Shown here: in pieces, positions 1 to 64,000 of the stretch
Layout of the letters: every line of letters starts with the position of its first letter
How positions within the stretch are numbered: position 1 is the first letter of the stretch
From: Anaerolineales bacterium
GTDB taxonomy: Bacteria; Chloroflexota; Anaerolineae; Anaerolineales; UBA4823
Assembly: GCA_046485135.1 (NCBI GenBank)
Contig: JAWOHN010000044.1
Location: 14,231-78,230, forward strand
DNA length: 64,000 bases
Reading direction: 5' to 3'
Program-made: the position numbers and the translations under genes
Notes under the pieces: model-generated
What the model was told of the DNA's origin: nothing
Seen by the model: only the letters and a program-made list of their open reading frames with translations
The model's database searches: none

Positions 1-1
1 T

Positions 2-1894
2 CACCACCCGAACCCACTTCTACCAGAGACGCGCTCCGAGCTTGGAATCCCGTTAAAGATCGGTCCGCGCGTCATCGGTGCTCTTAACGTTCAATCAAAC
101 AGACTTAACGGGTTCATGCCCGAAGACACCTCCGTGCTACAAACCCTGGCCGATCAAATTACAGTGGCAGTTGACAATGCTCGTTCTTATGAGATTGCCC
201 AACAGGCAATTGAGGAATCACGCCAGAGAGTACAGGAGCTGAGTGTCCTGTTCAATACCAGCCAGTCTCTTGCCAGCGCGACCATGGAGTCTCAAGAAAT
301 TGCCAATATTATCGCCCGCCGTTTCTTAGAAGTCTTCAAACTACCTAAATGCACCATTTCGATGATTGAGCCGGAAAACGGAGAGCTGTGGACCATTTTT
401 AGCCTGGCACGTGGGAAAAATGGCGCATACCAGGAAATGTACGCCACAGGAGAAGCAGGCAAGGTATCACCCTTGAATGGATATGCAGAGGTACAACAGG
501 TGATCGATGGGTTGACGCCATTGATTGTAAGGGTTGACGATACTGACACCAACCCTGCCACCCAGGCCTATATGCAGCAAATCAGCGCCAGTCTGCTCGT
601 GCTGCTACCTTTGGCTGTGAAAGGACAGGCCATTGGCACCATCACTTTGGAAGCCTGGGATGAGCAAGCCAGTTTCAACCTGACACAGACCACCCTGGCT
701 GTTACCCTGGCTAACGCAGCCGCGGCTGCGTTAGAAAACGCGCGCCTCTACGAAGTGCAGCTCAGCACGTCGGAAAAACTGCGCGAAGTTGATAAGCTAA
801 AATCGCAATTCCTGGCAAATATGTCCCATGAATTACGCACGCCGCTGAACTCGATCATCGGCTTCTCCAGGGTGATTCTAAAAGGTATCGACGGACCCAT
901 TAGTGAATTGCAACAGCAGGATTTGAATGCTATTTATTCTGCCGGACAACATTTACTCAACCTGATCAATGACATTCTGGATATTTCCAAGATCGAAGCC
1001 GGCAAAATGGAGTTGGCCTTTATTGATGATGTTAACCTGGCAGATTTGATCAACAGCGTTCTTTCGACCGCGGTGGGATTGGTCAAAGATAAACCCATTC
1101 GTCTGGAACAAATTATCCCACCTGATTTACCTAACGTGCGCGCTGATCCCACCCGCCTGCGCCAGGTTATCCTAAATCTGCTGTCAAACGCTGCCAAATT
1201 TACTGAACGGGGCAGCATCACCATTGAAACTGGCATCCAATCAGCGCAACCCGGGCAGAGCGAGATCATCATCAAGGTTACCGACACCGGCATTGGCATC
1301 TCGCTGGAACACCAGAGGAATCTATTCCAACCCTTCACTCAGGTGGACGGCTCTGCCACCCGAAAAACTGGCGGCAGCGGTTTGGGTTTATCGATCTCTC
1401 GCCTGTTGGTGGAAATCCACGGTGGGAAAATTGGTGTTGAGAGCACCGAAGGAAAAGGCAGCTGTTTTTACTTTACCCTGCCATTAGGGCCCCGGATGGA
1501 GGCCCCCCAATTGGATCCTGGCAGCCGGACGATCCTGGCAGTGGAGGGAGAATGGCAGGTACTGTACTTGTATGACCGCTATTTGAGCGAGCACGACTAC
1601 ACTATCGTGCCCGTCTCTGTGCCAGCAGAAGCTGTGCAGCGGGCCCGAGATGTACAGCCTCAAGCCATTTTGCTGGATGTCTTACTTCCAGGCGCCAGTG
1701 GTTGGAAAATTCTTGAAGATCTCAAGAATGACCCCAGCACTCGTCACATTCCCATCATTGTCTGTAGTTTACTCGACGAGCGAGAAAAGGCCTTAAGCCT
1801 AGGAGCCACCGATTATCTGCTCAAACCGATCCTGGAAGAAGATCTCATCAGTAGTTTGCAACGCCTGGAACGTAGTCCTGAACGGCAAGCATAG
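2..1894 (+). CDS. Hybrid sensor histidine kinase (GAF-GAF-HisKA-HATPase_c-REC), 5' end cut by the window edge
   Basis: The frame is open from nt 2 (HHPNPLLPETRSELGIPLKIGPRVIGALNVQSN reads as the end of a GAF domain), so Met116 in the ORF track is internal. H-box MSHELRTPLNSIIGF; G-boxes DTGIGI and GGSGLGLSI; C-terminal receiver (LLDVLLP...LLKP). Confidence 0.85.
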   Translation, partial: HHPNPLLPETRSELGIPLKIGPRVIGALNVQSNRLNGFMPEDTSVLQTLADQITVAVDNARSYEIAQQAIEESRQRVQELSVLFNTSQSLASATMESQEIANIIARRFLEVFKLPKCTISMIEPENGELWTIFSLARGKNGAYQEMYATGEAGKVSPLNGYAEVQQVIDGLTPLIVRVDDTDTNPATQAYMQQISASLLVLLPLAVKGQAIGTITLEAWDEQASFNLTQTTLAVTLANAAAAALENARLYEVQLSTSEKLREVDKLKSQFLANMSHELRTPLNSIIGFSRVILKGIDGPISELQQQDLNAIYSAGQHLLNLINDILDISKIEAGKMELAFIDDVNLADLINSVLSTAVGLVKDKPIRLEQIIPPDLPNVRADPTRLRQVILNLLSNAAKFTERGSITIETGIQSAQPGQSEIIIKVTDTGIGISLEHQRNLFQPFTQVDGSATRKTGGSGLGLSISRLLVEIHGGKIGVESTEGKGSCFYFTLPLGPRMEAPQLDPGSRTILAVEGEWQVLYLYDRYLSEHDYTIVPVSVPAEAVQRARDVQPQAILLDVLLPGASGWKILEDLKNDPSTRHIPIIVCSLLDEREKALSLGATDYLLKPILEEDLISSLQRLERSPERQA

Positions 1895-1967
1895 ACTGCC
1901 AGAATACCAGAATAACGAATAGCCGGATTCAGGCAATTCCGGGATGAATCCAATTTATTAGGTACCT

Positions 1968-3671
1968 GTGGAGGTTGCATTGTCTCATCAAAGCATGGTT
2001 GAATGTCTAGATTGCGGTCATCAGACCTCATATGCCCCGACATCTTACAGCTGCCCGCGCTGCGAAAGCCAATGGCAAGAGGCTCGTTATGATTATGAAT
2101 CCATCGCCCAACGCCTGCCTGATTTATTGGCTAGCAGACCATTCAATCTGTGGCGATACCGAGAGTTGCTGCCTGTGCGGGAGCCAAACCCAATCGTCAG
2201 CTTGGGAGAGGGGGGCACTGCTCTGATCCATGCATTAAACCTGGGCATGATGTTAGGCTGCCCGCATATCTACATCAAAGATGAGAGACAAGGTCCAACG
2301 GCGTCATTTAAAGACCGCCAGGCTGCAGTGAGTATCAGCGCATTGAAGGAAGCGGGTATAACCGAGGCGGTGCTGGCATCAACGGGAAATGTGGCAATAT
2401 CCTATTCTGCGTACGCTGCGCGAGCCGGCATCAAGCTGTGGGCATTTCTGACCAGCCTGGTGCCTCCGGAAAAAATGCGTGAAGTGGCAATTTACGGAAC
2501 GCAGGTGGTTAAGGTAACTGGAACATATGACCAGGCCAAACAAATTGCAGCCGAGTTTGCCCGGCAACGCAACCTGTACCTGGAACGAGGTCCGCGTTCC
2601 ATCCCTTCTGTAGAAGCGATGAAGACGATTTCTTATGAGGTCTCTGAACAACTATCCTGGATACTGGAACCCCCTCCGCCATCAAATGGCGCAATGCAAA
2701 GGAATCCCCTACGCTGGCGAGCGCCAGATTGGTATTTTCAATCTGTCAGCGGCGGAATTGGTCCCTTGGGTGTGCAAAAAGGCTTTCATGAGCTCTACCA
2801 GATGGGTATTTGCGACCGGATCCCTGCCATGGCGAATATTCAGGTTGAGGGTTGTTCACCGATGGTCCATGCCTGGCGGCAGGGTCTGACAACTGCGGAA
2901 CCGGTCCGTTCTCCGCGAACGCATATTGCCACCCTGGCTACCGGCGATCCAGGACGAGCTTACACACTATTGAACCTGCGTATGCAGGAAATGGGTGGCG
3001 GCTGTTTCGAGTCTGTCAATGATGAAGAAGCGTACCGGGCCATGCATATATTAGGTAAGATGGAGGGAATATCGGCGGAACCGGCTGCAACGGTTGCTTT
3101 TGCCGGGTTGATCAAACTGGTCCGCTTGGGTGTGATCCGACCTGATGAGGTGGTGGTGATCAATTGTACCGGACATACCATGCCAGTTGAAAAGAGCGCT
3201 TTGGCCGGTCTGACCCGCAGCATGGAACTAACGCCTCAAGCTGTGCTGGACACCCCTGAAGAAGGTTTGTTGGCTGCTCTGACCCGGATGACTTCTGACC
3301 GCTTCCCCCGTATTGAGATCGTAGACGACCACCCAGACGCCCGCCGCTTGATCCGCAGAATATTAAACTCTCAGGGAAACTATACCTTATTCGAAGCAGA
3401 TGACGGGCAAAAGGCCATTCAGATAGCCCAGCAAGAGCTACCCGATCTAATCATCCTTGATCTGATGATGCCTGAATACGATGGTTTTTCTGTGCTTGAC
3501 GCACTAAAAGAAAACCCAGAAACAGCTCCGATCCCGGTGATTGTGGTTACTGCCAAAGATCTGACTTCACAAGAAAAAAAGCGCCTGGAAGGACGTATTT
3601 ACTCCTTAAAGCAGAAAGGCGAATTCATGAACGACGAGCTGTTTGACGAAATACGGATCTTGTTATCCTAA
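1968..3671 (+). CDS. Threonine synthase-like PLP enzyme with N-terminal Zn-ribbon, fused to a C-terminal response-regulator receiver (REC) domain
   Basis: CLDCGH...CPRC ribbon; PLP-lysine motif TASFKDRQA; STGNVAISYSAYAA. The last ~120 aa (RIEIVDDHPDARRL...LIILDLMMPEYDG...VIVVTAKD...LKQKG) carry the canonical REC residues DD/D/T/K. GTG start at 1968; ATG alternative at 1995. Confidence 0.8.
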   Translation: MEVALSHQSMVECLDCGHQTSYAPTSYSCPRCESQWQEARYDYESIAQRLPDLLASRPFNLWRYRELLPVREPNPIVSLGEGGTALIHALNLGMMLGCPHIYIKDERQGPTASFKDRQAAVSISALKEAGITEAVLASTGNVAISYSAYAARAGIKLWAFLTSLVPPEKMREVAIYGTQVVKVTGTYDQAKQIAAEFARQRNLYLERGPRSIPSVEAMKTISYEVSEQLSWILEPPPPSNGAMQRNPLRWRAPDWYFQSVSGGIGPLGVQKGFHELYQMGICDRIPAMANIQVEGCSPMVHAWRQGLTTAEPVRSPRTHIATLATGDPGRAYTLLNLRMQEMGGGCFESVNDEEAYRAMHILGKMEGISAEPAATVAFAGLIKLVRLGVIRPDEVVVINCTGHTMPVEKSALAGLTRSMELTPQAVLDTPEEGLLAALTRMTSDRFPRIEIVDDHPDARRLIRRILNSQGNYTLFEADDGQKAIQIAQQELPDLIILDLMMPEYDGFSVLDALKENPETAPIPVIVVTAKDLTSQEKKRLEGRIYSLKQKGEFMNDELFDEIRILLS

Positions 3672-3672
3672 T

Positions 3673-4665
3673 ATGGAAGAAATCTCAGAGCGGTTATCAG
3701 AGCGCAACATAGAAACAAGCCAGAGAACGCAGACAAAAGGTATCCACGCTGCGCTTGCATCTGCGCTTTTCTTGGGCTTCACCCCGGTTTTTGGGAAGCT
3801 GGCTATTCAGTATGGCTTGCCCCCCCTGACGGTAGTCGCTCTGCGGACCTTATTTGCTGCCAGTTTACTATTCATCCTGGTACTGGTTCTGAATCGCTCA
3901 TATCTATATATCTATCCAGCGGGATTGATTGGTTGTCTGTTAGCAGGGGGAATCAACGGCATTGGATCGATCTTCTTTTACGTTTCGTTAGGCAGGATCG
4001 ACGCAAGTCTGGGCCAAATCATCTTTTCACTTTACCCGCTCTTTGTGGCGGTGTGGTTGTGGTTAGACCGGCAGCCGCCCAGCCGGTTGACGATCATCCG
4101 CCTGCTGCTGGTAATCCCTGCTCTGCTTTTATTAACACACACCAGCCAGGCCAAGATCGATTTGCTAGGGGTCGTATTTATGCTGGTAGCCGGGGCAATG
4201 TACGCGCTGCACCTGCCAATCAACCAGCGGGTGCTCTACGAAATGCCAGCCCCCACCGTAACTTTTTATACCTTACTGGCAATGAGCCTGGTGGTTGTTC
4301 CAACCCTGTTTTTCAGTGGACTGTCAACCCCCGTCGCCAATCAGGCCTGGTGGGCGCTGGGCGGGCTGACATTGGTAACTTTCATCTCCCGGCTGACCTT
4401 GTTTTTAGGGGTTAAGCACTTGGGTGGAATGCAAACAGCTATGTTGGGATTGACTGAATTGTTGATCACTATCTCGTTTTCTCATATATTGCTTCATGAG
4501 CGACTCAACCTGTACCAATGGATGGGTCTGGGACTGTTGGCTTTCATTCTATTTCTGGTGCGATATGAAAAACCAGCGCCCACTCGTACAGGAGCTGGTG
4601 GATGGTTAAGTTGGTTGGTTCCACCGCAAATACCATCAAAATTTCCCTGGCAACCACATGACTAA
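3673..4665 (+). CDS. EamA/DMT-family (drug/metabolite exporter) membrane protein
   Basis: About 10 hydrophobic helices arranged as two EamA-like halves. ATG 3673 lies 1 nt after the upstream stop; the track start 3643 is a TTG that overlaps the previous gene. Confidence 0.7.
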   Translation: MEEISERLSERNIETSQRTQTKGIHAALASALFLGFTPVFGKLAIQYGLPPLTVVALRTLFAASLLFILVLVLNRSYLYIYPAGLIGCLLAGGINGIGSIFFYVSLGRIDASLGQIIFSLYPLFVAVWLWLDRQPPSRLTIIRLLLVIPALLLLTHTSQAKIDLLGVVFMLVAGAMYALHLPINQRVLYEMPAPTVTFYTLLAMSLVVVPTLFFSGLSTPVANQAWWALGGLTLVTFISRLTLFLGVKHLGGMQTAMLGLTELLITISFSHILLHERLNLYQWMGLGLLAFILFLVRYEKPAPTRTGAGGWLSWLVPPQIPSKFPWQPHD

Positions 4666-4772
4666 CAGAATTGACTGGCAACCATAATTATAGGAGTAGA
4701 TACAAGAATGGGGGTGTTGGATGGGCACAAACTCGCCCAACACATCAATTCCCAAACCTTTCTAATAGGTGC

Positions 4773-7490
4773 TTATTCCTGAGCTGTACAAGGGACTAGA
4801 GGCAGAAAGATGGTAAAACAACTGCCATTACCCATTTGACTTTCCACTTCAAGCATGCCCCCATGATCATGGACAATTGCATAACTGACGGAAAGGCCCA
4901 AACCTGTCCCCGTTCCTGGTGGGCGAGTGGTGAAAAATGGCTCAAAAATCCGGTCTATATTTTCAGATGGGATCCCCTCCCCGGTATCTGCAACGGAAAT
5001 TCTTACCCCATCCGGCAAATCTGGATGATCGCTCTTCAACTGGTGAGCAGTCTTTAAGGTCAATCGTCCACCGAAAGGCATCGCTTGAATGGCATTGTGG
5101 AGCAGGTTGAGCAAGACCTGTTTGATCTGATTGGCATCCGTAGAAACCAGGGGAAGGTCCTGCCCATATTCACAAACCACTTCCACCTGGTTCATCTGGG
5201 CCAGGTGAGTAACTAAAGCAAGCACCTCACTACATAATTTGTTGGCGTCGGTGTTTGTACGGCGGTTATCTGACTGTCGAGAAAAATCGAGCAAGCGGCG
5301 AACAACCCCACTGGCTCGTTGAGCTTCCTGAAGAACAAGTTCTAACTTGGGTCGATGGGGTGAGTCTATCGACATTTCTTTTAGTAACAGTTCAGCGAAT
5401 CCACTCACTGAGGTCAGTGGGCTGTTTAGTTCATGCGCAACACCTGCTGCCATCTCACCGACTGCTGCCAACTTGGCGGACCGGACCAAATGACCCTCAG
5501 TCCGGCGTTGGGCTTCGATTCGCTCTTGTAATTCTTGGTATCGCAGCGCGCTTAACACTACGCTGGATAAAACCCCGGCCAACGCTTCCAGGGCTAGCAG
5601 ATCATTTTCTGAGAAAGCAGCCTGGCGACGTCGCTCTACCTCGATGACCCCCAAAATATGATCGCCTTCCTTCAATGGCACACAGATGCTAGAAGCTGCC
5701 TGGATTTCAAATATCTGCTCCTCCGTACTGCCAGATACCTGCCTCAATTGATCCATTGATACCCTTGCGTTTGATGAAGCGGCCTCTTTGTTGCGCTTAG
5801 AGCGCTTCTGTTTAGCTGGCTGAGGAGCTTTTGTTTCTCGAATGGCCCGTCTACGTTCCCCCTTTTCATCCATCAGGATCACCGAAGCAGAGGCATAGGC
5901 GAATCGTTTCACCATAAGATCAGCAACAACGTGAGCGATCTCTTCAATGTCTGTTAGGCCAAGCACATTTTCTACCACCTGGTGGATCAGCGTCAAATTA
6001 CGGACCCGTTCGCGTGTCTCCTGGTTCAAGCGAACATTTTCAAACAGGCCTGCCAGTTGGCTGGCAATCACTACCAGCAATTGTTCATCCTCCAGGTTGA
6101 AAGAATTGCTCTCAGTGTTGGCCATAACCAAAACACCCAGCACAGCGCCTCGATATTTCAGAGGCACTGCTAAAATCGAGCGAATATCGGTGGTCTCCTG
6201 CGCTTGTTGGCCAAAATCTCGTTCTTCTTGAATTTCCCCTACTCGTATAGGTCGACCAGTCTTGATCACGCCCCGCACCAGTTTGGTTTTTGCCAGGGAA
6301 AATATTATGCCATGGTCTGCATCTGCTCCATACTCGCGCAGGCTCGTGTCTCCATCCAGCATGAGGACACCAGCAATCTCGGTCCGGAAGGTTTTCCGCA
6401 GCCTGCCCATGATGCGGCGGGCAACATCGTTGATATCCCCACCAACAGATGCAGTCGAAGCCAATTCATTCAATAACGCGAATTGTTGCAAGTAGCGGGC
6501 TGCTTCTGAAAATACAATGGCGTTTTCAAGGGCATACGCCAGGCGAGTCATTTCCTTGGAGACAAGTTTTAGATCATTGGTAGAAAAGAATCCCAACTTT
6601 GATGACACAAATGCCAAATGCCCGATCACCCGTTGTCCGATGACAATCGGTATTCCCATCCAGGAGTTGATTTTCTTATCGAAATTAGGGTATAGATGGG
6701 ATAAGGTTTTATCATTTGAGTTTGTTGTGACCGCGTCCAGGATAATCCCCTGGCGGCTATTTGCCATTTCGGCCAGGATTTCATTATCCCCTATTTGAAG
6801 ACCAATGCCTAATGATGATGAGGGAGCGTTCCAAACTGCCTCTACCCGAAAAATATCTCCAGAACGGAGAGACATAATGGCTGAGTCACAACGGACAGAT
6901 TGGGCCAGAAAATCCAAAACCATACGAGGGACATCTTCAGGAGTGGATGTGGCATAAAAAAGCGCCTCGCCACTGGCCAATTTTAGAGCCTCTTCACGCG
7001 CGAGCCGCGCTTTAGCTGTCTCTTTAGAGCGCCGCGCACGCCTAGGCGGAGGGCTCTCTACCGAGGAAGCAGGTGAGGAGGGAATTGGCTCAACAATCGG
7101 CGGGTATGCAGAAAGCACCTTGAAGAAACTTTCGGCAAATTTCTCCAACCGGTCAGCCCCTACTACCAACACATAGTGCCGGGATAGCTCGGGGAAGACG
7201 AATACCCGGGCACAATTCAGACCAGCGGAAAAGGCGCCAGTCTGGCGGAAACGAGTGCGCCCACTGCTAAAAGTCCCGGCCAGCCAGGTTGCAGTAGCTG
7301 GCTCGGTAAGGAAATCAACCAGCACAGCTTGCCTGGCTTTGCTTAAGCCATGGCGGCTGCTAAACTCCCAGTTGCCGTTATTGTGGACCAACCAGGTAGC
7401 CCACCGCGCACCGGTAGCCTTGCAGGTTTCCTTGAGCTGTGCAGTCGAAAGGCTAATTCTATCTGTCATTGGGATCCCGCTTGACGGCAT
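4773..7490 (-). CDS. Multi-GAF sensor histidine kinase
   Basis: 905 aa. Several GAF-like blocks; H-box [15 protein letters not shown]; HATPase motifs DTGEGI and GTGLGLSVS. Confidence 0.85.
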
Positions 7491-7714
7491 TTTTCGGGGC
7501 TAACATTATATCATCCCTCTTAGAGAATGACTCATGACATTAATCAAGATAAAGCCTGCCCAATAGCCATTATCTACCCCAATATACCTATGATATACTC
7601 GAGTTGAAAATCTGAGAAATTCAGCACAAATTTTATCAGGGCGTATCTGGTCGTATAACTACCACATTCCCCAATTCATCAGAAACATGCCCACCCAAGA
7701 CAGAGAGGTAACAA

Positions 7715-8638
7715 ATGAAAGATTTTATTGCCATCGCTGATTGCTCTCCTGTAGAACTACAGGAGATGCTTGATTTGGCTATCCGCTTGAAACAGGAATG
7801 GAAAACATCCGGAAATACCCCTCTTCTGAAGGGGAAAGTGCTCGCCATGGTCTTTCAAAAGCCCAGCCTAAGAACTCGCGTTTCGTTCGACATGGCAATG
7901 AGGCACCTGGGTGGGGATGCTCTTTATCTCTCTCCCAACGAGATTGGTTTGGGAAAACGAGAGTCGATCGCCGATGTTGCCCGTGTTCTGGCAGGTTATG
8001 TAGAGGGAATTATGGCTCGCGTGTTTGACCACCAACATGTAGTTGAGCTGGCGCGCTGGTCAGAGGTTCCGGTAATTAACGGCTTGAGTGATTACAACCA
8101 TCCCTGTCAGGCAATGGCCGACGCGCTTACTATCCAAGAGCATTTCGGAAACCTGAAAGATCTGCGGGTGGCATTTGTGGGCGATGGAAATAATGTGGCA
8201 GTCTCGTTAATGCATATCTCTGCCAAGCTTGGCGCCCACTTTGCAATAGCCAGCCCAGAGGGATACGAGCTGGGCTCTGCTCCAGTTGATCTGGCCAGAC
8301 AGATTGCATCAGAGACAGGCTCTACCATCGAGCTCCTACGTGACCCGGTTGAGGCAGTTACCGGCGCCGACGTAATCTATACCGACACCTGGACTAGCAT
8401 GGGGCAAGAGGAAGAAAGTAAACATCGCGAAAAGGTCTTCCCACCCTATCAAGTCAATGCAGCCCTGGTTGCTAAGGCAAATCCAAAGGCAATTGTGCTG
8501 CACTGCTTGCCTGCTCACCGTGGTCAGGAGATTACCGATGAAGTGGCTGATGGGCCACATTCAGCCCTTTTCCAACAGGCCCATAACCGTTTACATGCCC
8601 AAAAGGCAATTCTGGTTCAGCTTTTGAAAGCAAATTAA
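7715..8638 (+). CDS. argF: Ornithine carbamoyltransferase
   Basis: Carbamoyl-phosphate motif SLRTRVSF; HPCQ and [10 protein letters not shown] motifs; 307 aa; SD AGAGAGG upstream. Confidence 0.92.
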
Positions 8639-8660
8639 CTGAGGAGGAAATAATCTGAAT

Positions 8661-9866
8661 ATGATGAATTCCGCTGAATATATTGATCTCGAAGAACGTT
8701 ATGGAGCCAACAATTACCATCCATTGGATGTGGTCATTTCTCGCGGCGAGGGAGTGTATCTATATGATGTCGAAGGAAAGCGCTACCTGGATTGTCTGAG
8801 CGCATATTCTGCCATCAACCAGGGACATGCTCACCCGCGCATCTTGAAAGCAATGGTTGAGCAAGCCTCGAAGGTAACCCTGGTGTCGCGAGCCTTCCGG
8901 AACGACCAGCTGCCCCAATTTTATAAAGAACTGTCTGAGCTAACCAGCTATGAGATGTCGCTGCCAATGAACAGTGGAGCAGAAGCGGTAGAAACTGCGG
9001 TTAAACTAGCCCGGAAATGGGCTTACCAGGTCAAAGGGGTGCCTCGCCATAAAGCAGAGATCATCACACTCTCGGGTAATTTTCATGGTCGCACGGTGGC
9101 GGTGATTTCATTCTCCACCGAACCCCTTTACCGGGATGATTTTGGCCCATTTGCCCCTGGCTTTGTCAGCGTTCCTTATGGCGATGCTCAAGCAGTTGAA
9201 GCAGCCATTACCCCCCATACCGCAGCAATCCTTTTCGAGCCCATTCAAGGCGAAGCGGGTGTAGTCCTCCCACCAACCGGGTATATCGGCTGCCTGGCTG
9301 AGATTTGCCGGCAAAACAATGTATTGCTAGTTGCAGACGAAATCCAGACGGGTCTTGGGCGTACGGGGAGCTTATTCGCCTGCGATCATGAGCAGGTGCG
9401 ACCTGATGTCATGGTGATTGGAAAGGCCCTTTCTGGTGGTTTCTACCCGGTTTCGGCGGTACTGGCAGACCGGCCGATCATGGGATTGTTCCAACCCGGT
9501 GAACACGGCTCAACCTTTGGGGGCAACCCGCTTGGCGCTGCAGTGGCACGGACTGCGCTGAAAGTCCTGGTTGAAGAGAAGCTGATCGAAAATGCGGCTA
9601 AAATGGGCGAGTATTTTCTGGAACAGTTAAGTGAAATCAACAGCCCGTATATCAAAGAAGTGCGCGGTAAAGGTCTCCTAATTGGCGTCGAGTTACATCC
9701 AGAAGCGGGGGGAGCCCGGCGGTTTTGTGTTGCGCTGAAAGAGCAAGGCATTCTAGCAAAAGAAACGCACGAGCATGTGATCCGCTTCGCGCCTCCCTTG
9801 ATCATCGACCGGTCGACCTTAGATTGGGCCATCCCCCGGATTCGCGAGGTCTTAGCCACCAACTAA
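8661..9866 (+). CDS. rocD: Ornithine--oxo-acid aminotransferase
   Basis: [23 protein letters not shown] and [11 protein letters not shown] motifs and the PLP-lysine context GKALSGG. Collinear along the full length with Bacillus RocD as I recall it. Confidence 0.9.
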
Positions 9867-9931
9867 CCCTGCTGGGCTAAACCATTCCAGCGATATTTGG
9901 AAAATAAGCTATCCCTTGAGGTGAAAAATCC

Positions 9932-11014
9932 ATGAACATAGGCATACCAAAAGAAAGGCGTCCCTTTGAATTTCGAGTTGGAATGACGCCAATAGGCGTA
10001 CAAATGCTGGCAAAAGAGGGCCATACTTGCTATATCGAGCATGAGGCCGGCTTGGGCGCCGGCTTTAGTGACCTGGATTATGAACAAGCTGGCGGCAGGA
10101 TTGTGTATTCTGCACACGAAGTCTTCGGCAGAGCAGACTTGCTCATGAAAGTTGCCCGTCCAACCTATGAAGAAATCGAATGGCTACGACCTGAAACCAG
10201 CATTGCCGGTTTATTGCATCTGAACTCATCCAGGAAAGACAAAATTGACCTGTTACAAGAAAAAGAAATTACCGCTATTGCATATGAGCAGATCCAATTG
10301 CCAGATGGCTCTTTCCCTATTCGCCACCCGCTCAGCCAAATTGGTGGACGTTTGGCAGCCCAAATCGGCGCGACCCTGTTGCAAAATGATCGCGGTGGAA
10401 AAGGAATCATGTTGGGGGGTATCGCCAGCGTTCCCCCGGCAGAAGTCGTGATTATCGGAGCGGGAGTAGTAGGAACCTGTGCACTGACCGCCTTCTTGGG
10501 CATGGGTGCTCATATCACCGTTCTGGACAAAGACTTGAACGCGCTTCAGAGAGTATATGACACCTATCCCGGCATTGTCACAATGATGTCTTACCCCAAT
10601 TATGTTGCTAGAGTCTGTAAATACGCCGACATTGTGGTAGGCTCTATTCTGGTAGCCGGAGGGACTGCGCCTGTGGTGGTGACAAAAGAAATGGTACGGT
10701 CCATGAAACCACGTTCCGTGGTCATGGACATCAGCATCGATGAGGGAGGCTGCGTTGAAACCTCTCGCCCAACAAACCATGAGCATCCTACTTTTATTGA
10801 AGAAGGCGTGATCCACTACTGCGTACCGAATATCCCCAGTGTGGTTGCTCGCACATCCACATACGCTTACCTTAATGCCGCCTTCCCATATATTTGGGAA
10901 ATGGCAAACAAAGGTGTAGAGAATGCCATTGATGAAAACCCGGCGATTGAGGTCGGAACACCAATATTTAGGGGAGAACTCCGCCATATCACTCGCATTG
11001 ATAGCGTGAGTTGA
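9932..11014 (+). CDS. Alanine dehydrogenase/PNT-family NAD(P)-dependent dehydrogenase; substrate unknown
   Basis: N-terminus MNIGIPKERRPFEFRVGMTP is AlaDH-like; Rossmann motif VVIIGAGVVG; 360 aa. Confidence 0.7.
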   Translation: MNIGIPKERRPFEFRVGMTPIGVQMLAKEGHTCYIEHEAGLGAGFSDLDYEQAGGRIVYSAHEVFGRADLLMKVARPTYEEIEWLRPETSIAGLLHLNSSRKDKIDLLQEKEITAIAYEQIQLPDGSFPIRHPLSQIGGRLAAQIGATLLQNDRGGKGIMLGGIASVPPAEVVIIGAGVVGTCALTAFLGMGAHITVLDKDLNALQRVYDTYPGIVTMMSYPNYVARVCKYADIVVGSILVAGGTAPVVVTKEMVRSMKPRSVVMDISIDEGGCVETSRPTNHEHPTFIEEGVIHYCVPNIPSVVARTSTYAYLNAAFPYIWEMANKGVENAIDENPAIEVGTPIFRGELRHITRIDSVS

Positions 11015-11025
11015 GGGATTTATCC

Positions 11026-12336
11026 ATGAATCTTAAGAAAATCTATGAATCGCGAGTTGTGTCTGCCGAAGAGGCAGTGCGGCAAATAAAATCTCACCAG
11101 CGCGTATTCCTGACCGGCAACTGCTCGGTACCCCAGACGGTGTTATCCGCCCTGGTCGATTATGCCCCTGAGCTGGAAAACGTGGAAATCTGCCAGGCCT
11201 TGACCGTTGGCCCGGCCGATTATGTGAAGCCTGGGATGGAAAAGCATCTGCGGGTTAACACAATGTTTATCAGCGCCAACATCCGCAAAGCCGTCCAGGA
11301 AGGCCGGGCTGATTTTACGCCGGTCTTGCTTTCGGAGTTCACGCTGCTGTTCAAAAACAAGATTTTACCTTTGGATGTAGCCCTCATCCACGTCTCCCCT
11401 CCCGATGAACACGGCTTCTGTAGCCTGGGTGTAGAGGTTGGTTTGACGAAATCTCCCGCGGAATCGGCTAAAATCATTATTGCTGAAGTCAACCAGCAGA
11501 TGCCGCGCACTTTGGGCGATTCCTTTATCCACGTTAGCCGGCTAAATTATATTGTCCCGGTAGACTATCCTCTCCCGGAAATGGCTATGGGGGGTGACGG
11601 AGTTTCAGAAATCACAGAGAAAATGGCTAAAGCGATTGCGGAACTCATCCCAGATGGGGCTACCATGCAAATGGGCATTGGAGCGATCCCCGACGCAGTA
11701 TTGAAATACCTGTTCGAAAAAAAGGATCTGGGTATCCATACCGAACTGTTTTCGGATGGGGTGATCGATTTGTTTGAAGCAGGTGTACTCACCAATGCGC
11801 GCAAGACGCTCCATCCTGGGAAAATGGTAGCCGGGTTTATCATTGGTACGCGCCGGCTGTATGAATGGGTTGACGATAACCCGCTCATCGAATTGCATCC
11901 GACTGAATATGTAAACGATCCCTTCGTCATCGCGCAGAATGAACGCCAGGTCGCTTTAAATTCTGCGATTGAGGTCGACCTGACTGGGCAGGTATGTGCA
12001 GATAGTATCGGTCCTAAACTGTATAGTGGGGTTGGGGGCCAGCTTGATTTCATCTACGGCGCCTCACGCTCAAAGGGAGGCGTACCTATCATCGCTCTCC
12101 CAAGCACTACCACCTTACGCGATGGGACGCGCATCAGCCGGATTGTGCCCATGCTGAACCAGGGCGCCGGAGTGGTGACAACCCGCAACCATGTGCGCTA
12201 TGTTGTGACTGAATATGGCGTGGCTGATCTTTACGGACTCTCGATTCGCCAGCGAGCAAAGGCACTGATCAATATTGCCCATCCAGATTTCCGGGAAGAT
12301 TTATCTCGGCTGGCAAAGGATCTTCATTACATTTAG
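11026..12336 (+). CDS. Acetyl-CoA hydrolase/transferase family protein (4-hydroxybutyrate CoA-transferase-like)
   Basis: Family-typical N-terminus (AEEAVRQIKSHQRVFLTGNCSVPQ), ADFTPVLLSEF, and C-terminal GVGGQLDF...VVTEYG. ATG at 11026 is preferred over the TTG at 11011. Confidence 0.8.
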   Translation: MNLKKIYESRVVSAEEAVRQIKSHQRVFLTGNCSVPQTVLSALVDYAPELENVEICQALTVGPADYVKPGMEKHLRVNTMFISANIRKAVQEGRADFTPVLLSEFTLLFKNKILPLDVALIHVSPPDEHGFCSLGVEVGLTKSPAESAKIIIAEVNQQMPRTLGDSFIHVSRLNYIVPVDYPLPEMAMGGDGVSEITEKMAKAIAELIPDGATMQMGIGAIPDAVLKYLFEKKDLGIHTELFSDGVIDLFEAGVLTNARKTLHPGKMVAGFIIGTRRLYEWVDDNPLIELHPTEYVNDPFVIAQNERQVALNSAIEVDLTGQVCADSIGPKLYSGVGGQLDFIYGASRSKGGVPIIALPSTTTLRDGTRISRIVPMLNQGAGVVTTRNHVRYVVTEYGVADLYGLSIRQRAKALINIAHPDFREDLSRLAKDLHYI

Positions 12337-12378
12337 TTGTAGTGGGTTAATGCCTTCGCGGTATTAAAGGAGGTCATT

Positions 12379-13845
12379 ATGGACCGACGAACTAAAATAG
12401 TGGTGACTCTCGGCCCAGCGACAAGTGATCGAAACATGATCGAATGCCTCATCCGGGCAAAGGTCAATGTGATTCGGTTGAACTTTTCGCACGGCTCTCA
12501 CCAGGAACATTCGAAGCGGATCCAATTGCTGCGGGAGATCGCAGATAAGAACAGCCACCCGATCACTTTAATGCAAGATTTGCAAGGACCCAAAATCCGC
12601 ACCGGCGAAATTGCTAATGGCGCCGTACAAATCTCGCAGGGCCAATCCTTAACCTTGACCGTTGAACCGGTAGTCGGAAACCAGGATATCGTTTCAGTTG
12701 ATTTTGCCGATCTTCCAAATAGCGTCCGCCCGGGTGGACGGATTATGCTGGATGACGGCACCCTGGAGCTGGTGGTGGTAGGTGTAGATGATAAGCATGT
12801 TGAGACAAAAGTAGTTCTGGGAGGGGTGTTAAAGCCTCATAAAGGCGTTAATCTCCCCGGTGCTAATCTTAACATCCCTTCCTTTACCGAAAAGGACGCG
12901 GCAGATCTGGAATTTGGATTGGCAAACGACATTGATGCAGTGGCAATGTCGTTTGTGAGAACCCCCAACGATCTCACCCCCCTCCGCCAGGCCATCCGCA
13001 GGCTAGCGCCAGAGTGCAAATATATCCCGGTCATTGCCAAGCTGGAACGTCCCGAGGCGCTCGATAACCTGCATGAAATCATCCGAGCCTCTGATGGGGT
13101 CATGGTAGCCCGGGGAGACCTGGGGGTGGAAATGGCGCCTGAAGCTGTGCCGATCGCCCAGAAGCGGATCATTGAATCGGCTAACGAACACGCCAAAGTG
13201 GTCATCACAGCCACTCAAATGCTTGATTCGATGATCAACAACCCGCGCCCCACCCGTGCTGAGGCTTCTGATGTAGCAAACGCGATTTTTGATGGCAGCG
13301 ATGCGGTCATGCTATCCGGCGAAACAGCAGTGGGCAAGTACCCCATCCAGGCTGTAGAGATGATGCATGCGATCATTTGTAAAGCCGAAGCCCAATTGAG
13401 CAAGTGGGGTCATTGGGGAGGCAGCCTGGGCGAGGCAGCCTCCACAGAAGGCTTCCTGCGGGAAGGCCGGCACGATGATGCACTATCGATCACCCGCGCT
13501 GCGCGTGAGCTGGCTGACGACCGTAACGTGGCGGCTATTGCCGTGTTTACCGAGACCGGCCGGACGGCTCAATTAATGGCCAAAGCCAGGCCAAGAGCGC
13601 CAATTCTGGCTTTTACCCCAGTAGAGAGGACCTTCCGGCAATTGCCGATGTTGTGGGGCGTGATCCCTATCCTGGTACCCTATGCCGACACCCTGGAAGC
13701 CATGCTCAGAGATGTGGAAAAGGCGATCGTCACAGCCACTCCGATCCGACCCGGACAGCAGGTAGTGCTGCTCTCCGGTTTCCCAGTTGGGGCTATGAGA
13801 CCTCCAAATATGGCCTTGTTGCACACAATCGGTGAACTGACATAG
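12379..13845 (+). CDS. pyk: Pyruvate kinase
   Basis: RRTKIVVTLGPA, NFSHG, MVARGDLGVE and MLSGETA motifs; SD AAGGAGG upstream. Confidence 0.93.
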   Translation: MDRRTKIVVTLGPATSDRNMIECLIRAKVNVIRLNFSHGSHQEHSKRIQLLREIADKNSHPITLMQDLQGPKIRTGEIANGAVQISQGQSLTLTVEPVVGNQDIVSVDFADLPNSVRPGGRIMLDDGTLELVVVGVDDKHVETKVVLGGVLKPHKGVNLPGANLNIPSFTEKDAADLEFGLANDIDAVAMSFVRTPNDLTPLRQAIRRLAPECKYIPVIAKLERPEALDNLHEIIRASDGVMVARGDLGVEMAPEAVPIAQKRIIESANEHAKVVITATQMLDSMINNPRPTRAEASDVANAIFDGSDAVMLSGETAVGKYPIQAVEMMHAIICKAEAQLSKWGHWGGSLGEAASTEGFLREGRHDDALSITRAARELADDRNVAAIAVFTETGRTAQLMAKARPRAPILAFTPVERTFRQLPMLWGVIPILVPYADTLEAMLRDVEKAIVTATPIRPGQQVVLLSGFPVGAMRPPNMALLHTIGELT

Positions 13846-13894
13846 CAGCGACACTGGGAAGCAAAAAGAATACCGGTTTTCGGTCTCATCTCTG

Positions 13895-15238
13895 CTACGG
13901 GCAGATATCCGCAGGGGTTATGTCTGGGTTTCCGTAACCAAAGGTCTGCGACCCAAGGGGCTCGAGAATATCAGGGTGTGATGTTGCATACTCGATTGCC
14001 GCGGCGCAGCCTGACTCGGCCCCTGCCTCGAGATAACCATCCCGGTAGACGGCAGCCATCTCGTAATAGCCGTGCTGAGGACTGTCCAGCGGATAGATTT
14101 TTTCCATTTCCCCCAAAATAATCTCGGCAAAGGCGTCTCGCTCCTGCATTGTATAGATGACCACCAGGTGGTAGCGCGAAAACGCACCGATCCATGCTTG
14201 TTCCAACGCTGGGTCCAACCAGTCATCCAGGGTGGTATCGCTGATAGCGCGATTGTAGAGTGACAATGCCTTCTGGAAGTCGCTATCTTTAGCAGCCGCC
14301 CTAGCATCGTGCAAGACATGAACGCGATAATTAGAAGGCTCAGGCTGGGAAGAAACCATCTGCCAATTTTGGCTACCCTCGGCATACGACCATATTTTGG
14401 TCATGTTTCGCTGAGGACCAGCTCCCACAGAGCCAAACCCACTCCCAGTTATATGAAGATCAAAAATTCCCTCATTTGCAGAAGGAGCCAGGTAGATGGT
14501 TGGATACGGCAAGTCATTGGTCTCGCCCTCCAACCGGTTAGTAAATTGAGCTCCTTCCCACCCAATCACCTGAACCCGTTCAAAGCAAGTATGCGCTCCA
14601 CAGGAGGCTGAGCTGATCACCAGCTCAGATAATCCATCAGCATTCAAATCTTGTAAAAACCGGATTCCAGGTGCTCCATCCAGTGGACGGCTGTCCTGCA
14701 AATATGCCTGCCGGTATTCTCCCTGACTGCATGTGTAGATTATCAGCATCCCAGCTGGAGGCATACTCACCGATCCTGGATCGTAGATGGAAACAACCAG
14801 CTCATCAGCCCCATCGCCGGTCATATCGGCTGCACCAACCGGGACAGGCAGGTTGGCAATCTCTGCAGCGTAGAGGGCTCCATCTAAGTCTTCTACCCAA
14901 CCCCCTTCATTCAAGAATTGCTGAATCGCCTGAGGGTAAGTATCGAACGGACCATCTGGCAGTGGGCCTGGAGTTCCTTTGGGCCGACAAGTTGCCGTAT
15001 CATCAAAGATTGTTTCTGATTGCGTTGGAGATAGAAGCGTATGGGTGGGAGTTGCCAGCGGAGGAGAGCTGGGTGAAACAGAGTGAGTCGGCAGATCGAT
15101 TGGGGAGGCAGTTCCCATCTGTGGATCAGCGGCAGGGGAACAACCTGCCAACAAATAGGCTGACACCAGGAGAGTTATGTAAAAGTGAAAGGTTGGTTTA
15201 AGGAGAAAAAGAATTGACCTCGACAAAGAAATCTCCAT
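13895..15238 (-). CDS. Secreted lipoprotein with FG-GAP/VCBS-like Ca-binding repeats and a helical C-terminal domain
   Basis: Signal peptide with lipobox LLAGC; DMTGDGADELVVS and DLNADGLSELVIS loops; no enzymatic motif recognised. Confidence 0.55.
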   Translation of the reverse strand: MEISLSRSILFLLKPTFHFYITLLVSAYLLAGCSPAADPQMGTASPIDLPTHSVSPSSPPLATPTHTLLSPTQSETIFDDTATCRPKGTPGPLPDGPFDTYPQAIQQFLNEGGWVEDLDGALYAAEIANLPVPVGAADMTGDGADELVVSIYDPGSVSMPPAGMLIIYTCSQGEYRQAYLQDSRPLDGAPGIRFLQDLNADGLSELVISSASCGAHTCFERVQVIGWEGAQFTNRLEGETNDLPYPTIYLAPSANEGIFDLHITGSGFGSVGAGPQRNMTKIWSYAEGSQNWQMVSSQPEPSNYRVHVLHDARAAAKDSDFQKALSLYNRAISDTTLDDWLDPALEQAWIGAFSRYHLVVIYTMQERDAFAEIILGEMEKIYPLDSPQHGYYEMAAVYRDGYLEAGAESGCAAAIEYATSHPDILEPLGSQTFGYGNPDITPADICP

Positions 15239-15326
15239 GATTGATTTTTTATATTAAAGGATTATACTACTTATACGTGAGTACTCCATTGATCCGTGAT
15301 AACCGGGTAAATTGGGTGAAAATTCC

Positions 15327-17660
15327 ATGGTCCGCCCCATCCCCTTTATTCCAGGAACCCCCCCTGCCAACCCTGGCCCATTGGCTCGCTATCTTCCACC
15401 GCTTGCGAATGGCATAGTCACCACCTGGCTGAGAGAAAACCTACCCAGCGGGGCCTGGGTGCTGGACCCATTCGGCGCGGCTCCTCACCTGGCTTTGGAG
15501 GCTGCCAGGGCTGGTTACCGGGTTATCGTATCGGCCAACAACCCGGTGTCACGAAAATTAGTGGAGATGGGGGCGAGCGCACCTGCCCTGAGCGAATATC
15601 AGGGAGCCCTGGCTGACCTGGCCTCAGCCTACAAAGGGCAAGAAAGGATCGAACCGCTCATCCGCGCATTATACACAACAGATTGCTCGAGCTGCGGACA
15701 GCCGGTAATGGCTGATTATTTCCTATGGGAACGCTCAGCGGCTTACCCATATGCCCGCTACTACACCTGTCAGCGTTGCGGAGATAACGGAGAACGCCCT
15801 ACCACTCAAAAGGATAAAGAACAGGCTACCAACTTTGCGCAAAATGACCTGAACCGGGCACGCGCATTGGAAAGAGTTGCACCGGCAAATGATCCAGACC
15901 GAACGCATGCCGAGGAAGCCCTGTCTGTTTATCTTCCTCGGGCAGTTTATGCCTTGTTTACATTGATCAACAAGTTGGATTCGTTGGACATCAGCCCGGC
16001 CCGGCGGAATTATTTGAGCGCGCTGTTACTGTCTGCCTGTGACCAGGCCAATACCTTATGGTCTCATCCCACTTCCAGGGAAAGGCCTCGCCAACTGACT
16101 ATACCGCATCACTTCCGAGAGAATAACGTCTGGCTGGCTTTAGAGCAATCCACCCGGCAATGGGTGTCTGACCAGCCAAAAATACCCTTAAGTTATTGGC
16201 CAGCACTTCCTGCAGAACCAGGTGGGATAACCCTTTTTGAAGGCAGGTTGAAGGATTTAGCCGCTGACTTATCCAACCTAAAAATAGGAGCTGTGATTGC
16301 TGCTCTGCCCCGCCCAAACCAGGCTTTCTGGACCTTGTCTGCCTTATGGGCAGCATGGTTGTGGGGTAGAGCAGCGGTTGGACCTTTCAAATCTGTCCTG
16401 CGCAGACGGCGTTACGATTGGGGCTGGCATACGGCTGCACTGTCGTCCGCTTTCGGCAGCCTGGCTCCCTTATTGGAGGCCGGCACCCCAATCTTGGGGC
16501 TGATCGGAGAAGCAGAACCGGGCTTCTTGTCTGCTTCCTTTTTAGCTGGCGCCAGCTCTGGTTTTGACCTGGATGGATTTACCTTACGCTCTGGGAGCGG
16601 ACAAGCCCAAATTCACTGGCGGCGTAGGGTGGGAGAGGTCCTCCAGACAGACCCAAAAAGCAATGCGTCGACTATAGCCCGTCAGGCCGCCCTGGAGGCT
16701 CTTAAGGATCGCGGACAACCAGCGGAATATTTGACATTACATGCTGCAGCGCTGACCAAGCTGGCAGAGCGAAATGCGTTTCCAAGAAAATCTGGCGCAG
16801 GAGCGGAAAGTCACTCCGCCCCGGAAGGTGAACCCTCCCCAGCCGAACTATATAGCCAACTCCAAAACATCTTGAAAGAAGTATTTAACTTCAGGGGTGG
16901 TTTCCGGCGATTTGACGGCAGCGAAGTTTCTTTGGAGGTAGGTAGTTGGTGGCTTAGAGACGAGGCAGATCTGCCGGTTTCCCTGGCCGATCGGATTGAG
17001 ATTGCTATCGCAAAATATCTACAAAGCAATATTGTATGTAAAATAGCTGAGCTGGATTCATATCTATGCGCATTGTTCCCGGGTTTGAATACCCCTAATC
17101 CGGAACTCATTCTGCATTGTTTATATTCCTATGGAGAAGAGGAGCCTGTGGGAGGTGGTCAATGGAGAATCCGGCCTCAAGATCAATTGGAAGCGCGCCG
17201 TGCTGAAATCGAAAAAACCGAAAAGATGCTCTTCAGCCTGGCAGAGCGGCTTGGTTTTTCGGTCCAGAAAAGCTCCGAAACTGGCGATCCGGAACCGCAC
17301 AGCGAAGCCAGGATAACCAATATATGGCGAGACCCTCAAAATTTCTCGCGCTATGCATTTTCTATCATCTCCTCTGCGGTTATTGGTGAAATTGTTAGAC
17401 AAAAAGGTTCATTGACGCCAAAACCCCAGCAAAGATTCCGTCATGTTATTGTTCTGCCCGGCGGACGCGCCAATTTGGTAGCCTTCAAGTTGAGCAAAAA
17501 TGCTTGCTTGAATAAAGAGATCGAACAAGGCTGGATTTTTCTCAAGTACCGTCACCTGCGCCGGTTGATCGAAAACCCATTGCTGACCGCTGAGAATTTA
17601 ATCGAACAGCTTGACCTCGATCCGCTCACCTACACAGCCACCCAGATGCGGCTTCTGTAA
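15327..17660 (+). CDS. Large hypothetical protein with a degenerate N4/N6 DNA-methyltransferase-like N-terminus and a Zn-ribbon insert
   Basis: VLDPFGAAPHLALEAARAGYRVIVSANNP resembles MTase motif I (DPFxGSGTT...GRxxIGxExN) but lacks the GSG. CSSCGQ...CQRCG ribbon. No clear (D/N)PP(Y/F). The track start 15312 is TTG. Confidence 0.4.
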   Translation: MVRPIPFIPGTPPANPGPLARYLPPLANGIVTTWLRENLPSGAWVLDPFGAAPHLALEAARAGYRVIVSANNPVSRKLVEMGASAPALSEYQGALADLASAYKGQERIEPLIRALYTTDCSSCGQPVMADYFLWERSAAYPYARYYTCQRCGDNGERPTTQKDKEQATNFAQNDLNRARALERVAPANDPDRTHAEEALSVYLPRAVYALFTLINKLDSLDISPARRNYLSALLLSACDQANTLWSHPTSRERPRQLTIPHHFRENNVWLALEQSTRQWVSDQPKIPLSYWPALPAEPGGITLFEGRLKDLAADLSNLKIGAVIAALPRPNQAFWTLSALWAAWLWGRAAVGPFKSVLRRRRYDWGWHTAALSSAFGSLAPLLEAGTPILGLIGEAEPGFLSASFLAGASSGFDLDGFTLRSGSGQAQIHWRRRVGEVLQTDPKSNASTIARQAALEALKDRGQPAEYLTLHAAALTKLAERNAFPRKSGAGAESHSAPEGEPSPAELYSQLQNILKEVFNFRGGFRRFDGSEVSLEVGSWWLRDEADLPVSLADRIEIAIAKYLQSNIVCKIAELDSYLCALFPGLNTPNPELILHCLYSYGEEEPVGGGQWRIRPQDQLEARRAEIEKTEKMLFSLAERLGFSVQKSSETGDPEPHSEARITNIWRDPQNFSRYAFSIISSAVIGEIVRQKGSLTPKPQQRFRHVIVLPGGRANLVAFKLSKNACLNKEIEQGWIFLKYRHLRRLIENPLLTAENLIEQLDLDPLTYTATQMRLL

Positions 17661-17782
17661 TTGAAGCCGAGAATGTCCCAATAATCAGGAGCAGTCTGCT
17701 TTCAGGGATGAGTGACAGGGCAAAAAGCTCACACGCATTTCAGACACTGCAAGCAGTTGGTTATGTCATGGGTCAACCGAGG

Positions 17783-20700
17783 TCAAGGTGAATCGGTGGC
17801 AGTAAGAGTTTCGGTTGGTGAAGGGGTAACCGAAGGAGGCGCCGAGGTGGCGGTGGGGGTAGACGTCACTGTTGGCGTGAGCGTCTGCGTTGGTGTTAAT
17901 GTCGGAGTGAATGTGGCCGTTGGAGTTGGCGTCTCGGTGGGTGTGAGCGTCGGTGTTGGCGTTGGGGTTGGAACCTGCAAATTAATGCGCCGGAAGATCT
18001 CGGCATAAGTATTTTGCGTACTGTACATGATCAGGTGCAGAGTTACCTCTCCTGCTGGCAGATCATGTACGTCCCAGGAGTAAATGGTCTCACTGGTACG
18101 GGCCGGGTTATTACTTTGCGCCAGCCCCACCCACTGCACCGGATCTCTCCCTAGGCCGTAGTTCAAACGATAGTAATCAAAATTTGCGGTTGCGTCCACG
18201 CGCGCCATGATATCGATGGGATTAGATGTAATAACCTGATCCTCAGGCGGATAGTGTATTTCAAGATGGGGGCGCGGATCCTCAGCAGTACACTCACGCG
18301 AGGGCACGAAAAGAATGGCTTCCTCAAAACCAGCTCTCTCAGCCCAGGCACGACCCTCAGATGTCTCTCGGATCCACTTGATGGCCCACGGGTCAGATAC
18401 ATTGAGAGCAAACTCTTCCCGAGTCAATTCACCGCAAGCCGCTGAAGCGCGCAAACCTGTCCAGGTATCAAAAACGACCCGCTTCCACAAATCTTCACTG
18501 CTGGGCAGGGGTGGTTGGCCAGCTGCAAAGATCTCAGATCGTTGGCTTGGGCACCATTCAGAAGGTTCTGTTCCAGAAACAGAACAGATTACCCGGTCGA
18601 TAATGCCCGCGGGTCTAAAGAAAGGCGTTGGGTTTCCCCCAGTAATGGATTGGACAGCGTTTTGCATGAACTCAGCCCAAATTGGAGCCGCGCCGGTCAG
18701 GCCGGTTGTATTCACCATGGGGGTATAGTCGGGATTCCCTACCCATACACCCACCGCCAGATCGGGCGTATAACCCAAAGTCCAGTTGTCGCGAAAATCG
18801 TTGGTAGTACCGGTCTTGGCAGCGGCCTGAAAAGGTAGGTTTAGGACAGAATTGGCCCCGAACATAGGCGTGCGCGCCTCGCTATCGGAGAGGATGGACG
18901 AAATCAGGTAAGCATGCTCAGGGCGCACCACCTGGTCCCCGACCGGAGGCTGGTAATCGTAGATAATATTCCCGTTGTAGTCCAAAATCCGTGAAATTGC
19001 ATAAGACGGAAGGCGGGTCCCTCCGTTTGCATACACTGCATAAGCGCCAGTGAACTCAAGTAAAGACAATTCGCCGCCGCCCAGGGTCAAGGATAAGCCA
19101 TAAACATCCCTGGTGAGGGTGCTGATGCCCAGACGGCGGGCAAAAGCAACCAACCCATCTTCGCCGGGAAGGTCAGGATTATCATAAATACCCACAAATT
19201 GGAGGGTTTTTACGGCAGGGATATTGTACGAATTTGCCAATGCTGAACGAACTGTCACCGGGCCATGAAACCGCCCGTCATAGTTGACCGGCACGTAAGG
19301 CGCACTTGGGTCGTTGACATTTCCCGAGGGGGGGAATTCGGTTGGCACGTCCCAAATCAGGGTAGCGGGCGTCCAGCCTTTTTCAAACGCAGCGGTATAG
19401 GTCAAGGGCTTGATGGCAGAGCCAGGCTGGCGTGGACTGATGGCCATATTGACCTGACCATCTTTCTCACTATAAAAGTCCGCCGACCCGACCATCGCCA
19501 GGACCTCCCCGGTTTTAGGTCTGACCGCCACCAGAGCACCGCTGCTGGCGTTGTTTTCAGCCAGAGCATTCACCTGGCGCTGGACGATTTGCTCCGCTAA
19601 ATCCTGCAAGCCAGGATCTAAGGTTGTGTAAACCGTAAAACCAGAGCGGTAGATCGTCTGTGAGTCATATTGAGCTTCCAGAAGTGAGCGGACATAGTTT
19701 ACCCAGTGAGGGTATCTAATCTCAATATCGGGGCTTTTGAACTCATACCCAACGATCTCGTTAAAGGCTGCCAGAGCTTCCTCAGGGCCCACACAGATGC
19801 GTTGTGGGTTGTTACTGACGTAAATACAACCCTGAGCCTGGCTGGCTTCCATAGTCAAGCGCAACACTTGCTGCTGGCGATTTAAGGTTACATCTCTGTT
19901 ATTGTAGACGTCATACACCGCAGGCGCTTGAGGCAACCCAGCCAGGAAGGCTGCTTGCCCCAAAGTCAGCTTATCCGCAGTCGTACCAAAATAAGTTTCC
20001 GCGGCAGCCTGGACGCCGTAAGCCATGTTGCCATAGTAATTTTCGTTGAGATAAAGTTCCAGGATCTGATCTTTTGAATAACGGCGGGTCACTTCCGCCG
20101 CCAGGATAGCTTCCCGTGCCTTGCGGGTATAGGTGCGCTCAGTGCGTTCTTCGGGCGTGAAGAGCAAATTTCGGGAAAGCTGCTGGGTAATGGTAGATGC
20201 ACCAGAAACGATATCGCCCCCCATAAAATTTTGGACTAATCCACGTGCAATCGCCATCGGGTCAAAACCAGGATGGCTATAGAATTCCTTGTCCTCAGTT
20301 GCAATCGTAGCTGCAACCAGGTAGGGAGAGATCTTATCTAACGTGACATATGTACGTCTACCGGCGTTCGGATCCAGGATCTCGTAAAGCACATTTCCAT
20401 TGCGATCCAAAATGCGCGTGGTCTCAAATTGGGCTGCTCGTTGGCGGAGATCATCCACACTGGGCAAGGTGGCTGCAATAGTATAGTACTGGTAAAGCAG
20501 AAAAGAACCACCCAAAAGGGACACAACCACCAGTACGAAAAGACCCATAAGGGTCATGCGCAGAAGACAGCCCAAACCCTGCCGCCAATTGACAGTGCGC
20601 TTAGGCGCAACTGCCGGTGAGGCAGGACGGGACGATCGGGCTACCGGTGGGGGTTTGGTGGGAGGTACAACCGGTTGGCGAGCGCGCGGCGCGGTGGAAT

Positions 20701-21412
20701 ATGCGGCCGGGGTTACCCGAGTGGCATCCATATCGGTTTCACTCACCCTTTGTGGGAGAGGCTCTGAACGATTGCCAGTTTCAACCTTTCCCGCTGGAGG
20801 TGTACTCGCAACCGGACGGGTAGGCCGGCTCTGCGGTCTGACTGGTTGCGTGTCTGCTAGATTGAGCTCGATCGGCCTTGATGAGACCGGCTCAGATGGC
20901 GGTGTAGATTCTCCTGCAGAGGAACCCTTTTCCCCTGCCCCTTGTTCCTGGTCACTTTCCGAAGGCGTTAAGATCATTTGCGAAGAAAGGCTGACAAACT
21001 CAACTGGACCAGACTCAGAAACTGGCGATTCTGTAGAAGACTCCCCAGCAGAATCTGCAACCACTTCTTCATCAGACCCTTCTGCCCGATCTTCTTGATC
21101 TCGAGTGATTTCTTCCTCAGGTTGGTCTGAAGGCAACCCCCCCTGATTTTCCGATACCAGCGGTTCATCCGAATCAGGGGCATCGGCTTGCTCAAGATCG
21201 TCAGAATCTGAATGAGCAGATGCTTCGTCTGGCTCAGGATCGCCGGAGACAGCTAAAGTATGATCTTCTACTGGTTCAGATGTACTGGAGGGAGCCTCAG
21301 CTTGGTTTTCATCCCCAGATTGACGTTTTTGCTCTTCTTCAGACTGTAACAGCAGGCGGCGAAAACGAGCGGTTGCATTTTCTTCTGGGGATGTATCTGG
21401 CAGATCCGTCAT
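17783..21412 (-). CDS. Class A penicillin-binding protein (GT51 transglycosylase + transpeptidase) with a long acidic N-terminal tail and a PT-rich C-terminal tail
   Basis: GT51 motifs EDKEFYSHPGFD and GASTITQQL; transpeptidase motifs SAIKP (SxxK), SYN and KTGTTND. About 290 aa of low-complexity cytoplasmic region precede the TM helix. Confidence 0.88.
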   Translation of the reverse strand: MTDLPDTSPEENATARFRRLLLQSEEEQKRQSGDENQAEAPSSTSEPVEDHTLAVSGDPEPDEASAHSDSDDLEQADAPDSDEPLVSENQGGLPSDQPEEEITRDQEDRAEGSDEEVVADSAGESSTESPVSESGPVEFVSLSSQMILTPSESDQEQGAGEKGSSAGESTPPSEPVSSRPIELNLADTQPVRPQSRPTRPVASTPPAGKVETGNRSEPLPQRVSETDMDATRVTPAAYSTAPRARQPVVPPTKPPPVARSSRPASPAVAPKRTVNWRQGLGCLLRMTLMGLFVLVVVSLLGGSFLLYQYYTIAATLPSVDDLRQRAAQFETTRILDRNGNVLYEILDPNAGRRTYVTLDKISPYLVAATIATEDKEFYSHPGFDPMAIARGLVQNFMGGDIVSGASTITQQLSRNLLFTPEERTERTYTRKAREAILAAEVTRRYSKDQILELYLNENYYGNMAYGVQAAAETYFGTTADKLTLGQAAFLAGLPQAPAVYDVYNNRDVTLNRQQQVLRLTMEASQAQGCIYVSNNPQRICVGPEEALAAFNEIVGYEFKSPDIEIRYPHWVNYVRSLLEAQYDSQTIYRSGFTVYTTLDPGLQDLAEQIVQRQVNALAENNASSGALVAVRPKTGEVLAMVGSADFYSEKDGQVNMAISPRQPGSAIKPLTYTAAFEKGWTPATLIWDVPTEFPPSGNVNDPSAPYVPVNYDGRFHGPVTVRSALANSYNIPAVKTLQFVGIYDNPDLPGEDGLVAFARRLGISTLTRDVYGLSLTLGGGELSLLEFTGAYAVYANGGTRLPSYAISRILDYNGNIIYDYQPPVGDQVVRPEHAYLISSILSDSEARTPMFGANSVLNLPFQAAAKTGTTNDFRDNWTLGYTPDLAVGVWVGNPDYTPMVNTTGLTGAAPIWAEFMQNAVQSITGGNPTPFFRPAGIIDRVICSVSGTEPSEWCPSQRSEIFAAGQPPLPSSEDLWKRVVFDTWTGLRASAACGELTREEFALNVSDPWAIKWIRETSEGRAWAERAGFEEAILFVPSRECTAEDPRPHLEIHYPPEDQVITSNPIDIMARVDATANFDYYRLNYGLGRDPVQWVGLAQSNNPARTSETIYSWDVHDLPAGEVTLHLIMYSTQNTYAEIFRRINLQVPTPTPTPTLTPTETPTPTATFTPTLTPTQTLTPTVTSTPTATSAPPSVTPSPTETLTATDSP
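17786..17971 (-). repeat. Low-complexity Pro/Thr-rich coding repeat (C-terminal tail of the PBP)
   Basis: Encodes PTPTPTPTLTPTETPTPTATFTPTLTPTQTLTPTVTSTPTAT...; the plus strand shows gttggNgt periodicity. Confidence 0.8.
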
Positions 21413-21454
21413 TCAACCTTCCTTACAACCAGCGGAGAAGAAACTTGTGCATTA

Positions 21455-21934
21455 CTAGGATACACTGGCATTGCTCAACACCAAAACCGTCCATTCTCCC
21501 TTCATCACGGGTTCATTATCCTGATTCTGTAATTCAATCACAATAAGAATTGAACCTGCTCCGATGCGAGGCAGCGCTTTGGTTTCCTTTACTTTCATCT
21601 CCACATGGACACTATCACCGATAAATACTGGTTTGATAAATTTCCATTCATTGATCTCTCTAAATGCAAGTACTGTGCCTTCTAAAATCCCTGTGCGCAT
21701 GGCCAAACCAGAAGCGATGGATAATCCAAGCAAGCCATGGGCAACACGCTGACCGTAGGGAGTGTTTTTACTGAACTCGGCGTCTGTATGGATTTGATTG
21801 TAATCTCCCGAAAGCCCTGCAAAGGCAACGATATCGCTCTCGGTAATCGTCCTGCCGCTGGTGACAATATGCTGCCCAACCTCAAATTCCTCAAAGTACA
21901 AACCGCGCCTTTGGGTGAATTTATCTGGATTCAT
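21455..21934 (-). CDS. MaoC-like (R)-specific enoyl-CoA hydratase/dehydratase
   Basis: Hot-dog fold motifs SGDYNQIHTD and VAHGLL; 159 aa. Confidence 0.8.
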   Translation of the reverse strand: MNPDKFTQRRGLYFEEFEVGQHIVTSGRTITESDIVAFAGLSGDYNQIHTDAEFSKNTPYGQRVAHGLLGLSIASGLAMRTGILEGTVLAFREINEWKFIKPVFIGDSVHVEMKVKETKALPRIGAGSILIVIELQNQDNEPVMKGEWTVLVLSNASVS

Positions 21935-22029
21935 AGAACAACTCCCTGAATATCAATAAGTTTTAAAGGGCAGCCAACATGGGTATCTACCCACGAGCCC
22001 AAGTCTTTTCATTGTAGCATAAATAAGGC

Positions 22030-22392
22030 CTATAAAGCCTGCTTCTGCAAGCCATAAGCCCTTACCACAGGTATTACCACCAGAAGACCTGTATCTGGTT
22101 GAGACAAGTCCCCGATAACATCCTGAGTAGCCGCAACCATTTGGTCCACCATCTCTTCACCCTTGACCAGCGAAAACAGGGTGCGGCTGAATTCCTCTTC
22201 ATGGTTGAGCAGCGCTTCAAGGCTGGGTATCAAAGGTAAATCATCTCTCAAACCGGAGCGATTTTTATTGCGTACTCGGCCGAGCCCACTGCTATGCAGG
22301 ATGGTGATCCCCGATACACCAACCTGCTCCCATGCATCTAATAACTCTGGGACTTTCTCTGGGTTATGAAGAACAAATATGATGAGATACAT
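22030..22392 (-). CDS. P-II-like (GlnB-fold) small signalling protein
   Basis: MYLIIFVLHNPEKVPELLDAWEQVGVSGITILHSSGLGR follows the beta-alpha-beta/T-loop pattern of P-II (compare MKKIEAII...GVxGMTVxxVxGxGRQ). Starts 11 nt downstream of the antiporter gene. Confidence 0.55.
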   Translation of the reverse strand: MYLIIFVLHNPEKVPELLDAWEQVGVSGITILHSSGLGRVRNKNRSGLRDDLPLIPSLEALLNHEEEFSRTLFSLVKGEEMVDQMVAATQDVIGDLSQPDTGLLVVIPVVRAYGLQKQAL

Positions 22393-22403
22393 TTTGATCT
22401 CTC

Positions 22404-23621
22404 CTAATCTGATAAGGATGAATGGATCACTTTTGAGGATTTCGTCTTGGAAAACAGGAAACGCAACAGCAGCGGAGTAATGATGGTACTGATGATCACC
22501 ATACCAATGACTGCAGAAAATTCATTGGCAGTCATAAGCCCTTCATTTAGCCCCACCGATGCAAGGATCAAGCCCACCTCACCCCTGGAGACCATACCTG
22601 CGCCTAATTGGGCTGATTCAAGCCAGGAAAATCCAGCCAGCCGAGCTCCCAGACCAGCGCCGAATAACTTGCCCAGTACTGCAGCTGCCAAAATTGCAAA
22701 TAATAGCCACACTGCCCCTGCGCCTAATTCACGCACATTTACCGCCAGACCGATATTAACGAAAAAAATAGGCACAAAGAAGCTGTAAGCGAGAGCGCTA
22801 ATCCCCCTTTCCAGACGTTCCTTCTCAGGGCTGCGAGAGAACATCAACCCGGCTAAGAAAGAGCCGGTGATGGCGGCCATTCCACCCAAAAGCTCGGCTG
22901 CAAAGCCATATAAGAACATAACAACCAGCGCCAGAGTGATAATTCCCTGGCTGATGGGCAAAGGGGAAATCAGCCTGACCAAGCGAGGCAGGCCATAGGA
23001 ACCGAAGAGAATGGATAAAACAAGAAATGCTGCCATTCTGGCCAAGATCCATAGGACCTCAATTAATCCACTGCCCCCTACCTGTAAAGCAAGGAAAGAG
23101 GAGAGCAAAAGGATCACCAGGATATCATCAAAGACCGCTGCTCCCAACAAGCCCAGACCAACCCGGCTCCGCAACGCTTTCAACTCAATCAGGGTCTGCG
23201 CGGAGATACTCACACTGGTTGCACCTAAAGCTAAACCCAGGAAAAGCGCATGGCTGGTTTGAAAGCCAAAAGCCATCCCTACCCCCCAACCCAAACCAAT
23301 CGGCAATAGCACCCCCAAAACACCAGCAAAGGCAGATACTTTGCTGTTACGAGCCAGCTCAGACAGGTGTAACTCGAGTCCGGCAACAAACATCAAGAGC
23401 AATACCCCGATTTCTGCCAGACTTTCGATAATCCATTCGATATTGGGATTATCAAAAATGGGCAGGTGCAGAATGTTGAGCAAAGATGGCCCAAGCAACA
23501 AGCCCACCAATAATTCTCCTAGCACTGAGGGTTGCCGGAAGGACGAACTTACAAAGCCTCCCAGCTTTGCTAATACGAGAATGATTGAAAGGAAAAGGAG
23601 TAGTTGGAGGAAGGGGGTCAT
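22404..23621 (-). CDS. Cation:proton antiporter (CPA2, Kef/NapA-like) with no RCK domain
   Basis: 405 aa, about 12 TM helices. N-terminal SVLGELLVGLLLGPS motif typical of Na+/H+ exchanger family proteins. Confidence 0.8.
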   Translation of the reverse strand: MTPFLQLLLFLSIILVLAKLGGFVSSSFRQPSVLGELLVGLLLGPSLLNILHLPIFDNPNIEWIIESLAEIGVLLLMFVAGLELHLSELARNSKVSAFAGVLGVLLPIGLGWGVGMAFGFQTSHALFLGLALGATSVSISAQTLIELKALRSRVGLGLLGAAVFDDILVILLLSSFLALQVGGSGLIEVLWILARMAAFLVLSILFGSYGLPRLVRLISPLPISQGIITLALVVMFLYGFAAELLGGMAAITGSFLAGLMFSRSPEKERLERGISALAYSFFVPIFFVNIGLAVNVRELGAGAVWLLFAILAAAVLGKLFGAGLGARLAGFSWLESAQLGAGMVSRGEVGLILASVGLNEGLMTANEFSAVIGMVIISTIITPLLLRFLFSKTKSSKVIHSSLSD

Positions 23622-23697
23622 AGCTTGGAATTCTCGATGAATTGGGCCCAGCCCAATTCCTGATTATATCATCGCCCTGTGGCAAGAAAATTTTAGT

Positions 23698-26196
23698 ATG
23701 GCTTCAGGTGTTACTAGAGGAGATTACAAATTTACGGGTGCAAGCACGCATACACATACAAGCACCCTTTACCAGAAGGCTGGTATCCCTTACAATTTAT
23801 ATATGCGTGAATGGAATCTGAAAGCAGGCGATCCCCTTTCTCTGACCCTGTCTGCAGACGCTCGGCTCAGCCAAACGGATTATTGCAATGATCAGATATG
23901 GGAATTATCGTTAGAGGGCGGGGAACCGGTCGCTCTGGCTTTCCAAACGACCTTTGGCTTGCGCGCCCGTAGCCTGCGGTTATTTCCCCGCTTTGGGGAA
24001 AATGGCGTCCATGTCATTGACCCAACTGATTTTTCAACAGCGCCTGTCATCCGCAAATTCTATCCGAATTTCCTTTCTGTTTCCTTTTCGCCTTTTCCGA
24101 ACCTGGAAGTCAATGCCGAATTCTGGATTCCCCATTCGCAAGCCACAGCAGGGCGCCTGCGGGTCATCAATCATAGCCCAGACAAACGCTCTGTTCAGAT
24201 AAATTGGGTATCTATTTTGATGACGGCTGGCGAAGGAGAGCGGATGGGACCCATGGAGTTTGACAATGTTCATGTCTTGGGTGGCAGCACCGGCGATCTA
24301 GCCCCGGTCATGTTTATGACCGGAGGACCTCAAGCCGGCACGTCTCCTTATCCTGCACTGACCCAGATTCTTGAGCTTGATCCTAATAAAGAATACATCC
24401 TAACATGGACACTGGCTGGGATGTCTGATGCGCGCGCATCCTTCGATCTGGCCCGAAATATTGCCAGCAGGAACTGGGAAGCCGAATTCGCCCGAATAGA
24501 ATTGCTTAACAGCAGGGATATTGAAATTTATACAGGTGACCCAGACTGGGATGCTGCTTTCTCATTTTCGCAAAAAGTAGCTTTCGGGCTATTCATGCGA
24601 GAGACTGCACACCTTGAATTTCCATCCTTCGTGCTAACCCGCCAGCCTGATCAGGGCTTCTCACTCCGAGGTAATGGGGTAGATTATAACTACACCTGGA
24701 ATGGGCATACCCCATTAGATGTCTATTACATGTGTAGCTTCTTACTGCCGGCCGCTCCTGACTTGGCCAAAGGTTTGCTGCGCAATTTTACCAACACAAC
24801 AGCAGAGGATGGATTTATTGATTGGAAGCCGGGGTTGGGTGGACAACGCAGCCAACTCCTGGCAACTCCTCTATTGGCAAGCCTGGCCTGGCGGATTTAT
24901 CAATCGACCAAAGATCTAGCATTCCTCAAAGCTGTTTACACACCATTGTTGGAATTTACCCGCTTATGGTTTACAGAAAAACATGACCGGGATGGCGACG
25001 GGATTCCAGAATGGGACCATGCCATGCAAGCCGGATTTGACGATCATCCCTTGTTTTCTCCCTGGTTGGATTGGTCGCAAGGTGCAGAAATTAGTACGGC
25101 AGAAAGTCCCGGGTTATGCGCTTTTCTGTACAGCGAATGCCAGGCGTTGAGCCGGGTCGCACGAGAATTAGAAATGCCAGAAGCTATACCTGGATTGGAA
25201 GCATTAGCTGACAACCTGAGAACAGCGGTTGAAATCTCTTGGGACCCAGCCATTTCCAATTACCGCTATTGGGATCGCGACTCTCATTACTGCACCAGAG
25301 GTGTAACGATTGGCGAGCGTTTGGGACCGGGTGAAATATCTATTGACCGTGCCTTTGACCATCCCGTCCGCCTCCTTCTTCGTCTCCACCTTATTGGTGA
25401 GGCAACCCGCCCTATCCGGGTTTTTATCCATGGGACTACCCACACTGGTCAGCATGTTATTGAGCCAATCCCATACAGCAGTTGGCGCTGGCATTTACGA
25501 AATGGAACCGCTACCGGAGAACGGACATATACCCATGTGGAGCGAATTCTTGTTGAAGGGCTGGAAGAAACAGATCAGGTCAAGGCCAGGAATGTGGCCT
25601 ATACAGGAGAGGATCACAGCCTGCTACTGCCCTTATGGGCAGGAATTCCGGCTAAGGAGCGGGTTCAGGATCTGGTAGAAAAGTCAATTACCAATCCCAA
25701 CCGATTTTGGCGCCGTTTTGGAATTCCAGCCACTCATGATATTCCTGCAGGCTTGGTTAAGGAGGCGGTTTTCTCGAACCAAATTCACCTGCCCTGGAAT
25801 CTGCTATTAGGAGAAGGCTTGCTTGCTTATGGATTCCAAAAAGAGGCTACTGAGCTGCTTACAGGCTTGATGAAAGCCATCCTGCAAACCCTTAAACGAG
25901 ATCGATCCTTCCGCAAGTATTATGATCCAGAAACAGGGCTTGGAACGGGAGACCCAAATTCACTGGATGGCCTTGCGCCAGTGAGCCTCTTTTTAGGATG
26001 TTTGGGAGTGGACCTGGTATCTCCAAAAACGGTGTTTTTGCGCGGAATCAATCCTTTTCCATGGCCTGTTACGGTAAAATATCGAGGGTTAACTGTGCTA
26101 CGCCAACTCGATAAAACCACAATCATCTTTCCAAATGGTAAAACAATCACGGTTAGTGACCCATCGCCTTGTATCATCTCTTTAGAGAACAATTGA
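23698..26196 (+). CDS. Glycoside hydrolase-like protein with a C-terminal (alpha/alpha)6-barrel (GH63/MGH1/trehalase-like)
   Basis: DRDGDGIPEWDH and GFDDHPLF blocks typical of six-hairpin glycosidases. Start uncertain (ATG 23698 or 23803). Confidence 0.5.
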   Translation: MASGVTRGDYKFTGASTHTHTSTLYQKAGIPYNLYMREWNLKAGDPLSLTLSADARLSQTDYCNDQIWELSLEGGEPVALAFQTTFGLRARSLRLFPRFGENGVHVIDPTDFSTAPVIRKFYPNFLSVSFSPFPNLEVNAEFWIPHSQATAGRLRVINHSPDKRSVQINWVSILMTAGEGERMGPMEFDNVHVLGGSTGDLAPVMFMTGGPQAGTSPYPALTQILELDPNKEYILTWTLAGMSDARASFDLARNIASRNWEAEFARIELLNSRDIEIYTGDPDWDAAFSFSQKVAFGLFMRETAHLEFPSFVLTRQPDQGFSLRGNGVDYNYTWNGHTPLDVYYMCSFLLPAAPDLAKGLLRNFTNTTAEDGFIDWKPGLGGQRSQLLATPLLASLAWRIYQSTKDLAFLKAVYTPLLEFTRLWFTEKHDRDGDGIPEWDHAMQAGFDDHPLFSPWLDWSQGAEISTAESPGLCAFLYSECQALSRVARELEMPEAIPGLEALADNLRTAVEISWDPAISNYRYWDRDSHYCTRGVTIGERLGPGEISIDRAFDHPVRLLLRLHLIGEATRPIRVFIHGTTHTGQHVIEPIPYSSWRWHLRNGTATGERTYTHVERILVEGLEETDQVKARNVAYTGEDHSLLLPLWAGIPAKERVQDLVEKSITNPNRFWRRFGIPATHDIPAGLVKEAVFSNQIHLPWNLLLGEGLLAYGFQKEATELLTGLMKAILQTLKRDRSFRKYYDPETGLGTGDPNSLDGLAPVSLFLGCLGVDLVSPKTVFLRGINPFPWPVTVKYRGLTVLRQLDKTTIIFPNGKTITVSDPSPCIISLENN

Positions 26197-26220
26197 TGTA
26201 GACCAACCAGGGTGAGACAT

Positions 26221-26571
26221 ATGAAAACAAACGATTCGCATCCAGCTGTCAACCGAATTATGACTGCCGTAGTGCAGGAGCAGGATGTTGAAAGCGCCAT
26301 CAACGCTCTACTGCAAGCCGGTGTATCGGTTACGCACCTAGCCAGTACGGGTGGGTTTTTAGGACGGCGTAATTCCACACTTATGATCGGCTTGAACGAA
26401 AAGCAAATCGAAGAAGCCGTTGGCGCGCTTACGAAAAGCTGCCGGCGACGGGTTGAGTATGTCGCCACACCATTAGAAGGATCCCCTCTGCCATTTCCTT
26501 CTCCTACACCCATCACAGTCGGTGGAGCAACGATCTTTACTTTAGAGGTTGATCGTTATATTGAGCTTTAA
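26221..26571 (+). CDS. DarA/PstA (YaaQ, DUF970)-like c-di-AMP receptor, P-II fold, full length
   Basis: STGGFLGRRNSTLMIG and C-terminal VGGATIFTLEVD align with Bacillus DarA motifs TGGFLKSGNTTFMIG and VGGATVFVLPVD. Confidence 0.75.
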   Translation: MKTNDSHPAVNRIMTAVVQEQDVESAINALLQAGVSVTHLASTGGFLGRRNSTLMIGLNEKQIEEAVGALTKSCRRRVEYVATPLEGSPLPFPSPTPITVGGATIFTLEVDRYIEL

Positions 26572-26623
26572 CTATGAAATTTTTACCAAAACGCCAACTG
26601 CATCAGCAAAGGAGGGACAGCTC

Positions 26624-26890
26624 ATGAAATTGATCGTTGCCATTCTCAGAGATGAAGACAGCGAGAGGATATCTCATGCTCTGGTGATAGCCGAATTCAG
26701 GGTTACGCAAATTGCTTCTACGGGTGGGTTTTTACGGCGCGGTTCAACGACCCTTATGATCGGTGTAGATGAGGAAAAGCTGGAGCATGCCATTCAAATT
26801 ATCAAGGACAATACCTCCTCGCCTGCTGACGGCGCCCAAAGAAAAGCCACATTATTTGTTCTCAATATTGTTAACTTTATTCAAATCTGA
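26624..26890 (+). CDS. DarA/PstA-like paralog with a shortened loop and C-terminal region
   Basis: MKLIVAILRDEDSERISHALVIAEFRVTQIASTGGFLRRGSTTLMIGV is near-canonical DarA. SD AAGGAGG lies 8 nt upstream of ATG 26624. Only 88 aa, and the VGGAT block is missing. Confidence 0.7.
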   Translation: MKLIVAILRDEDSERISHALVIAEFRVTQIASTGGFLRRGSTTLMIGVDEEKLEHAIQIIKDNTSSPADGAQRKATLFVLNIVNFIQI

Positions 26891-26987
26891 GAGATGTGTT
26901 CAAAATCATTAAGTGGCGGCGATAACCCTGATCAACAATATATTATTGGGTATTTTCGGATAAAGCTACCTATGCAGGGAGGAGAAT

Positions 26988-27965
26988 ATGGACCCAGATA
27001 CCGCAGATCTTCGTATGTTCAGCGGACGTTCGCACCCTGAATTAGCTGAAGAGATCGCTGCTTATATCGGAATCCCATTAGAAAAAACCAATTTTGCCCG
27101 TTTTAGCAACGATAATTTGTTCATTCAACTCGGCGCCAGCGTCCGGGGGCGCAAAGTGCTGGTTCTTCAATCCCTGATCCCTCCGGTCAGCGAGCATATT
27201 TTAGAATTGCTGATGATGCTGGACATAGCCCGTAGTGCAGCCGCATCAGAAGTACACGCCATCATTCCATATTTTTCTTATGCCCGTTCGGACAAAAAGA
27301 ATGCTCCGCGTATATCCATCACTGCCCGTCTAATTGCAGACTTGCTTCAGACAGCAGGTGCAACTCAGGTTGTAACCATGACACTCCATTCACCCCAGGT
27401 CCACGGTTTTTTCAGCGTTCCCACAGATCCACTGACTGCTCGAGGCCTTTTTGTGAATCATTTTGTACAACAGGAACTTAATCCAAAGGATACCATTGTG
27501 GTTGCCCCAGATTATGGACGGGCAGGCTCAGCCTCACGCCTGGCTGCCCAATTGGGTCTTACTGCAATCTCTGCCGAGAAGAAAAGAATTTCTGATACAG
27601 AAGTGTTGATCGGGGAATTGATCGGCAAACAGGTGGCAGGCTTCAGACGCGCCCTGATCTACGATGATGAGATAGCCACCGGAGGATCAGTTGTAAACCT
27701 TTGCGGACACCTTGTAGAGAATGGGGTTAAGGAGATCTCGTTAATTTGCACCCACGGGCTTTTCATTGGTAAATCCTTGGAACGTATTGCAGCAATCCCC
27801 CAGGTGACAGAAATCGTAACGACGAACACCGTTCCAATCCCACCCGAAAAACGTCCGCCAAACATGGTTGTGCTTTCAGTTGGACCAATTTTTGCCGAAG
27901 CTATCCGGCGCAATATCAGCCACCAATCAATTGGTGATTTATTTGCATTTTGGGATGATCGCTAA
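26988..27965 (+). CDS. prs: Ribose-phosphate pyrophosphokinase
   Basis: PYFSYARSDKK and the PRPP-binding loop ALIYDDEIATGGS; 325 aa; SD GGGAGGAG. Confidence 0.9.
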   Translation: MDPDTADLRMFSGRSHPELAEEIAAYIGIPLEKTNFARFSNDNLFIQLGASVRGRKVLVLQSLIPPVSEHILELLMMLDIARSAAASEVHAIIPYFSYARSDKKNAPRISITARLIADLLQTAGATQVVTMTLHSPQVHGFFSVPTDPLTARGLFVNHFVQQELNPKDTIVVAPDYGRAGSASRLAAQLGLTAISAEKKRISDTEVLIGELIGKQVAGFRRALIYDDEIATGGSVVNLCGHLVENGVKEISLICTHGLFIGKSLERIAAIPQVTEIVTTNTVPIPPEKRPPNMVVLSVGPIFAEAIRRNISHQSIGDLFAFWDDR

Positions 27966-27993
27966 AGGCTCTTCAGGTGTTATCTAGAAAATC

Positions 27994-28566
27994 TCACTCG
28001 TGAAAATCCTCTACCTGATAAACCCACGCATCCAGTTTTTTTCGTCGCCAGGTTTCTGGCGGCAAACCCATCTTTTGGCACAATAAATTCAAGAAAATGA
28101 TTGGGTCATCAATCTTTTGCCACACCTGGGGTAAAAAGGTCGCCCGGCGGATTCCGTCACGCAGGATAACCCCGTCGATATATGGCCTCACCAGGGCTGC
28201 CAGGTCTTCGCATTTCTCATACTTAACAGGTTGTGGTGAAGTCAGCCGTGAAATCTCAATTGAAATATCAGGAAGCTCTTCTAGCGTGATCGGAGGAAAG
28301 CGGTAATCATTCAACGCAGCAGCAATGGCATGTTCACGCACATCTTCTACCAGCGGTTGGTATGCTTCCAAGGCCCCTATGCAGCCTCGTAGCTCTCCTT
28401 TTCGTTTGAGGGTGACAAACGTTGCGCCTGGCTGTCCCAAAAGCACAGATAGCGTTTCAAGTTCAAGCGGTGCAAGCGCCTTACCAGATACACCATCTTC
28501 AAGAGCTTGACGTGCTAGCTTGAGCAATATTGCCCGTTCTTCCTGAGAGAGAAGATCTGGACTCAT
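27994..28566 (-). CDS. AMMECR1 domain protein
   Basis: GATFVTLKRKGELRGCIG motif characteristic of AMMECR1; 190 aa. Confidence 0.8.
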   Translation of the reverse strand: MSPDLLSQEERAILLKLARQALEDGVSGKALAPLELETLSVLLGQPGATFVTLKRKGELRGCIGALEAYQPLVEDVREHAIAAALNDYRFPPITLEELPDISIEISRLTSPQPVKYEKCEDLAALVRPYIDGVILRDGIRRATFLPQVWQKIDDPIIFLNLLCQKMGLPPETWRRKKLDAWVYQVEDFHE

Positions 28567-28920
28567 TTATGCACCCCATTTATAAATTGTTATTGATCAA
28601 TTGGTTAAGTAAATCAGCCACATCCTTATCCATACTTACTGATGCTCAGGCTAAAGCTTTTGTTGATAAAAACCCAAAAGGTGGTGTGTGCATTGGGCAA
28701 ACACCCCCTACGTACACCATTATGGAGAAAATAATTTACATTTGGTTTTAGTGTTTCCTATCTTCATAATACATTCCTGCTTGAAAGACGTCAAGAGAGA
28801 AAGGAATTTTCCTCATGGCGCCTGATCGGACCAAAATTTTCTTGGATTATATGCGAATCAGGTATTTTTCCTAAACAATTTTACTTGCCTTCTCCGATCA
28901 AATAAGGTACTATCAGAAAC

Positions 28921-29721
28921 ATGGAATCTCCAGTAACTCAAAACATCGACCATTCCCCTCGTAAAAAGATGGGGGCATTTCACCAAATCCAGATTGTGAT
29001 AGGGGTTGCCTTCCTCTTGGCGACCCTATTTACAGCCTGGGTGCCTGCCGGATTGCTCCCAGAAAGCCTGACGGATATGCTTACAGGCGTTGTTGTCCCG
29101 CCAGACGAAAATACTGCAGGTCTGGTTCCGACCCCATCCGCCAGACCCAACCTGCGCATTGGTATCGTCGCCGGACACTGGGGCAGCGATCCTTATGACC
29201 CGGGTGCAGTATGCGCGGATGGGCTCAAAGAGGTTGACATTAACCTGGATATTGCCACCCGCGTCAGGGAGAGTCTCACCGGACATGGCTTTGATGTCGA
29301 TCTACTAAAGGAATTTGACCCCCGTTTAGATGGTTATCGCGGGCTATTACTTGTATCTATTCATGCTGACTCTTGCGAATATGTGAATGACGAGGCTACC
29401 GGTTTCAAAGTAGCAGCAGCAATGTCAACCGTTTATCCCGAAAAGGCAGCTCGCTTGACTGCCTGCCTGCGTAACCGCTACGCCTCCACAACTGGTCTGA
29501 CGTATCATCCCGGCAGTGTTACGGTGGATATGACCAGCTACCACGGATTTGACGAGATCCATGGTGATACGACTGCTGCCATCATTGAAACAGGTTTTAT
29601 GAACCTGGACAGACAAATTTTGACCGAATCACCCCATAAGATAGCAGATGGGATCATCCAGGGGGTCCTATGCTATGTAAATAACGAGGATATCTCAACA
29701 CCTCCCACGCAAATCCCATGA
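28921..29721 (+). CDS. N-acetylmuramoyl-L-alanine amidase (Amidase_3 family), membrane-anchored
   Basis: IVAGHWGSDPYDPGA...EVDINLDIA...LLVSIHADS zinc-amidase blocks; N-terminal TM helix. Confidence 0.8.
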   Translation: MESPVTQNIDHSPRKKMGAFHQIQIVIGVAFLLATLFTAWVPAGLLPESLTDMLTGVVVPPDENTAGLVPTPSARPNLRIGIVAGHWGSDPYDPGAVCADGLKEVDINLDIATRVRESLTGHGFDVDLLKEFDPRLDGYRGLLLVSIHADSCEYVNDEATGFKVAAAMSTVYPEKAARLTACLRNRYASTTGLTYHPGSVTVDMTSYHGFDEIHGDTTAAIIETGFMNLDRQILTESPHKIADGIIQGVLCYVNNEDISTPPTQIP

Positions 29722-30773
29722 ACCAAGCCGAGTTGGAGGGTCTGCAAGCCATTGATTATGCAAGGGCAGCCTTTCGACGAGGTGATCGCCAGGAAGCCCG
29801 CCGCTGGGCAGAAAAAGCGGCCGCGCTGATTCCAGGAAGAGAAGAAGCATGGTTGTGGCTGGCTGCTGTTGCCAGCCCACGGGCCAGCATTGAGTATCTC
29901 AAGCAAGCCCTTGAGATCAACCCGAGCAGCAAAGCTGCGCGAGATGGATTGCACTGGGCAATTAAACGAGCTCGGGCGCAGGTTGCCACCGAACAAAAAC
30001 GCATTGTCAATCCAGTTATTCCAGCAGCCAATTTCATCCAATCAGGGCGATCACCCTGGCATATCGGTGGGCCAGTTGCTGCACTCGTAGCGCTTTTTTT
30101 GCTGGCTTTCTTGATCTGGTTCAACCTGACCGGTTTTTCCATCAGAGACTCCCTCAGACCGTATTCCGCCTTGGGAGCGGGAGCCCCCATTGCTGTGAGC
30201 AAGCAGGATTTGGAAAAGGCCACTCGCACGCCAACACCAACCGCTACATACACCCCAACCCCAACGTATACTCCCACGCCAACACCCACAAACACTCCCA
30301 CGCCAACGCCCACCGACACCCCAACCCCAACGCCCACAGCAACAGAAACTCCTGTACCAACAGACACGCCAGCGCCCTTCCAACCGCCAGCGCCCGGCAT
30401 TCCAGATGGTATTGGGGAAGATGAACCATGGATTGATGTCAATCTCACCACCCAAACCGTGCAAGCCTATCGTGGAGCAGATCTGCTGAATACCTTCATC
30501 GTTTCCACCGGCACCTGGCGCACTCCAACGGTAACCGGTCAGTACCAGATCTATGTACAATATCGTTATGCGGATATGTCTGGGCCAGGTTACTATCTTC
30601 CTGATGTACCCTTTGTCATGTATTTCTACCGTGGATATGGACTGCACGGCACATATTGGCATAACAATTTTGGTACGCCTATGAGCCATGGCTGCATTAA
30701 CTTGCGTACCGATGAAGCAGGATGGTTGTTTGATTTTGCCTCTGTCGGTACTCTGGTCAACATCCATTATTAA
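29718..30773 (+). CDS. L,D-transpeptidase (YkuD domain) with N-terminal TPR-like region, TM helix and PT linker
   Basis: Catalytic motif HGTYWHNNFGTPMSHGCINL. ATGA start/stop overlap with the amidase gene. Confidence 0.85.
   Translation: MNQAELEGLQAIDYARAAFRRGDRQEARRWAEKAAALIPGREEAWLWLAAVASPRASIEYLKQALEINPSSKAARDGLHWAIKRARAQVATEQKRIVNPVIPAANFIQSGRSPWHIGGPVAALVALFLLAFLIWFNLTGFSIRDSLRPYSALGAGAPIAVSKQDLEKATRTPTPTATYTPTPTYTPTPTPTNTPTPTPTDTPTPTPTATETPVPTDTPAPFQPPAPGIPDGIGEDEPWIDVNLTTQTVQAYRGADLLNTFIVSTGTWRTPTVTGQYQIYVQYRYADMSGPGYYLPDVPFVMYFYRGYGLHGTYWHNNFGTPMSHGCINLRTDEAGWLFDFASVGTLVNIHY
30225..30375 (+). repeat. Low-complexity Pro/Thr-rich coding repeat (linker of the L,D-transpeptidase)
   Basis: Encodes TPTPTATYTPTPTYTPTPTPTNTPTPTPTDTPTPTPTATETPVPTDTP. 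Confidence 0.8.
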
Positions 30774-30792
30774 CTTTGCCAGCGGAGACCCT

Positions 30793-31371
30793 ATGCACAG
30801 CGCCTTCCAATACAACCAATACCTCCTGCACCGGCAGGTACTTGCTTTGACAGGCAGGTTCAGGATTTACAACCCTGCCAGGGAGCTGGTCCTTTTCAGC
30901 CAACAGAAAATGTTCAAGCTCAAAGAAGATATTCGCGTCTACACAGATGAACGCATGACGGATGAGCTCCTTTTTATCAAGGCGCGCCAGATCATCGACT
31001 TTTCTGCTGCGTATGATGTAATTGATAGCCAAACAGGGGAAAAGATTGGTGCATGGCGGCGAAAGGGTTTCCGCTCAATGGTCAGGGACGAGTGGGAGTT
31101 GCTAGATTCGAGAGATTCTCCGCTGGGGATATTGTACGAAGATAATATGGCACAGGCTTTGCTGCGACGTTTCCTGTTGGGTAGTCTGCTGCCGCAAAAT
31201 TACGATATCATTAGCTTTGAACAGCGAGTGGCTGATCTTCGCCAACGTTTTAATCTCTTCCGGTATGAGCTCAACCTGGATTTTAGTATGGATCTGAGCC
31301 AGAGATTGGATCGCCGGATGGGCATTGCGGCGGCCATCTTGTTAGGCACAATTGAAGGTCGCCAGGATTAA
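30793..31371 (+). CDS. Tubby C-terminal-like / LURP-one-related (YxjI or scramblase-like) family protein
   Basis: The alternating beta-strand pattern (FRIYNPARELVLFSQQKMFKLKEDIRVYTD...YDVIDSQTGEKIGAWRRK...WELLD) resembles YxjI/LOR proteins. ATG 30793 with a GGAGA SD; the track start 30688 overlaps the upstream gene. Confidence 0.45.
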   Translation: MHSAFQYNQYLLHRQVLALTGRFRIYNPARELVLFSQQKMFKLKEDIRVYTDERMTDELLFIKARQIIDFSAAYDVIDSQTGEKIGAWRRKGFRSMVRDEWELLDSRDSPLGILYEDNMAQALLRRFLLGSLLPQNYDIISFEQRVADLRQRFNLFRYELNLDFSMDLSQRLDRRMGIAAAILLGTIEGRQD

Positions 31372-31380
31372 GGAGTTTAT

Positions 31381-31803
31381 ATGTCACCCAGACCTCTATT
31401 CGAAGGATTGGTGGTTGACGAAAGAGACCAGATGGTTGAAGTGCTGTATGTAGGTGATGAGCCTTGTTATGTTGTGAATGACGCGGGCTTCCTGCGCCAC
31501 ATCCCCACCGAACATGTCGACCACCAGGTTCTACAATTGATGTTCGAAATGATCCAGGGTAGTGAAGGATTGATCAGCGAACAGGCTGCCAAAATGCTAG
31601 GCCAGGAGGATATCTTCACCAAAGCCATGATCGAGAGCCAGCTAAAGCAGATGGACAAGCAATTTGAGAACCTGCTGAACACAGGTATTCCGGAAGAAGG
31701 CCGGGCATACATGGGGATGATGGGTTTTCGAGTGCGGATCAACGTCCATGGCGAAGTGATTGAAGTTAACCAGCCAGGCATGATCGACCCAGATGAAGAG
31801 TGA
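31381..31803 (+). CDS. Hypothetical protein (140 aa, acidic)
   Basis: ORF with SD AAGGAG, 9 nt after the upstream stop; no motif recognised. Confidence 0.5.
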   Translation: MSPRPLFEGLVVDERDQMVEVLYVGDEPCYVVNDAGFLRHIPTEHVDHQVLQLMFEMIQGSEGLISEQAAKMLGQEDIFTKAMIESQLKQMDKQFENLLNTGIPEEGRAYMGMMGFRVRINVHGEVIEVNQPGMIDPDEE

Positions 31804-31865
31804 AGCAGGAATTTTTATAATAAATTAACGCTGCTCTGGTAGAATGAAATTAGCAAAATGGTAAA

Positions 31866-31920
31866 TTGCGAGGCTCCAGGCTTCGCAACAAGGGAATCTG
31901 AACAGCAAGCTCCTGTTTTT
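31866..31920 (+). terminator. Possible terminator region (two hairpins, the second followed by a short T-tract)
   Basis: ttgcgaggc-tccag-gcttcgcaa (9 bp with one GU pair), then aacag-caagctc-ctgtt followed by ttt. Confidence 0.3.
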
Positions 31921-32032
31921 AAGGCTTTCCAAATTAAAATTTTACAGGTGGTAGCTTTTTATTGAACCGTGACAATCCCAACTGGCCACGTTTGAGTGCA
32001 TGGCTACCTTAGAAGTAAGTGGAGAAGAAACA

Positions 32033-32869
32033 ATGATGAGCAATTCAGAAAACATCATCGATGTATCTGAATCTGATTTTGAATATCAAGTCTTGATCTA
32101 CTCACAGACTGTACCGGTATTGGTTGATTTTTGGGCTGAATGGTGTGGGCCATGTCGAGTGTTGGGGCCAATTCTCGAGCGATTAGCCAAAGAGGCTGCG
32201 GGAAGTTTTCGCCTGGCCAAGATCAATGTAGATGAGAATCCCAATCTAGCCCGGCGCTACAACGTCAGCAGTATCCCGATGGTGAAAGCCTTCCGAGATG
32301 GTCATGTGGTATCCGAATTCGTTGGCGCATTGCCTGAAGCTCGCATTCGGGAATTCCTACGCGCCCTGGCTCCCAGTCCAATGGATCTGCTGTTAGAAAA
32401 AGGAAACAGCTTGCTTGAGATGAAGGAGTGGGCTCAAGCAGAAAAAATATTTGGCGAGTATTTGCACACATTTCCATCCCATTCTGGAGCGACATTGGGG
32501 CTCATCAAGAGCCTTCTTCAACAAGGTCGCGCGGGGGAAGCCCTTAACTTGATCAAGAAATTCCCAGAGGGAAAAGACTATAACCGGGTTGAGAACTTAA
32601 AGCCATTGGCTACGGCCCTGGCCCGTCTGCAAGCAGGCGATGCCTACTCCGAGAACCCACTTGAGGCAGCGTATATGAACGCCTTACGACTGGTAACGCG
32701 CGGGAACCACGCTGCTGCCATGGATGGTCTGTTGGATGTGCTTCGCCAGGACAAGGGATATCGCCAGGGCGAAGCCCGCCAGGTGATGGTGGGAATCTTT
32801 GAGCTATTGGGAGATGATAACCCGCTTATCCGCCAGTACCGCAACGAACTGGCAATGGTCCTGTTTTAG
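32033..32869 (+). CDS. Thioredoxin fused to a TPR-like C-terminal domain (YbbN/CnoX-like, with intact CGPC)
   Basis: VLVDFWAEWCGPCR active site; helical-repeat C-terminal half. ATG 32033 has a GGAG SD; ATG 32000 is the alternative. Confidence 0.8.
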   Translation: MMSNSENIIDVSESDFEYQVLIYSQTVPVLVDFWAEWCGPCRVLGPILERLAKEAAGSFRLAKINVDENPNLARRYNVSSIPMVKAFRDGHVVSEFVGALPEARIREFLRALAPSPMDLLLEKGNSLLEMKEWAQAEKIFGEYLHTFPSHSGATLGLIKSLLQQGRAGEALNLIKKFPEGKDYNRVENLKPLATALARLQAGDAYSENPLEAAYMNALRLVTRGNHAAAMDGLLDVLRQDKGYRQGEARQVMVGIFELLGDDNPLIRQYRNELAMVLF

Positions 32870-34722
32870 CGCCAGGTGCGCATTTCGCGGATATTTTCCC
32901 ACAGTATATACATTCCCCCTGCCAAGGCTGCGCCAACAACCATTGGCCAGAAAAATTCATATAAAAGAACTAATGAACACACGATCGCCAGGCCAACACT
33001 GATACTGGCGATCAACCTGGTTAACTGCCGGCGAAAACCCGACTCGATAAAGATGAGCACCCCAATCATGGCTACCAGCCCGAACAACAGGTAATGTGGA
33101 GCAAATACAACCAGCACAATAATGCTGGTAAGCAGCAAGGTGGTACTGATGGCGGCAAAGGCTTCCGCCAGGCGGCCCAAACGGAGATCAATATCCGTAG
33201 AAGGTTGGTGGGAACGGTGAATGTGTGAACGCAGATTACCCAAATCGCCCAGCTTCAAACGATCTTCATGCCAATCTAAAGCATCCAGCTTGGCATCCTC
33301 GATGGTGATCTCCTTTCGCAGGCGCTTAAGCTCCCCTGATATTTCCCGAATTCGTTCGTGATGGCGATCATAGATAACTGCCATATGTGGGTAACCTTCC
33401 ATGGCAGTTGCTTCAAGTCCCAAACCACCCAGCTCAGCGCTTATTGAGGCGATCTCTTCCTGCAGGTTGGCTCGGAACTCACGAATACTCGACCGTTGTC
33501 GCTCCAGATAAGCCAGGGCTTCATCGGGGGGAGGCACCTTGGTCAGCCCAGCCCATCCTAATGGGTCATACCAGGCCTGGCGGACGGTTCCATCTCGATT
33601 GTACATCGGCCCAGCGGGAGCATTCTCTCCAGCTACCGGGTCGCGCGCATACAGTCCCCACAACCCGCGATAATCCCTGACCCACACTGGAGCATCTGTT
33701 ATTGAGTCCATGTCCCATTCTCTAACCTCTCCGGGACCGATTGAGACTCCATCACCACGGGCATAATCAACGAAAGGAACACGGAATAAATGCCAATCTT
33801 TTGAGGCGACCGTCTTGTCTCCCTGGCGGAGCGTGTTTACCCACACTTTCCGAACCCGATTGAGAAGGCGGGCTAAAGGAGTGAGCAGAGGCAACTCTGT
33901 TTCAGCGAGATACTCACCCGCCTGGAAGTAACTGGCATGGCTACCTGCTCCAGCATAAACCACCAAATGATCTCCAACTTTCTCGGCCTCCGGATCAGTC
34001 CAATGCCGGCGCAGGTCATCGCCAGAATAATCGTGAACAGCATAAGCTACCCAATGCGGCTGGACCTGCTGGTTTTCATCCTCTGTACAGTAGATCGAGA
34101 TCATTTCCCAATCGGCTTCATGATCATTTACCCCAAAAAAACCGGAGCGCCAATTGTTAAAGGGATAGAGGAACCAATATTGTAATATCAACCAACCATT
34201 TTCACGGATAGCCCTCCCATAGTAGGTGTATTTCGGGTTCTCTGCCTGAATCCGGCGGTAGGTCAACGCAGCGGCAGCAGCAGTGTCTCCTGTAACGCGC
34301 CCGCGTAAAAGCAATGTCAAGGAGAAAAGCGCATCCAGGAACCGCGAAAGTATCCCGACCCTGGCTAAACGCCCCCTTCCAGCACGGAACTCAACCTCTG
34401 GCTCTGCATGGGTAAGACTTTTAACCGCTTCGTTCAAAGAAAAGCGAGCCAGCTCGATTATATCCAACGGCTCAATGAACTTCAGGAAGTATACTGCTCC
34501 AAAGCCATCGTTGCGCGGAGTAACCAGTTTAGCGATGGTCATTTCACCTTGCGGCACCAGTAATTCTGCCGGTTCATTCGGTCGTTGGACCCACAAGCTA
34601 CATTGATTGATATACCGTTCAATATCGATCGGAAAAAAGCGCTCTCCCTTGGTAAAGCGAATGACCGGTTCAAACCGGCGCAGAAGTTCGATATCGCGAG
34701 ATTCAATCGCCCTGGCAATCAT
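32866..34722 (-). CDS. Vps62/DUF946-like domain protein with a coiled-coil and C-terminal TM helices
   Basis: FEPVIRFTKGERFFP and LQYWFLYPFNNW...GVNDHEADWEMISIY resemble the Vps62 YWFFYPFN...GxHxGDWEH core. Heptad-like region at about aa 400-500; 3-4 hydrophobic helices at the C-terminus. Confidence 0.5.
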   Translation of the reverse strand: MIARAIESRDIELLRRFEPVIRFTKGERFFPIDIERYINQCSLWVQRPNEPAELLVPQGEMTIAKLVTPRNDGFGAVYFLKFIEPLDIIELARFSLNEAVKSLTHAEPEVEFRAGRGRLARVGILSRFLDALFSLTLLLRGRVTGDTAAAAALTYRRIQAENPKYTYYGRAIRENGWLILQYWFLYPFNNWRSGFFGVNDHEADWEMISIYCTEDENQQVQPHWVAYAVHDYSGDDLRRHWTDPEAEKVGDHLVVYAGAGSHASYFQAGEYLAETELPLLTPLARLLNRVRKVWVNTLRQGDKTVASKDWHLFRVPFVDYARGDGVSIGPGEVREWDMDSITDAPVWVRDYRGLWGLYARDPVAGENAPAGPMYNRDGTVRQAWYDPLGWAGLTKVPPPDEALAYLERQRSSIREFRANLQEEIASISAELGGLGLEATAMEGYPHMAVIYDRHHERIREISGELKRLRKEITIEDAKLDALDWHEDRLKLGDLGNLRSHIHRSHQPSTDIDLRLGRLAEAFAAISTTLLLTSIIVLVVFAPHYLLFGLVAMIGVLIFIESGFRRQLTRLIASISVGLAIVCSLVLLYEFFWPMVVGAALAGGMYILWENIREMRTWR

Positions 34723-35195
34723 ATTTCTTCTTGCCCGCCACGCATTACAACCCGGATTTCATTTTGATTCAAGTAAAAGACCAGCACAACAGCAGATGCC
34801 ATCAGGAAAAAGTTTGGCTCATCGCGAATATAAGCCATCAGGCTGGTAAACAGGATGATACCTTGGATAGACATCGCCATCAGCCAGGCATAGCTCTTTA
34901 GCCCAAATAGCTGCAGGGTGATCGCGAGAGTCAGGAATCCCAGCACCAGCAGTCCGGCGCCCGAGGTGATCACCTTGCCAATTGCAATCATCAAGAATTC
35001 CAGGCTGAGTTCCCAGGACCGGCTGGGCCAGCCAGTTGTTGAAATCCGATATCCCCCATAGGTTAAAAGAGCAAGGCTTTGGATAAATTGAAAAACAACC
35101 AGGACAATTACGCTTCGAGGGCGCTCTATTTTAGCTCGCCGGACATGTGCTGAGGCCATGGAAAATAGTATATCACCACCAAATGTGGGTAGCAA
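34719..35195 (-). CDS. Small integral membrane protein (about 4 TM helices)
   Basis: Hydrophobic ORF whose stop overlaps (ATGA) the start of the Vps62-like gene. TTG start at 35195; ATG alternative at 35159. Confidence 0.5.
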   Translation of the reverse strand: MLPTFGGDILFSMASAHVRRAKIERPRSVIVLVVFQFIQSLALLTYGGYRISTTGWPSRSWELSLEFLMIAIGKVITSGAGLLVLGFLTLAITLQLFGLKSYAWLMAMSIQGIILFTSLMAYIRDEPNFFLMASAVVLVFYLNQNEIRVVMRGGQEEI

Positions 35196-35280
35196 TCCAT
35201 TAAGCTATGAAAATCCCGGAAATTAGGAGGTTTTTACGGCTGCGCCACGCGACAATCTTTTCCCATGGGCTAATAAAAGA

Positions 35281-36654
35281 TCAGACCAGCATTTGATCTA
35301 CCGCGGCTGTAAGATCTGCCAGGTTTTTCACCTGGTAGATTGAAGTACATTGGGGTGCATAGATGAGCATATCACTATCCCCTGTACCCCACAGGGAAGG
35401 CGCTTCAGGATTTAACCAAATGGTCCGGCGGCTCCTCCTGGCAAGCAGGTTGAACAGATCCAGACGAGGATCATTGTCATTGTTCCGCCCATCTCCCACC
35501 ACAATGAAGATGGTGCGGTTGTCTAACAAACCTAAGAATTGATCCACGAAGGTTTGCAAAGATGCTCCCAAGTCTGTATTGTAATATCCGGAAGGCATCC
35601 GAGCCAACACTTTTTTGACCGAGGCATGAGCATCTTTGGATTGAAAATCGGGTGAAATATACTCGAGATGGTCGATAAAGGCAAAAGCGTGAGTCTTGCT
35701 GATCTGATCTTGAATCGCAAAAAGCAAGCTGAGCATCAGCTCAGAACAGGAGCGCATGGAGGTGCTAATGTCACAAATTAGGAGAACCTTTGGTTTCAAG
35801 GCGTGGTCTTTGCGTTTTATAGAAATAGGCACGTTGTGATGTTTTAGATTTGCTCGAATGGTCGCTTTTGCATCGAGCTGCCCAGATTTGGCGCGCTTTT
35901 GTCTCAAAACCATGCGGGTGCGCAGCATATTCGCCAGTCGTTTGACTTCTTTGTGCAAGATTTCTATGTCCTCTGCAGATAAAGAGCCAAATGACTGGTT
36001 AACCAGGCTGTCTACCCCGTCATCTGGGGGTTTCTTGCTCATATTTTCGGCGATGCGCTGTCCGGTGTATTGGCTGATCTGCTCTTCCAGCGCTTTTTGG
36101 TTGGCAATGAGCATCTGCTGGATCTGGTTTATACGCTGCTTATTCATCCCGAGCTCAGACAGAAGTTGCGCCAGGTCTTGAATGGCTTGTTGAATGCGGT
36201 CATTTTGCAGGGCATGCTGCATACGACGCGCCATCCATTCCCGGTAACGCAGATCATCCGCCCGGTTCATCCCAACCAATCTGCCAAGTTGGTTGAGTTC
36301 ATCCTCACTGAGCAAATCACCGCGGATCAATTTCTCCAACATTTCGCGCAGACGCCCGGTGAAATTTTCTAAGGCCTCTGCCAGCATCCTGGTTTCATCT
36401 TCTGATAGGTCTTTGGACAGATCGATAAGGGGCGAAACCTCAGCCGAGGAAAAGAAGATTGGAAAAAGCTCCTCAAAGACCGGGATACCAGAGGCGTCTT
36501 TGATGAGTGTAGAGCGCAAACTAATTCGAAAAAGATCCCGGTCGCGCACCCCTAAATGATCAATGGCAGCAAAGGCATCGGCGCTCTCGGCTAAACTGGT
36601 GTGCAAACCGGCTGCTCTGAGCGCAGCAATAAAACTTAATATCCGGTCTTCCAT
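35281..36654 (-). CDS. VWA domain-containing CoxE-like protein
   Basis: CoxE-type N-terminus (ILSFIAALRAAGLHTSLAESADAF); C-terminal VWA domain with MIDAS motif LICDISTSM. Confidence 0.8.
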   Translation of the reverse strand: MEDRILSFIAALRAAGLHTSLAESADAFAAIDHLGVRDRDLFRISLRSTLIKDASGIPVFEELFPIFFSSAEVSPLIDLSKDLSEDETRMLAEALENFTGRLREMLEKLIRGDLLSEDELNQLGRLVGMNRADDLRYREWMARRMQHALQNDRIQQAIQDLAQLLSELGMNKQRINQIQQMLIANQKALEEQISQYTGQRIAENMSKKPPDDGVDSLVNQSFGSLSAEDIEILHKEVKRLANMLRTRMVLRQKRAKSGQLDAKATIRANLKHHNVPISIKRKDHALKPKVLLICDISTSMRSCSELMLSLLFAIQDQISKTHAFAFIDHLEYISPDFQSKDAHASVKKVLARMPSGYYNTDLGASLQTFVDQFLGLLDNRTIFIVVGDGRNNDNDPRLDLFNLLARRSRRTIWLNPEAPSLWGTGDSDMLIYAPQCTSIYQVKNLADLTAAVDQMLV

Positions 36655-36667
36655 ATTGAGCCTCGGA

Positions 36668-37642
36668 TTAATTTTTCCAGCGCGGCAGGTAGGAATCGTT
36701 ATCTTTGCCAGGTTGGTATCCTGGGGGTGAGCGCTGAAGCCAATGTTTGGCGCGTTTCAGATCATTCTCGTGTTTTAGCAAAACGCTGAGGGTTGCAGTC
36801 AGGGTTTCCTGGTTCAAAGTCTTGGCATTCAGGGAAACTAGGGCTTTTGCCCAATCCAGGGTCTCGCTGATACTGGGTGATTTCCGCAAGTCCATCGCGC
36901 GCAGGCTCTGCACCAATTCGATTGCCTGCTGGGCCATTTTAGCAGAAAGCTCTGGCACCTTCATGCGGACCACTGCCATTTCTTGCTCAATTGAAGGGTA
37001 ACCGATGAAAAGGTACAGGCAGCGGCGTTTGAGGGCTTCGCTCAGCTCACGCGTATTATTGCTGGTCAGCAAGACCAACGGTTTGTGCACTGCACTCAGA
37101 GTACCAAGCTCCGGCACGCTGACCTGAAAATCGCTCAGAACCTCCAACAAAAAGGCCTCAAACTCGGCATCCGCGCGGTCGATTTCGTCAATCAATAGGA
37201 CCGCTGGTTCGTCGCTCAGGATAGCCTTGAGCAACGGGCGTTGGAGCAAGAAGCGCATTGAGAAGAAAACATCCTCCTCATTTGCCAACCGGTCAGCAGC
37301 ATCTGCCAGTGTGTTCGCGCCGGCCAGGCTGTCTTGGAGCTTGTCGCGCAATAGCTGGGTATAGAGCAACTGCTTTGCGTATTCCCACTCATAGAGGGCT
37401 TTGGATTCATCCAAACCTTCATAACATTGCAGCCGGATTAATTGACAACCTGTTGCGCTGGCAACAGCTTTGGCCAGCTCTGTCTTTCCAACACCAGCCG
37501 GACCTTCCACCAGCAATGGTTTACTCAGCTGTTGGCTGAGATACAAGATGGTGGCAATCTCTTGACTGGCGATATACTTTTGCTTGCCTAAGGCAATTTT
37601 TAACTCATCGGGGGATTTAAATTTATCCACAAACACCACCAT
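36668..37642 (-). CDS. MoxR/CoxD-like AAA+ ATPase
   Basis: Walker A GPAGVGKT; Walker B LLIDEIDRA; 13 nt upstream of the VWA gene. Confidence 0.85.
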   Translation of the reverse strand: MVVFVDKFKSPDELKIALGKQKYIASQEIATILYLSQQLSKPLLVEGPAGVGKTELAKAVASATGCQLIRLQCYEGLDESKALYEWEYAKQLLYTQLLRDKLQDSLAGANTLADAADRLANEEDVFFSMRFLLQRPLLKAILSDEPAVLLIDEIDRADAEFEAFLLEVLSDFQVSVPELGTLSAVHKPLVLLTSNNTRELSEALKRRCLYLFIGYPSIEQEMAVVRMKVPELSAKMAQQAIELVQSLRAMDLRKSPSISETLDWAKALVSLNAKTLNQETLTATLSVLLKHENDLKRAKHWLQRSPPGYQPGKDNDSYLPRWKN

Positions 37643-37883
37643 TTCAACTACCGTCTACCGTTAATTTAATAAACAGAAACAACCGTAAGATACAGGCCGG
37701 TTGTCAATCGGCCTCCAAAGACCCCTGGCAATTATTAATACAGACACACTTCAAGGTAGCTATGCAATTTACCGTGGTTGTTATTTTCACGGCAGAATGG
37801 AGTGCTACCCACTTCAGCGAAAAGGTGCGGTAATGAGAATACCGGGAGTTTATTAATCTCCTGGAACTCAAATTTCGCCATTT

Positions 37884-38099
37884 TCAATTAGATTCTACTT
37901 CTTCTTCGTTCTCCTTTTTCTGCCAATCCGGAGCAGCTCGTTTGAGTTCTTCTTTAGAAACACGGTTTGCCCGGCGACAGTGAGGGCAGTACGCATTATA
38001 GTGATTTAAGTCTTGCTCAAAAACTTCGTCCAATGCGGTATGAACCGCTTCTTTGCCCAGAGCAAAAGGCTTATGGCAATGGTAGCACCGAATCTGCAT
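37884..38099 (-). CDS. Small zinc-ribbon protein (71 aa)
   Basis: CYHC...CPHC pairs; strong SD AAAGGAGAGAG. Confidence 0.6.
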   Translation of the reverse strand: MQIRCYHCHKPFALGKEAVHTALDEVFEQDLNHYNAYCPHCRRANRVSKEELKRAAPDWQKKENEEEVESN

Positions 38100-38219
38100 T
38101 TATCTCTCTCCTTTTATTAAAAACCAAACTCAAAATAGTATATCATCCCATTGCCCGATAAATAAGCCTGTTTATATACAAGTTAGGACTTACGCAGTTC
38201 GAAAAATGGTTCGGGGACT

Positions 38220-38255
38220 GGGGTGCTGGGTGAGTATGCGCTCGCTCAACACCCC
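38220..38255. other. Strong intergenic hairpin (15-bp stem, 6-nt loop)
   Basis: ggggtgctgggtgag-tatgcg-ctcgctcaacacccc: 12 Watson-Crick pairs, 2 GU pairs and 1 mismatch. No adjacent T-tract on either strand. Confidence 0.4.
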
Positions 38256-38394
38256 CATTCCCGGATATCTCCAGCTGAACAGCGTAACCCCTATAAGTAT
38301 ACAACATTTGTCCTAATTGGCATAGTCACAAGAAAGTCAGGTCATCAGAAATCGCTATGGTTGAAGGACAGATTTGAGGGTTATAATTGCTGGC

Positions 38395-38955
38395 ATGACC
38401 CATTTCTATACAGGAAAAGGAGATGACGGCTATACTGGCCTCTTGGGTGAGGGAAGAGTCCCCAAGTATCACCCGCGCACGGAGGCTGTTGGCGCATTGG
38501 ATGAGGCAACAGCAGCTTTGGGTATGGCGCGCGCGATCAGTGTATCTCCAGAAACTCAGGAAATGATCATTACCATCCAACAAGACCTATATGGCTTGAT
38601 GGCAGAAGTTGCAGCCACTGGGGATAATGCAGCTCGGTTCCGGGTCATCGATGCAGCGCGGGTGAGCTGGTTGGAGGATGTGACAGACGTTATCAGCTCA
38701 AAGGTTGAGATGCCGAATGAATTTATTTTGCCAGGAGATACGCTGGCGGGTGCTTCGATTGGTTTGTCGCGCACGATCGTGCGCCGAGCAGAACGGCGGG
38801 TGGCCGAGCTTATTCACAACGGAGTGATTGAAAATATAGAGCTGCTGCGTTACCTCAACCGTCTTTCTTCGCTTTGTTTTGTGCTTGAGTTATGGGAGAA
38901 CCAGCTCTCCGGTAAAGCTTCTCCAACGCTGGCAAAGAAGGATTCCCCGCATTGA
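38395..38955 (+). CDS. PduO-type ATP:cob(I)alamin adenosyltransferase
   Basis: N-terminus MTHFYTGKGDDGYTGLLG is the PduO/MMAB signature. ATG 38395 is preferred over the TTG at 38374. Confidence 0.85.
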   Translation: MTHFYTGKGDDGYTGLLGEGRVPKYHPRTEAVGALDEATAALGMARAISVSPETQEMIITIQQDLYGLMAEVAATGDNAARFRVIDAARVSWLEDVTDVISSKVEMPNEFILPGDTLAGASIGLSRTIVRRAERRVAELIHNGVIENIELLRYLNRLSSLCFVLELWENQLSGKASPTLAKKDSPH

Positions 38956-39707
38956 CCGGGACAATTATCAATATAATCACCGTGCTGGTTGGCGGCGCGT
39001 TAGGATTGCGTTTTGGGTCACGCCTGCCGGATCGAGTGCGCCAAACGGTGGTTGCAGGTTTGGGCCTATTTACTGCGGCAATTGGATTACAAATGTTTTT
39101 CAAAACCGGCAACGCCATTGTGGTTCTGATCAGCTTGTTGATTGGTGGTCTGCTCGGAGAGTGGTGGCGGATTGAGGATGGTCTGCGTGGATTGGGGGAA
39201 CTGTTGGAACGACGGTTTACAATAAACTCAGCTACCCAAGCTGTTGCTGATACCGGTGGGAATCCATTGAAGCTGACAGAAACAAATTTTATCAAAGGGT
39301 TTCTGACCGCTTCATTGCTCTTTTGCATCGGGCCGATGACAATTATTGGGTCCATCCAAGATGGTCTGACCGGCGATTACAGCTTGTTAGCCATCAAATC
39401 TGTACTGGATGGATTTGCCTCACTGGCTTTCGCCTCGAGTCTAGGTGTGGGAGTCCTGTTCTCAACCCTGGTCATCCTGGTCTATCAGGGGGGACTCAGT
39501 TTGTTAGCCTTTCAGGCTCAAGCATTGATCTCCCCCGAAATGATGAACGAATTAACTGCGGCGGGAGGAGTGCTCTTGTTAGGTGTTGCTATCAGTAGTT
39601 TGTTGGAAATCAAACCAATTCGAGTAGGCAATTTTCTTCCAGCCCTGCTCATTGCCCCGTTGATCATGGGAATATTGCAGGCAACCGGAATCGTTCTCAT
39701 CAATTGA
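38952..39707 (+). CDS. DUF554 family membrane protein
   Basis: (M)TGTIINIITVLVGGALG N-terminus and glycine-rich TM helices typical of DUF554. The TTG start overlaps the PduO stop. Confidence 0.65.
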   Translation: MTGTIINIITVLVGGALGLRFGSRLPDRVRQTVVAGLGLFTAAIGLQMFFKTGNAIVVLISLLIGGLLGEWWRIEDGLRGLGELLERRFTINSATQAVADTGGNPLKLTETNFIKGFLTASLLFCIGPMTIIGSIQDGLTGDYSLLAIKSVLDGFASLAFASSLGVGVLFSTLVILVYQGGLSLLAFQAQALISPEMMNELTAAGGVLLLGVAISSLLEIKPIRVGNFLPALLIAPLIMGILQATGIVLIN

Positions 39708-39732
39708 GAAAGTAAAACAGGGGCGTAACTAA

Positions 39733-39782
39733 AAAACCAAGCATGGGGGAGATGTTAAAGCACCTCCCCCATGCTTGGTTTT
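39733..39782. terminator. Bidirectional rho-independent terminator between convergent genes
   Basis: Perfect 19-nt inverted repeat: the left arm aaaaccaagcatgggggag is the exact reverse complement of the right arm ctcccccatgcttggtttt (12-nt loop atgttaaagcac), so the A-run and T-run form the outer ends of the arms and can act as a U-tract on either strand. Confidence 0.85.
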
Positions 39783-39784
39783 AA

Positions 39785-40534
39785 TTATGATTGCGCTGCT
39801 AAAACGGCATCAAACGCCTCTTGAAGTTGCTCAAAGGTAGGCACAAAACCGGGGGCGATCTGAGTGCCATTAACAAATACAGAGGGTGTACCGGTAATGC
39901 CTAGCTGCTGTCCAGCGGTAATATCAGCCGTGATCTCACTTTGAAAACGGTTTTCTCGTAAACAAGCGCTGAAGGTATCAACATCCATATCGAGTTCTTC
40001 AGCAAATGCGATCAGGCGGCGATCGGTGAAAGAACCAGCATTGACACCTAGCACGTTGGCAAACACCATATCATGGTAGTCCCAAAACCGGTCTTGTTCC
40101 GCTGCACACATACTTGCGCTGGCAGATTGTTTGGACTCGTTGGTCCCCCGGTCAAGAATGGGGAAATGTCGATAGATCACATAAACCTGACCGGTTGCCA
40201 CATACTGAGCCGTGACCAACGGCTCTACCTGTTTGGCAAACAAATTACAGGCAGAGCATTGGAAATCCGAATAGACCTCCATTACGATGGGTGCATTCGG
40301 ATCGCCCATATTCCTGCCCTCTGCCATAGGTCTTGGCTCGGGAGTGATTGGGTTGATCTGCCCTACCGGTGCGGTTGCGTCGCGGATCGATGGTCCCACA
40401 GCCAGGGCCAGGATCACCAAAGCAGCGCCACCGATGAGCAAAAACACAATCAGGCGTTGGCGAATTTGAGCCTGGCGCCTTTTCTGGCGTATTTCCTCTT
40501 TACGGCTGAGTTCTTTACGTTTCGGTTTATTCAT
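39785..40534 (-). CDS. DsbA-family thiol:disulfide oxidoreductase, membrane-anchored
   Basis: Thioredoxin-fold CSAC active site; N-terminal basic region plus TM helix. ATG 40534 has a GGAG SD (track start 40609). Confidence 0.8.
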   Translation of the reverse strand: MNKPKRKELSRKEEIRQKRRQAQIRQRLIVFLLIGGAALVILALAVGPSIRDATAPVGQINPITPEPRPMAEGRNMGDPNAPIVMEVYSDFQCSACNLFAKQVEPLVTAQYVATGQVYVIYRHFPILDRGTNESKQSASASMCAAEQDRFWDYHDMVFANVLGVNAGSFTDRRLIAFAEELDMDVDTFSACLRENRFQSEITADITAGQQLGITGTPSVFVNGTQIAPGFVPTFEQLQEAFDAVLAAQS

Positions 40535-40690
40535 GTAAGTGAATCTCCACATATTATAGAATATGCAAATTGTGCCATAAGAGACAAGATTTGTCCATGC
40601 TAATTCCATCTAACTTTAGCACACAAACTCAAGTTACCGTGAAGAACTCGGGAATTGCATCCAAAAAATTTCCCTTGCCCCAAATTTATG

Positions 40691-41551
40691 TTATTCGATT
40701 TGGTACAGATACACTGGATATTGTTCGCTGGTTTCCCGAAAGCCCGCTTTTAAGTATAAGCTTAGCGAGGCATGATTATCTTGTTGTGTATTCACAGTCA
40801 CTCGCTGGGCGCCTCTACGCTTAAACTGGCTTATGGTGTCGAGGACCAGGCTAAATCCGATACCTTTGCCCTGCTGTTCAGGATCTACTGCCAGGCGCGC
40901 CAGGTGACCTCCCATTGGACTGGCTGTGCTAATCTGGTATCCCACCAGACCATCATCATCCTCTGCCACAGTGGCAACAGCCGCTTGTTGAAACGCCAAC
41001 TTAAGCGATTCAAGCGAATTGCGCCATAACGGTCCAAATGCAGCTTCATCTAGCTTCTCAACCACCGAAAGATCATCTTGATTCATAGTGCGCAACAGCC
41101 AGGAATGCTCTGTGATTAAAGGTATGCGGTTGCCATGTTCCCATAAAAGCATCTTGACATCCGTGACATGCTGGAACCCACTGGTTTCCAATAATGTGTG
41201 GAACCATTGCTGGAGCGGGATGGCAGCGATAACCATTTCAGGCGTCTGGGATAACCATGCCCGAGCTGCAGGCCATAGGAGGTTCCAAGCATCTTCGATA
41301 TCAACTTCAGCTGAGACCGCAAACAAACGTATCCATGCAATCTCAGGTGGATCAGGAGGAGACACTAATGTAGCCACCAGTTTGCCATTTTGTTCCGCCA
41401 CCAAGCAAGGGGAAAAACCAACCCATTCCAACGGAGCTCGCCAATCAAGGTGGCGGTGGACATGGGTTTCAAAATGGATCAAGTTAGCCAGTAGCTTTTT
41501 ATCTTTTTCTACTACCGGCCGTATAGAGATAGTTTTTTCGGATTGGATCAC
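40691..41551 (-). CDS. GNAT-family N-acetyltransferase (tandem GNAT-like domains)
   Basis: The C-terminal half has the acetyl-CoA motif LAVDPEQQGKGIG; GTG start. Confidence 0.7.
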   Translation of the reverse strand: MIQSEKTISIRPVVEKDKKLLANLIHFETHVHRHLDWRAPLEWVGFSPCLVAEQNGKLVATLVSPPDPPEIAWIRLFAVSAEVDIEDAWNLLWPAARAWLSQTPEMVIAAIPLQQWFHTLLETSGFQHVTDVKMLLWEHGNRIPLITEHSWLLRTMNQDDLSVVEKLDEAAFGPLWRNSLESLKLAFQQAAVATVAEDDDGLVGYQISTASPMGGHLARLAVDPEQQGKGIGFSLVLDTISQFKRRGAQRVTVNTQQDNHASLSLYLKAGFRETSEQYPVYLYQIE

Positions 41552-41594
41552 AGGCGTTCACACAGGTATACAGCAGTCCAGACAGGTCTACCGG

Positions 41595-42143
41595 CTATTT
41601 GGTTTTGGTTAAGAACTTAATTGGCAAATCCGTAAACATCTTTAGAAAACGTCGCCTGAGACTGGTCTTGCCACCTTCTTCAAACCCCGCATTAAGATTA
41701 GCCAGGCCTTCAAAGCTGCGACCGCTTTTAAACTGCAAGGTCGAAAGCGATTGGAGAACTGGCGCTCGTAATTCGTGCTCGCCGATCTCTTTGAAGAGTT
41801 GGTCGGCATTCTCGTACACTCGGATAGCTTCCTCAATCCGGTTTAAGCTCTCCAAGGCAGCTGCAGTATTCCCCAACGCCATCGCTTGCCGGCGTGTATC
41901 TCCAGCCATTTCAAAAACCACATCGGTACCCTGCGCAGCCTGAAGGGCAGCTTCGTTGTCTCCCGCTTTGAGCAAGGCAACACTGAGATTGTTTGCCATT
42001 TCGGCTGCTTGTAATTCTTGCTTAAGCGCTCGATATCCTTCAGCTGCCGCTGAAAAATATTCAGCTGCTTCCGCAAATTTTCCTTTTTGGAAGGCATTCT
42101 TTCCCATTTGGTCCAATTCATCTGGACGGTAAGTATCATTCAT
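41595..42143 (-). CDS. TPR repeat protein
   Basis: Repeated 34-aa A/L/Y-rich helical pairs (FQKGKFAEAAEYF, NNLSVALLKAGDNEAAL, and others). Confidence 0.65.
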   Translation of the reverse strand: MNDTYRPDELDQMGKNAFQKGKFAEAAEYFSAAAEGYRALKQELQAAEMANNLSVALLKAGDNEAALQAAQGTDVVFEMAGDTRRQAMALGNTAAALESLNRIEEAIRVYENADQLFKEIGEHELRAPVLQSLSTLQFKSGRSFEGLANLNAGFEEGGKTSLRRRFLKMFTDLPIKFLTKTK

Positions 42144-42841
42144 AACGTTATTTCCAATAATCCTTCAGCAACAGCACGCAATTTTTCTACAGACATCTCA
42201 CTTAAGCGTTTGGCCAATTCAATATAGGGGCGATTGACCGGCAAGCAAACAAAAGCCTGCAATTCAGGCGGTAATTCCAGGATTTCTCGCACGACCGTCT
42301 GCTGCTTGACCCATTGCCCAACCGGCCCGTGCTTGTCCTGGAAATCTTTCAGGGATTGCCCATAGAAATGCGCGCAAGCTTCCAAAAACGGCACTGGAAT
42401 CGGTTTTTCCCCCAGCTCATACGCATCCAACAGGCCAACTTCCACACCCATCTCATCAGCAACACTCTCCAGATCCAGCCCAGCTTGTAGACGGGCTTTT
42501 TTAACCATAACGCCGATGATGCGTTGGCGCAGAAACACAAGCTGTTCTGGTTTGTATTGCTGACCAGGCTTATTGGGATCACCAACCAACCCATCCCCAT
42601 AAAAGTGCTCCAAGGGTATATTCAAAGAATATGCCAGTAGCTCAGTTTGTGGGAGTGAGGGTGATGTCTCACCCAGCTCAAAACTCTCGTATTCTTCCGG
42701 TGAGATTCCCAGGAGATCAGCGCATTCAGATGTACTCTTACCAGCTTTCTGTCTGGCTGCGCGCATCAAGACAGCCAGCTTCTTTGCCCGGATCGACATT
42801 GCTAATGTATTATTTGTCATTTCACTCTCGTTTCCATGCAA
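42140..42841 (-). CDS. XRE-family transcriptional regulator with two helix-turn-helix domains
   Basis: LMRAARQKAGKSTSECADLLGISPEEYESFELG and VKKARLQAGLDLESVADEMGVEVGLLDAYELG are two Cro/C1-type HTH units. Confidence 0.7.
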   Translation of the reverse strand: MHGNESEMTNNTLAMSIRAKKLAVLMRAARQKAGKSTSECADLLGISPEEYESFELGETSPSLPQTELLAYSLNIPLEHFYGDGLVGDPNKPGQQYKPEQLVFLRQRIIGVMVKKARLQAGLDLESVADEMGVEVGLLDAYELGEKPIPVPFLEACAHFYGQSLKDFQDKHGPVGQWVKQQTVVREILELPPELQAFVCLPVNRPYIELAKRLSEMSVEKLRAVAEGLLEITL

Positions 42842-42929
42842 ATTATAGCAGAATAGCGAGGATTGATTATTCAGGCTCTGCAGGTGTTGCCTTAGAAGAT
42901 CCCTTCACAATGATTCTGTTCAAGCAAAC

Positions 42930-43235
42930 CTAATTGCCAACAAAATCATCGTCCTGGATCAAGTCCTCATCAGGGAGAATCCAAACCAATTGATCCCGGT
43001 TGATCAAGAGAAAATGGGATCGATAAAGAATCTCACCGCTATCGCTATAGACCAAGACATTGGTAACAGGCAAAAACTGGAGCCCTCCATCCAGCTCGTC
43101 TTTTAAACGTTTGCCAAGGCCTACGTGAACATCTCCATGCAAACGGTGATCTGTCGTCTGGATGGTTACCGAGGTAGGTTTTTTTGAGATGTATTGTGAA
43201 GAAAACTCTGTTTGATCGTCGATCTGAGCAGCCAT
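42930..43235 (-). CDS. Hypothetical small protein (101 aa)
   Basis: ORF with strong SD AAAGGAG; no motif recognised. Confidence 0.45.
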   Translation of the reverse strand: MAAQIDDQTEFSSQYISKKPTSVTIQTTDHRLHGDVHVGLGKRLKDELDGGLQFLPVTNVLVYSDSGEILYRSHFLLINRDQLVWILPDEDLIQDDDFVGN

Positions 43236-43300
43236 GGCTTACTCCTTTTCAAGAAATTGCTAGTTGTGAAAAAATTGGTTATGAGTACGGCTGATACCGT

Positions 43301-44002
43301 TCAATTCGATTCCTGGAGAGGCGGCATCGTATACCCTAATCCAGGCCGTGTGACAATATGAATTGGATTTTTAGGATCTTCCTCCAGCTTTTGTCTCAAA
43401 CGTGAAATACTCACCCACAGGATTTCTTTATCATCCCGGTATTCCGATCCCCAGACGTCGCTCAAGAGTTGCTCTGAAGGCAAAATCCGCGCCAGGTTCC
43501 GCGCCAATTGCAGGAGCAAACGGTATTCTGTAGCCGAAAGGAAGATCATTTTATCGTCTCTAAATACCTCTGCCCGGGCAAAATCGATACGCAGGCTGCC
43601 GTGGGTGAATATCGGTTGCTGGAAGACGCTGCCAGAGTTCTGCGCCCGGCGAAGCACAGAACGTACCCTGGCTAAGAGCTCCGTGGCAGAGAAAGGTTTG
43701 ACGATATAATCGTCCGCTCCTAGATCGAGCCCTTTGACTCGATCGCGTTCCTCACCTTTGGCAGTCACAACGATGATGGGAACATTTGAGAATTCACGGA
43801 TGCGCTCGCAAGCGACGAAGCCATCTACACCTGGCATCATGATATCCAGCAAAACCAGGTCAGGGTGGCTCTCAGCCACAATTTCAACTGCTTCCTGACC
43901 ATTCAAGGCTTTTAAGACCTGATATCCCTCGGACGTCAGATTCGCTTCCATTAAGCGGACATAACGAGGCTCATCATCTACAACCAAAATGGTGGTGCTC
44001 AT
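43301..44002 (-). CDS. OmpR/PhoB-family response regulator
   Basis: REC domain (ILVVDDEP...LVLLDIMMPGVDG...VVTAKG...KPF) plus a winged-helix C-terminus (LSATEYRLL...VTRPGLGY). Confidence 0.9.
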   Translation of the reverse strand: MSTTILVVDDEPRYVRLMEANLTSEGYQVLKALNGQEAVEIVAESHPDLVLLDIMMPGVDGFVACERIREFSNVPIIVVTAKGEERDRVKGLDLGADDYIVKPFSATELLARVRSVLRRAQNSGSVFQQPIFTHGSLRIDFARAEVFRDDKMIFLSATEYRLLLQLARNLARILPSEQLLSDVWGSEYRDDKEILWVSISRLRQKLEEDPKNPIHIVTRPGLGYTMPPLQESN

Positions 44003-45282
44003 GTAGGTTTCTCCTCCAGAGATAGGCTGGTAACCGGTTTCAACTGGGTTAAGGGCAAAACGATATGAAATGTAGTTCCCTCTCCAAGCGTAGATCGCAC
44101 ACTGATCTCCCCACCGTGCGCCTGGATAATCTGCCGGCAGATGAACAGGCCCAAGCCTGTGCCGCGCACGCTGGTATTACCGTCCGGAACACGATAAAAA
44201 CGCTTGAAAAGATGCTCTATATGTTCTTGAGAAATCCCAGGCCCTTTATCCTTCACCTCAATAAAAGCTTTATCCAGGCTGGCGTCCAGGTAAATCGTAA
44301 TTGGAGACCCAGGTGCGTATTTCAGTGCATTAGCCAACAGGTTATCAATGACCTGAGCCAGCCTACCCGGATCCGCCGTGCAGCGCACGTTGGACTTAGC
44401 AAAGTCCAGGATGATTGGGTTGGATTCACTGCTGGAATTGACCCGCACACAAATATCTCGTATCAGAGAGTCCAGTCGCATCGGTTGAAAATGCAAGCGC
44501 AGGGTCCCCGATTGAAGCCGAGAAGAATCCAGCAAGTTATCGATCAACTCACGTAGTTTATCGGCTTCTTCATCGATATATGCCAAAAACTCCCGGGTAG
44601 TCTCTGCATCCCAGCTGATATCTTCCCGCAGCAGGGTTGTTGCATACCCTTTGATAAACCCCAAGGGGGTACAAAGTTCATGAGAAACCGTAGCAATAAA
44701 GTCATGTTGGAGACGATCCAAGCGGCGCTCTGCTTCCAGCTTGGCTATTTGATCCACAAGTTGTTTGTGCCCCAGGAGTTGGGCGATGTGCACAGCAATG
44801 AACTCAGCCAGGTTGATTTGTTCCGCAGTGTATGGCGGCCCGCCAAACCTGCCAAAAACCAGCACGCCCATGGTCATCTCCCCCAAGCGCAACGGCAGCC
44901 CCAGGAAGAAACGCTGTTTTAAGCGATTTGTTTGCCAGCCTTCCTGCTCTTCCTGCCTTAACAACGTTTGAGCAGTGGTGAAAACATGGTTGGCGATTGC
45001 CTCGCCCCAGGCCAGATCACCATCCGATGACTGGCCGCGCCCAATGACCTTGGCATAAACCGGCTCTAGCAAGTCTCCGGAAGAGGGTAAATACAATAAT
45101 ATGGTATCAAAAATGAACACCGGGCGAGCTATCTTGGTGATATCTTCAAGGGCAGATTCGATGGATGCGGAGGTGGCAACAGCATGACTGATGGCGTAAA
45201 CCGCCTCCAACTCCCTTGGGCGCAGATGACCTGTATTGGTTTTATCTTTATACTTGGTTGTTGTTTGCATTGGGTAGGACAA
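43999..45282 (-). CDS. GAF-domain sensor histidine kinase
   Basis: H-box VSHELCTPLGFIKGY; HATPase motifs DKGPGI and GTGLGLFI. TTG start at 45282 or ATG at 45270. The stop overlaps the RR start. Confidence 0.85.
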   Translation of the reverse strand: MSYPMQTTTKYKDKTNTGHLRPRELEAVYAISHAVATSASIESALEDITKIARPVFIFDTILLYLPSSGDLLEPVYAKVIGRGQSSDGDLAWGEAIANHVFTTAQTLLRQEEQEGWQTNRLKQRFFLGLPLRLGEMTMGVLVFGRFGGPPYTAEQINLAEFIAVHIAQLLGHKQLVDQIAKLEAERRLDRLQHDFIATVSHELCTPLGFIKGYATTLLREDISWDAETTREFLAYIDEEADKLRELIDNLLDSSRLQSGTLRLHFQPMRLDSLIRDICVRVNSSSESNPIILDFAKSNVRCTADPGRLAQVIDNLLANALKYAPGSPITIYLDASLDKAFIEVKDKGPGISQEHIEHLFKRFYRVPDGNTSVRGTGLGLFICRQIIQAHGGEISVRSTLGEGTTFHIVLPLTQLKPVTSLSLEEKPT

Positions 45283-46405
45283 ATTCGAAAACTGAACCGC
45301 GTTCTTTTGCCGATTTTACATTGATCATCGAACCATGCGCTTCTACGATTTGCTTCACCAGGGCCAGACCCAGACCGGTGCCATTGAATCGGCGTGTGCT
45401 GGAGCTATCCAGTTGGTGAAATGGCTCGAAAATTTCCTCAACTCGGTGGCTGGGGATGCCAATACCGGTATCCATAATGCCGATCCGTACCATTTCCTGC
45501 TCCGGTTCTGCTCTTACACAGACCGTTCCACCGGAGGGGGTAAATTTTATAGCGTTATCTAAAAGCTGCAACAGCACCCAGGAAATTTTCTCCTCATCAG
45601 CGTAAACAGGGTGTAGATCTCCCGCTAAATCCACCTGCAGAGCTATCTGCTTCGCTTCCGCTCGCGGAACTGAACGTTGAACAGCCTTATCGATTATACC
45701 AGGCAGGTCAACCGGAGCCAGTTTCAATGTGAATTCACCGCTTGCTGCCTGGGAAAATTGGATCAAGTCATTGATCAACTTTTCAAGACGTTCTTCAGCT
45801 CGATCGATCACACTGAGAGCATCTGCTTGCATGTTCGTCAACTCTCCCAGGCTTCCATCGCTCAACAAGGTCAGGTAACCTTTTATATGGGTCAGCGGTG
45901 TGCGTAGTTCATGAGAAATATTTGATATAAAATCCGATTTCAGGCGGCTAAGCTGTGATAGCTTGCTGAGCGCGTTCTGAAGGTCGATGGTCCGTTCCTG
46001 GACCCGTTGCTCTAGGCGGCGATTAGCCTGCTGCAACGCATCTTGGAGTTGTAAGATCTGTTCGGTAATAGCCTGGTCGAGGGTCTCACGATCCACGAAA
46101 CCAAGCTCCAGTAACACCTGACCTAATAAGAGAGGCCGCCCTTGCTTAACTTGAACCTGCTGAAAATCAAGAGCATCATTGAGCTTGTCGTTGCTCAAGA
46201 AACCCTTTTCTAGCAGATAATCTCCCAGGCGTGGCACGAGCATTTCCGGCGCCACCGGCGCCCCAGAAATCTCGGGGTTTGCATCAGCCAGGTGCCTTCC
46301 CACCAACATCAGCGCCAGAGCAAGATCTATTCCGCATTCCTGGCAATGCTGTGTGGTCGGATCAACACGTTGCCCACATATAGGACAAGGCACATCTTTA
46401 GACAT
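45248..46405 (-). CDS. Histidine kinase with N-terminal zinc-ribbon and an MshEN/T2SSE_N-type (predicted c-di-GMP-binding) domain
   Basis: CPICGQ...CQECG; RLGDYLLEKGFLSNDKLNDALDFQ and LLGQVLLELGFVDRETLDQAITEQ; H-box ISHELRTPLTHIKGY; DTGIGI and GTGLGLAL. Confidence 0.8.
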   Translation of the reverse strand: MSKDVPCPICGQRVDPTTQHCQECGIDLALALMLVGRHLADANPEISGAPVAPEMLVPRLGDYLLEKGFLSNDKLNDALDFQQVQVKQGRPLLLGQVLLELGFVDRETLDQAITEQILQLQDALQQANRRLEQRVQERTIDLQNALSKLSQLSRLKSDFISNISHELRTPLTHIKGYLTLLSDGSLGELTNMQADALSVIDRAEERLEKLINDLIQFSQAASGEFTLKLAPVDLPGIIDKAVQRSVPRAEAKQIALQVDLAGDLHPVYADEEKISWVLLQLLDNAIKFTPSGGTVCVRAEPEQEMVRIGIMDTGIGIPSHRVEEIFEPFHQLDSSSTRRFNGTGLGLALVKQIVEAHGSMINVKSAKERGSVFEFVLPNANNNQV

Positions 46406-46798
46406 TTATCCTCAAAAAGGTCACCACAATCTATCCAAACCCAGCCGTAGCTATCCACGCAAATCTGGTTAGCTCTGCCAGCACACCAACACAGTAAAAA
46501 AAAGAGAGAAATTGTAAATTTGATCAACAACCTGTTAATAATAATATACTCAGTTTCCTGAGAAAGCAAGTCAAAACCAGGTCCTTCTAGGCGGATTTCG
46601 ATCAGACGCATGTTGATCCATCTAGTGGTTGCTTGAAGAAACAGACTCAACCAAGCCAGTTATGCCAGCAATTTTCAGTAAGGTTGTAAAGTGTTTGTAA
46701 GGTAAATTGGCTAAGTTTTGGGGCATAATCACAACAGCAGGACATATTGAAATGGAAAAGTTGGCAAATTAGTCCATCCCAGAGATCAACCAAACAAT

Positions 46799-47218
46799 AT
46801 GGTAAACAAGAAGATAACGCGCGTCTTAGTTTTAGGAGAAGATAACACAACCACCGACCTGCTCAAAATGACACTCAGGCCTGGGCTTTACGAGATTATT
46901 TGTGTGAGCTCCGTTGAAGATGTTTACGAAGCTATAAAAACTCACAATCCCCAACTCATTATCTTGGATATAATTATTCAAAACAATAATGAAGTGCTTA
47001 TGTGCAAAAGGATCCGCGAGTTCAGCAAGGCTCCTATCCTGGTGTTGTCAGCCATCAAAAAACCGGACATTGTAGCAAGCTTTTTAGATGGAGGAGCCGA
47101 CGGATTTTTATCCAAGCCTGTCCCCAACGAGATCCTGGTTGCGCAGATCAACAACCTGACCCGGCGCGCTGGTTTTGAAAGGGAGGCCGCCGCCGCGAAC
47201 TGTTATGAAGAGGTATGA
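46799..47218 (+). CDS. Stand-alone response-regulator receiver protein
   Basis: VLVLGED...LIILDIII...VLSA...LSKP receiver pattern; no output domain. Confidence 0.7.
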   Translation: MVNKKITRVLVLGEDNTTTDLLKMTLRPGLYEIICVSSVEDVYEAIKTHNPQLIILDIIIQNNNEVLMCKRIREFSKAPILVLSAIKKPDIVASFLDGGADGFLSKPVPNEILVAQINNLTRRAGFEREAAAANCYEEV

Positions 47219-47221
47219 ATC

Positions 47222-47518
47222 GTGCAAAACTGCTCAGTATGCAACGCTCAATCTCCAGATTCAGCCAGACACTGCAGCAACTGTCAGGCTGATTTGCGAG
47301 AATTCTCCACTACCAGCGTGGCGCTAAAACGTATCCAAAACAACTCGCGAGTTGAAAGCGTAATCCTATCTGTTGCGGCAGATGCCTGCCCTGCCTGCCA
47401 AAAATATCAGGGGGGGTATGCGAAAGATGAAGCGCCGGTTTTACCCATTCAGGGCTGTTCCCATCCGAACGGCTGTCGCTGTTTTTACCAGCCTGTATTA
47501 TCGGATATCTATCCCTGA
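47222..47518 (+). CDS. Zinc-ribbon protein with a Cys/His-rich C-terminus
   Basis: CSVCN...CSNCQ ribbon; CPACQ...GCSHPNGCRC. GTG start 3 nt after the upstream stop. Confidence 0.5.
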   Translation: MQNCSVCNAQSPDSARHCSNCQADLREFSTTSVALKRIQNNSRVESVILSVAADACPACQKYQGGYAKDEAPVLPIQGCSHPNGCRCFYQPVLSDIYP

Positions 47519-49200
47519 TCCAAACGCCCCTCAATTTCATTCAGAAGGTTCTTCGCCAAGGATAAGGCCTGTTCCTTGGCGTCAATTTTTCCAACAGCCT
47601 GGTTTTCACGGATAGCTTCGAGAAGTTGCCCTACAACCGGTCCAGGCTGGAGATTTAAATATTCCATCAGCTCATTCCCGTCAAGAATTGCAGGGGGAGA
47701 AACGCTCTCTTGCGCTGCTTCCCACCACGCTTGGAGCAGTGTGCGGACCACCTGCAAATGCCGGGTCCAATGCTCTAAGGATAGGCTTGGACCGTAGGTA
47801 GCCAGAACATCTGCCAGGGATAATAAACAGATATCCACGCCAGCCGGGCCTGTAGCCTTGAAGAAGCGATAAATTGCCCGCCGGCTAACCGGGTCGGAAC
47901 CCTGGGATAACAAAATAGGCCTGAGATGGTGGCGTACGATGGTTCCCACCCGATCAATTTCAACATTACTTAAGCGCAAACTGCGCGCCCGCTCGATAAG
48001 GAGAGACTCTCCCACCTGATCATGTTGGAAAAAGCGGATGCGGTTAGCATCATCTACCGCCCAAGTTTGGGGTTTGCCAATATCATGGTACAGAGCTGCC
48101 AGGAACAGCAACCCTCGTAAAGAGCGATCTTTGGTCAGTTCAGACTGGAAATGCTGATCGATCTGCTGACGGAAGCGGCCCAGGTTCATCACCAACGATC
48201 CCATAATCAAGTTGGCGGCAGATTCTTCGTTGTATGATATTTGTAACGCTTGAAGCACGTTGTCTAACTGCTGCATTACTCCCAAAGTATGTTCCCACAC
48301 ATCATAAACATGTGGAGGCGATTGGTCTACACCCTTCAAAGCAGTTAATTCCGGCAAAATGTGGGGGAAAACGCCGAGTAAGTCCAAAGCCCGGAAACAA
48401 GTATGGGGCTGAGGGCCAGATAAAATCTTGAACAGCTCATCTCGCAACCTTTCCGGAGAAACTGCCGGCAATGCGCTTACCCCAGCGCGCAGCAGGGCTA
48501 GAGTTTGCGGAAGAATATGAAAATTATAGGCAGCTGCCAGACGAATTGCGCGCAGAATGCGCAGAGGATCATCTGTGATAGAGGTCGGGGAACAAGCACG
48601 CAAGCGCCTGGCGTGCAAATCTGCCGCGCCTCCCAGTGGGTCAAACAGGGCCATATTCTGGCGCAGGTCTAAAGCCATAGCGTTAACGGTGAAGTCACGC
48701 CCCCGCAAATCACTTTCCAGATCAGGTCCCCGGTAGGCCGCAAAATCCAGGGCACGGCCAGAGTCTGCGTGTCCGGGGAGGATCAGGCGGGCGGTTTCTC
48801 TTTCTTGATCGAGAGGGAAATAGGCTGCTCCAATTTGGTTGGCAACCATACGGGCATATTTCAATACATCCCCAGGGAGCACAAAATCCAAATCATGCAT
48901 GCTGCGTCCAAGCAGCGCATCTCGCACCGCGCCGCCCACCAGATGCAAAGGGATATGGTCAGGTATCGCTTCTGCAACCTGTTCGATTAGTGCAGATGAG
49001 GCAATTGGTTTTGAAATGGGTACATAAACGATGCGCGGCGTTTCTTTTGGCCGGGTCGCTTTTGCTGCCCGCAGAGCCTGGTCAGGTGTGCCGCCCTGTC
49101 CAATGACACGCTCACCCAGCAGAGCGACCCAGCGACCCGCATACTGAGCCAGGTGATCTACCTCACCGGATGGGTCCAACGATTCAGGCAATCCGTTCAT
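47509..49200 (-). CDS. cca: CCA-adding tRNA nucleotidyltransferase / poly(A) polymerase family enzyme with an HD domain and an ~70-aa N-terminal extension
   Basis: LHLVGGAVRDALLGRSMHDLDFV head motif; RDFTVNA; HD motif LYHDIGKP. Confidence 0.8.
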   Translation of the reverse strand: MNGLPESLDPSGEVDHLAQYAGRWVALLGERVIGQGGTPDQALRAAKATRPKETPRIVYVPISKPIASSALIEQVAEAIPDHIPLHLVGGAVRDALLGRSMHDLDFVLPGDVLKYARMVANQIGAAYFPLDQERETARLILPGHADSGRALDFAAYRGPDLESDLRGRDFTVNAMALDLRQNMALFDPLGGAADLHARRLRACSPTSITDDPLRILRAIRLAAAYNFHILPQTLALLRAGVSALPAVSPERLRDELFKILSGPQPHTCFRALDLLGVFPHILPELTALKGVDQSPPHVYDVWEHTLGVMQQLDNVLQALQISYNEESAANLIMGSLVMNLGRFRQQIDQHFQSELTKDRSLRGLLFLAALYHDIGKPQTWAVDDANRIRFFQHDQVGESLLIERARSLRLSNVEIDRVGTIVRHHLRPILLSQGSDPVSRRAIYRFFKATGPAGVDICLLSLADVLATYGPSLSLEHWTRHLQVVRTLLQAWWEAAQESVSPPAILDGNELMEYLNLQPGPVVGQLLEAIRENQAVGKIDAKEQALSLAKNLLNEIEGRLDQG

Positions 49201-49754
49201 TCCATCGGGCTGTAGCGAGTCTGGTCCAGGGCTGCTACAAAAGGCAGGTTGCGATAGTACTCATCCACATCTAAACCATATCCAAAGATGAATTTATCCG
49301 GGATGACAAAGCCTGAATAGGCTATGGGCACTTCAGTCTGGCGACGCTCAGCCTTATCCAATAAGACACATACCTTCAGGCTTTTTGGACGGCGAGTCTC
49401 CAAAAACTCGAACACAGCCTGGAGGGTATAACCGCTATCGACGATATCTTCCACCAGAAGGACATTGCGATCGCGAATATCGGTGTTCAAATCAAGGGTG
49501 ATGCGCGCCTGACCGGTTGTGCTGCGCGCACCAATGCCATAAGACGACACCGCCATAAAATCTACCAAATGCGGGATTTCAATAGCGCGCATCAGATCCA
49601 CCAGGAAAACCACCCCACCTCGTAAGATACATACCAAGAGCAGGTCTTGATCCAAGTAATCTCGCGAGATCTGTTTGCCCAGTTCGGAAATCCTTTTCTG
49701 CAAGGTTTCTGCATCGATTAAAATTTCATCGAGGAAATCATGATAGTCTTGCAT
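49197..49754 (-). CDS. hpt: Hypoxanthine phosphoribosyltransferase
   Basis: PRPP motif VLLVEDIVDSGYTL, FIFGYGLD. ATG 49754 has a GGAGG SD (track start 49769). Confidence 0.9.
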   Translation of the reverse strand: MQDYHDFLDEILIDAETLQKRISELGKQISRDYLDQDLLLVCILRGGVVFLVDLMRAIEIPHLVDFMAVSSYGIGARSTTGQARITLDLNTDIRDRNVLLVEDIVDSGYTLQAVFEFLETRRPKSLKVCVLLDKAERRQTEVPIAYSGFVIPDKFIFGYGLDVDEYYRNLPFVAALDQTRYSPME

Positions 49755-49826
49755 AATAAACCTCCACATCTGGTCTTGCTAAAGACCTACCCAAAAAATT
49801 AGCATGTTGGATGGTACCATCGCCTA

Positions 49827-50399
49827 TCAATCCCGAGGCACCTCATGGTGCATCCTACAGCGAGCTTCATATAACTCAGATGCTCCCACTATAACGACCG
49901 GATCATTATAACGGGCAGGTCTTCCATTCACAATCCGCTGGGTGCGGGTGGCAGGCTCTCCACATACCATGCAGATGGCATGCAGTTTGTCAACAAACTC
50001 TGCCTGGGCCATTAATACTGGCATAGGTCCAAATGGCTCTCCGCGAAAATCGGTATCCAAACCGGCAACAATTACCCTGAGACCCTGATCTGCCAGGTTT
50101 TGAGCTATGCTGATGACCGTTTGATCAAAGAATTGTGCTTCGTCGATCGCAACAACGGTTGTGTCCAACTCAAGCAATTTCATGATTTCACCAGCACTCT
50201 GGATGGCATAGGCATCATAGTCACTGCCGGCATGAGAAGTTACCTTTTGGACAGTGTAGCGATTATCGATGGCCGGTTTAAAAACTTGCACTTTCTGCCG
50301 CGCAATTGTTGCTCGCCGCAAACGGCGGATCAGCTCATCCGTTTTTCCACTAAACATAGATCCGGTGATGACTTCTATAGAACCAGTATGGTGTTTCAT
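49827..50399 (-). CDS. tdk: Thymidine kinase
   Basis: P-loop [15 protein letters not shown], zinc motif CMVCG...C; SD AAGGAGA. Confidence 0.9.
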
Positions 50400-50430
50400 G
50401 CCTGAGGGATCTCCTTAGTAATAATGTGTA

Positions 50431-50460
50431 AACAGGCAGACGCAGGGGCGTCTGCCTGTT
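50431..50460 (-). terminator. Hairpin downstream of rpmE (probable terminator)
   Basis: aacaggcagacgc-aggg-gcgtctgcctgtt is a perfect 13-bp stem; only a weak U-tract follows on the minus strand. Confidence 0.55.
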
Positions 50461-50492
50461 AAGTTTACTCTAAGATCGACGGTTGGCAAGGA

Positions 50493-50966
50493 TCAGGACA
50501 CTATCTGGTCCAGACTTTGGGGCAGTTCGTATCCCAGCTGGCGCAAGCGTTTTTTCAAATCGGCCAGGGATTTGCGACCAAAGCCATCAATCGCCAGGAG
50601 TTTTTCTTCACCCTGTGCTAAAAGATCCAGGATTTGACCGGTGTTTAACACTTCACTCTTGACCAGGGCGTCTGTTGCACGGGTTCCAAGCTCAAGTTCC
50701 TGGACAGGGCGTTCAGGAGATACCCGGGCAGCAGATCTCGCTTCGGCTTCGTCCTTATATTGCTGACGAGCTTGCAGCTTGCGATAGAAGCGATCGACCT
50801 GCCCTTCAGTATCTACGATGCGCTGCTCGCCGGTGTAAAATGGGTGACATTTGTAGCAAACATCGGTGCGGATTTCTTTTTTGGTAGAACCGGTATGCCA
50901 GGTGTTACCGCACGCACAGACCACCAAAGCATCCGAAAAATAAGTGGGATGGATTTTTTCTTTCAT
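50493..50966 (-). CDS. rpmE: Ribosomal protein L31 (Zn-type) fused to an RNA polymerase alpha-subunit C-terminal-domain-like HhH domain
   Basis: aa 1-70 are canonical L31 (KIHPTY...CACG...CYKCHPFYTGEQR). aa ~85-148 (PVQELELGTRATDALVKSEVLNTGQILDLL...LLAIDGFGRKSLADLKKRLRQLGYEL) align with the E. coli RpoA CTD ([27 protein letters not shown]...[26 protein letters not shown]). Confidence 0.85.
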   Translation of the reverse strand: MKEKIHPTYFSDALVVCACGNTWHTGSTKKEIRTDVCYKCHPFYTGEQRIVDTEGQVDRFYRKLQARQQYKDEAEARSAARVSPERPVQELELGTRATDALVKSEVLNTGQILDLLAQGEEKLLAIDGFGRKSLADLKKRLRQLGYELPQSLDQIVS

Positions 50967-51036
50967 GTTTCACAAATCCTTTCAGGTGTGAAACGTAGAT
51001 AACGGAAAAGGTTTTTGTCCGTATTACGCTTTTAGA

Positions 51037-51303
51037 TTAATTTGCTTCTTCCACTGGGATAACGCTAACCATCTTGCGGTCATCTCGAATGGTTTCATAT
51101 ACGACGATCCCCTCGGCGACTGCAAAGAGGGTATCATCCCGGCCGACTTTGACATTGCGACCCGGTTTTATGCGAGTCCCGCGCTGGCGAACAAGGATAT
51201 TTCCAGAGAGAACATGTTGCCCGCCAAATACTTTAACACCCAGGCGCTGTGAGTTGCTATCTCGCCCATTGCGGCTGGAGCCGCCACCTTTTTTGTGAGC
51301 CAT
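51037..51303 (-). CDS. rpmA: Ribosomal protein L27
   Basis: [16 protein letters not shown]...LGVK; SD AGGAGGAAG. Confidence 0.95.
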
Positions 51304-51312
51304 TTCTTCCTC

Positions 51313-51642
51313 CTATTCCGTTTCCGCTTCCAACAGAATAGCGTCGATTTTCAAGCGTGTGTACTGTTGGCGATGACCCTTTTTCACGCGATAGCGGATT
51401 TTGGGTTTATATTTAAACACCACAATCTTGGGGCCTTTGATCTGTGAAATGACTGTGGCCTGAACCCGTGCCCCAGGAATCGTGGGGGTCCCAATGGTAA
51501 CATCATCTCCATCTGCAACCAGGAGCACCCGGTCCAGATCGATCTGGTCACCCACTTCAGATGGATAACGATCTACCTCAATCGTTCCACCTTCGACGGC
51601 TCGAAATTGCTTGCCGCCATCTTCAACAATAGCATATTTCAT
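51313..51642 (-). CDS. rplU: Ribosomal protein L21
   Basis: MKYAIVEDGGKQFR...VVFKYKPKIRYRVKKGHRQ. ATG 51642 is preceded by GGAGA (track start 51654 is TTG). Confidence 0.93.
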   Translation of the reverse strand: MKYAIVEDGGKQFRAVEGGTIEVDRYPSEVGDQIDLDRVLLVADGDDVTIGTPTIPGARVQATVISQIKGPKIVVFKYKPKIRYRVKKGHRQQYTRLKIDAILLEAETE

Positions 51643-51793
51643 CGATTTCTCCAATCTTCACTTCGCCGCACGCCCCGCGCCGGTGTAGATCAACCACATC
51701 GCCGAGCCAGTCCCTTGCTCCGGGCAGCGCCGGTGTGCGGGGAAGTTGGGGATACAGAATTTTGCCCCAGCGACTTGCTGCCGGGGCAGTGCG
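51643..51793 (-). promoter_or_regulatory. GC-rich structured 5' leader of rplU-rpmA-rpmE (candidate ribosomal-protein autoregulatory leader)
   Basis: About 150 nt lie between the predicted TSS and the ATG. Hairpin gcccc(ggc)agc-aagtc-gctggggc; long-range pairing ccgcac...gtgcgg; the 10-nt acaccggcgc occurs twice. Confidence 0.4.
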
Positions 51794-51799
51794 GGCTGT

Positions 51800-51828
51800 A
51801 TTATAACGGGGTTAGCGCCGGATGTCAA
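51800..51828 (-). promoter_or_regulatory. Consensus sigma-70 promoter for rplU
   Basis: The minus strand reads TTGACA-17 nt-TATAAT (ttgacatccggcgctaaccccgttataat), an exact match to both hexamers at optimal spacing. Confidence 0.75.
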
Positions 51829-51914
51829 ATTAATTCTTAGAAAAACCAGCAAATATTACCCCAAATGGTTAAAACTACACAAGTTCATAACCATATTAGT
51901 GAAAAACCTGTGCA

Positions 51915-53144
51915 CTAACCGCAGCCGCCGCCGCCGGGGCCGCGCTTATTCTTCAGCTCGATAACGGGTACATATTCAAACTGGTATTCATCGGGTCTGG
52001 GGTAAGCCGCCGGATATTTCGAACCCAAAGCGGCAGGGAACACAAAACGCAGTTGATCTGCTGGTGCGCCGGTCACCGGAAGGATTTCATGTTCTTCGCC
52101 GGTAAATACTGCCAACCAGTTGTTGATCCCTCCCTCCAAGATATAAATATTCGGAACACTTTCGGCAACCAGGATCTTCCATGCTTCGGTGGCAGCGACC
52201 TCATCGTTGCTCATGGTGATGAAGACAGTATTATCCGGTTCGAGAAGCAGTTCTTTGCTCATCTCTGCTAGATCTGCCAGGTCTACCCGTCTGGCATTCG
52301 AGATATGGAACAAGTTGTAATCGGCTTCAGCCCGGACATCAAGCAGCACGATGCGCAGCTTGCGGTCCTGCATGTTTTCCAACACTTCCCCTGGAGAGAC
52401 CTGGACAGCGCGTGCATTCAATAACAATTCCTTCTCTGGGGCGATCTTGGCCCAACGATCGGCGATGGTGGGTTGCCCAAGAACAGCTACAAACCCGGCC
52501 AGGACGATGAGACCTGCCGCTGCGGCAAAGCGTTGCCGCGGAGCACTTTTTGGGTCCTTTCCACCGAAGATTTTTTCCAATTGCTCGCCCCCCCAAAACA
52601 TAAACAAGGCCATGAACACAACTGCAATGACCACCACGCCGGTATCTAAACCCAACCATTCCGGAATTGTGAAGCGACCGAAGTAGGACGAATTCCAAAA
52701 TATTCTGTAGGTGTCTACAGTCTCACCGAACAGGAGGATCCCAAACAACGCTCCGAGCGTGAAAAACAGGCCATCCAACTTGCGCGTTGCCAGTGCGACC
52801 AGCGAGGTGCCCGGACAAAACCCGCCAATGATAAAACCCACACCCATGATCAACCCGCCCAGAATGCCAGGCCACAAATAGGTGGGGGGAACCCAGACCA
52901 GGTTATAGTCCAACAGACCAATTGCAGAGGCGCCAAACACCAACACCATAGCGACCACAATGGCGGTGAACATCACCTTTAAGACCGTCATGTCTTTGAA
53001 ATAGAATTGGGCTGCCAGTTTTGGAGAGTTGGCAAAACCAGATATCTCCAGAACAAACCCAAAGAAAAAGCCGATCATCATATAAACCGAGAATTCCCCG
53101 AATTTTGTAAACAAATCTGCAATGGGAAGAGGAAAAGGCGCCAT
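51915..53144 (-). CDS. YeeE/YedE-family sulfur-compound transporter half fused to a rhodanese-homology domain that lacks the catalytic Cys; C-terminal GGGGCG tail
   Basis: The N-terminal ~200 aa are hydrophobic and carry the GGFCPGTS loop. The C-terminal region LRIVLLDVRAEADYNLFHISNA...VFITMSNDEVAATEAWKIL...LEGGINNW is a rhodanese fold with M/S in place of the active-site Cys. The protein ends ...KRGPGGGGCG. Confidence 0.7.
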   Translation of the reverse strand: MAPFPLPIADLFTKFGEFSVYMMIGFFFGFVLEISGFANSPKLAAQFYFKDMTVLKVMFTAIVVAMVLVFGASAIGLLDYNLVWVPPTYLWPGILGGLIMGVGFIIGGFCPGTSLVALATRKLDGLFFTLGALFGILLFGETVDTYRIFWNSSYFGRFTIPEWLGLDTGVVVIAVVFMALFMFWGGEQLEKIFGGKDPKSAPRQRFAAAAGLIVLAGFVAVLGQPTIADRWAKIAPEKELLLNARAVQVSPGEVLENMQDRKLRIVLLDVRAEADYNLFHISNARRVDLADLAEMSKELLLEPDNTVFITMSNDEVAATEAWKILVAESVPNIYILEGGINNWLAVFTGEEHEILPVTGAPADQLRFVFPAALGSKYPAAYPRPDEYQFEYVPVIELKNKRGPGGGGCG

Positions 53145-53161
53145 GATCTATGTCTCCTGTA

Positions 53162-53740
53162 TTAATTCCACAAACGGCGTACAAAGTAAGCCAGGGCGTA
53201 CCCCCCAGCAAAGACTGCAAACATAAACGCCCAACTGCCCACCGAGAGCACGGCGCCTCCCGAAAGAGCCTGACCGGATGTGCAGCCTCTGGCCAGACGC
53301 GCTCCATAGCCCATGAAGCCGCCTCCAACAAAAGCCATCAACCAGCGCTTCCGAACGGTGATTTGCGGACCTTTGCCGGTCTCGACCTTTAGCCGGCCGT
53401 TAAGCCACCCGGAGGCAAACCCTCCCAGCAAGGTACCAACCGTTACCGGCACAACCCAGTTGTCTAAGGGGTTCGTATCGCCTCCTGCCATTGCCAACAG
53501 GAAAGGGGTACGATCGACATGCCCGGGTGCAACCAAATCTTCAAAATAAACCACGATCCGGTTCAGACCGCCCGAAGCGCCTAAGCCATTGCCAGTGAAA
53601 AAGAAGGCCAGGAACAGAACCACGCCTAAAAGGGCGCCCCCCAGGTATGGATTTACGTAGGGTCGGGCATCCCCCCGATCCAATACCCGCTTAAGAGAAA
53701 AAACACGTTTGCCAGAATTGGCTGAAGCAACAGTGCTCAT
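53162..53740 (-). CDS. YeeE/YedE-family sulfur-compound transporter half
   Basis: 192 aa and hydrophobic; conserved loop RLARGCTSGQALSG. The start overlaps the upstream stop (ATGA). Confidence 0.75.
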   Translation of the reverse strand: MSTVASANSGKRVFSLKRVLDRGDARPYVNPYLGGALLGVVLFLAFFFTGNGLGASGGLNRIVVYFEDLVAPGHVDRTPFLLAMAGGDTNPLDNWVVPVTVGTLLGGFASGWLNGRLKVETGKGPQITVRKRWLMAFVGGGFMGYGARLARGCTSGQALSGGAVLSVGSWAFMFAVFAGGYALAYFVRRLWN

Positions 53741-56517
53741 GATACAGCTTCCTCCTCAGTTAATTCAAATACTTCGACTTCATCCCAGCCAAGCATCATC
53801 GCCTGGATGCTGGCTAAAGGTGAATGACCTGTTGTAGTTAGATATACGTGCATGACCACAAAGGCTGCAAACAGCCAGGCAACCAAGGTATGGAATGGCG
53901 CCAGGAAAGGCAAGCCGCCCAACCAGTTGGTGATATTTGGCCAGCGCTGGGCTCCCCACATCAAAGCGCCGGTGATAATCTGCAGGGGCAACAAGATATT
54001 CAATATGGCAAAATAGGTCACTTGCTGCAATGGGTTAAGCTTCTTATCAGGAGTCTTCTCAAAGGGGTGTTTATCGCCTTTGAAAATTCCGCGCAGGTAA
54101 AAGCGCGCCTGGACAATGGCTTGATCGAAAAAGCCCAATGGACGGGGTAGGAACTGCTGGATCTCACCACTGACCAGGTGATAAAACAGGGACAGACCCG
54201 CGTTTATAACCAGCAGGGCAGCCAGGATATTGTGCACCAGGACCACGTAGCGGAAGCTAAACAGCCCAAAGGTATCTGGTTTATGGATAACAAGACCGGT
54301 AAAGATCAAACCCAGGATGACAAAGGTCTGCAACCAATGCCAAAAGCGCTCGTACACCGCATACATATAAACTTTCTTCAACTTAGGGGTATGACTTGGG
54401 CGGCGCATAGAGGTAAAGAAACGCAGCCCACCATGCAGAACAACGCCAAACATGGTCCCAAGAAATACCAACCCGCCAGCCAGGTCTACCCAAGCGACAC
54501 TGTCATGACCGAGTACGTAAAGGTTAGACTCCCGAGTCAGCGGCTGGTAGTAGAGTGCACCTGCCTCGGTTTGATACATCCTGCCATTGTTCAGGGTATT
54601 GGATGAGGCCACAAATTCGGGCAGCACATCGCCAGGTGTATAGGAAGATAACAAAATTGGCTGAGTCACCCGGGAGTTGGTCCCATGACAGGCCTGGCAA
54701 TCCCTGATAGCCCAATCACCACCGGCTACAGTGTGATTGATGCTATATGGTTGGACCTCACCGACAATACGGGGGTTCTCCAGGCCCAATTGGCTTAAGC
54801 GGGCCGTGATCAGATCTAACTTGGCCTGGTTGTCCAATACCAGCTCGCTTTCAGCTAAGCTTCCGTCTCCATTCTGGTCAAAGGCAGCCATAATTTCAGC
54901 CGGATAGCGGTCTCCTTCGAGCCAGGCAGAGGCCAGATCAACCTGGCGGACCGGTCGTTCAGGGTTTCCATAGACCCAAAACCAGGAGGTGATCAAGTTA
55001 AAGGGAGCGATCTTGCTGTTCCCATCGACATCGGTTTGGGGCATTAAGATGGGCTGGTAGCCTGTGACCAGAGAAGTCATTGGGTTTACGCCGCCTGGCT
55101 CCAATCCCCGGCATTCCGTATTCGGGGAGACGTCCGCGGTGACTACAGTCCAATCATATTGCTGAAAAGCCGCAGAATACATTTGCGGGATATGGCATGT
55201 CTCGCAGCTCACCACTTCCATGTGGCGATCTTGATAGGGCAACCAGGTATGGGTGCTCAGGGCGTCATGACAAGATTCGCAGCGCCGCATGGTGTTCTTC
55301 AAATCCGGGCTGACCGTGCTCTGAGCACTCTGGCCGCGGGCGAACTGGTGCAAAGGTTGGTATAAATATTCACCTAACTCTAACCGGCGCGGGTCAAAGA
55401 TCAGATGTTCGGGACGCGAGCTTTCCGCCTCTTGGAAGTAAACCGGGTTGTTCAGTGAGAAATGGCAATCGGTACAGTTCACGGCACGCTCGGCATGAAT
55501 ATCCCAGGAGCGGGTTAACTTGGCTTTGTCCGCCAGGTTCAAACCAGAATCCGACAGCCGCTGAGGCGAGATGATCTGCCCTGTGGTTTGCGTGCGCCAT
55601 TGCTCTGCGCTACAAGCGGATAAAATAACCGGCTCACGCAGAGTATCGTGGACCAGGCCGTGGCACTGCCCGCAATTATCGTTGGTGGGGTCCTGGATCT
55701 GCACGAACTCAGCGTCCAGCAAGCCATCGTCAGTAAACGCGTCGGCCCGGTATTGGTATGCGCCATTCACCCGGTCAACGATCCCACTTTGCAGCAAAGT
55801 GGCAGTATTCGCCCAACGGAAATTGCCCGCCTGAAGCTCATCGATGCGGGCCTGGTTATCGGGGGCAGACGTGTGGCAAAGGAAGCAATTCATCTCCACC
55901 GTTCCCGATCGTTCCCAATCCCAGGCTGTCAGCTGACCAGTGTGCGGGTCCTGCACATTCGTTTCAGGGTCACCCGAAGTCACCGGCAAATCCGATAGCG
56001 GGCGACCATCGCGAGCCGTGGCGGCTGGGCCGCCGCCGACATGGAATGATCCCAGCTGCCTGATCCAATCTGCAGTGCCCAGATCGATGCGCTCGTCTCC
56101 TTGGGGGGAAAGGTAACGGTAGATCAAGGGGTTCCATTTCCCAAATAACCCGGGGCTGCTGTCCCAAGATCGCCCACCGGTAACATCACCTGGTGCACTG
56201 AAATCTTCCAGACCTAAATCTGCATGATAGCTATGCTGCTCGATAAAAGCGGTATCATGGCATGCGCCACAGGTTTGTAGAGTGGATACCGCTTTCCCGC
56301 TGGTAAGCACATTTTCACCACTTTCATCCAGCAAGGCAAAGGTGGGATGAATGGGTGAGATCTGAGCGGGCCCGCTATCCAGCGATTTCGCAAATGCCAG
56401 GCTACCCGTTATGATAAAAATCGCTATCAGAGCTATGCTGAAGGCGAAAACCGTGTAGGCGCCCCGGGGACGAGATGATAAGAAGCAGGTCAACTTTGTC
56501 ATCATTCTTATGCTCAT
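53737..56517 (-). CDS. Heptaheme c-type cytochrome fused to a HydC/FdnI-type b-type cytochrome membrane domain (CbcL-like quinol oxidoreductase)
   Basis: N-terminal TM/signal anchor. Seven CxxCH motifs (CGACH, CFLCH, CGQCH, CTDCH, CESCH, CETCH, CQACH). C-terminal ~230 aa with 4-5 TM helices and a His pattern (YERFWHWLQTF..., VLVHNIL, FHTLVAW, VMHVY) typical of Ni/Fe-hydrogenase/FDH cytochrome b subunits. DQNGDGSLAESE is a Ca-loop-like motif. Confidence 0.75.
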   Translation of the reverse strand: MSIRMMTKLTCFLSSRPRGAYTVFAFSIALIAIFIITGSLAFAKSLDSGPAQISPIHPTFALLDESGENVLTSGKAVSTLQTCGACHDTAFIEQHSYHADLGLEDFSAPGDVTGGRSWDSSPGLFGKWNPLIYRYLSPQGDERIDLGTADWIRQLGSFHVGGGPAATARDGRPLSDLPVTSGDPETNVQDPHTGQLTAWDWERSGTVEMNCFLCHTSAPDNQARIDELQAGNFRWANTATLLQSGIVDRVNGAYQYRADAFTDDGLLDAEFVQIQDPTNDNCGQCHGLVHDTLREPVILSACSAEQWRTQTTGQIISPQRLSDSGLNLADKAKLTRSWDIHAERAVNCTDCHFSLNNPVYFQEAESSRPEHLIFDPRRLELGEYLYQPLHQFARGQSAQSTVSPDLKNTMRRCESCHDALSTHTWLPYQDRHMEVVSCETCHIPQMYSAAFQQYDWTVVTADVSPNTECRGLEPGGVNPMTSLVTGYQPILMPQTDVDGNSKIAPFNLITSWFWVYGNPERPVRQVDLASAWLEGDRYPAEIMAAFDQNGDGSLAESELVLDNQAKLDLITARLSQLGLENPRIVGEVQPYSINHTVAGGDWAIRDCQACHGTNSRVTQPILLSSYTPGDVLPEFVASSNTLNNGRMYQTEAGALYYQPLTRESNLYVLGHDSVAWVDLAGGLVFLGTMFGVVLHGGLRFFTSMRRPSHTPKLKKVYMYAVYERFWHWLQTFVILGLIFTGLVIHKPDTFGLFSFRYVVLVHNILAALLVINAGLSLFYHLVSGEIQQFLPRPLGFFDQAIVQARFYLRGIFKGDKHPFEKTPDKKLNPLQQVTYFAILNILLPLQIITGALMWGAQRWPNITNWLGGLPFLAPFHTLVAWLFAAFVVMHVYLTTTGHSPLASIQAMMLGWDEVEVFELTEEEAVS

Positions 56518-56522
56518 TACGT

Positions 56523-57977
56523 TTACCTGGGTGTATTGCTAAATCGACCGCCCCATTGCATTGGGTCTCCGGGATAGCCCAATGCCACCCAATCCAGGCG
56601 ACCTTCTGAGCTGTGGCAGGATTTGCATTGCAATGCGTTATCCGCCGGGGCAATCATATGGGATAGAGACCAATACATCTCTGTTTCAGCAAAACCATAT
56701 TCGCCGCTGTAAGCCATGTTGGTGGCCTCGGCTCCCGCGCGCAGAGCGATATCCCAATCAAATGTATCCCAAAAACCGCCCTCCCCGGCTGTCATGGGCT
56801 GCAACAAGTAGTTATAGACTGCATCGTACGGTTGCTTTCCACGATGTACCTTGAAAGGCCAGATTTTTGCTTCTGGGTCTGAAATATCACCATCTAACGT
56901 GTTGATCTGTGTTACCTGAGTGGGGTCGATGATATCCCCAAAGAGATAGCGATCTTTAGCGCCTTTGTACCAGTAATATTCCGGTGTAAAACCCGATTCA
57001 TACACAAAACTTCCCTTGACCTTTAGGTAAGCGTGGGGATCTTCTGGCAAGTCTTGCCCGGCTGTGGACCAGTCCCAATACATCTTGGTGGGTTCAATGA
57101 CTGCCCCAGTTGGGACATGACAGGTCTGGCATGCAACGGCATTGGCGTGCGCATTAATACGCGCATCACTGTGCAAGTTCTCTGAATGGCAGTCTGAACA
57201 GGCAACCTGGTTTTCGCGATCCAGGGAGACGGAGATGGCCCGGCCGCGGATATCATGATCCTGCGCCTGGTGACAATCGATGCATTGGAAATCATGACCG
57301 CCCATATGGATATCCAGGCTGGCAGAGGGGAAATACAGGGTCTGGTCCATGTCACCGTGCTTGACCGCGTTTCCACCGCCACCATTGAAATGGCAAGAAC
57401 CGCAATTTTCCCGGGTAGGTGAACCAACACTTTGGGCAGAGGCCAGCAGGTCCACGCCCTCAACCGGAAGGCCACCGCGTCCCTTGACATATCCGCCAGA
57501 GAGATCGTGGCACACCAGGCAGTCAACATTTTCCTGCACAGAAAAGTCAAAGTCCGCATCGAACCATCCATAACCGGCATGGCAGGAGGTGCAAGAAGGC
57601 CAGTTCGACTGGATGCCCAGACAAAAATTGTTCAGCGAGTTCTTCTTGCCGATGGTGACCGGTTCATCTCTTCCTTCCAACTGGTAAGGCTTGCTTTCCC
57701 AGGTCCAATGCACCGTCTGCATGAGATCCTGCGCAGCGTCAGGATGGCACTCCAGGCAGGCCCGGGTTACATCAGAGCCTGTTTCAAACGGTCCTGCAAG
57801 CAAATCCGTATGATTTGTATGGGGAGATTTTTTGGGGACAACCGCCCAAGGGTCATCGGCTGCCCGAGTATCTTTCGGAATTAACAAGATCACCGGCACA
57901 GCAATACTCAGCAGGGTAAAGACCAGTCCAAAGATCCAGATATACTTTGCACTTCTGATTTTGTCGGCAATGCGCAT
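56523..57977 (-). CDS. Octaheme c-type cytochrome, tetrathionate reductase (Otr)-family-like, N-terminally membrane-anchored
   Basis: Eight CxxCH motifs (CLECH, CTSCH, CLVCH, CGSCH, CIDCH, CSDCH, CQTCH, CKSCH). 484 aa with one N-terminal TM helix. Blocks HWTWE, SCHAGYGW and VDCLVCHD match my recollection of the Otr family. No CxxCK and no CX15CH. Confidence 0.65.
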   Translation of the reverse strand: MRIADKIRSAKYIWIFGLVFTLLSIAVPVILLIPKDTRAADDPWAVVPKKSPHTNHTDLLAGPFETGSDVTRACLECHPDAAQDLMQTVHWTWESKPYQLEGRDEPVTIGKKNSLNNFCLGIQSNWPSCTSCHAGYGWFDADFDFSVQENVDCLVCHDLSGGYVKGRGGLPVEGVDLLASAQSVGSPTRENCGSCHFNGGGGNAVKHGDMDQTLYFPSASLDIHMGGHDFQCIDCHQAQDHDIRGRAISVSLDRENQVACSDCHSENLHSDARINAHANAVACQTCHVPTGAVIEPTKMYWDWSTAGQDLPEDPHAYLKVKGSFVYESGFTPEYYWYKGAKDRYLFGDIIDPTQVTQINTLDGDISDPEAKIWPFKVHRGKQPYDAVYNYLLQPMTAGEGGFWDTFDWDIALRAGAEATNMAYSGEYGFAETEMYWSLSHMIAPADNALQCKSCHSSEGRLDWVALGYPGDPMQWGGRFSNTPR

Positions 57978-57988
57978 TGCCTCTCCTC

Positions 57989-58351
57989 TTATTCTTCCGA
58001 GAGCTCTAGCAGGTTGGCGCGATAGTTGATCCGATCGCGCAAGACAGTTAACAAGGTATCCAGCGCCTCGATCAAGCGGTGGTCGGTCAGGGTGTATTCG
58101 ACGCTGGCACCTTGTCGCTCAGCGCGCACCAGACCGCGCTCTTTCAAAATTTTCAAATGGCGAGACGCGGCCGGCTGGCTGATGCCGACATTGGAGGCCA
58201 GATCGCCGACATTCAGGCTTTGCTCCGAAAGCGCATAAAGAATAAGCAAGCGCTTTGAATCTGCCAGAGCAGAACATAACTCAGCATGCAATTCGGATAT
58301 TTGATGGGCCAAATTGATATTATCCATATTTTCTTTTATCCATGTATTCAC
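57989..58351 (-). CDS. ArsR/SmtB-family transcriptional regulator
   Basis: ALADSKRLLILYAL...NVGDLASNVGISQPAASRHLKILKERGLV is a winged HTH. Single Cys (AELCSAL). GTG start at 58351; ATG alternative at 58327. Confidence 0.85.
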   Translation of the reverse strand: MNTWIKENMDNINLAHQISELHAELCSALADSKRLLILYALSEQSLNVGDLASNVGISQPAASRHLKILKERGLVRAERQGASVEYTLTDHRLIEALDTLLTVLRDRINYRANLLELSEE

Positions 58352-58618
58352 TTATACGTATATATCTCAATGCACAAGTATACTAATATGGTGTTAACCT
58401 TGCTAGTGAAATACGTCACACGCGCGTATTACATTAATCATAAATAAATCACCTTCTCAAGATATTCAACAACCAGATGGAGCATCAAGAGGGAATATGC
58501 CAATCGGCAGTCTCAGGGATGACAGTTAGCACTACCCAAAATGAACAAACCGCAACATAATGAAACAAGGATATTTCCATCCATTTTTTACCTAACTTCT
58601 CGAATAAGGAGGCAAAAT

Positions 58619-58870
58619 ATGCCCGTTAAGGGATGGATCGAGGTAAATGAAAGATATTGCAAAGGGTGTGAGCTGTGTGTGGAGGCCTGCCCGCAAAATG
58701 TACTCATTATCGATATGGAGCACCTGACACCAAAAGGCTACCACCCTGTCATGCTTAACGAAGTTGAAAAAAGCTGCACCGGCTGTGCCATTTGTGCACT
58801 GGTTTGTCCAGAAGCAGCCCTAACAGTATTCCGCGAGACACCCGTGCGCGCGGGCCAAACAGCAGAATAG
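58619..58870 (+). CDS. 2-oxoacid:ferredoxin oxidoreductase delta subunit (2x[4Fe-4S] ferredoxin)
   Basis: [12 protein letters not shown] and [12 protein letters not shown] clusters. SD TAAGGAGG upstream of ATG 58619 (track start 58541 is unlikely). Confidence 0.85.
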
Positions 58871-58880
58871 GAGTTATCGT

Positions 58881-59996
58881 ATGGCTCGAGAACTGCTTGA
58901 AGGAAACCTGGCAATGGCTGAAGCCGCGGTGCGCGCGGGCTTAGAAGCCTATTTTGGTTATCCAATCACTCCCCAAACAGAAATACTGGAATGGCTCTCA
59001 CACCGAATGCCTGAATTAGGGCGGGCTTTTTTGCAGGCAGAGAGCGAAGTTGCTGCCGTCAACATGGTCTACGGAGCTGCCTGCACCGGCGCCAGGGTCA
59101 TGAGCTCATCATCCAGCCCTGGGGTATCGCTGATGATGGAAGGTCTTTCCTATATCGCCGGCACGGAGATCCCAGCAGTTTTGATCGATGTTGTGCGGGG
59201 GGGTCCTGGTCTGGGAAATATCGCTCCTTCACAAGGAGACTACAACCAGATCGTACATGGCGGCGGTCATGGCGATTATCACCCGATTGTGTTGGCTCCC
59301 GCCAGCGTTCAGGAAGCTATTGATCTGGTGGTAATGGCATTTGATCTGGCTGAAAAATACCGCACCATTACCATTGTCATGGCGGATGGGAGCATTGGAC
59401 AAATGATGGAGCCGGCTGAGTTACCTCCCATGCGGCCGATTAAAAAAGACAGACCAGATTGGGCTGTAGATGGATCCCCAGATCGAGACCGGCGTTTCCT
59501 TTCATCGATTTATATCAATCCGGAAGAGGAAGAGGTCTGCAACTACCGGTTGATGGAAACCTGGAATCGCATCCAGGAAAATGAGATTCGCTTCCGAGAA
59601 TATTACCTGGACGATGCTGAGATCGTTGTGGTGGGTTTTGGAACAGCCGGCAGGATTGCGTTATCCGCTGTCCGCAGCGCCAGGGCAGAGGGCATCCCGG
59701 TTGGGCTGCTACGCCCGATCACCTTGAGTCCCTTCCCGGCTGCCCAAGTCAGCGAACTTGCTAAGACCGCTCAAACCATTCTGGTTGTCGAGATGAACGC
59801 TGGTCAGATGCTCGCAGATGTGCAGTTGCATTCCAGCGGGCGTGTTCCAGTGGAGTTTTACGGACGGATGGGCGGCATGGTTCCCTTCCCAGATGAGATC
59901 CTGGCAGAGATCCAACGTGTGGCTCGCGGACCAGTGGTCCCAAATGGCGATCCCCGCCGAGCCTGGATGAAACGCTTTAAGCCTGGACGAAACTGA
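58881..59996 (+). CDS. 2-oxoacid:ferredoxin oxidoreductase alpha subunit
   Basis: [16 protein letters not shown]...YPITPQTE N-terminus typical of the POR/KOR/VOR alpha subunit; 371 aa. Confidence 0.88.
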
Positions 59997-60015
59997 GGTA
60001 GAGAGGAGATTCTAT

Positions 60016-60792
60016 ATGGCAACTGCATTAACCAGCCAGGTGGTCTATGAACGACCCGAATCCTTGGCAGATACCCCTACCACGTATTGCCCGGGTTGCA
60101 CCCATGGTGTAGCCCACCGCCTGGTAGCGGAGGTATTGGATGAAATGAATTTACGCGAAAGCGCTATCGGCGTTGCTCCGGTGGGTTGCTCCGTTTTCGC
60201 TTACAACTTTTTTAATGTCGATTTTGTTCAAGCCGCTCATGGGCGCGCTCCGGCCATGGCAACTGGCATCAAACGCGTGCTCCCTGATCGGACCGTCTTT
60301 ACGTACCAGGGAGATGGCGACCTGGCTTCTATTGGGATGAGCGAGATTATGCACGTGGGTATGCGCGGTGAAAATATCACCGTGATATTCATCAATAATG
60401 CAATCTACGGAATGACCGGCGGGCAGATGGCGCCCACGACCTTGCCGGGTCAAAAGACGTCCTCTTCACCAAACGGGCGTGACGTTGAGCAGACGGGTTA
60501 CCCCGCCCGCATGGCAGAAGTTTTGTCGACCCTGGATGGATCTGGCTATGTTGTCCGGCGCAGCCTGCATGATCCAAAAAACATCCGCCTGGCAAAGAAA
60601 GCCATTCGCATGGCCTTTGAAACCCAACAACGAGGCCTGGGATTCTCCATGGTGGAGTTGCTCTCTACCTGCCCAACCAACTGGGGTTTTACTCCAACAC
60701 AAGCGTTGGAATGGTTGGTGGAACATATGATCCCTGCATACCCGTTGGGTGATTACAAAGTTAATCCAGCCCTGGCAGGGTTAAAGCTGTAG
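60016..60792 (+). CDS. 2-oxoacid:ferredoxin oxidoreductase beta subunit (TPP-binding)
   Basis: YCPGCTHG and the TPP motif GDGDLASIG...[11 protein letters not shown]. Confidence 0.9.
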
Positions 60793-60812
60793 CAGGTCAG
60801 AGGAGAATAGTC

Positions 60813-61370
60813 ATGCAAACTGAAGTCATATTTGCCGGATTTGGAGGGCAAGGCGTCCTCTTTGCAGGACAGCTTTTGGCTTATGCAGCTTTGGATGCGG
60901 GAAAAGAAGTAACCTGGATCCCATCTTACGGCCCTGAAATGCGCGGCGGCACAGCCAATTGCACCGTCGTTGTTGCAGATGAAGAGATCGGATCCCCACT
61001 CGTCCGCAATCCCCAGGCTGCCATTGTTATGAATCTGCCATCCCTGGATAAATACGAGCCAATGGTAGCTTCAGGAGGCGTTCTGATTGCGAACTCTTCC
61101 TTGACCAATCGCGAGGCGCAAAGAGATGATCTGGATTGCGTCTTCATACCGGCCAATGAAATCGCCGAAGAGATCGGGAACAAGCGCTTGATCAATGTGA
61201 TCATGCTGGGTGCGCTGCTGGCTAAGCTGCCGGTGTTGCCTTTTGAGGCCATTGAGCAGGCCTTAGAGAACCATCTTCCTGAACGACATAAGCGCCTGCT
61301 GCCGATGAACCTGGAAGCGCTGCGCAGAGGCGCAGCTTACGCCAGGGGAGAAACTGAAAAAATCGGTTAA
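60813..61370 (+). CDS. 2-oxoacid:ferredoxin oxidoreductase gamma subunit
   Basis: [19 protein letters not shown]-terminus typical of the gamma subunit; 185 aa. Confidence 0.88.
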
Positions 61371-61402
61371 GAAACCAAAAGAAAATTGAAAGCGTTTTCA
61401 AA

Positions 61403-61438
61403 ACAAGTGCGAGAGTTGGGACTCTCGCACTTGTTTTT
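61403..61438. terminator. Bidirectional rho-independent terminator between the oxidoreductase operon and ppdK
   Basis: acaagtgcgagagt-tggg-actctcgcacttgt is a perfect 14-bp stem, followed by tttt and preceded by ttttcaaa. Confidence 0.85.
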
Positions 61439-61465
61439 AGATATTTTTGGCTAGGACAAAGCTAC

Positions 61466-64000
61466 TTACAGATCTTCCGCAATGCTCACACCCTGGTGTT
61501 TGAGGGCAGCGTGGGCAGCAGCCAGGCGGGCGACAGGTACGCGGAATGGTGAGCAACTCACGTAGTTATTGCCTACCATATGGCAGAACTCAATTGAGTT
61601 CGGGTCACCGCCATGCTCGCCGCAAATGCCGACTTCCAAACCTGTGCGAGTAGCCCGGCCACGGGTGACGGCAATGTCCATCAAATCTCCGACGCCATCA
61701 CGATCGATGGTCTGGAAGGGATTCACCGGCAGGATGCCATCTTCCACGTATTTGAGCAGGAAATTCCGCTCTGCGTCATCACGGCTGTACCCATAGGTCA
61801 TCTGGGTCAAGTCATTGGTGCCAAAGGAGAAGAATTCAGCGATTTCAGCAATCTCACCGGCGGTCACACAAGCACGGGGAATCTCGATCATCGTTCCAAA
61901 CTTATATTCGAAGCTGACTTTCTTCTCATCCATAACTGCTTTGGCAATCCGCTCAAGGCGGGGCTGGATGAATTTCAATTCATTGATATGCCCTGTCAGG
62001 GGGATCATAACTTCTGGCTTGGCTTTGACGCCCTTCAGGGTCACATTGGCAGCGGCTTCAAAGATGGCTCGCACCTGCATTTCAACGATTTCCGGCATCA
62101 TGATGCTCAAACGGACACCACGCAATCCCATCATCGGGTTGCTCTCGTGCAAAGCCTGAACATTCGCCAGGAGCATTTCTTTTTCTTCCAGGCCTTCTTG
62201 CACGCCTTTAACCCGCATGGTAACCACTTCCTCCAAAAGTTCTTCTTGAGAGGGCAGGAATTCGTGCAGGGGTGGGTCGATCAAGCGAATAATGACCGGA
62301 CAGCCATCCATCGCTTCGAACAGACCTTCAAAGTCTGCCCGCTGGTAAGGAAGCAGCTCATCCAGGGCGCTCACCCGCCCCTCACTGGTTTTGGCGAGGA
62401 TCATGCGCTGGACGATCGGCAAGCGCTCGGCCTCAAAGAACATATGCTCGGTCCGGCAGAGACCAATGCCAACTGCGCCATAGGAACGTGCTCGCTGAGC
62501 ATCCTTGGGATAATCGGCGTTCGCCCACACCTGCAGGCCGCGAGTCGGCCAGCCTTCAGGGGCTTTGCGGATGCCAGGAGTGGCGCAAATCTCATCAGCC
62601 CATTTGAGCAAGGTCAGTAGGTCGGTTTGCTCTTCCAGGGTCGGGGAAATGGTCGGCATCTGTCCTGCGAATACTTCGCCACTGGTCCCATCCACTGAGA
62701 TCCATTCGCCTTCTTTGATGACGTTGCCGTGAACGGTCATTTGTCGTTTTTCCAGGTCGATGCGGATGGCAGCCGCGCCGACAATACAGGGGACGCCAAA
62801 CTGGCGGGCAACCACAGCTGCATGAGAGGTGGCGCCACCTTCGCTGGTCAAGATGCCTTTGGCAGCCAGCATACCATGAACGTCATCCGGCTTGGTGAAA
62901 GGCCGGACCATGATCACATCCTGGCCATGCTCTTTGGCCATCTTTTCGGCCGTATCAGCGTCAAAATATACCTGGCCTACTGCCGCGCCGGGGGATGCAT
63001 TTACACCTGTAGCCAGGACACGCTCTTTTTGCCGGGCTTCAATTTTTGCATTATCATCAAAACGGGGATGCAGCAATGTATCTACCTGAGCAGAGGTGAC
63101 CCGCAGAATGGCCTGTTCCTTGGAGATCAAGCCCTCGTTGAACATATCCACAGCAATGGAGACCTCTGCTTTGGCTGTGCGCTTTCCGTTACGGGTCTGC
63201 AGCATCCACAGCTTACCCCGCTCGATGGTGAACTCGACATCCTGCATGTCTTTGTAGTGTTGCTCGAGACGGTCAGTGATGTCCATAAATTCCTGGTAGA
63301 CCGAGGGCATCACTTCCGCCAATTTATCAATTTTCTCAGTATTGCGGATACCTGCCACGACGTCTTCACCCTGTGCGTTCAACAGGTAATCGCCGTACAT
63401 CATTTTCTCGCCGGTAGCCGGGTCGCGCGTGAAGGCCACTCCCGTACCGGAATCCCAACCCATATTCCCAAAGACCATGGTTTGGATATTGACAGCGGTG
63501 CCCAGGTCATGGGCAATGCCAGCTGCGTTGCGGTAGTCTACCGCCCGTTTACCGTTCCAAGATCCAAAGACCGCTTCCGTTGCCAGGCGCAGCTGCTCAT
63601 AAGGGTCTTGCGGGAAACCACTGGCGCGATGTTCTTTGACTACAGCTTTAAACGTTTCAGTTATTGCTTTCCAATCATCAGCAGTCAGATCTGTGTCTGC
63701 TTTTACGTTTTTCTTTGCTTTATATTCGTGCAAAGGACCTTCGAATGCTTCATCTGGGATGCCCAAAACGACCGAGCCAAACATCTCCACCAGGCGCCGG
63801 TACAAGTCGTATACGAACCTTTCATCACCGGTTGCTGCTACCATCCCTGCGGCAGTCTGATCGTTCAGACCGATGTTCAAAACAGTATCCATCATACCCG
63901 GCATGGAGAACTTAGAGCCAGAGCGGCAGGAAACCAACAAGGGCATCTCAGGATCGCCAAATTTTTTCCCGGTAGCTTTCTCAACCTCTTTCATCGCTGC
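61466..64000 (-). CDS. ppdK: Pyruvate, phosphate dikinase; N-terminus lies beyond the window edge
   Basis: The frame is open to nt 64000. Phosphohistidine region LTSEGGATSHAAVVARQFG and PEP-utilising motifs GIGLCRTEHMF and FFSFGTNDLTQ. Confidence 0.93.
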   Translation of the reverse strand, partial: AAMKEVEKATGKKFGDPEMPLLVSCRSGSKFSMPGMMDTVLNIGLNDQTAAGMVAATGDERFVYDLYRRLVEMFGSVVLGIPDEAFEGPLHEYKAKKNVKADTDLTADDWKAITETFKAVVKEHRASGFPQDPYEQLRLATEAVFGSWNGKRAVDYRNAAGIAHDLGTAVNIQTMVFGNMGWDSGTGVAFTRDPATGEKMMYGDYLLNAQGEDVVAGIRNTEKIDKLAEVMPSVYQEFMDITDRLEQHYKDMQDVEFTIERGKLWMLQTRNGKRTAKAEVSIAVDMFNEGLISKEQAILRVTSAQVDTLLHPRFDDNAKIEARQKERVLATGVNASPGAAVGQVYFDADTAEKMAKEHGQDVIMVRPFTKPDDVHGMLAAKGILTSEGGATSHAAVVARQFGVPCIVGAAAIRIDLEKRQMTVHGNVIKEGEWISVDGTSGEVFAGQMPTISPTLEEQTDLLTLLKWADEICATPGIRKAPEGWPTRGLQVWANADYPKDAQRARSYGAVGIGLCRTEHMFFEAERLPIVQRMILAKTSEGRVSALDELLPYQRADFEGLFEAMDGCPVIIRLIDPPLHEFLPSQEELLEEVVTMRVKGVQEGLEEKEMLLANVQALHESNPMMGLRGVRLSIMMPEIVEMQVRAIFEAAANVTLKGVKAKPEVMIPLTGHINELKFIQPRLERIAKAVMDEKKVSFEYKFGTMIEIPRACVTAGEIAEIAEFFSFGTNDLTQMTYGYSRDDAERNFLLKYVEDGILPVNPFQTIDRDGVGDLMDIAVTRGRATRTGLEVGICGEHGGDPNSIEFCHMVGNNYVSCSPFRVPVARLAAAHAALKHQGVSIAEDL

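Follow-up and report, generated by a model that had tools for sequence, protein, structure and literature searches.

The gene at positions 50493..50966 of the minus strand encodes a bL31 ribosomal protein of an Anaerolineae-type bacterium (Chloroflexota), extended at its C-terminus by a homologue of the alpha-CTD, the domain that ends the alpha subunit of RNA polymerase. This fusion is real and old, is fixed across the class Anaerolineae and is under purifying selection; as an observation it lies far above chance. In bridges B1b and B1c the protein link is bL31, which travels with the 30S head; RNA polymerase, for its part, has in the alpha-CTD its classic tethered interaction module. Their class-wide, selected fusion constitutes a natural experiment in which a module of the RNA polymerase type has been placed on the ribosome. 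Full-text literature searches aimed at an L31/alpha-CTD fusion found no paper describing it. The databases already annotate both domains automatically on some entries, and one NCBI record (P0274) names a mis-started C-terminal half "alpha C-terminal domain-containing protein".

The fusion gene and its locus

The features of the locus in the window, that is, the whole 64-kb stretch of DNA that was analysed, are the following.

51800..51828, minus strand: sigma-70-type promoter match TTGACA-17-TATAAT, about 145 nt upstream of rplU (12/12 consensus, a pattern match only)
51313..51654, minus strand: rplU (bL21), first gene of the cluster (Pfam Ribosomal_L21p, 122 bits; syntenic in 51/51 loci)
51037..51303, minus strand: rpmA (bL27), directly upstream of the fusion (Pfam Ribosomal_L27, 125 bits; 51/51 loci)
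50493..50966, minus strand: rpmE fusion gene, bL31 plus helical spacer plus alpha-CTD-derived domain (ORF, Pfam, NCBIfam)
50775..50966, minus strand: bL31 domain, residues 1-64, Zn-ribbon type A (Pfam, solved bL31 chains)
50721..50774, minus strand: spacer, residues 65-82, rich in K, A, R, E and Q, without Pro or Gly (predicted helix, AlphaFold)
50520..50720, minus strand: alpha-CTD-derived (HhH)2 domain, residues 83-149 (Pfam, Foldseek, position table, dN/dS)
50496..50519, minus strand: variable C-terminal tail, residues 150-157, of varying length (mean pairwise identity 0.18)
50431..50460, minus strand: 13-bp hairpin with a 4-nt loop, 33 nt past the fusion stop codon (RNA fold)

The fusion is a single 157-aa ORF followed by its stop codon. 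Its ATG start is preceded by an AGGA motif, and a protein identical to its product is present in public metagenomes (P0001). Residues 1-64 match Ribosomal_L31 (PF01197) over profile positions 1-64 of 65, with 95.1 bits against a cut-off of 27 (E 2.9e-27). The NCBIfam models NF000612 (94.5 bits, cut-off 70) and TIGR00105 (83.6 bits, cut-off 38.35) are also passed, the L31 equivalog spanning residues 1-69. The zinc-binding cysteines C17, C19, C37 and C40 (CxC...CxxC) are present, and all four are invariant in 111 fusion members. The initial annotation had described this part as a complete Zn-type L31, and the 95 bits in Pfam and the four cysteines bear it out. Like bL31 of type A (E. coli RpmE, T. 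thermophilus L31), with whose solved chains residues 1-64 align one to one, the fusion has the four zinc cysteines and the DRF-x-K/R segment of bridges B1b/B1c; unlike them, it has about 90 further residues.

What follows L31 had been taken for a charged linker and then an alpha-CTD homologue, and this is indeed what we found. RNA_pol_A_CTD (PF03118) matches residues 83-142 over profile positions 10-66 of 67, with 36.0 bits against a gathering cut-off of 23.8 (E 5.6e-9), and a Foldseek search points the same way. Partial NCBIfam matches to rpoA are confined to the rpoA C-terminal region, and neither RNA_pol_L nor RNA_pol_A_bac matches the fusion protein; its CTD is attached to bL31 and not to an alpha N-terminal domain (NTD). 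The equation of residues 85-148 with nt 50523-50714, made from the sequence before this analysis, is arithmetically right, and the sequence blocks said to be shared with the alpha subunit are seen when BLASTP aligns the protein, over 68 residues and without gaps, to an Anaerolineae RpoA. Assignment of the C-terminal part to an unrelated HhH family was also considered and is ruled out: in the fusion protein HHH_5 (PF14520) reaches 14.1 bits, for a cut-off of 27, against 36 for the alpha-CTD profile, and the fold search agrees with the latter.

The order of genes on the minus strand is rplU, rpmA, the fusion, thymidine kinase, phosphoribosyltransferase and CCA-adding enzyme, and the Pfam matches of the neighbours confirm the rplU-rpmA-rpmE context recognized at first reading. 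The 64-kb window holds no second L31 and no rpoA. The 81-nt stretch containing the hairpin downstream of the fusion has a minimum free energy of -28 kcal/mol (z -7.2), a stability attained by 0/200 shuffled sequences. A strict terminator scan did not call it. It is probably a terminator or a stabiliser between rpmE and tdk, though one with a weak U-tract. No Rfam model matches at E <= 1 in 50300-52000, and none reaches its gathering score anywhere in the window; a regulatory RNA or leader at the operon was considered and rejected on this Rfam scan.

Spread, selection and origin of the extra domain

In a collection of 5.8 billion proteins, the best 120 clusters range from 154 to 163 aa, all 120 carry both Pfam domains, and every named one among them is an L31 of Chloroflexota. 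Among GTDB contigs sampled at one genome per species, 51 species-level genomes have the same uninterrupted ORF (152-168 aa, 47-85% identity), and a contig end truncates a 52nd copy. Their labels are Anaerolineales, Aggregatilineales, Anaerolinea, Phototrophicaceae and generic Chloroflexota. Three odd labels (Bacteroidota, Methylococcales and Pleurocapsa) are borne by contigs of 5-17 kb with the same gene order, and these are probably mis-binned. The rplU-rpmA-rpmE synteny is kept in 51/51 fusion loci, and rpoA is found in none of them.

Selection has acted on the whole protein. By the Nei-Gojobori method applied to 18 close pairs, L31 has a median dN/dS of 0.028 and the spacer one of 0.083; that of the extra domain is 0.077, with single values from 0.03 to 0.31. 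In the 51 sequences taken from genomes, neither a stop codon nor a conserved internal Met comes between the two halves. The initial annotation had seen no frameshift, and had named a stop codon between the two parts in relatives as the mark of an assembly artefact; the gene is uninterrupted in 51 genomes and, with a dN/dS of about 0.08, an assembly or frameshift artefact is ruled out. One sub-branch, in which the GFGRK hairpin has become GINPK, shows a higher dN/dS (0.12-0.31).

When the most divergent member was used as the query, a second large branch of L31s, of 153-165 aa, was found. About one quarter of the 120 clusters listed around this member carry a precomputed alpha-CTD domain. On rescanning, RNA_pol_A_CTD was the best or co-best model in 5/6 database members of the branch, at 17.6-24.8 bits, mostly under the cut-off. 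Counts of architectures based on Pfam overlook many fusion members. The L31 of Dehalococcoidia is plain (68-77 aa), and two relatives, L054, labelled Thermoflexales, and L053, labelled Anaerolineae, have a short basic L31 tail without the domain. Enlarged bL31 has been reported in candidate-phyla-radiation (CPR) bacteria (PMC9297842). CPR forms of 97-101 aa and Thermoflexales- or Anaerolineae-labelled ones of 98-105 aa are extended at the same C-terminal attachment point as the fusion but, unlike it, they end in short basic tails without a folded domain.

Where does the domain come from? With only the last 88 residues of the fusion protein as the query, a search of 1.84 billion representatives gave as nearest proteins, fusion fragments aside, among others RpoAs with two CTDs in tandem and further multi-CTD proteins. 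A profile built from 52 L31-borne domains gives 62-67 bits on the CTDs of Anaerolineae-labelled RpoA and 26 bits on that of E. coli. The BLASTP alignment with Anaerolineae RpoA runs over 68 residues without a gap, at 38% identity and 71% positives (E 5e-16), and identity to one Anaerolineae RpoA CTD is up to 56%. Moreover, compared with E. coli, the fusion domain and Chloroflexota RpoA have in common an insertion of three residues, in which a Gly is conserved. From the profile scores, the gapless alignment, the identity and the common insertion, we infer that a CTD of the Chloroflexota RpoA type was the source of which the extra domain is a copy.

RpoA itself has kept its domain. PF03118 is present in 120/120 listed Chloroflexota RpoA matches, including two named Anaerolineae, both of which have rpoA in its usual S4-rpoA context; L17 comes next in L161, L163 and L164. 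The Anaerolineae-labelled RpoAs are separate genes with their own CTD. The possibility that RpoA lost its CTD to L31 is rejected, at the class level only, since Chloroflexota RpoAs keep PF03118.

Predicted structure, placement and surface

We ran AlphaFold twice, on alignments of 39 and then of 111 sequences, and both runs gave the L31 beta-strands, one long helix, a break at S-P-E-R-P and a compact helical domain. The long helix covers residues 58-81 with 39 sequences and 53-81 with 111 (pLDDT 79-90), and the extra domain has a pLDDT of 81-85. The short Pro-containing segment that comes after the helix, S83-P84-E85-R86-P87, may be read as a hinge. In Foldseek, the C-terminal part matches solved alpha-CTDs of E. 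coli, Streptomyces, Synechococcus and Caulobacter (3n97, 3k4g, 1lb2, 7vpd, 9dvt) with a TM of 0.64-0.87, an rmsd of 1.5-3.0 A and about 33% identity, and the N-terminal part matches ribosome-bound bL31. Of the 60 best-matching solved chains shown, those that match the C-terminal domain of the fusion are all RpoA chains, and none is a bL31. The predicted extra domain, of 65 residues, has the compact (HhH)2 fold.

From the DRF motif to the equivalent of R265 there are 35 residues in 48/52 species (range 33-37), with 33% identity over this stretch, and the spacer is without Pro and Gly in 51/52 species. This constancy was considered as proof of a molecular ruler and rejected as weak evidence: it proves little because, in a control on the retrieved Chloroflexota set, the RpoA linker is also near-constant, at 56-60 residues. 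The helical prediction is, in our models, the stronger point. The RpoA tether is flexible, whereas the linker of the fusion is predicted to be a rigid helix.

The attachment point is constrained by what is known of bL31 on the ribosome. Its N-terminal domain contacts 5S rRNA and uL5; its C-terminal part contacts uS13, uS14, uS19 and h42 (via R63) on the 30S head, follows the movement of the head as a rigid body and, when its last seven residues are missing, subunit association is weaker (PMC7297116, PMC7530986). The segment that binds the 30S head (residues ~55-66 in E. coli) is present in the fusion. G55-Q-V-D-R-F-Y-R-K63-L64 aligns with solved bL31 chains up to residue 64, with K63 in the place of R63, and V57, D58, R59, F60 and L64 are invariant in the 111 members. 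Because the fusion keeps this head-binding segment one for one, the extra helix and domain must project from the 30S head near the central protuberance.

The domain has diverged in sequence. We compared 52 fusion domains with the first CTDs of 119 Chloroflexota RpoAs in E. coli numbering, based on an E. coli RpoA sequence of 329 aa that has R265 where expected. R96 of the fusion corresponds to R265, G119 to the insertion glycine, G128-F-G-R-K132 to 294-298, and K138, K139 and R142 to 304, 305 and 308. The '265 determinant' for UP-element DNA comprises R265, N268, C269, G296, K298 and S299, plus N294. The positions compare as follows.

R265: RpoA CTD 100%; fusion 96%
G296: RpoA CTD 99%; fusion 92%
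K298: RpoA CTD 99%; fusion 92%
E258: RpoA CTD 100%; fusion variable
N268: RpoA CTD 100%; fusion E, D or A
C269: RpoA CTD 100%; fusion mostly A
K271, R272, R293: RpoA CTD 99-100%; fusion variable
N294: RpoA CTD 99%; fusion G 100%
S299: RpoA CTD 99%; fusion 48%
302: RpoA CTD E 99%; fusion D 92%
304: RpoA CTD not basic; fusion K 96%
305: RpoA CTD not basic; fusion K 92%
308: RpoA CTD R 48%; fusion R 88%

The full 265 determinant is not found in the fusion domain. G128, K132, D136, K138 and R142 are invariant in the 111 diverse fusion members. At the level of sequence, the domain has been freed of the RpoA constraints, most of the UP-element determinant included, and has come under new ones, namely on the invariant G294, K298, D302, K304 and R308, to which R265, R297 and K305 are added. 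Judging from helical periodicity, residues 297/304/308 and 298/305 would form adjacent stripes on helix 4, beside the second hairpin and R265. Overall, the domain carries a net charge close to neutral (-6 to +2).

In summary of the likeness to the Chloroflexota alpha-CTD, the fusion domain shares with it the (HhH)2 fold, the insertion with its Gly, 38-56% identity, the RP-x-x-EL-x-L entry and G-[YF] exit motifs and the mounting on a linker. It differs in sitting on a ribosomal protein instead of the alpha NTD, and in having lost N268, C269, K271, R272, R293, N294 and S299 and gained K304, K305 and R308.

Possible roles of the domain on the ribosome

What could such a domain do? Our best explanation, offered tentatively and with somewhat less than even confidence, is that it is a re-tooled (HhH)2 module, mounted on a stalk on the 30S head, which grips a polyanion through its basic stripe, most probably an RNA backbone. 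The helix of residues 53-81 would be a stalk about 4 nm long, holding the domain a few nanometres from where the 30S head meets the central protuberance. There, the remodelled stripe (second hairpin and helix 4) would grip its polyanionic ligand, the RNA backbone belonging either to mRNA or to rRNA, the latter in the head or in the central protuberance. The domain would be a ribosome-resident accessory module modifying bridge B1 and the behaviour of the head, and would not read UP-like DNA in the manner of RpoA. If it is docked on rRNA, it is a clear case of a ribosomal protein recruiting a domain of the transcription machinery and re-tooling its surface. However, its net charge is near neutral, and it is therefore not a typical basic rRNA-binding extension. 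The drift of the GINPK sub-branch is not expected of a universal rRNA contact, and the basic stripe fits an acidic protein partner, e.g. NusA, equally well; both observations go against the RNA-gripping reading.

Such a partner leads to the first rival reading, by analogy with known systems, which we regard as unlikely and yet worth serious consideration. The domain might act as a built-in coupling arm that binds NusA, at its alpha-CTD-like domain or its long acidic tail, or RNA polymerase (RNAP) itself, and so links the 30S head to the elongating polymerase. The extra domain derives from RNAP, and its conserved basic stripe would suit an acidic partner. In E. coli, the AR2 domain of NusA binds the alpha-CTD with a KD < 5 uM; the AR domains, which are described as a gamma-proteobacterial feature, are acidic partners of the alpha-CTD and not modules of ribosomal proteins (PMC4937328). 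In expressome models, the alpha-CTDs and NusA are located between RNAP and the 30S subunit.

Contig L011 bears both the fusion and the start of nusA, and is the sole contig to do so. NusAs that are 72-92% identical to that of L011 over its first 176 residues are 620-680 aa long, and 47/65 complete ones carry an alpha-CTD-like domain at ~435-503, on which the L31-borne profile scores up to 40 bits; Pfam RNA_pol_A_CTD gave one sub-threshold match (21.6 bits) in this set. After this NusA domain come some 110 residues of acidic character, then a poly-Lys run and, at the C-terminus, a motif that is conserved. The NusA domain shares its superfold with both the L31-borne domain and the AR1/AR2 domains of E. 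coli NusA, and it equals the L31-borne domain in length, the 3-residue insertion included, in its G-x-G-x-K hairpin and in the Gly at 294. It is nevertheless more distant kin, with 8-40 bits from the L31-borne profile against 62-67 for RpoA. Because NusAs related to that of L011 carry this related (HhH)2 domain, a link to NusA or RNAP gains some plausibility.

On the other hand, a physical linkage of nusA and the fusion is not supported, L011 being its single instance: the fusion lies within 10 kb of nusA in none of 80 metagenome nusA loci. The surface residues that are invariant in RpoA are not kept in the fusion either, and partners in common with RpoA are therefore not implied. Should NusA or RNAP nonetheless be contacted, this would be a genetically encoded and directly testable transcription-translation coupling in a little-studied phylum.

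A bolder form of the coupling arm, to which we give slightly less credence still, is a hard-wired coupling free of NusG, in which the L31-borne domain would have as its partner either NusA, at the related domain or the acidic tail, or else the RpoA CTD, and so dock the 30S head directly to the elongation complex. NusG is the known physical linker of RNAP and the ribosome, with its NTD on RNAP and its KOW domain on uS10. The fusion resembles it by analogy only, in having two modules, one on the 30S head and another which could reach the polymerase; it has no homology to NusG, and bridging by the L31-borne domain is putative. If this form were true, one paralogous module would be found on RNAP, on NusA and on the ribosome of the same lineage. 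Both the RNA-gripping module and the coupling arm predict extra density on Anaerolineae ribosomes.

That the domain tethers the ribosome to DNA, by binding the minor groove of UP-like elements as the alpha-CTD of RpoA does, seems to us very improbable. The initial annotation had suggested such a reading, and the sequence is partly consistent with it: R265, G296 and K298 are kept, and the fold matches alpha-CTD-DNA complexes (3n97, 1lb2, 9zum). It is weakened by the rest of the surface, where N268 has become E, D or A, C269 A and N294 G (100%), S299 is kept in 48%, and K271 and R272 are variable, and by a net charge near zero. Indeed, as N268, C269, N294 and S299 are replaced or variable in the L31-borne domain, an RpoA-like reading of DNA is unlikely.

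Action off the ribosome is, in our opinion, just as improbable as a DNA tether. In gamma-proteobacteria, bL31 represses the translation of its own message (PMC10931766, PMC7297116). The extra domain could extend this autogenous repression or could come free as a protein in its own right, and the NCBI record P0274 does annotate the 94-aa C-terminal half only. However, the first codon of P0274 reads Leu (CTG) in the window, and the record therefore looks like a choice of start site in annotation; the uninterrupted reading frame, devoid of a conserved internal Met, makes release of the domain as a free protein very unlikely. The lack of any Rfam element or leader at 50300-52000 goes against an extended repression, and the strict linkage and the helical stalk favour an action in cis on the ribosome. 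Finally, an artefact of assembly or frameshift, or a decaying and functionless appendage, for which we found no supporting point, has practically no probability left and is refuted by the same ORF in 51 independent species-level genomes and hundreds of metagenome clusters, with a CTD dN/dS of 0.03-0.31 (median 0.08).

The alpha-CTD-like domain as a promiscuous module

The alpha-CTD-like domain is a promiscuous module, and the examples that we drew from six proteins or protein clusters (P0127, P0141, P0163, P0167, P0184 and P0188) range from a protein of 1031 aa with 11 repeats, through proteins in which sigma-70 region 4 is fused to such domains, to a family of 440-490 aa that combines TPR repeats with two CTDs. 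A TPR relative of 330 aa is found in the P0182 cluster, labelled Planctomycetota.

NusA is a further carrier. The contig that holds both the L31 fusion and the start of nusA (L011) has close NusA relatives of 620-680 aa (L081-L160), and the loci are exemplified here:

L011:5510-6034, nusA portion on the fusion-bearing contig
L143:4654-6645, nusA of a relative
L081:1385-3328, nusA of a relative

From the N-terminus, NusA of this type is arranged as NTD-S1-KH-KH, a helical stretch and a single alpha-CTD-like (HhH)2 domain, which spans approximately residues 435-503. Beyond this domain lie about 110 residues of acidic E/A/V/P sequence, followed by a poly-Lys run and a conserved C-terminal motif, ...EYDPD...KKxKRG..W. 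Two alpha-CTD-like (HhH)2 domains are present in another NusA, of 758 aa (P0161).

RpoA itself carries two tandem alpha-CTDs in 17 of the 120 Chloroflexota proteins listed (P0283, P0284 and P0291 among them), with lengths of 382-424 aa. In the degenerate second copy, K298 and S299 (E. coli RpoA numbering) are frequently lost, and Gly is frequent at position 294.

Divergent fusions and other extended L31 proteins

In one sub-branch of the fusion (L040, L044, L046 and L049), GINPK replaces the GFGRK hairpin and dN/dS is raised, at 0.12-0.31. In the wider divergent branch, which includes many of the P0402-P0521 clusters, Pfam gives the CTD a score of just 17.6-24.8 bits. Of the 120 clusters listed, only about a quarter have a precomputed alpha-CTD domain. 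Many divergent members are therefore missed when architectures are counted from databases. One public record is partial: P0274 (NCBI MFO7623144.1), named "alpha C-terminal domain-containing protein", covers just the 94-aa C-terminal half of the fusion gene. Since it starts at a codon that is CTG (Leu) in the window, this truncated form probably reflects a start-site or frameshift annotation problem of that MAG.

Two relatives have an L31 of 98-105 aa with a basic, Arg/Lys-rich tail and without an alpha-CTD, which represents either a precursor state of the fusion or a loss of the domain:

L053:6001-6297, tailed L31 lacking the alpha-CTD, labelled uncultured Anaerolineae
L054:6001-6318, tailed L31 lacking the alpha-CTD, labelled Thermoflexales

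Enlarged bL31 has been noted in candidate-phyla-radiation bacteria (PMC9297842). In our searches these bacteria (Microgenomates, Roizmanbacteria; L057, L061, L063, L067, L070, L071, L074-L078 and L080) have an L31 of 97-101 aa, whose Lys-rich extension has the conserved terminal motif K-[ST]-L-[RK]-E-L-L.

Candidate signals and genes around rplU-rpmA-rpmE

Two candidate signals flank the cluster:

51800-51828, minus strand, TTGACA-17-TATAAT (12/12 match), about 145 nt upstream of rplU
50431-50460, minus strand, 13-bp GC-rich hairpin, 33 nt past the rpmE stop codon

A search of the rplU 5' UTR gave no Rfam leader. The 81-nt stretch containing the hairpin has a minimum free energy of -28 kcal/mol (z -7.2); the U-tract is weak, and the hairpin was not called by a strict terminator scan.

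The neighbouring genes considered were:

53737-57977, minus strand, upstream neighbours
51915-53740, minus strand, upstream neighbours
47509-49200, minus strand, CCA-adding enzyme of the poly(A)-polymerase family with an N-terminal DUF5678 domain

Upstream, we observed a 926-aa protein in which an MtrC/MtrF-like multihaem cytochrome region (a sub-threshold Pfam match) and a membrane domain of the cytochrome b561 type are fused, a multihaem cytochrome c of 484 aa, and two YeeE/YedE-type sulphur-transport proteins, one of them fused to a rhodanese.

Follow-up and report, generated by a model that had tools for sequence, protein, structure and literature searches.

Within the window analysed here, a 64,000-nt stretch of contig JAWOHN010000044.1 from an Anaerolineales bacterium, five packed minus-strand genes, separated by gaps of 11, 5, -4 and 17 nt according to ORF analysis, are confirmed as a real operon (Table 1). 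The ORF list agreed with the original prediction in all five reading frames, their coordinates and their gaps, and profile searches with TIGR04315, PF01292, PF04143 and PF00581 all matched as had been claimed. As well, a motif count gave 8 + 7 = 15 CxxCH sites for the two cytochromes, the number first reported, and the run ends, as had been noted, just upstream of the rplU promoter, a perfect TTGACA-17-TATAAT at 51828-51800 (-) that separates the operon from rplU. The single-operon architecture proposed earlier is backed by the tight spacing, the conserved gene order, and promoter elements that are conserved only upstream of arsR.

Table 1. Genes and putative regulatory sites of the five-gene operon and its upstream region (window coordinates).
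Feature	Coordinates (strand)	Description
arsR	57989..58327 (-), ATG start; longest ORF 58351-57989, 120 aa	ArsR/SmtB-family regulator
otr	56523..57977 (-)	484 aa, octaheme c-type cytochrome, predicted catalytic subunit
heptaheme cytochrome c + cytochrome b fusion	53737..56517 (-)	926 aa
PmpA-like half channel	53162..53740 (-)	192 aa
PmpB-like half channel + rhodanese + Cys arm	51915..53144 (-)	409 aa
putative ArsR operator	58345..58362 (-)	inverted repeat TATACG-N6-TGAATA, 17-35 nt upstream of ATG 58327
CRP/FNR-family-like site	58405..58420 (-)	TGTGACGTATTTCACT, TGTGA-N6-TCACA with 1 mismatch, upstream of arsR

On sequence grounds, the octaheme protein is a true Otr orthologue with an intact catalytic site. 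It scored 564 bits against TIGR04315 (cut-off 375) in a profile search and shares ~53% identity with Shewanella oneidensis OTR (SO_4144, PDB 1SP3) over the whole catalytic domain (E 4e-150). Like that enzyme, it contains eight CxxCH motifs, a Lys ligand of heme 2 (K111, equivalent to OTR Lys56) and a neighbouring active-site Cys (C119, equivalent to Cys64), the last two being invariant in 74 of 74 orthologues, and the catalytic features that it keeps match the list given in a previous study (bioRxiv 10.1101/2023.04.20.537704). With this identity and the catalytic Lys and Cys kept, the protein thus belongs to the Otr clade, as had been claimed, and not to a non-Otr lineage. Unlike Shewanella OTR, which was described as soluble and for which electrons were proposed to come ultimately from CymA (PMC12949373), this Otr is predicted to be anchored in the membrane by an N-terminal TM helix (residues 15-33, preceded by a K/R-rich segment), has its own heptaheme/cytochrome b partner, and shares its operon with a sulfur channel and with a carrier bearing the Cys arm.

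The fusion protein comprises a heptaheme part (~42-675), a TM helix and a PF01292 dihaem-type cytochrome b (~714-916; 80 bits over residues 719-908), in which all seven CxxCH motifs are conserved in orthologues and His727, His762, His780, His876 and His890 of the cytochrome b are invariant. The PF01292 domain is shared with the PhsC, HydC and FdnI cytochromes b, while NF011582 (PhsC; 127 bits) and TIGR04314 (62 bits) scored under their cut-offs of 204 and 250, respectively. Cytochromes b of the PF01292 family serve quinol oxidation and quinone reduction alike. The fusion had been called CbcL-like, after the Geobacter protein in which a multiheme cytochrome c joined to a b-type cytochrome forms an interface with the quinone pool. 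This likeness stands for the architecture alone; CbcL has nine hemes rather than seven, and the heptaheme part here is instead a paralogue of the Otr heme 4-8 region that in other phyla has a gene of its own, distinct from that of the cytochrome b (two separate genes in loci L087-L091). In an hhalign comparison with Otr (probability 96.9%), hemes 282/348/413/438/607 aligned with Otr hemes 4-8, and nothing aligned with Otr heme 2 or its Lys. As an Otr paralogue that lacks the catalytic heme, the heptaheme domain is probably a wire. MmcA of Methanosarcina, also a heptaheme, OTR-derived protein without the catalytic heme, serves as an electron conduit (bioRxiv 10.1101/2023.04.20.537704). The heptaheme/cytochrome b fusion is predicted to connect the quinone pool to Otr.

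The claim of a split YeeE/YedE transporter was borne out, as PF04143 matched the 192-aa protein at profile positions 176-309 (C-half, 76 bits) and the 409-aa protein at positions 12-164 (N-half). However, the pair is not the TsuA (YeeE) first suggested; the NCBIfam TsuA models scored 32 and 18 against cut-offs of 400 and 645, and the two halves are instead of the short PmpA/PmpB type, i.e., two half-size proteins, each of four TM helices and having a single conserved Cys. The 192-aa protein, which agrees with the published description of PmpA (PMC11582611), carries Cys153 in ARGCTSGQ, invariant in 77 of 77 orthologues, and is predicted to be N-in/C-in, with a charge profile of +3.4 at the N-terminus, +3.3 in loop 114-131 and +2 at the C-terminus. 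The PmpB-like half occupies residues 1-~145 of the 409-aa protein and has an invariant Cys110; the conserved Cys of the two halves correspond in position to C91 and C293 of YeeE. Unlike PmpB, it keeps an H7-like TM helix and gains an extra TM helix and a predicted exported rhodanese/arm; unlike YeeE(TsuA)-YeeD, it has no TusA/YeeD partner, since neither the ORF list nor profile searches found such a gene in the operon. According to a previous study, PmpAB relatives import zero-valent sulfur, and a periplasmic carrier was modelled to deliver sulfur to a YeeE-like importer under ArsR-type sensing; the association of an ArsR-type regulator and a periplasmic sulfur carrier with PmpA/PmpB, YeeE-YeeD or SoxT is a published theme (PMC11582611).

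The PF00581 rhodanese fold (residues 251-345 of the 409-aa protein) was modelled with pLDDT 80-89 and gave Foldseek matches to rhodaneses, while the membrane part of the AlphaFold model is poor (pLDDT <50 over much of residues 78-158). As originally described, the domain is free of Cys, its rhodanese loop being MSNDE, and the protein ends in ...GPGGGGCG, part of a flexible, invariant K-R-x-P-x-x-G-G-C-G-COOH tail. The GGCG(G) end was found in 68/68 orthologues, as well as in 48 of 54 stand-alone representatives and 31 of 33 fused ones. The rhodanese/Cys arm is predicted to lie outside the membrane, on the same side as the c-hemes, because of the topology of YeeE homologues, the positive-inside rule, the extra TM helix and the signal-anchored stand-alone homologues. 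YeeE is N-out/C-in, with its N-half running out-to-out (PMC7449682); here, the charges agree with this, as K+R in loop 187-206 average 5.1 while the net charge of the rhodanese domain is -9, and the stand-alone homologues begin with N-terminal K/R and a hydrophobic signal anchor.

This placement bears on the original prediction, in which Otr, driven by quinol, makes thiosulfate from free tetrathionate outside, the product enters through the YeeE pair, and the arm stands in for cytoplasmic TsuB/YeeD. Otr takes its family name from in vitro tetrathionate reduction, and tetrathionate raised otr 36-fold in an Acidobacteriota microcosm (PMC8528874); thiosulfate import by YeeE (TsuA) requires YeeD (PMC7449682, PMC11073785), which, like TusA, is missing from this operon. 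However, an arm predicted to be outside does not replace TsuB in the cytoplasm, the halves are PmpAB-type with TsuA scores far below the cut-offs, and a free substrate leaves the invariant carrier arm unexplained. Moreover, the physiological substrate of Otr is unsettled in the literature, and delta-otr Shewanella strains showed no tetrathionate phenotype (PMC12949373), which weakens the whole chain from tetrathionate through thiosulfate to import. We consider this scheme rather unlikely.

In SoxY, the Cys of the C-terminal GGCGG is well known to bind sulfur (PMC6067878). The arm described here (GGCG(G)) resembles the SoxYZ/SoxXA system in that a Cys flanked by Gly lies at the very C-terminus of a protein that is exported (here by prediction), and in that it is proposed to bring the sulfur substrate to an enzyme that is a c-type cytochrome. 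An independent tie between otr and a carrier of the SoxY type comes from lucinid symbionts, in which a soxY-S3/soxZ pair adjoins otr (PMC11237559). Resemblance to SoxY is confined to the last 4-5 residues, with neither a SoxY fold nor sequence similarity, and, unlike in Sox, the arm is borne by a Cys-less rhodanese fold, lacks SoxZ, is tethered to a channel and has Otr rather than SoxXA as its partner. In Wolinella succinogenes, the periplasmic rhodanese-fold polysulfide carrier Sud feeds the quinol-dependent sulfur reductase Psr, and likewise an exported rhodanese fold would here present bound sulfur to a membrane-linked, menaquinol-dependent reductase. Sud uses its rhodanese active-site Cys, whereas here that Cys is missing and the C-terminal arm Cys is invariant; Psr is a molybdoenzyme, whereas the reductase here is a multiheme cytochrome.

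The arsR product matched PF01022 (63 bits) and NF033788 (82.7 bits, cut-off 55), with HTH_5/ArsR found in profile searches. The GTG at 58351 is probably a wrong start, since the conserved Met of orthologues is residue 9 and the conserved operator overlaps the GTG; a 112-aa product from ATG 58327 is more plausible, and JGI calls a product of this length in locus L001. Cys26 is the sole Cys and is invariant in 62/62 orthologues. The inverted repeat upstream is a probable ArsR operator; its family consensus is TATTCG-N6-CGAATA, and it was found with at most two mismatches in 47/56 orthologous loci, compared with 0.9% of shuffles, usually 30-60 nt 5' of arsR. The CRP/FNR-like motif was present 5' of arsR with at most one mismatch in 38/56 orthologous loci (0.4% of shuffled sequences), and its spacing to a -10-like TATACT (58382-58377) is consistent with class II (-41.5) positioning. 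We infer that these two conserved elements control the module. Similar to BigR, SqrR and SoxR/sHdrR, this ArsR is an ArsR/SmtB winged-helix repressor encoded with YeeE-family genes and has a (putative) palindromic operator at its own promoter; those regulators have a two-Cys pair, whereas this one has a single invariant Cys, N-terminal to the HTH, and its NCBIfam similarity to BigR and TsoR is weak, below the equivalog cut-offs.

Operons with ArsR-type regulators (BigR/PigS) and PmpAB-like proteins are linked to sulfide/sulfite detoxification. It might therefore be supposed that the channel exports sulfite or sulfane sulfur, which Otr, as an MccA-like sulfite/persulfide reductase, reduces outside with quinol electrons, serving detoxification or an electron sink under ArsR control. 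OTR was indeed suggested to be a sulfite reductase, its eight haems being superimposable on those of MccA/SirA (PMC12949373). We regard export as improbable, however, as the ArsR lacks the BigR/SqrR two-Cys pair, neither the operon nor the genes beside it encode a persulfide dioxygenase, and the role of a carrier arm becomes less obvious.

The five-gene order is repeated in 80 related loci (~80 Anaerolineae genomes) at 57-64% identity, in essentially each wherever the contig reaches, with hosts among Anaerolineales, Ardenticatenaceae, Caldilineaceae, Promineifilaceae, Ca. Amarolinea and Ca. Desulfolinea. The genes that flank the module differ from locus to locus, and the recurrence of the order is more than chance would give. 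An unfused six-gene version (Otr-MHC-cyt b-PmpA-PmpB-Rhd) occurred in 5/5 informative contexts of the stand-alone Rhd protein, from Desulfobacterales and Deltaproteobacteria MAGs (Desulfobacterota-type), its proteins being 33-65% identical to those of the window (blastp, three loci, L087-L089). The expected synteny was thus found in both forms and, judged by these gene orders, the components are kept together in different phyla, whether fused or encoded separately. Most unfused versions lack the ArsR gene, and the one in L091 is of a different type, so that the regulatory part belongs to the Anaerolineae version only. In a minority of loci, the module neighbours sulfur-trafficking genes, namely those for DsrE2, DsrC, an SQR-like flavoprotein and a secreted 4x rhodanese. 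As for the supposed novelty, the module is widespread, its parts are known families, and Otr + cytochrome b pairs were noted earlier in genome papers; what stands is the link between cytochromes, channel and carrier, as our literature search found no paper describing Otr joined to a channel and carrier.

Such co-inheritance also bears on the view that Otr is a quinol-dependent nitrite/hydroxylamine reductase with the sulfur channel and carrier as loosely associated passengers. In vitro, OTR performs best with nitrite and hydroxylamine and is weakly active on sulfur compounds (PMC12949373), which also speaks against a sulfur-based reading. Nevertheless, the channel and carrier were inherited with Otr across phyla, through gene fusion or fission and with overlapping or near-abutting frames, a pattern not expected of passengers, and no nitrogen-cycle gene recurs beside the module in the neighbourhoods of related loci. 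A nitrogen-oxide role thus seems very improbable.

Instead, we see an about even chance that the five genes specify a single sulfur redox machine, bound to the membrane and linked to quinone, whose catalytic parts are all extracytoplasmic and in which Otr acts on arm-held sulfur; the arrangement suggests that the substrate of Otr is protein-bound. The cytochrome b, followed by the seven hemes, would relay electrons between menaquinol and Otr. The arm's terminal Cys, behaving like the SoxY GGCGG arm or the Wolinella Sud carrier, would bind a sulfur species as persulfide, polysulfide or S-thiosulfonate, adducts that tetrathionate or polysulfide would form spontaneously, and would bring the bound sulfur to the Lys-ligated heme of Otr, after which the adjacent PmpAB-type channel may move the sulfur product across the membrane. 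Once in the cytoplasm, this sulfur might then modify the one Cys of the ArsR repressor, thereby derepressing the operon, while the CRP/FNR-type activator site would provide a second input.

We infer the substrate and direction of the module, and the flow is most likely reductive, with quinol as the donor and an oxidised or zero-valent sulfur compound as the acceptor. The robust activities of OTR are all reductions (PMC12949373), and OTR hemes reportedly cover a range similar to the -100 to -450 mV of MmcA (bioRxiv 10.1101/2023.04.20.537704), which fits reductive catalysis. Conversely, Otr could load sulfide or thiosulfate onto the Cys arm (cf. SoxXA-SoxY, SQR), sending electrons through the heptaheme part and cytochrome b to menaquinone, with the sulfane sulfur imported for cytoplasmic processing. 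Besides the SoxY-like arm and the DsrE2, DsrC and SQR-like neighbours at some loci, this oxidative route draws on the soxY-S3/soxZ pair adjoining otr in sulfur-oxidising lucinid symbionts (PMC11237559), on the SoxYZ-to-SoxT import model derived from a sulfur oxidiser (PMC11582611), and on a weak thiosulfate oxidase activity reported for OTR (PMC12949373). Yet the thiosulfate/tetrathionate couple (+198 mV, PMC8528874) cannot reduce menaquinone, which only sulfide-level donors could do; the low-potential hemes and reductive activities of OTR also speak against oxidation, no cytoplasmic sulfur-oxidation pathway is encoded within the window, and most of the hosts belong to anaerobic heterotroph-type Anaerolineae and Desulfobacterota, which leaves oxidation unlikely. 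The operon as a whole brings the long-enigmatic Otr together with a membrane electron chain, a sulfur channel in two pieces and a predicted exported, Cys-tipped carrier.

The operon comprises five minus-strand open reading frames separated by gaps of 11, 5, -4 and 17 nt, located where the original prediction had placed them. Pfam and NCBIfam searches bore out its family calls (ArsR, Otr, cytochrome b, YeeE/YedE halves and rhodanese), and the 15 CxxCH motifs it had counted in the two cytochromes (8 + 7) were seen; in agreement with its claim that a TusA/YeeD gene is absent, none occurs in the operon or its flanks. The operon is separated from rplU by a perfect consensus sigma-70 promoter (TTGACA-17-TATAAT), which precedes rplU-rpmA by about 146 nt. 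The 5' region of rplU-rpmA gave no match to an Rfam leader, and Rfam and tRNA scans of the 64-kb window found nothing. Simple promoter and terminator scans gave counts within the operon at or below chance level and are therefore uninformative on operon structure.

Elsewhere in the window, positions 50493-50966 (minus strand) encode ribosomal protein L31 (residues 1-64) fused to a match to the RNA polymerase alpha C-terminal domain (PF03118, 36 bits, residues 83-142), a fusion also annotated in two related loci of other genomes (L001 and L002). A PLP-dependent enzyme domain (PF00291) and a response-regulator receiver domain are combined in one protein at 1968-3671 (plus strand), flanked by genes for a hybrid histidine kinase (116-1894) and an EamA transporter. 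The enzyme encoded at 47509-49200 (minus strand) is of the CCA-adding/poly(A) polymerase family, with N-terminal DUF5678 and an HD domain. Three long frames of 447, 782 and 618 aa (13895-15238, minus; 15312-17660, plus; 32866-34722, minus) matched nothing in Pfam at E <= 1e-5.

More than 2000 database relatives exist for the 926-aa fusion of heptaheme cytochrome c and cytochrome b, and 443 stretches encoding such relatives came up when each GTDB species was scanned through one genome. The best 80 of these 443 (57-64% identity) are nearly all from the class Anaerolineae, including Anaerolineales, Ardenticatenaceae, Caldilineaceae, Promineifilaceae, Ca. Amarolinea aalborgensis and Ca. Desulfolinea nitratireducens. 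According to tblastn with the five window proteins, the order ArsR, Otr, fusion, half channel, half channel/rhodanese is kept in essentially every locus with a long enough contig. Since the flanks vary between genomes, it is the unit itself that is conserved. Chance or misassembly was ruled out, as both flanks are common to L001 and L002 and the module stands in other flanks in a third related locus, L003.

An unfused version of the module was found in all five informative contexts of a stand-alone rhodanese (L087-L091), always in the same six-gene order, in hosts that are Desulfobacterales or Deltaproteobacteria MAGs by their source names. Its proteins share 33-65% identity with those of the window (blastp; L087-L089 only). 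Judged from the sequences, the Anaerolineae version and the unfused version are two gene fusions and an ArsR gene apart. Co-inheritance through fusion and fission across phyla is strong evidence that the six functions operate jointly. ArsR was ruled out as an obligatory part, being absent from L087-L090 and of a different, multi-Cys type in L091. In L091, the otr gene is broken at 3894-3896, where the TGG of the invariant Trp in the HWTW motif is replaced by TAG, which represents either a pseudogene or a sequencing error in this Deltaproteobacteria MAG.

Features of the operon, its control region and the unfused version of the module
Feature	Located in	Position	Strand	Remark
arsR	window	58351-57989	-
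otr	window	57977-56523	-
926-aa fusion	window	56517-53737	-	heptaheme cytochrome c + cytochrome b
192-aa protein	window	53740-53162	-	PmpA-like half channel
409-aa protein	window	53144-51915	-	PmpB-like half channel + rhodanese + Cys arm
Consensus sigma-70 promoter	window	51828-51800	-
Putative ArsR operator palindrome	window	58362-58345	-
CRP/FNR-like candidate site	window	58420-58405	-
H7-like helix	409-aa protein	166-186
K/R-rich loop	409-aa protein	187-206		mean K+R 5.1
One more helix	409-aa protein	207-224
Otr	unfused version	gene 1		8 CxxCH
Cytochrome	unfused version	gene 2		674-732 aa, 6-7 CxxCH, C-terminal TM helix
PF01292 cytochrome b	unfused version	gene 3		211-218 aa
PmpA-like	unfused version	gene 4
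PmpB-like	unfused version	gene 5
Rhd-GGCG (rhodanese with terminal Cys arm)	unfused version	gene 6

Recurrent neighbours of the module in a minority of genomes are a second ArsR paralogue, an SQR-like flavoprotein with DUF1641, DsrC, DsrE2, a secreted four-rhodanese protein and Psr-like NrfD/Fer4 subunits, and these likewise point to sulfur. In L003, the genes directly upstream of the module (2431-5844) encode an additional ArsR that keeps the conserved Cys context (HADICSALAD), a 653-aa SQR-like flavoprotein with DUF1641, and DsrC-like and DsrE2-like proteins; of the 80 loci, about 6-7 have similar sets. A signal peptide and four rhodanese domains make up a secreted protein of about 565 aa that is encoded near the module at 2515-4212 (minus strand) of L029, another related locus, and in four other loci.

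The ArsR protein belongs to the ArsR/SmtB family (NF033788, 82.7 bits against a cut-off of 55; PF01022, 63 bits) and scores below the equivalog cut-offs of both BigR (47.6 against 155) and TsoR (61.8 against 115). TsoR was its second-best NCBIfam match, but the name was not found in the literature searched and this lead was dropped. The protein has a lone Cys, invariant in 62 of 62 orthologues, and is without the two-Cys sensing pair. The ATG at 58327 is a likelier start than the originally predicted GTG at 58351, given a conserved Met and a conserved putative operator that overlaps the GTG. This palindrome, TATTCG-N6-CGAATA with at most two mismatches, is found upstream of arsR in 47 of 56 orthologous loci as against 0.9% of shuffles, and TGTGA-N6-TCACA with at most one mismatch in 38 of 56, as against 0.4%. 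In the window, the centre of the latter site is 30 nt away from the start of a -10-like TATACT, a spacing suggestive of a class II CRP/FNR-dependent promoter with the putative operator just downstream. ArsR is thus read as a putative autorepressor with a one-Cys thiol switch, alongside a global activator.

Otr scores 563.9 bits against TIGR04315 (cut-off 375) and is 53% identical to OTR of Shewanella (1SP3, E 4e-150). An alignment of 75 sequences shows each of its CxxCH motifs, at residues 74, 129, 153, 192, 232, 260, 283 and 451, in 97-100% of them, the second motif being the catalytic one. A published list of catalytic hallmarks of the family names this second motif, a Lys that ligates heme 2 and an adjacent Cys (bioRxiv 10.1101/2023.04.20.537704). 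K111 and C119 correspond to Lys56 and Cys64 of 1SP3 and are invariant in 74 of 74 orthologues; by sequence, then, the window Otr retains all three hallmarks and an intact active site. The Otr of L087 (3573-5033), from a diderm-type genome, carries a lipoprotein-like signal (…LVLGC), whereas the Anaerolineae proteins have an N-terminal TM anchor; the means of membrane retention differ.

The 926-aa protein combines seven CxxCH motifs and a C-terminal PF01292 cytochrome b in a single polypeptide. Profile-profile comparison aligned its heptaheme residues 266-618 with Otr 176-462 (probability 96.9%), so that hemes 282/348/413/438/607 correspond to Otr hemes 4-8, and found no counterpart of the Otr catalytic heme or Lys. 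The domain is therefore taken as an Otr paralogue whose catalytic site was lost, and in this it is like MmcA, an OTR relative without the catalytic site that serves as an electron conduit (bioRxiv 10.1101/2023.04.20.537704). The earlier description of the protein as CbcL-like is apt for its architecture, a multiheme c fused to a HydC/FdnI-type cytochrome b, but not for the nature of the heptaheme part; Geobacter CbcL has nine hemes against seven here, and the likeness is one of architecture only. The cytochrome b part is of the PhsC/HydC/FdnI type and below the PhsC equivalog cut-off, and a PDB sequence search with the 926-aa protein gave no match. Two non-heme cysteines of the heptaheme domain, C302 and C469, recur in 83% of the sequences when 82 are aligned and are invariant in a 15-sequence alignment, and could form a disulfide or a functional thiol pair.

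The two half channels divide PF04143 (cut-off 27) between them, the 192-aa protein matching the C-half (75.9 bits, profile 176-309) and the 409-aa protein the N-half (52.5 bits, profile 12-164). An invariant Cys lies in the second loop of each half, C153 in ARGCTSG and C110 in GGFCPG, and from the profile region and a published description (PMC11582611) these were assigned to the positions of YeeE C293 (PmpA) and C91 (PmpB), respectively. For the TsuA/YeeE equivalogs NF041049 and NF052577, with cut-offs of 400-645, the scores reach only 18-32 bits. Zero-valent sulfur is imported by PmpAB relatives, and in the published SoxYZ/SoxT/SoxR model a periplasmic carrier delivers to a YeeE-like importer, with ArsR-type sensing (PMC11582611).

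In YeeE, the N-terminus is outside and the C-terminus inside, the N-half (H1-H6) running out-to-out and the C-half in-to-in, with H7 flipping the chain (PMC7449682). The charges of the 192-aa protein (N-terminus +3.4, loop 114-131 +3.3, C-terminus +2) are consistent with the in-to-in arrangement, and the rhodanese domain of the 409-aa protein is strongly acidic (net charge -9). The reference topology, the helix count after the N-half and the charge distribution together give good support to a predicted location of the rhodanese and arm outside, which they would share with all 15 c-type hemes. A stand-alone rhodanese gene lies directly 3' of a 201-205-aa PmpB-like gene in L085 and L087-L091; since these homologues are signal-anchored, the Anaerolineae protein is a plain fusion in which the last helix was formerly the signal anchor. 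The anchors also support the outside location independently. The original prediction that the tail takes the place of cytoplasmic TsuB/YeeD is contradicted on both grounds. Its core finding is real, and its mechanism was partly wrong, in the compartment of the arm and the nature of the heptaheme domain, with tetrathionate only a candidate substrate.

The rhodanese domain (PF00581, 51.7 bits) has the loop MSNDE and, as had been claimed, is without Cys, a state kept across 68 orthologues. AlphaFold modelled the 409-aa protein with confidence in the rhodanese part alone (residues ~230-345), with pLDDT 80-89 and rhodaneses as Foldseek matches; the half channel, poorly modelled without its partner, was left out of the topology. 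The best PDB match of rhodanese and tail is Alr3790, whose aligned loop also has no Cys. The C-terminus reads K-R-(G/A)-P-x-(S/G)-G-G-C-G throughout the 68 complete orthologues, with GGCG in most and GGCGG in a few. When rhodanese and tail alone were searched against 1.84 billion cluster representatives, 253 were found at E <= 1e-10. Many are stand-alone proteins of about 205-215 aa that are rich in K/R at the N-terminus and contain a single hydrophobic helix, a conserved GQPT, the Cys-less rhodanese and the GGCG end; GGC[GS]G? ends were counted in 48 of the 54 representatives of stand-alone size and in 31 of the 33 of fused size. Signal-anchored Cys-less rhodaneses with a SoxY-like terminal arm form a large protein family that is apparently new to the literature. 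To our knowledge, SoxY is the sole well-known sulfur-binding protein with a Gly-flanked Cys at its extreme C-terminus. The Cys of its C-terminal GGCGG binds sulfur (PMC6067878). Homology to SoxY was dropped, as the PDB search with rhodanese and tail gave rhodaneses alone and the likeness lies in the terminal motif only; no SoxY match was found in Pfam, NCBIfam or PDB sequences, and soxZ is absent.

In the likeliest mechanism, menaquinol electrons would pass through the cytochrome b and the seven hemes to Otr, and the arm Cys would hold a sulfur species as persulfide, polysulfide or thiosulfonate, tetrathionate or polysulfide forming spontaneous adducts with it. The arm would offer the bound sulfur to the Otr active site, and the product would be moved across the membrane by the adjacent PmpAB-type channel, meeting the ArsR Cys as well once in the cytoplasm. 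The reductive direction is favoured because OTR hemes are low-potential, in a reported range similar to the -100 to -450 mV of MmcA (bioRxiv 10.1101/2023.04.20.537704), and because the tetrathionate/thiosulfate couple is far too positive for menaquinone reduction. An oxidative variant at the level of sulfide may nevertheless apply, as may one in which the module acts in export or as a sink.

OTR was crystallised in 2004 and its native function was still called "cryptic" in a 2023 preprint (bioRxiv 10.1101/2023.04.20.537704); according to a 2026 paper, the physiological function was never established, the best in vitro substrates are nitrite and hydroxylamine, sulfite reduction was suggested, and no OTR role was found in the tetrathionate respiration of Shewanella ANA-3 (PMC12949373). 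In contrast, tetrathionate induced otr 36-fold in an Acidobacteriota microcosm (PMC8528874). Otr adjoins a cytochrome b in Thermosulfurimonas (PMC4911364) and Ignavibacteria (PMC7509429), and otr has been recorded from bins of Anaerolineae. Its neighbours in lucinid symbionts are a soxZ and a divergent soxY (S3) (PMC11237559), an independent observation that fits the carrier idea. No report linking Otr to a YeeE-type channel or a Cys-armed rhodanese was found among searchable papers, and the module is not described in the cable-bacteria and sulfur-disproportionation genome papers checked. The families are known, and we found no description of this assembly.

We also put forward a broader and tentative proposal, which we ourselves consider less likely than not: the Otr family would be carrier-dependent sulfur oxidoreductases. 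An exported Gly-Gly-Cys-Gly arm would bear their physiological substrate as a cysteine persulfide, polysulfide or thiosulfonate, in direct coupling to a PmpAB-type channel, the arm being carried here by an undescribed Cys-less rhodanese family and in some Gammaproteobacteria by a divergent SoxY. If true, this would account for the fact that neither assays with soluble substrates over twenty years nor delta-otr phenotypes settled the role of Otr.

The module ties Otr across phyla, via fusion and fission, to an interface of its own with the quinone pool, a heptaheme wire, a sulfur channel in two pieces and an invariant, exported Cys-tipped carrier. This linkage points firmly to sulfur over nitrogen chemistry as the probable business of Otr, bears on the open question of its purpose and offers a concrete, testable hypothesis for its role. 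Anaerolineae are abundant in sediments, aquifers and wastewater plants, and the module makes it likely that they use sulfur-cycle intermediates.
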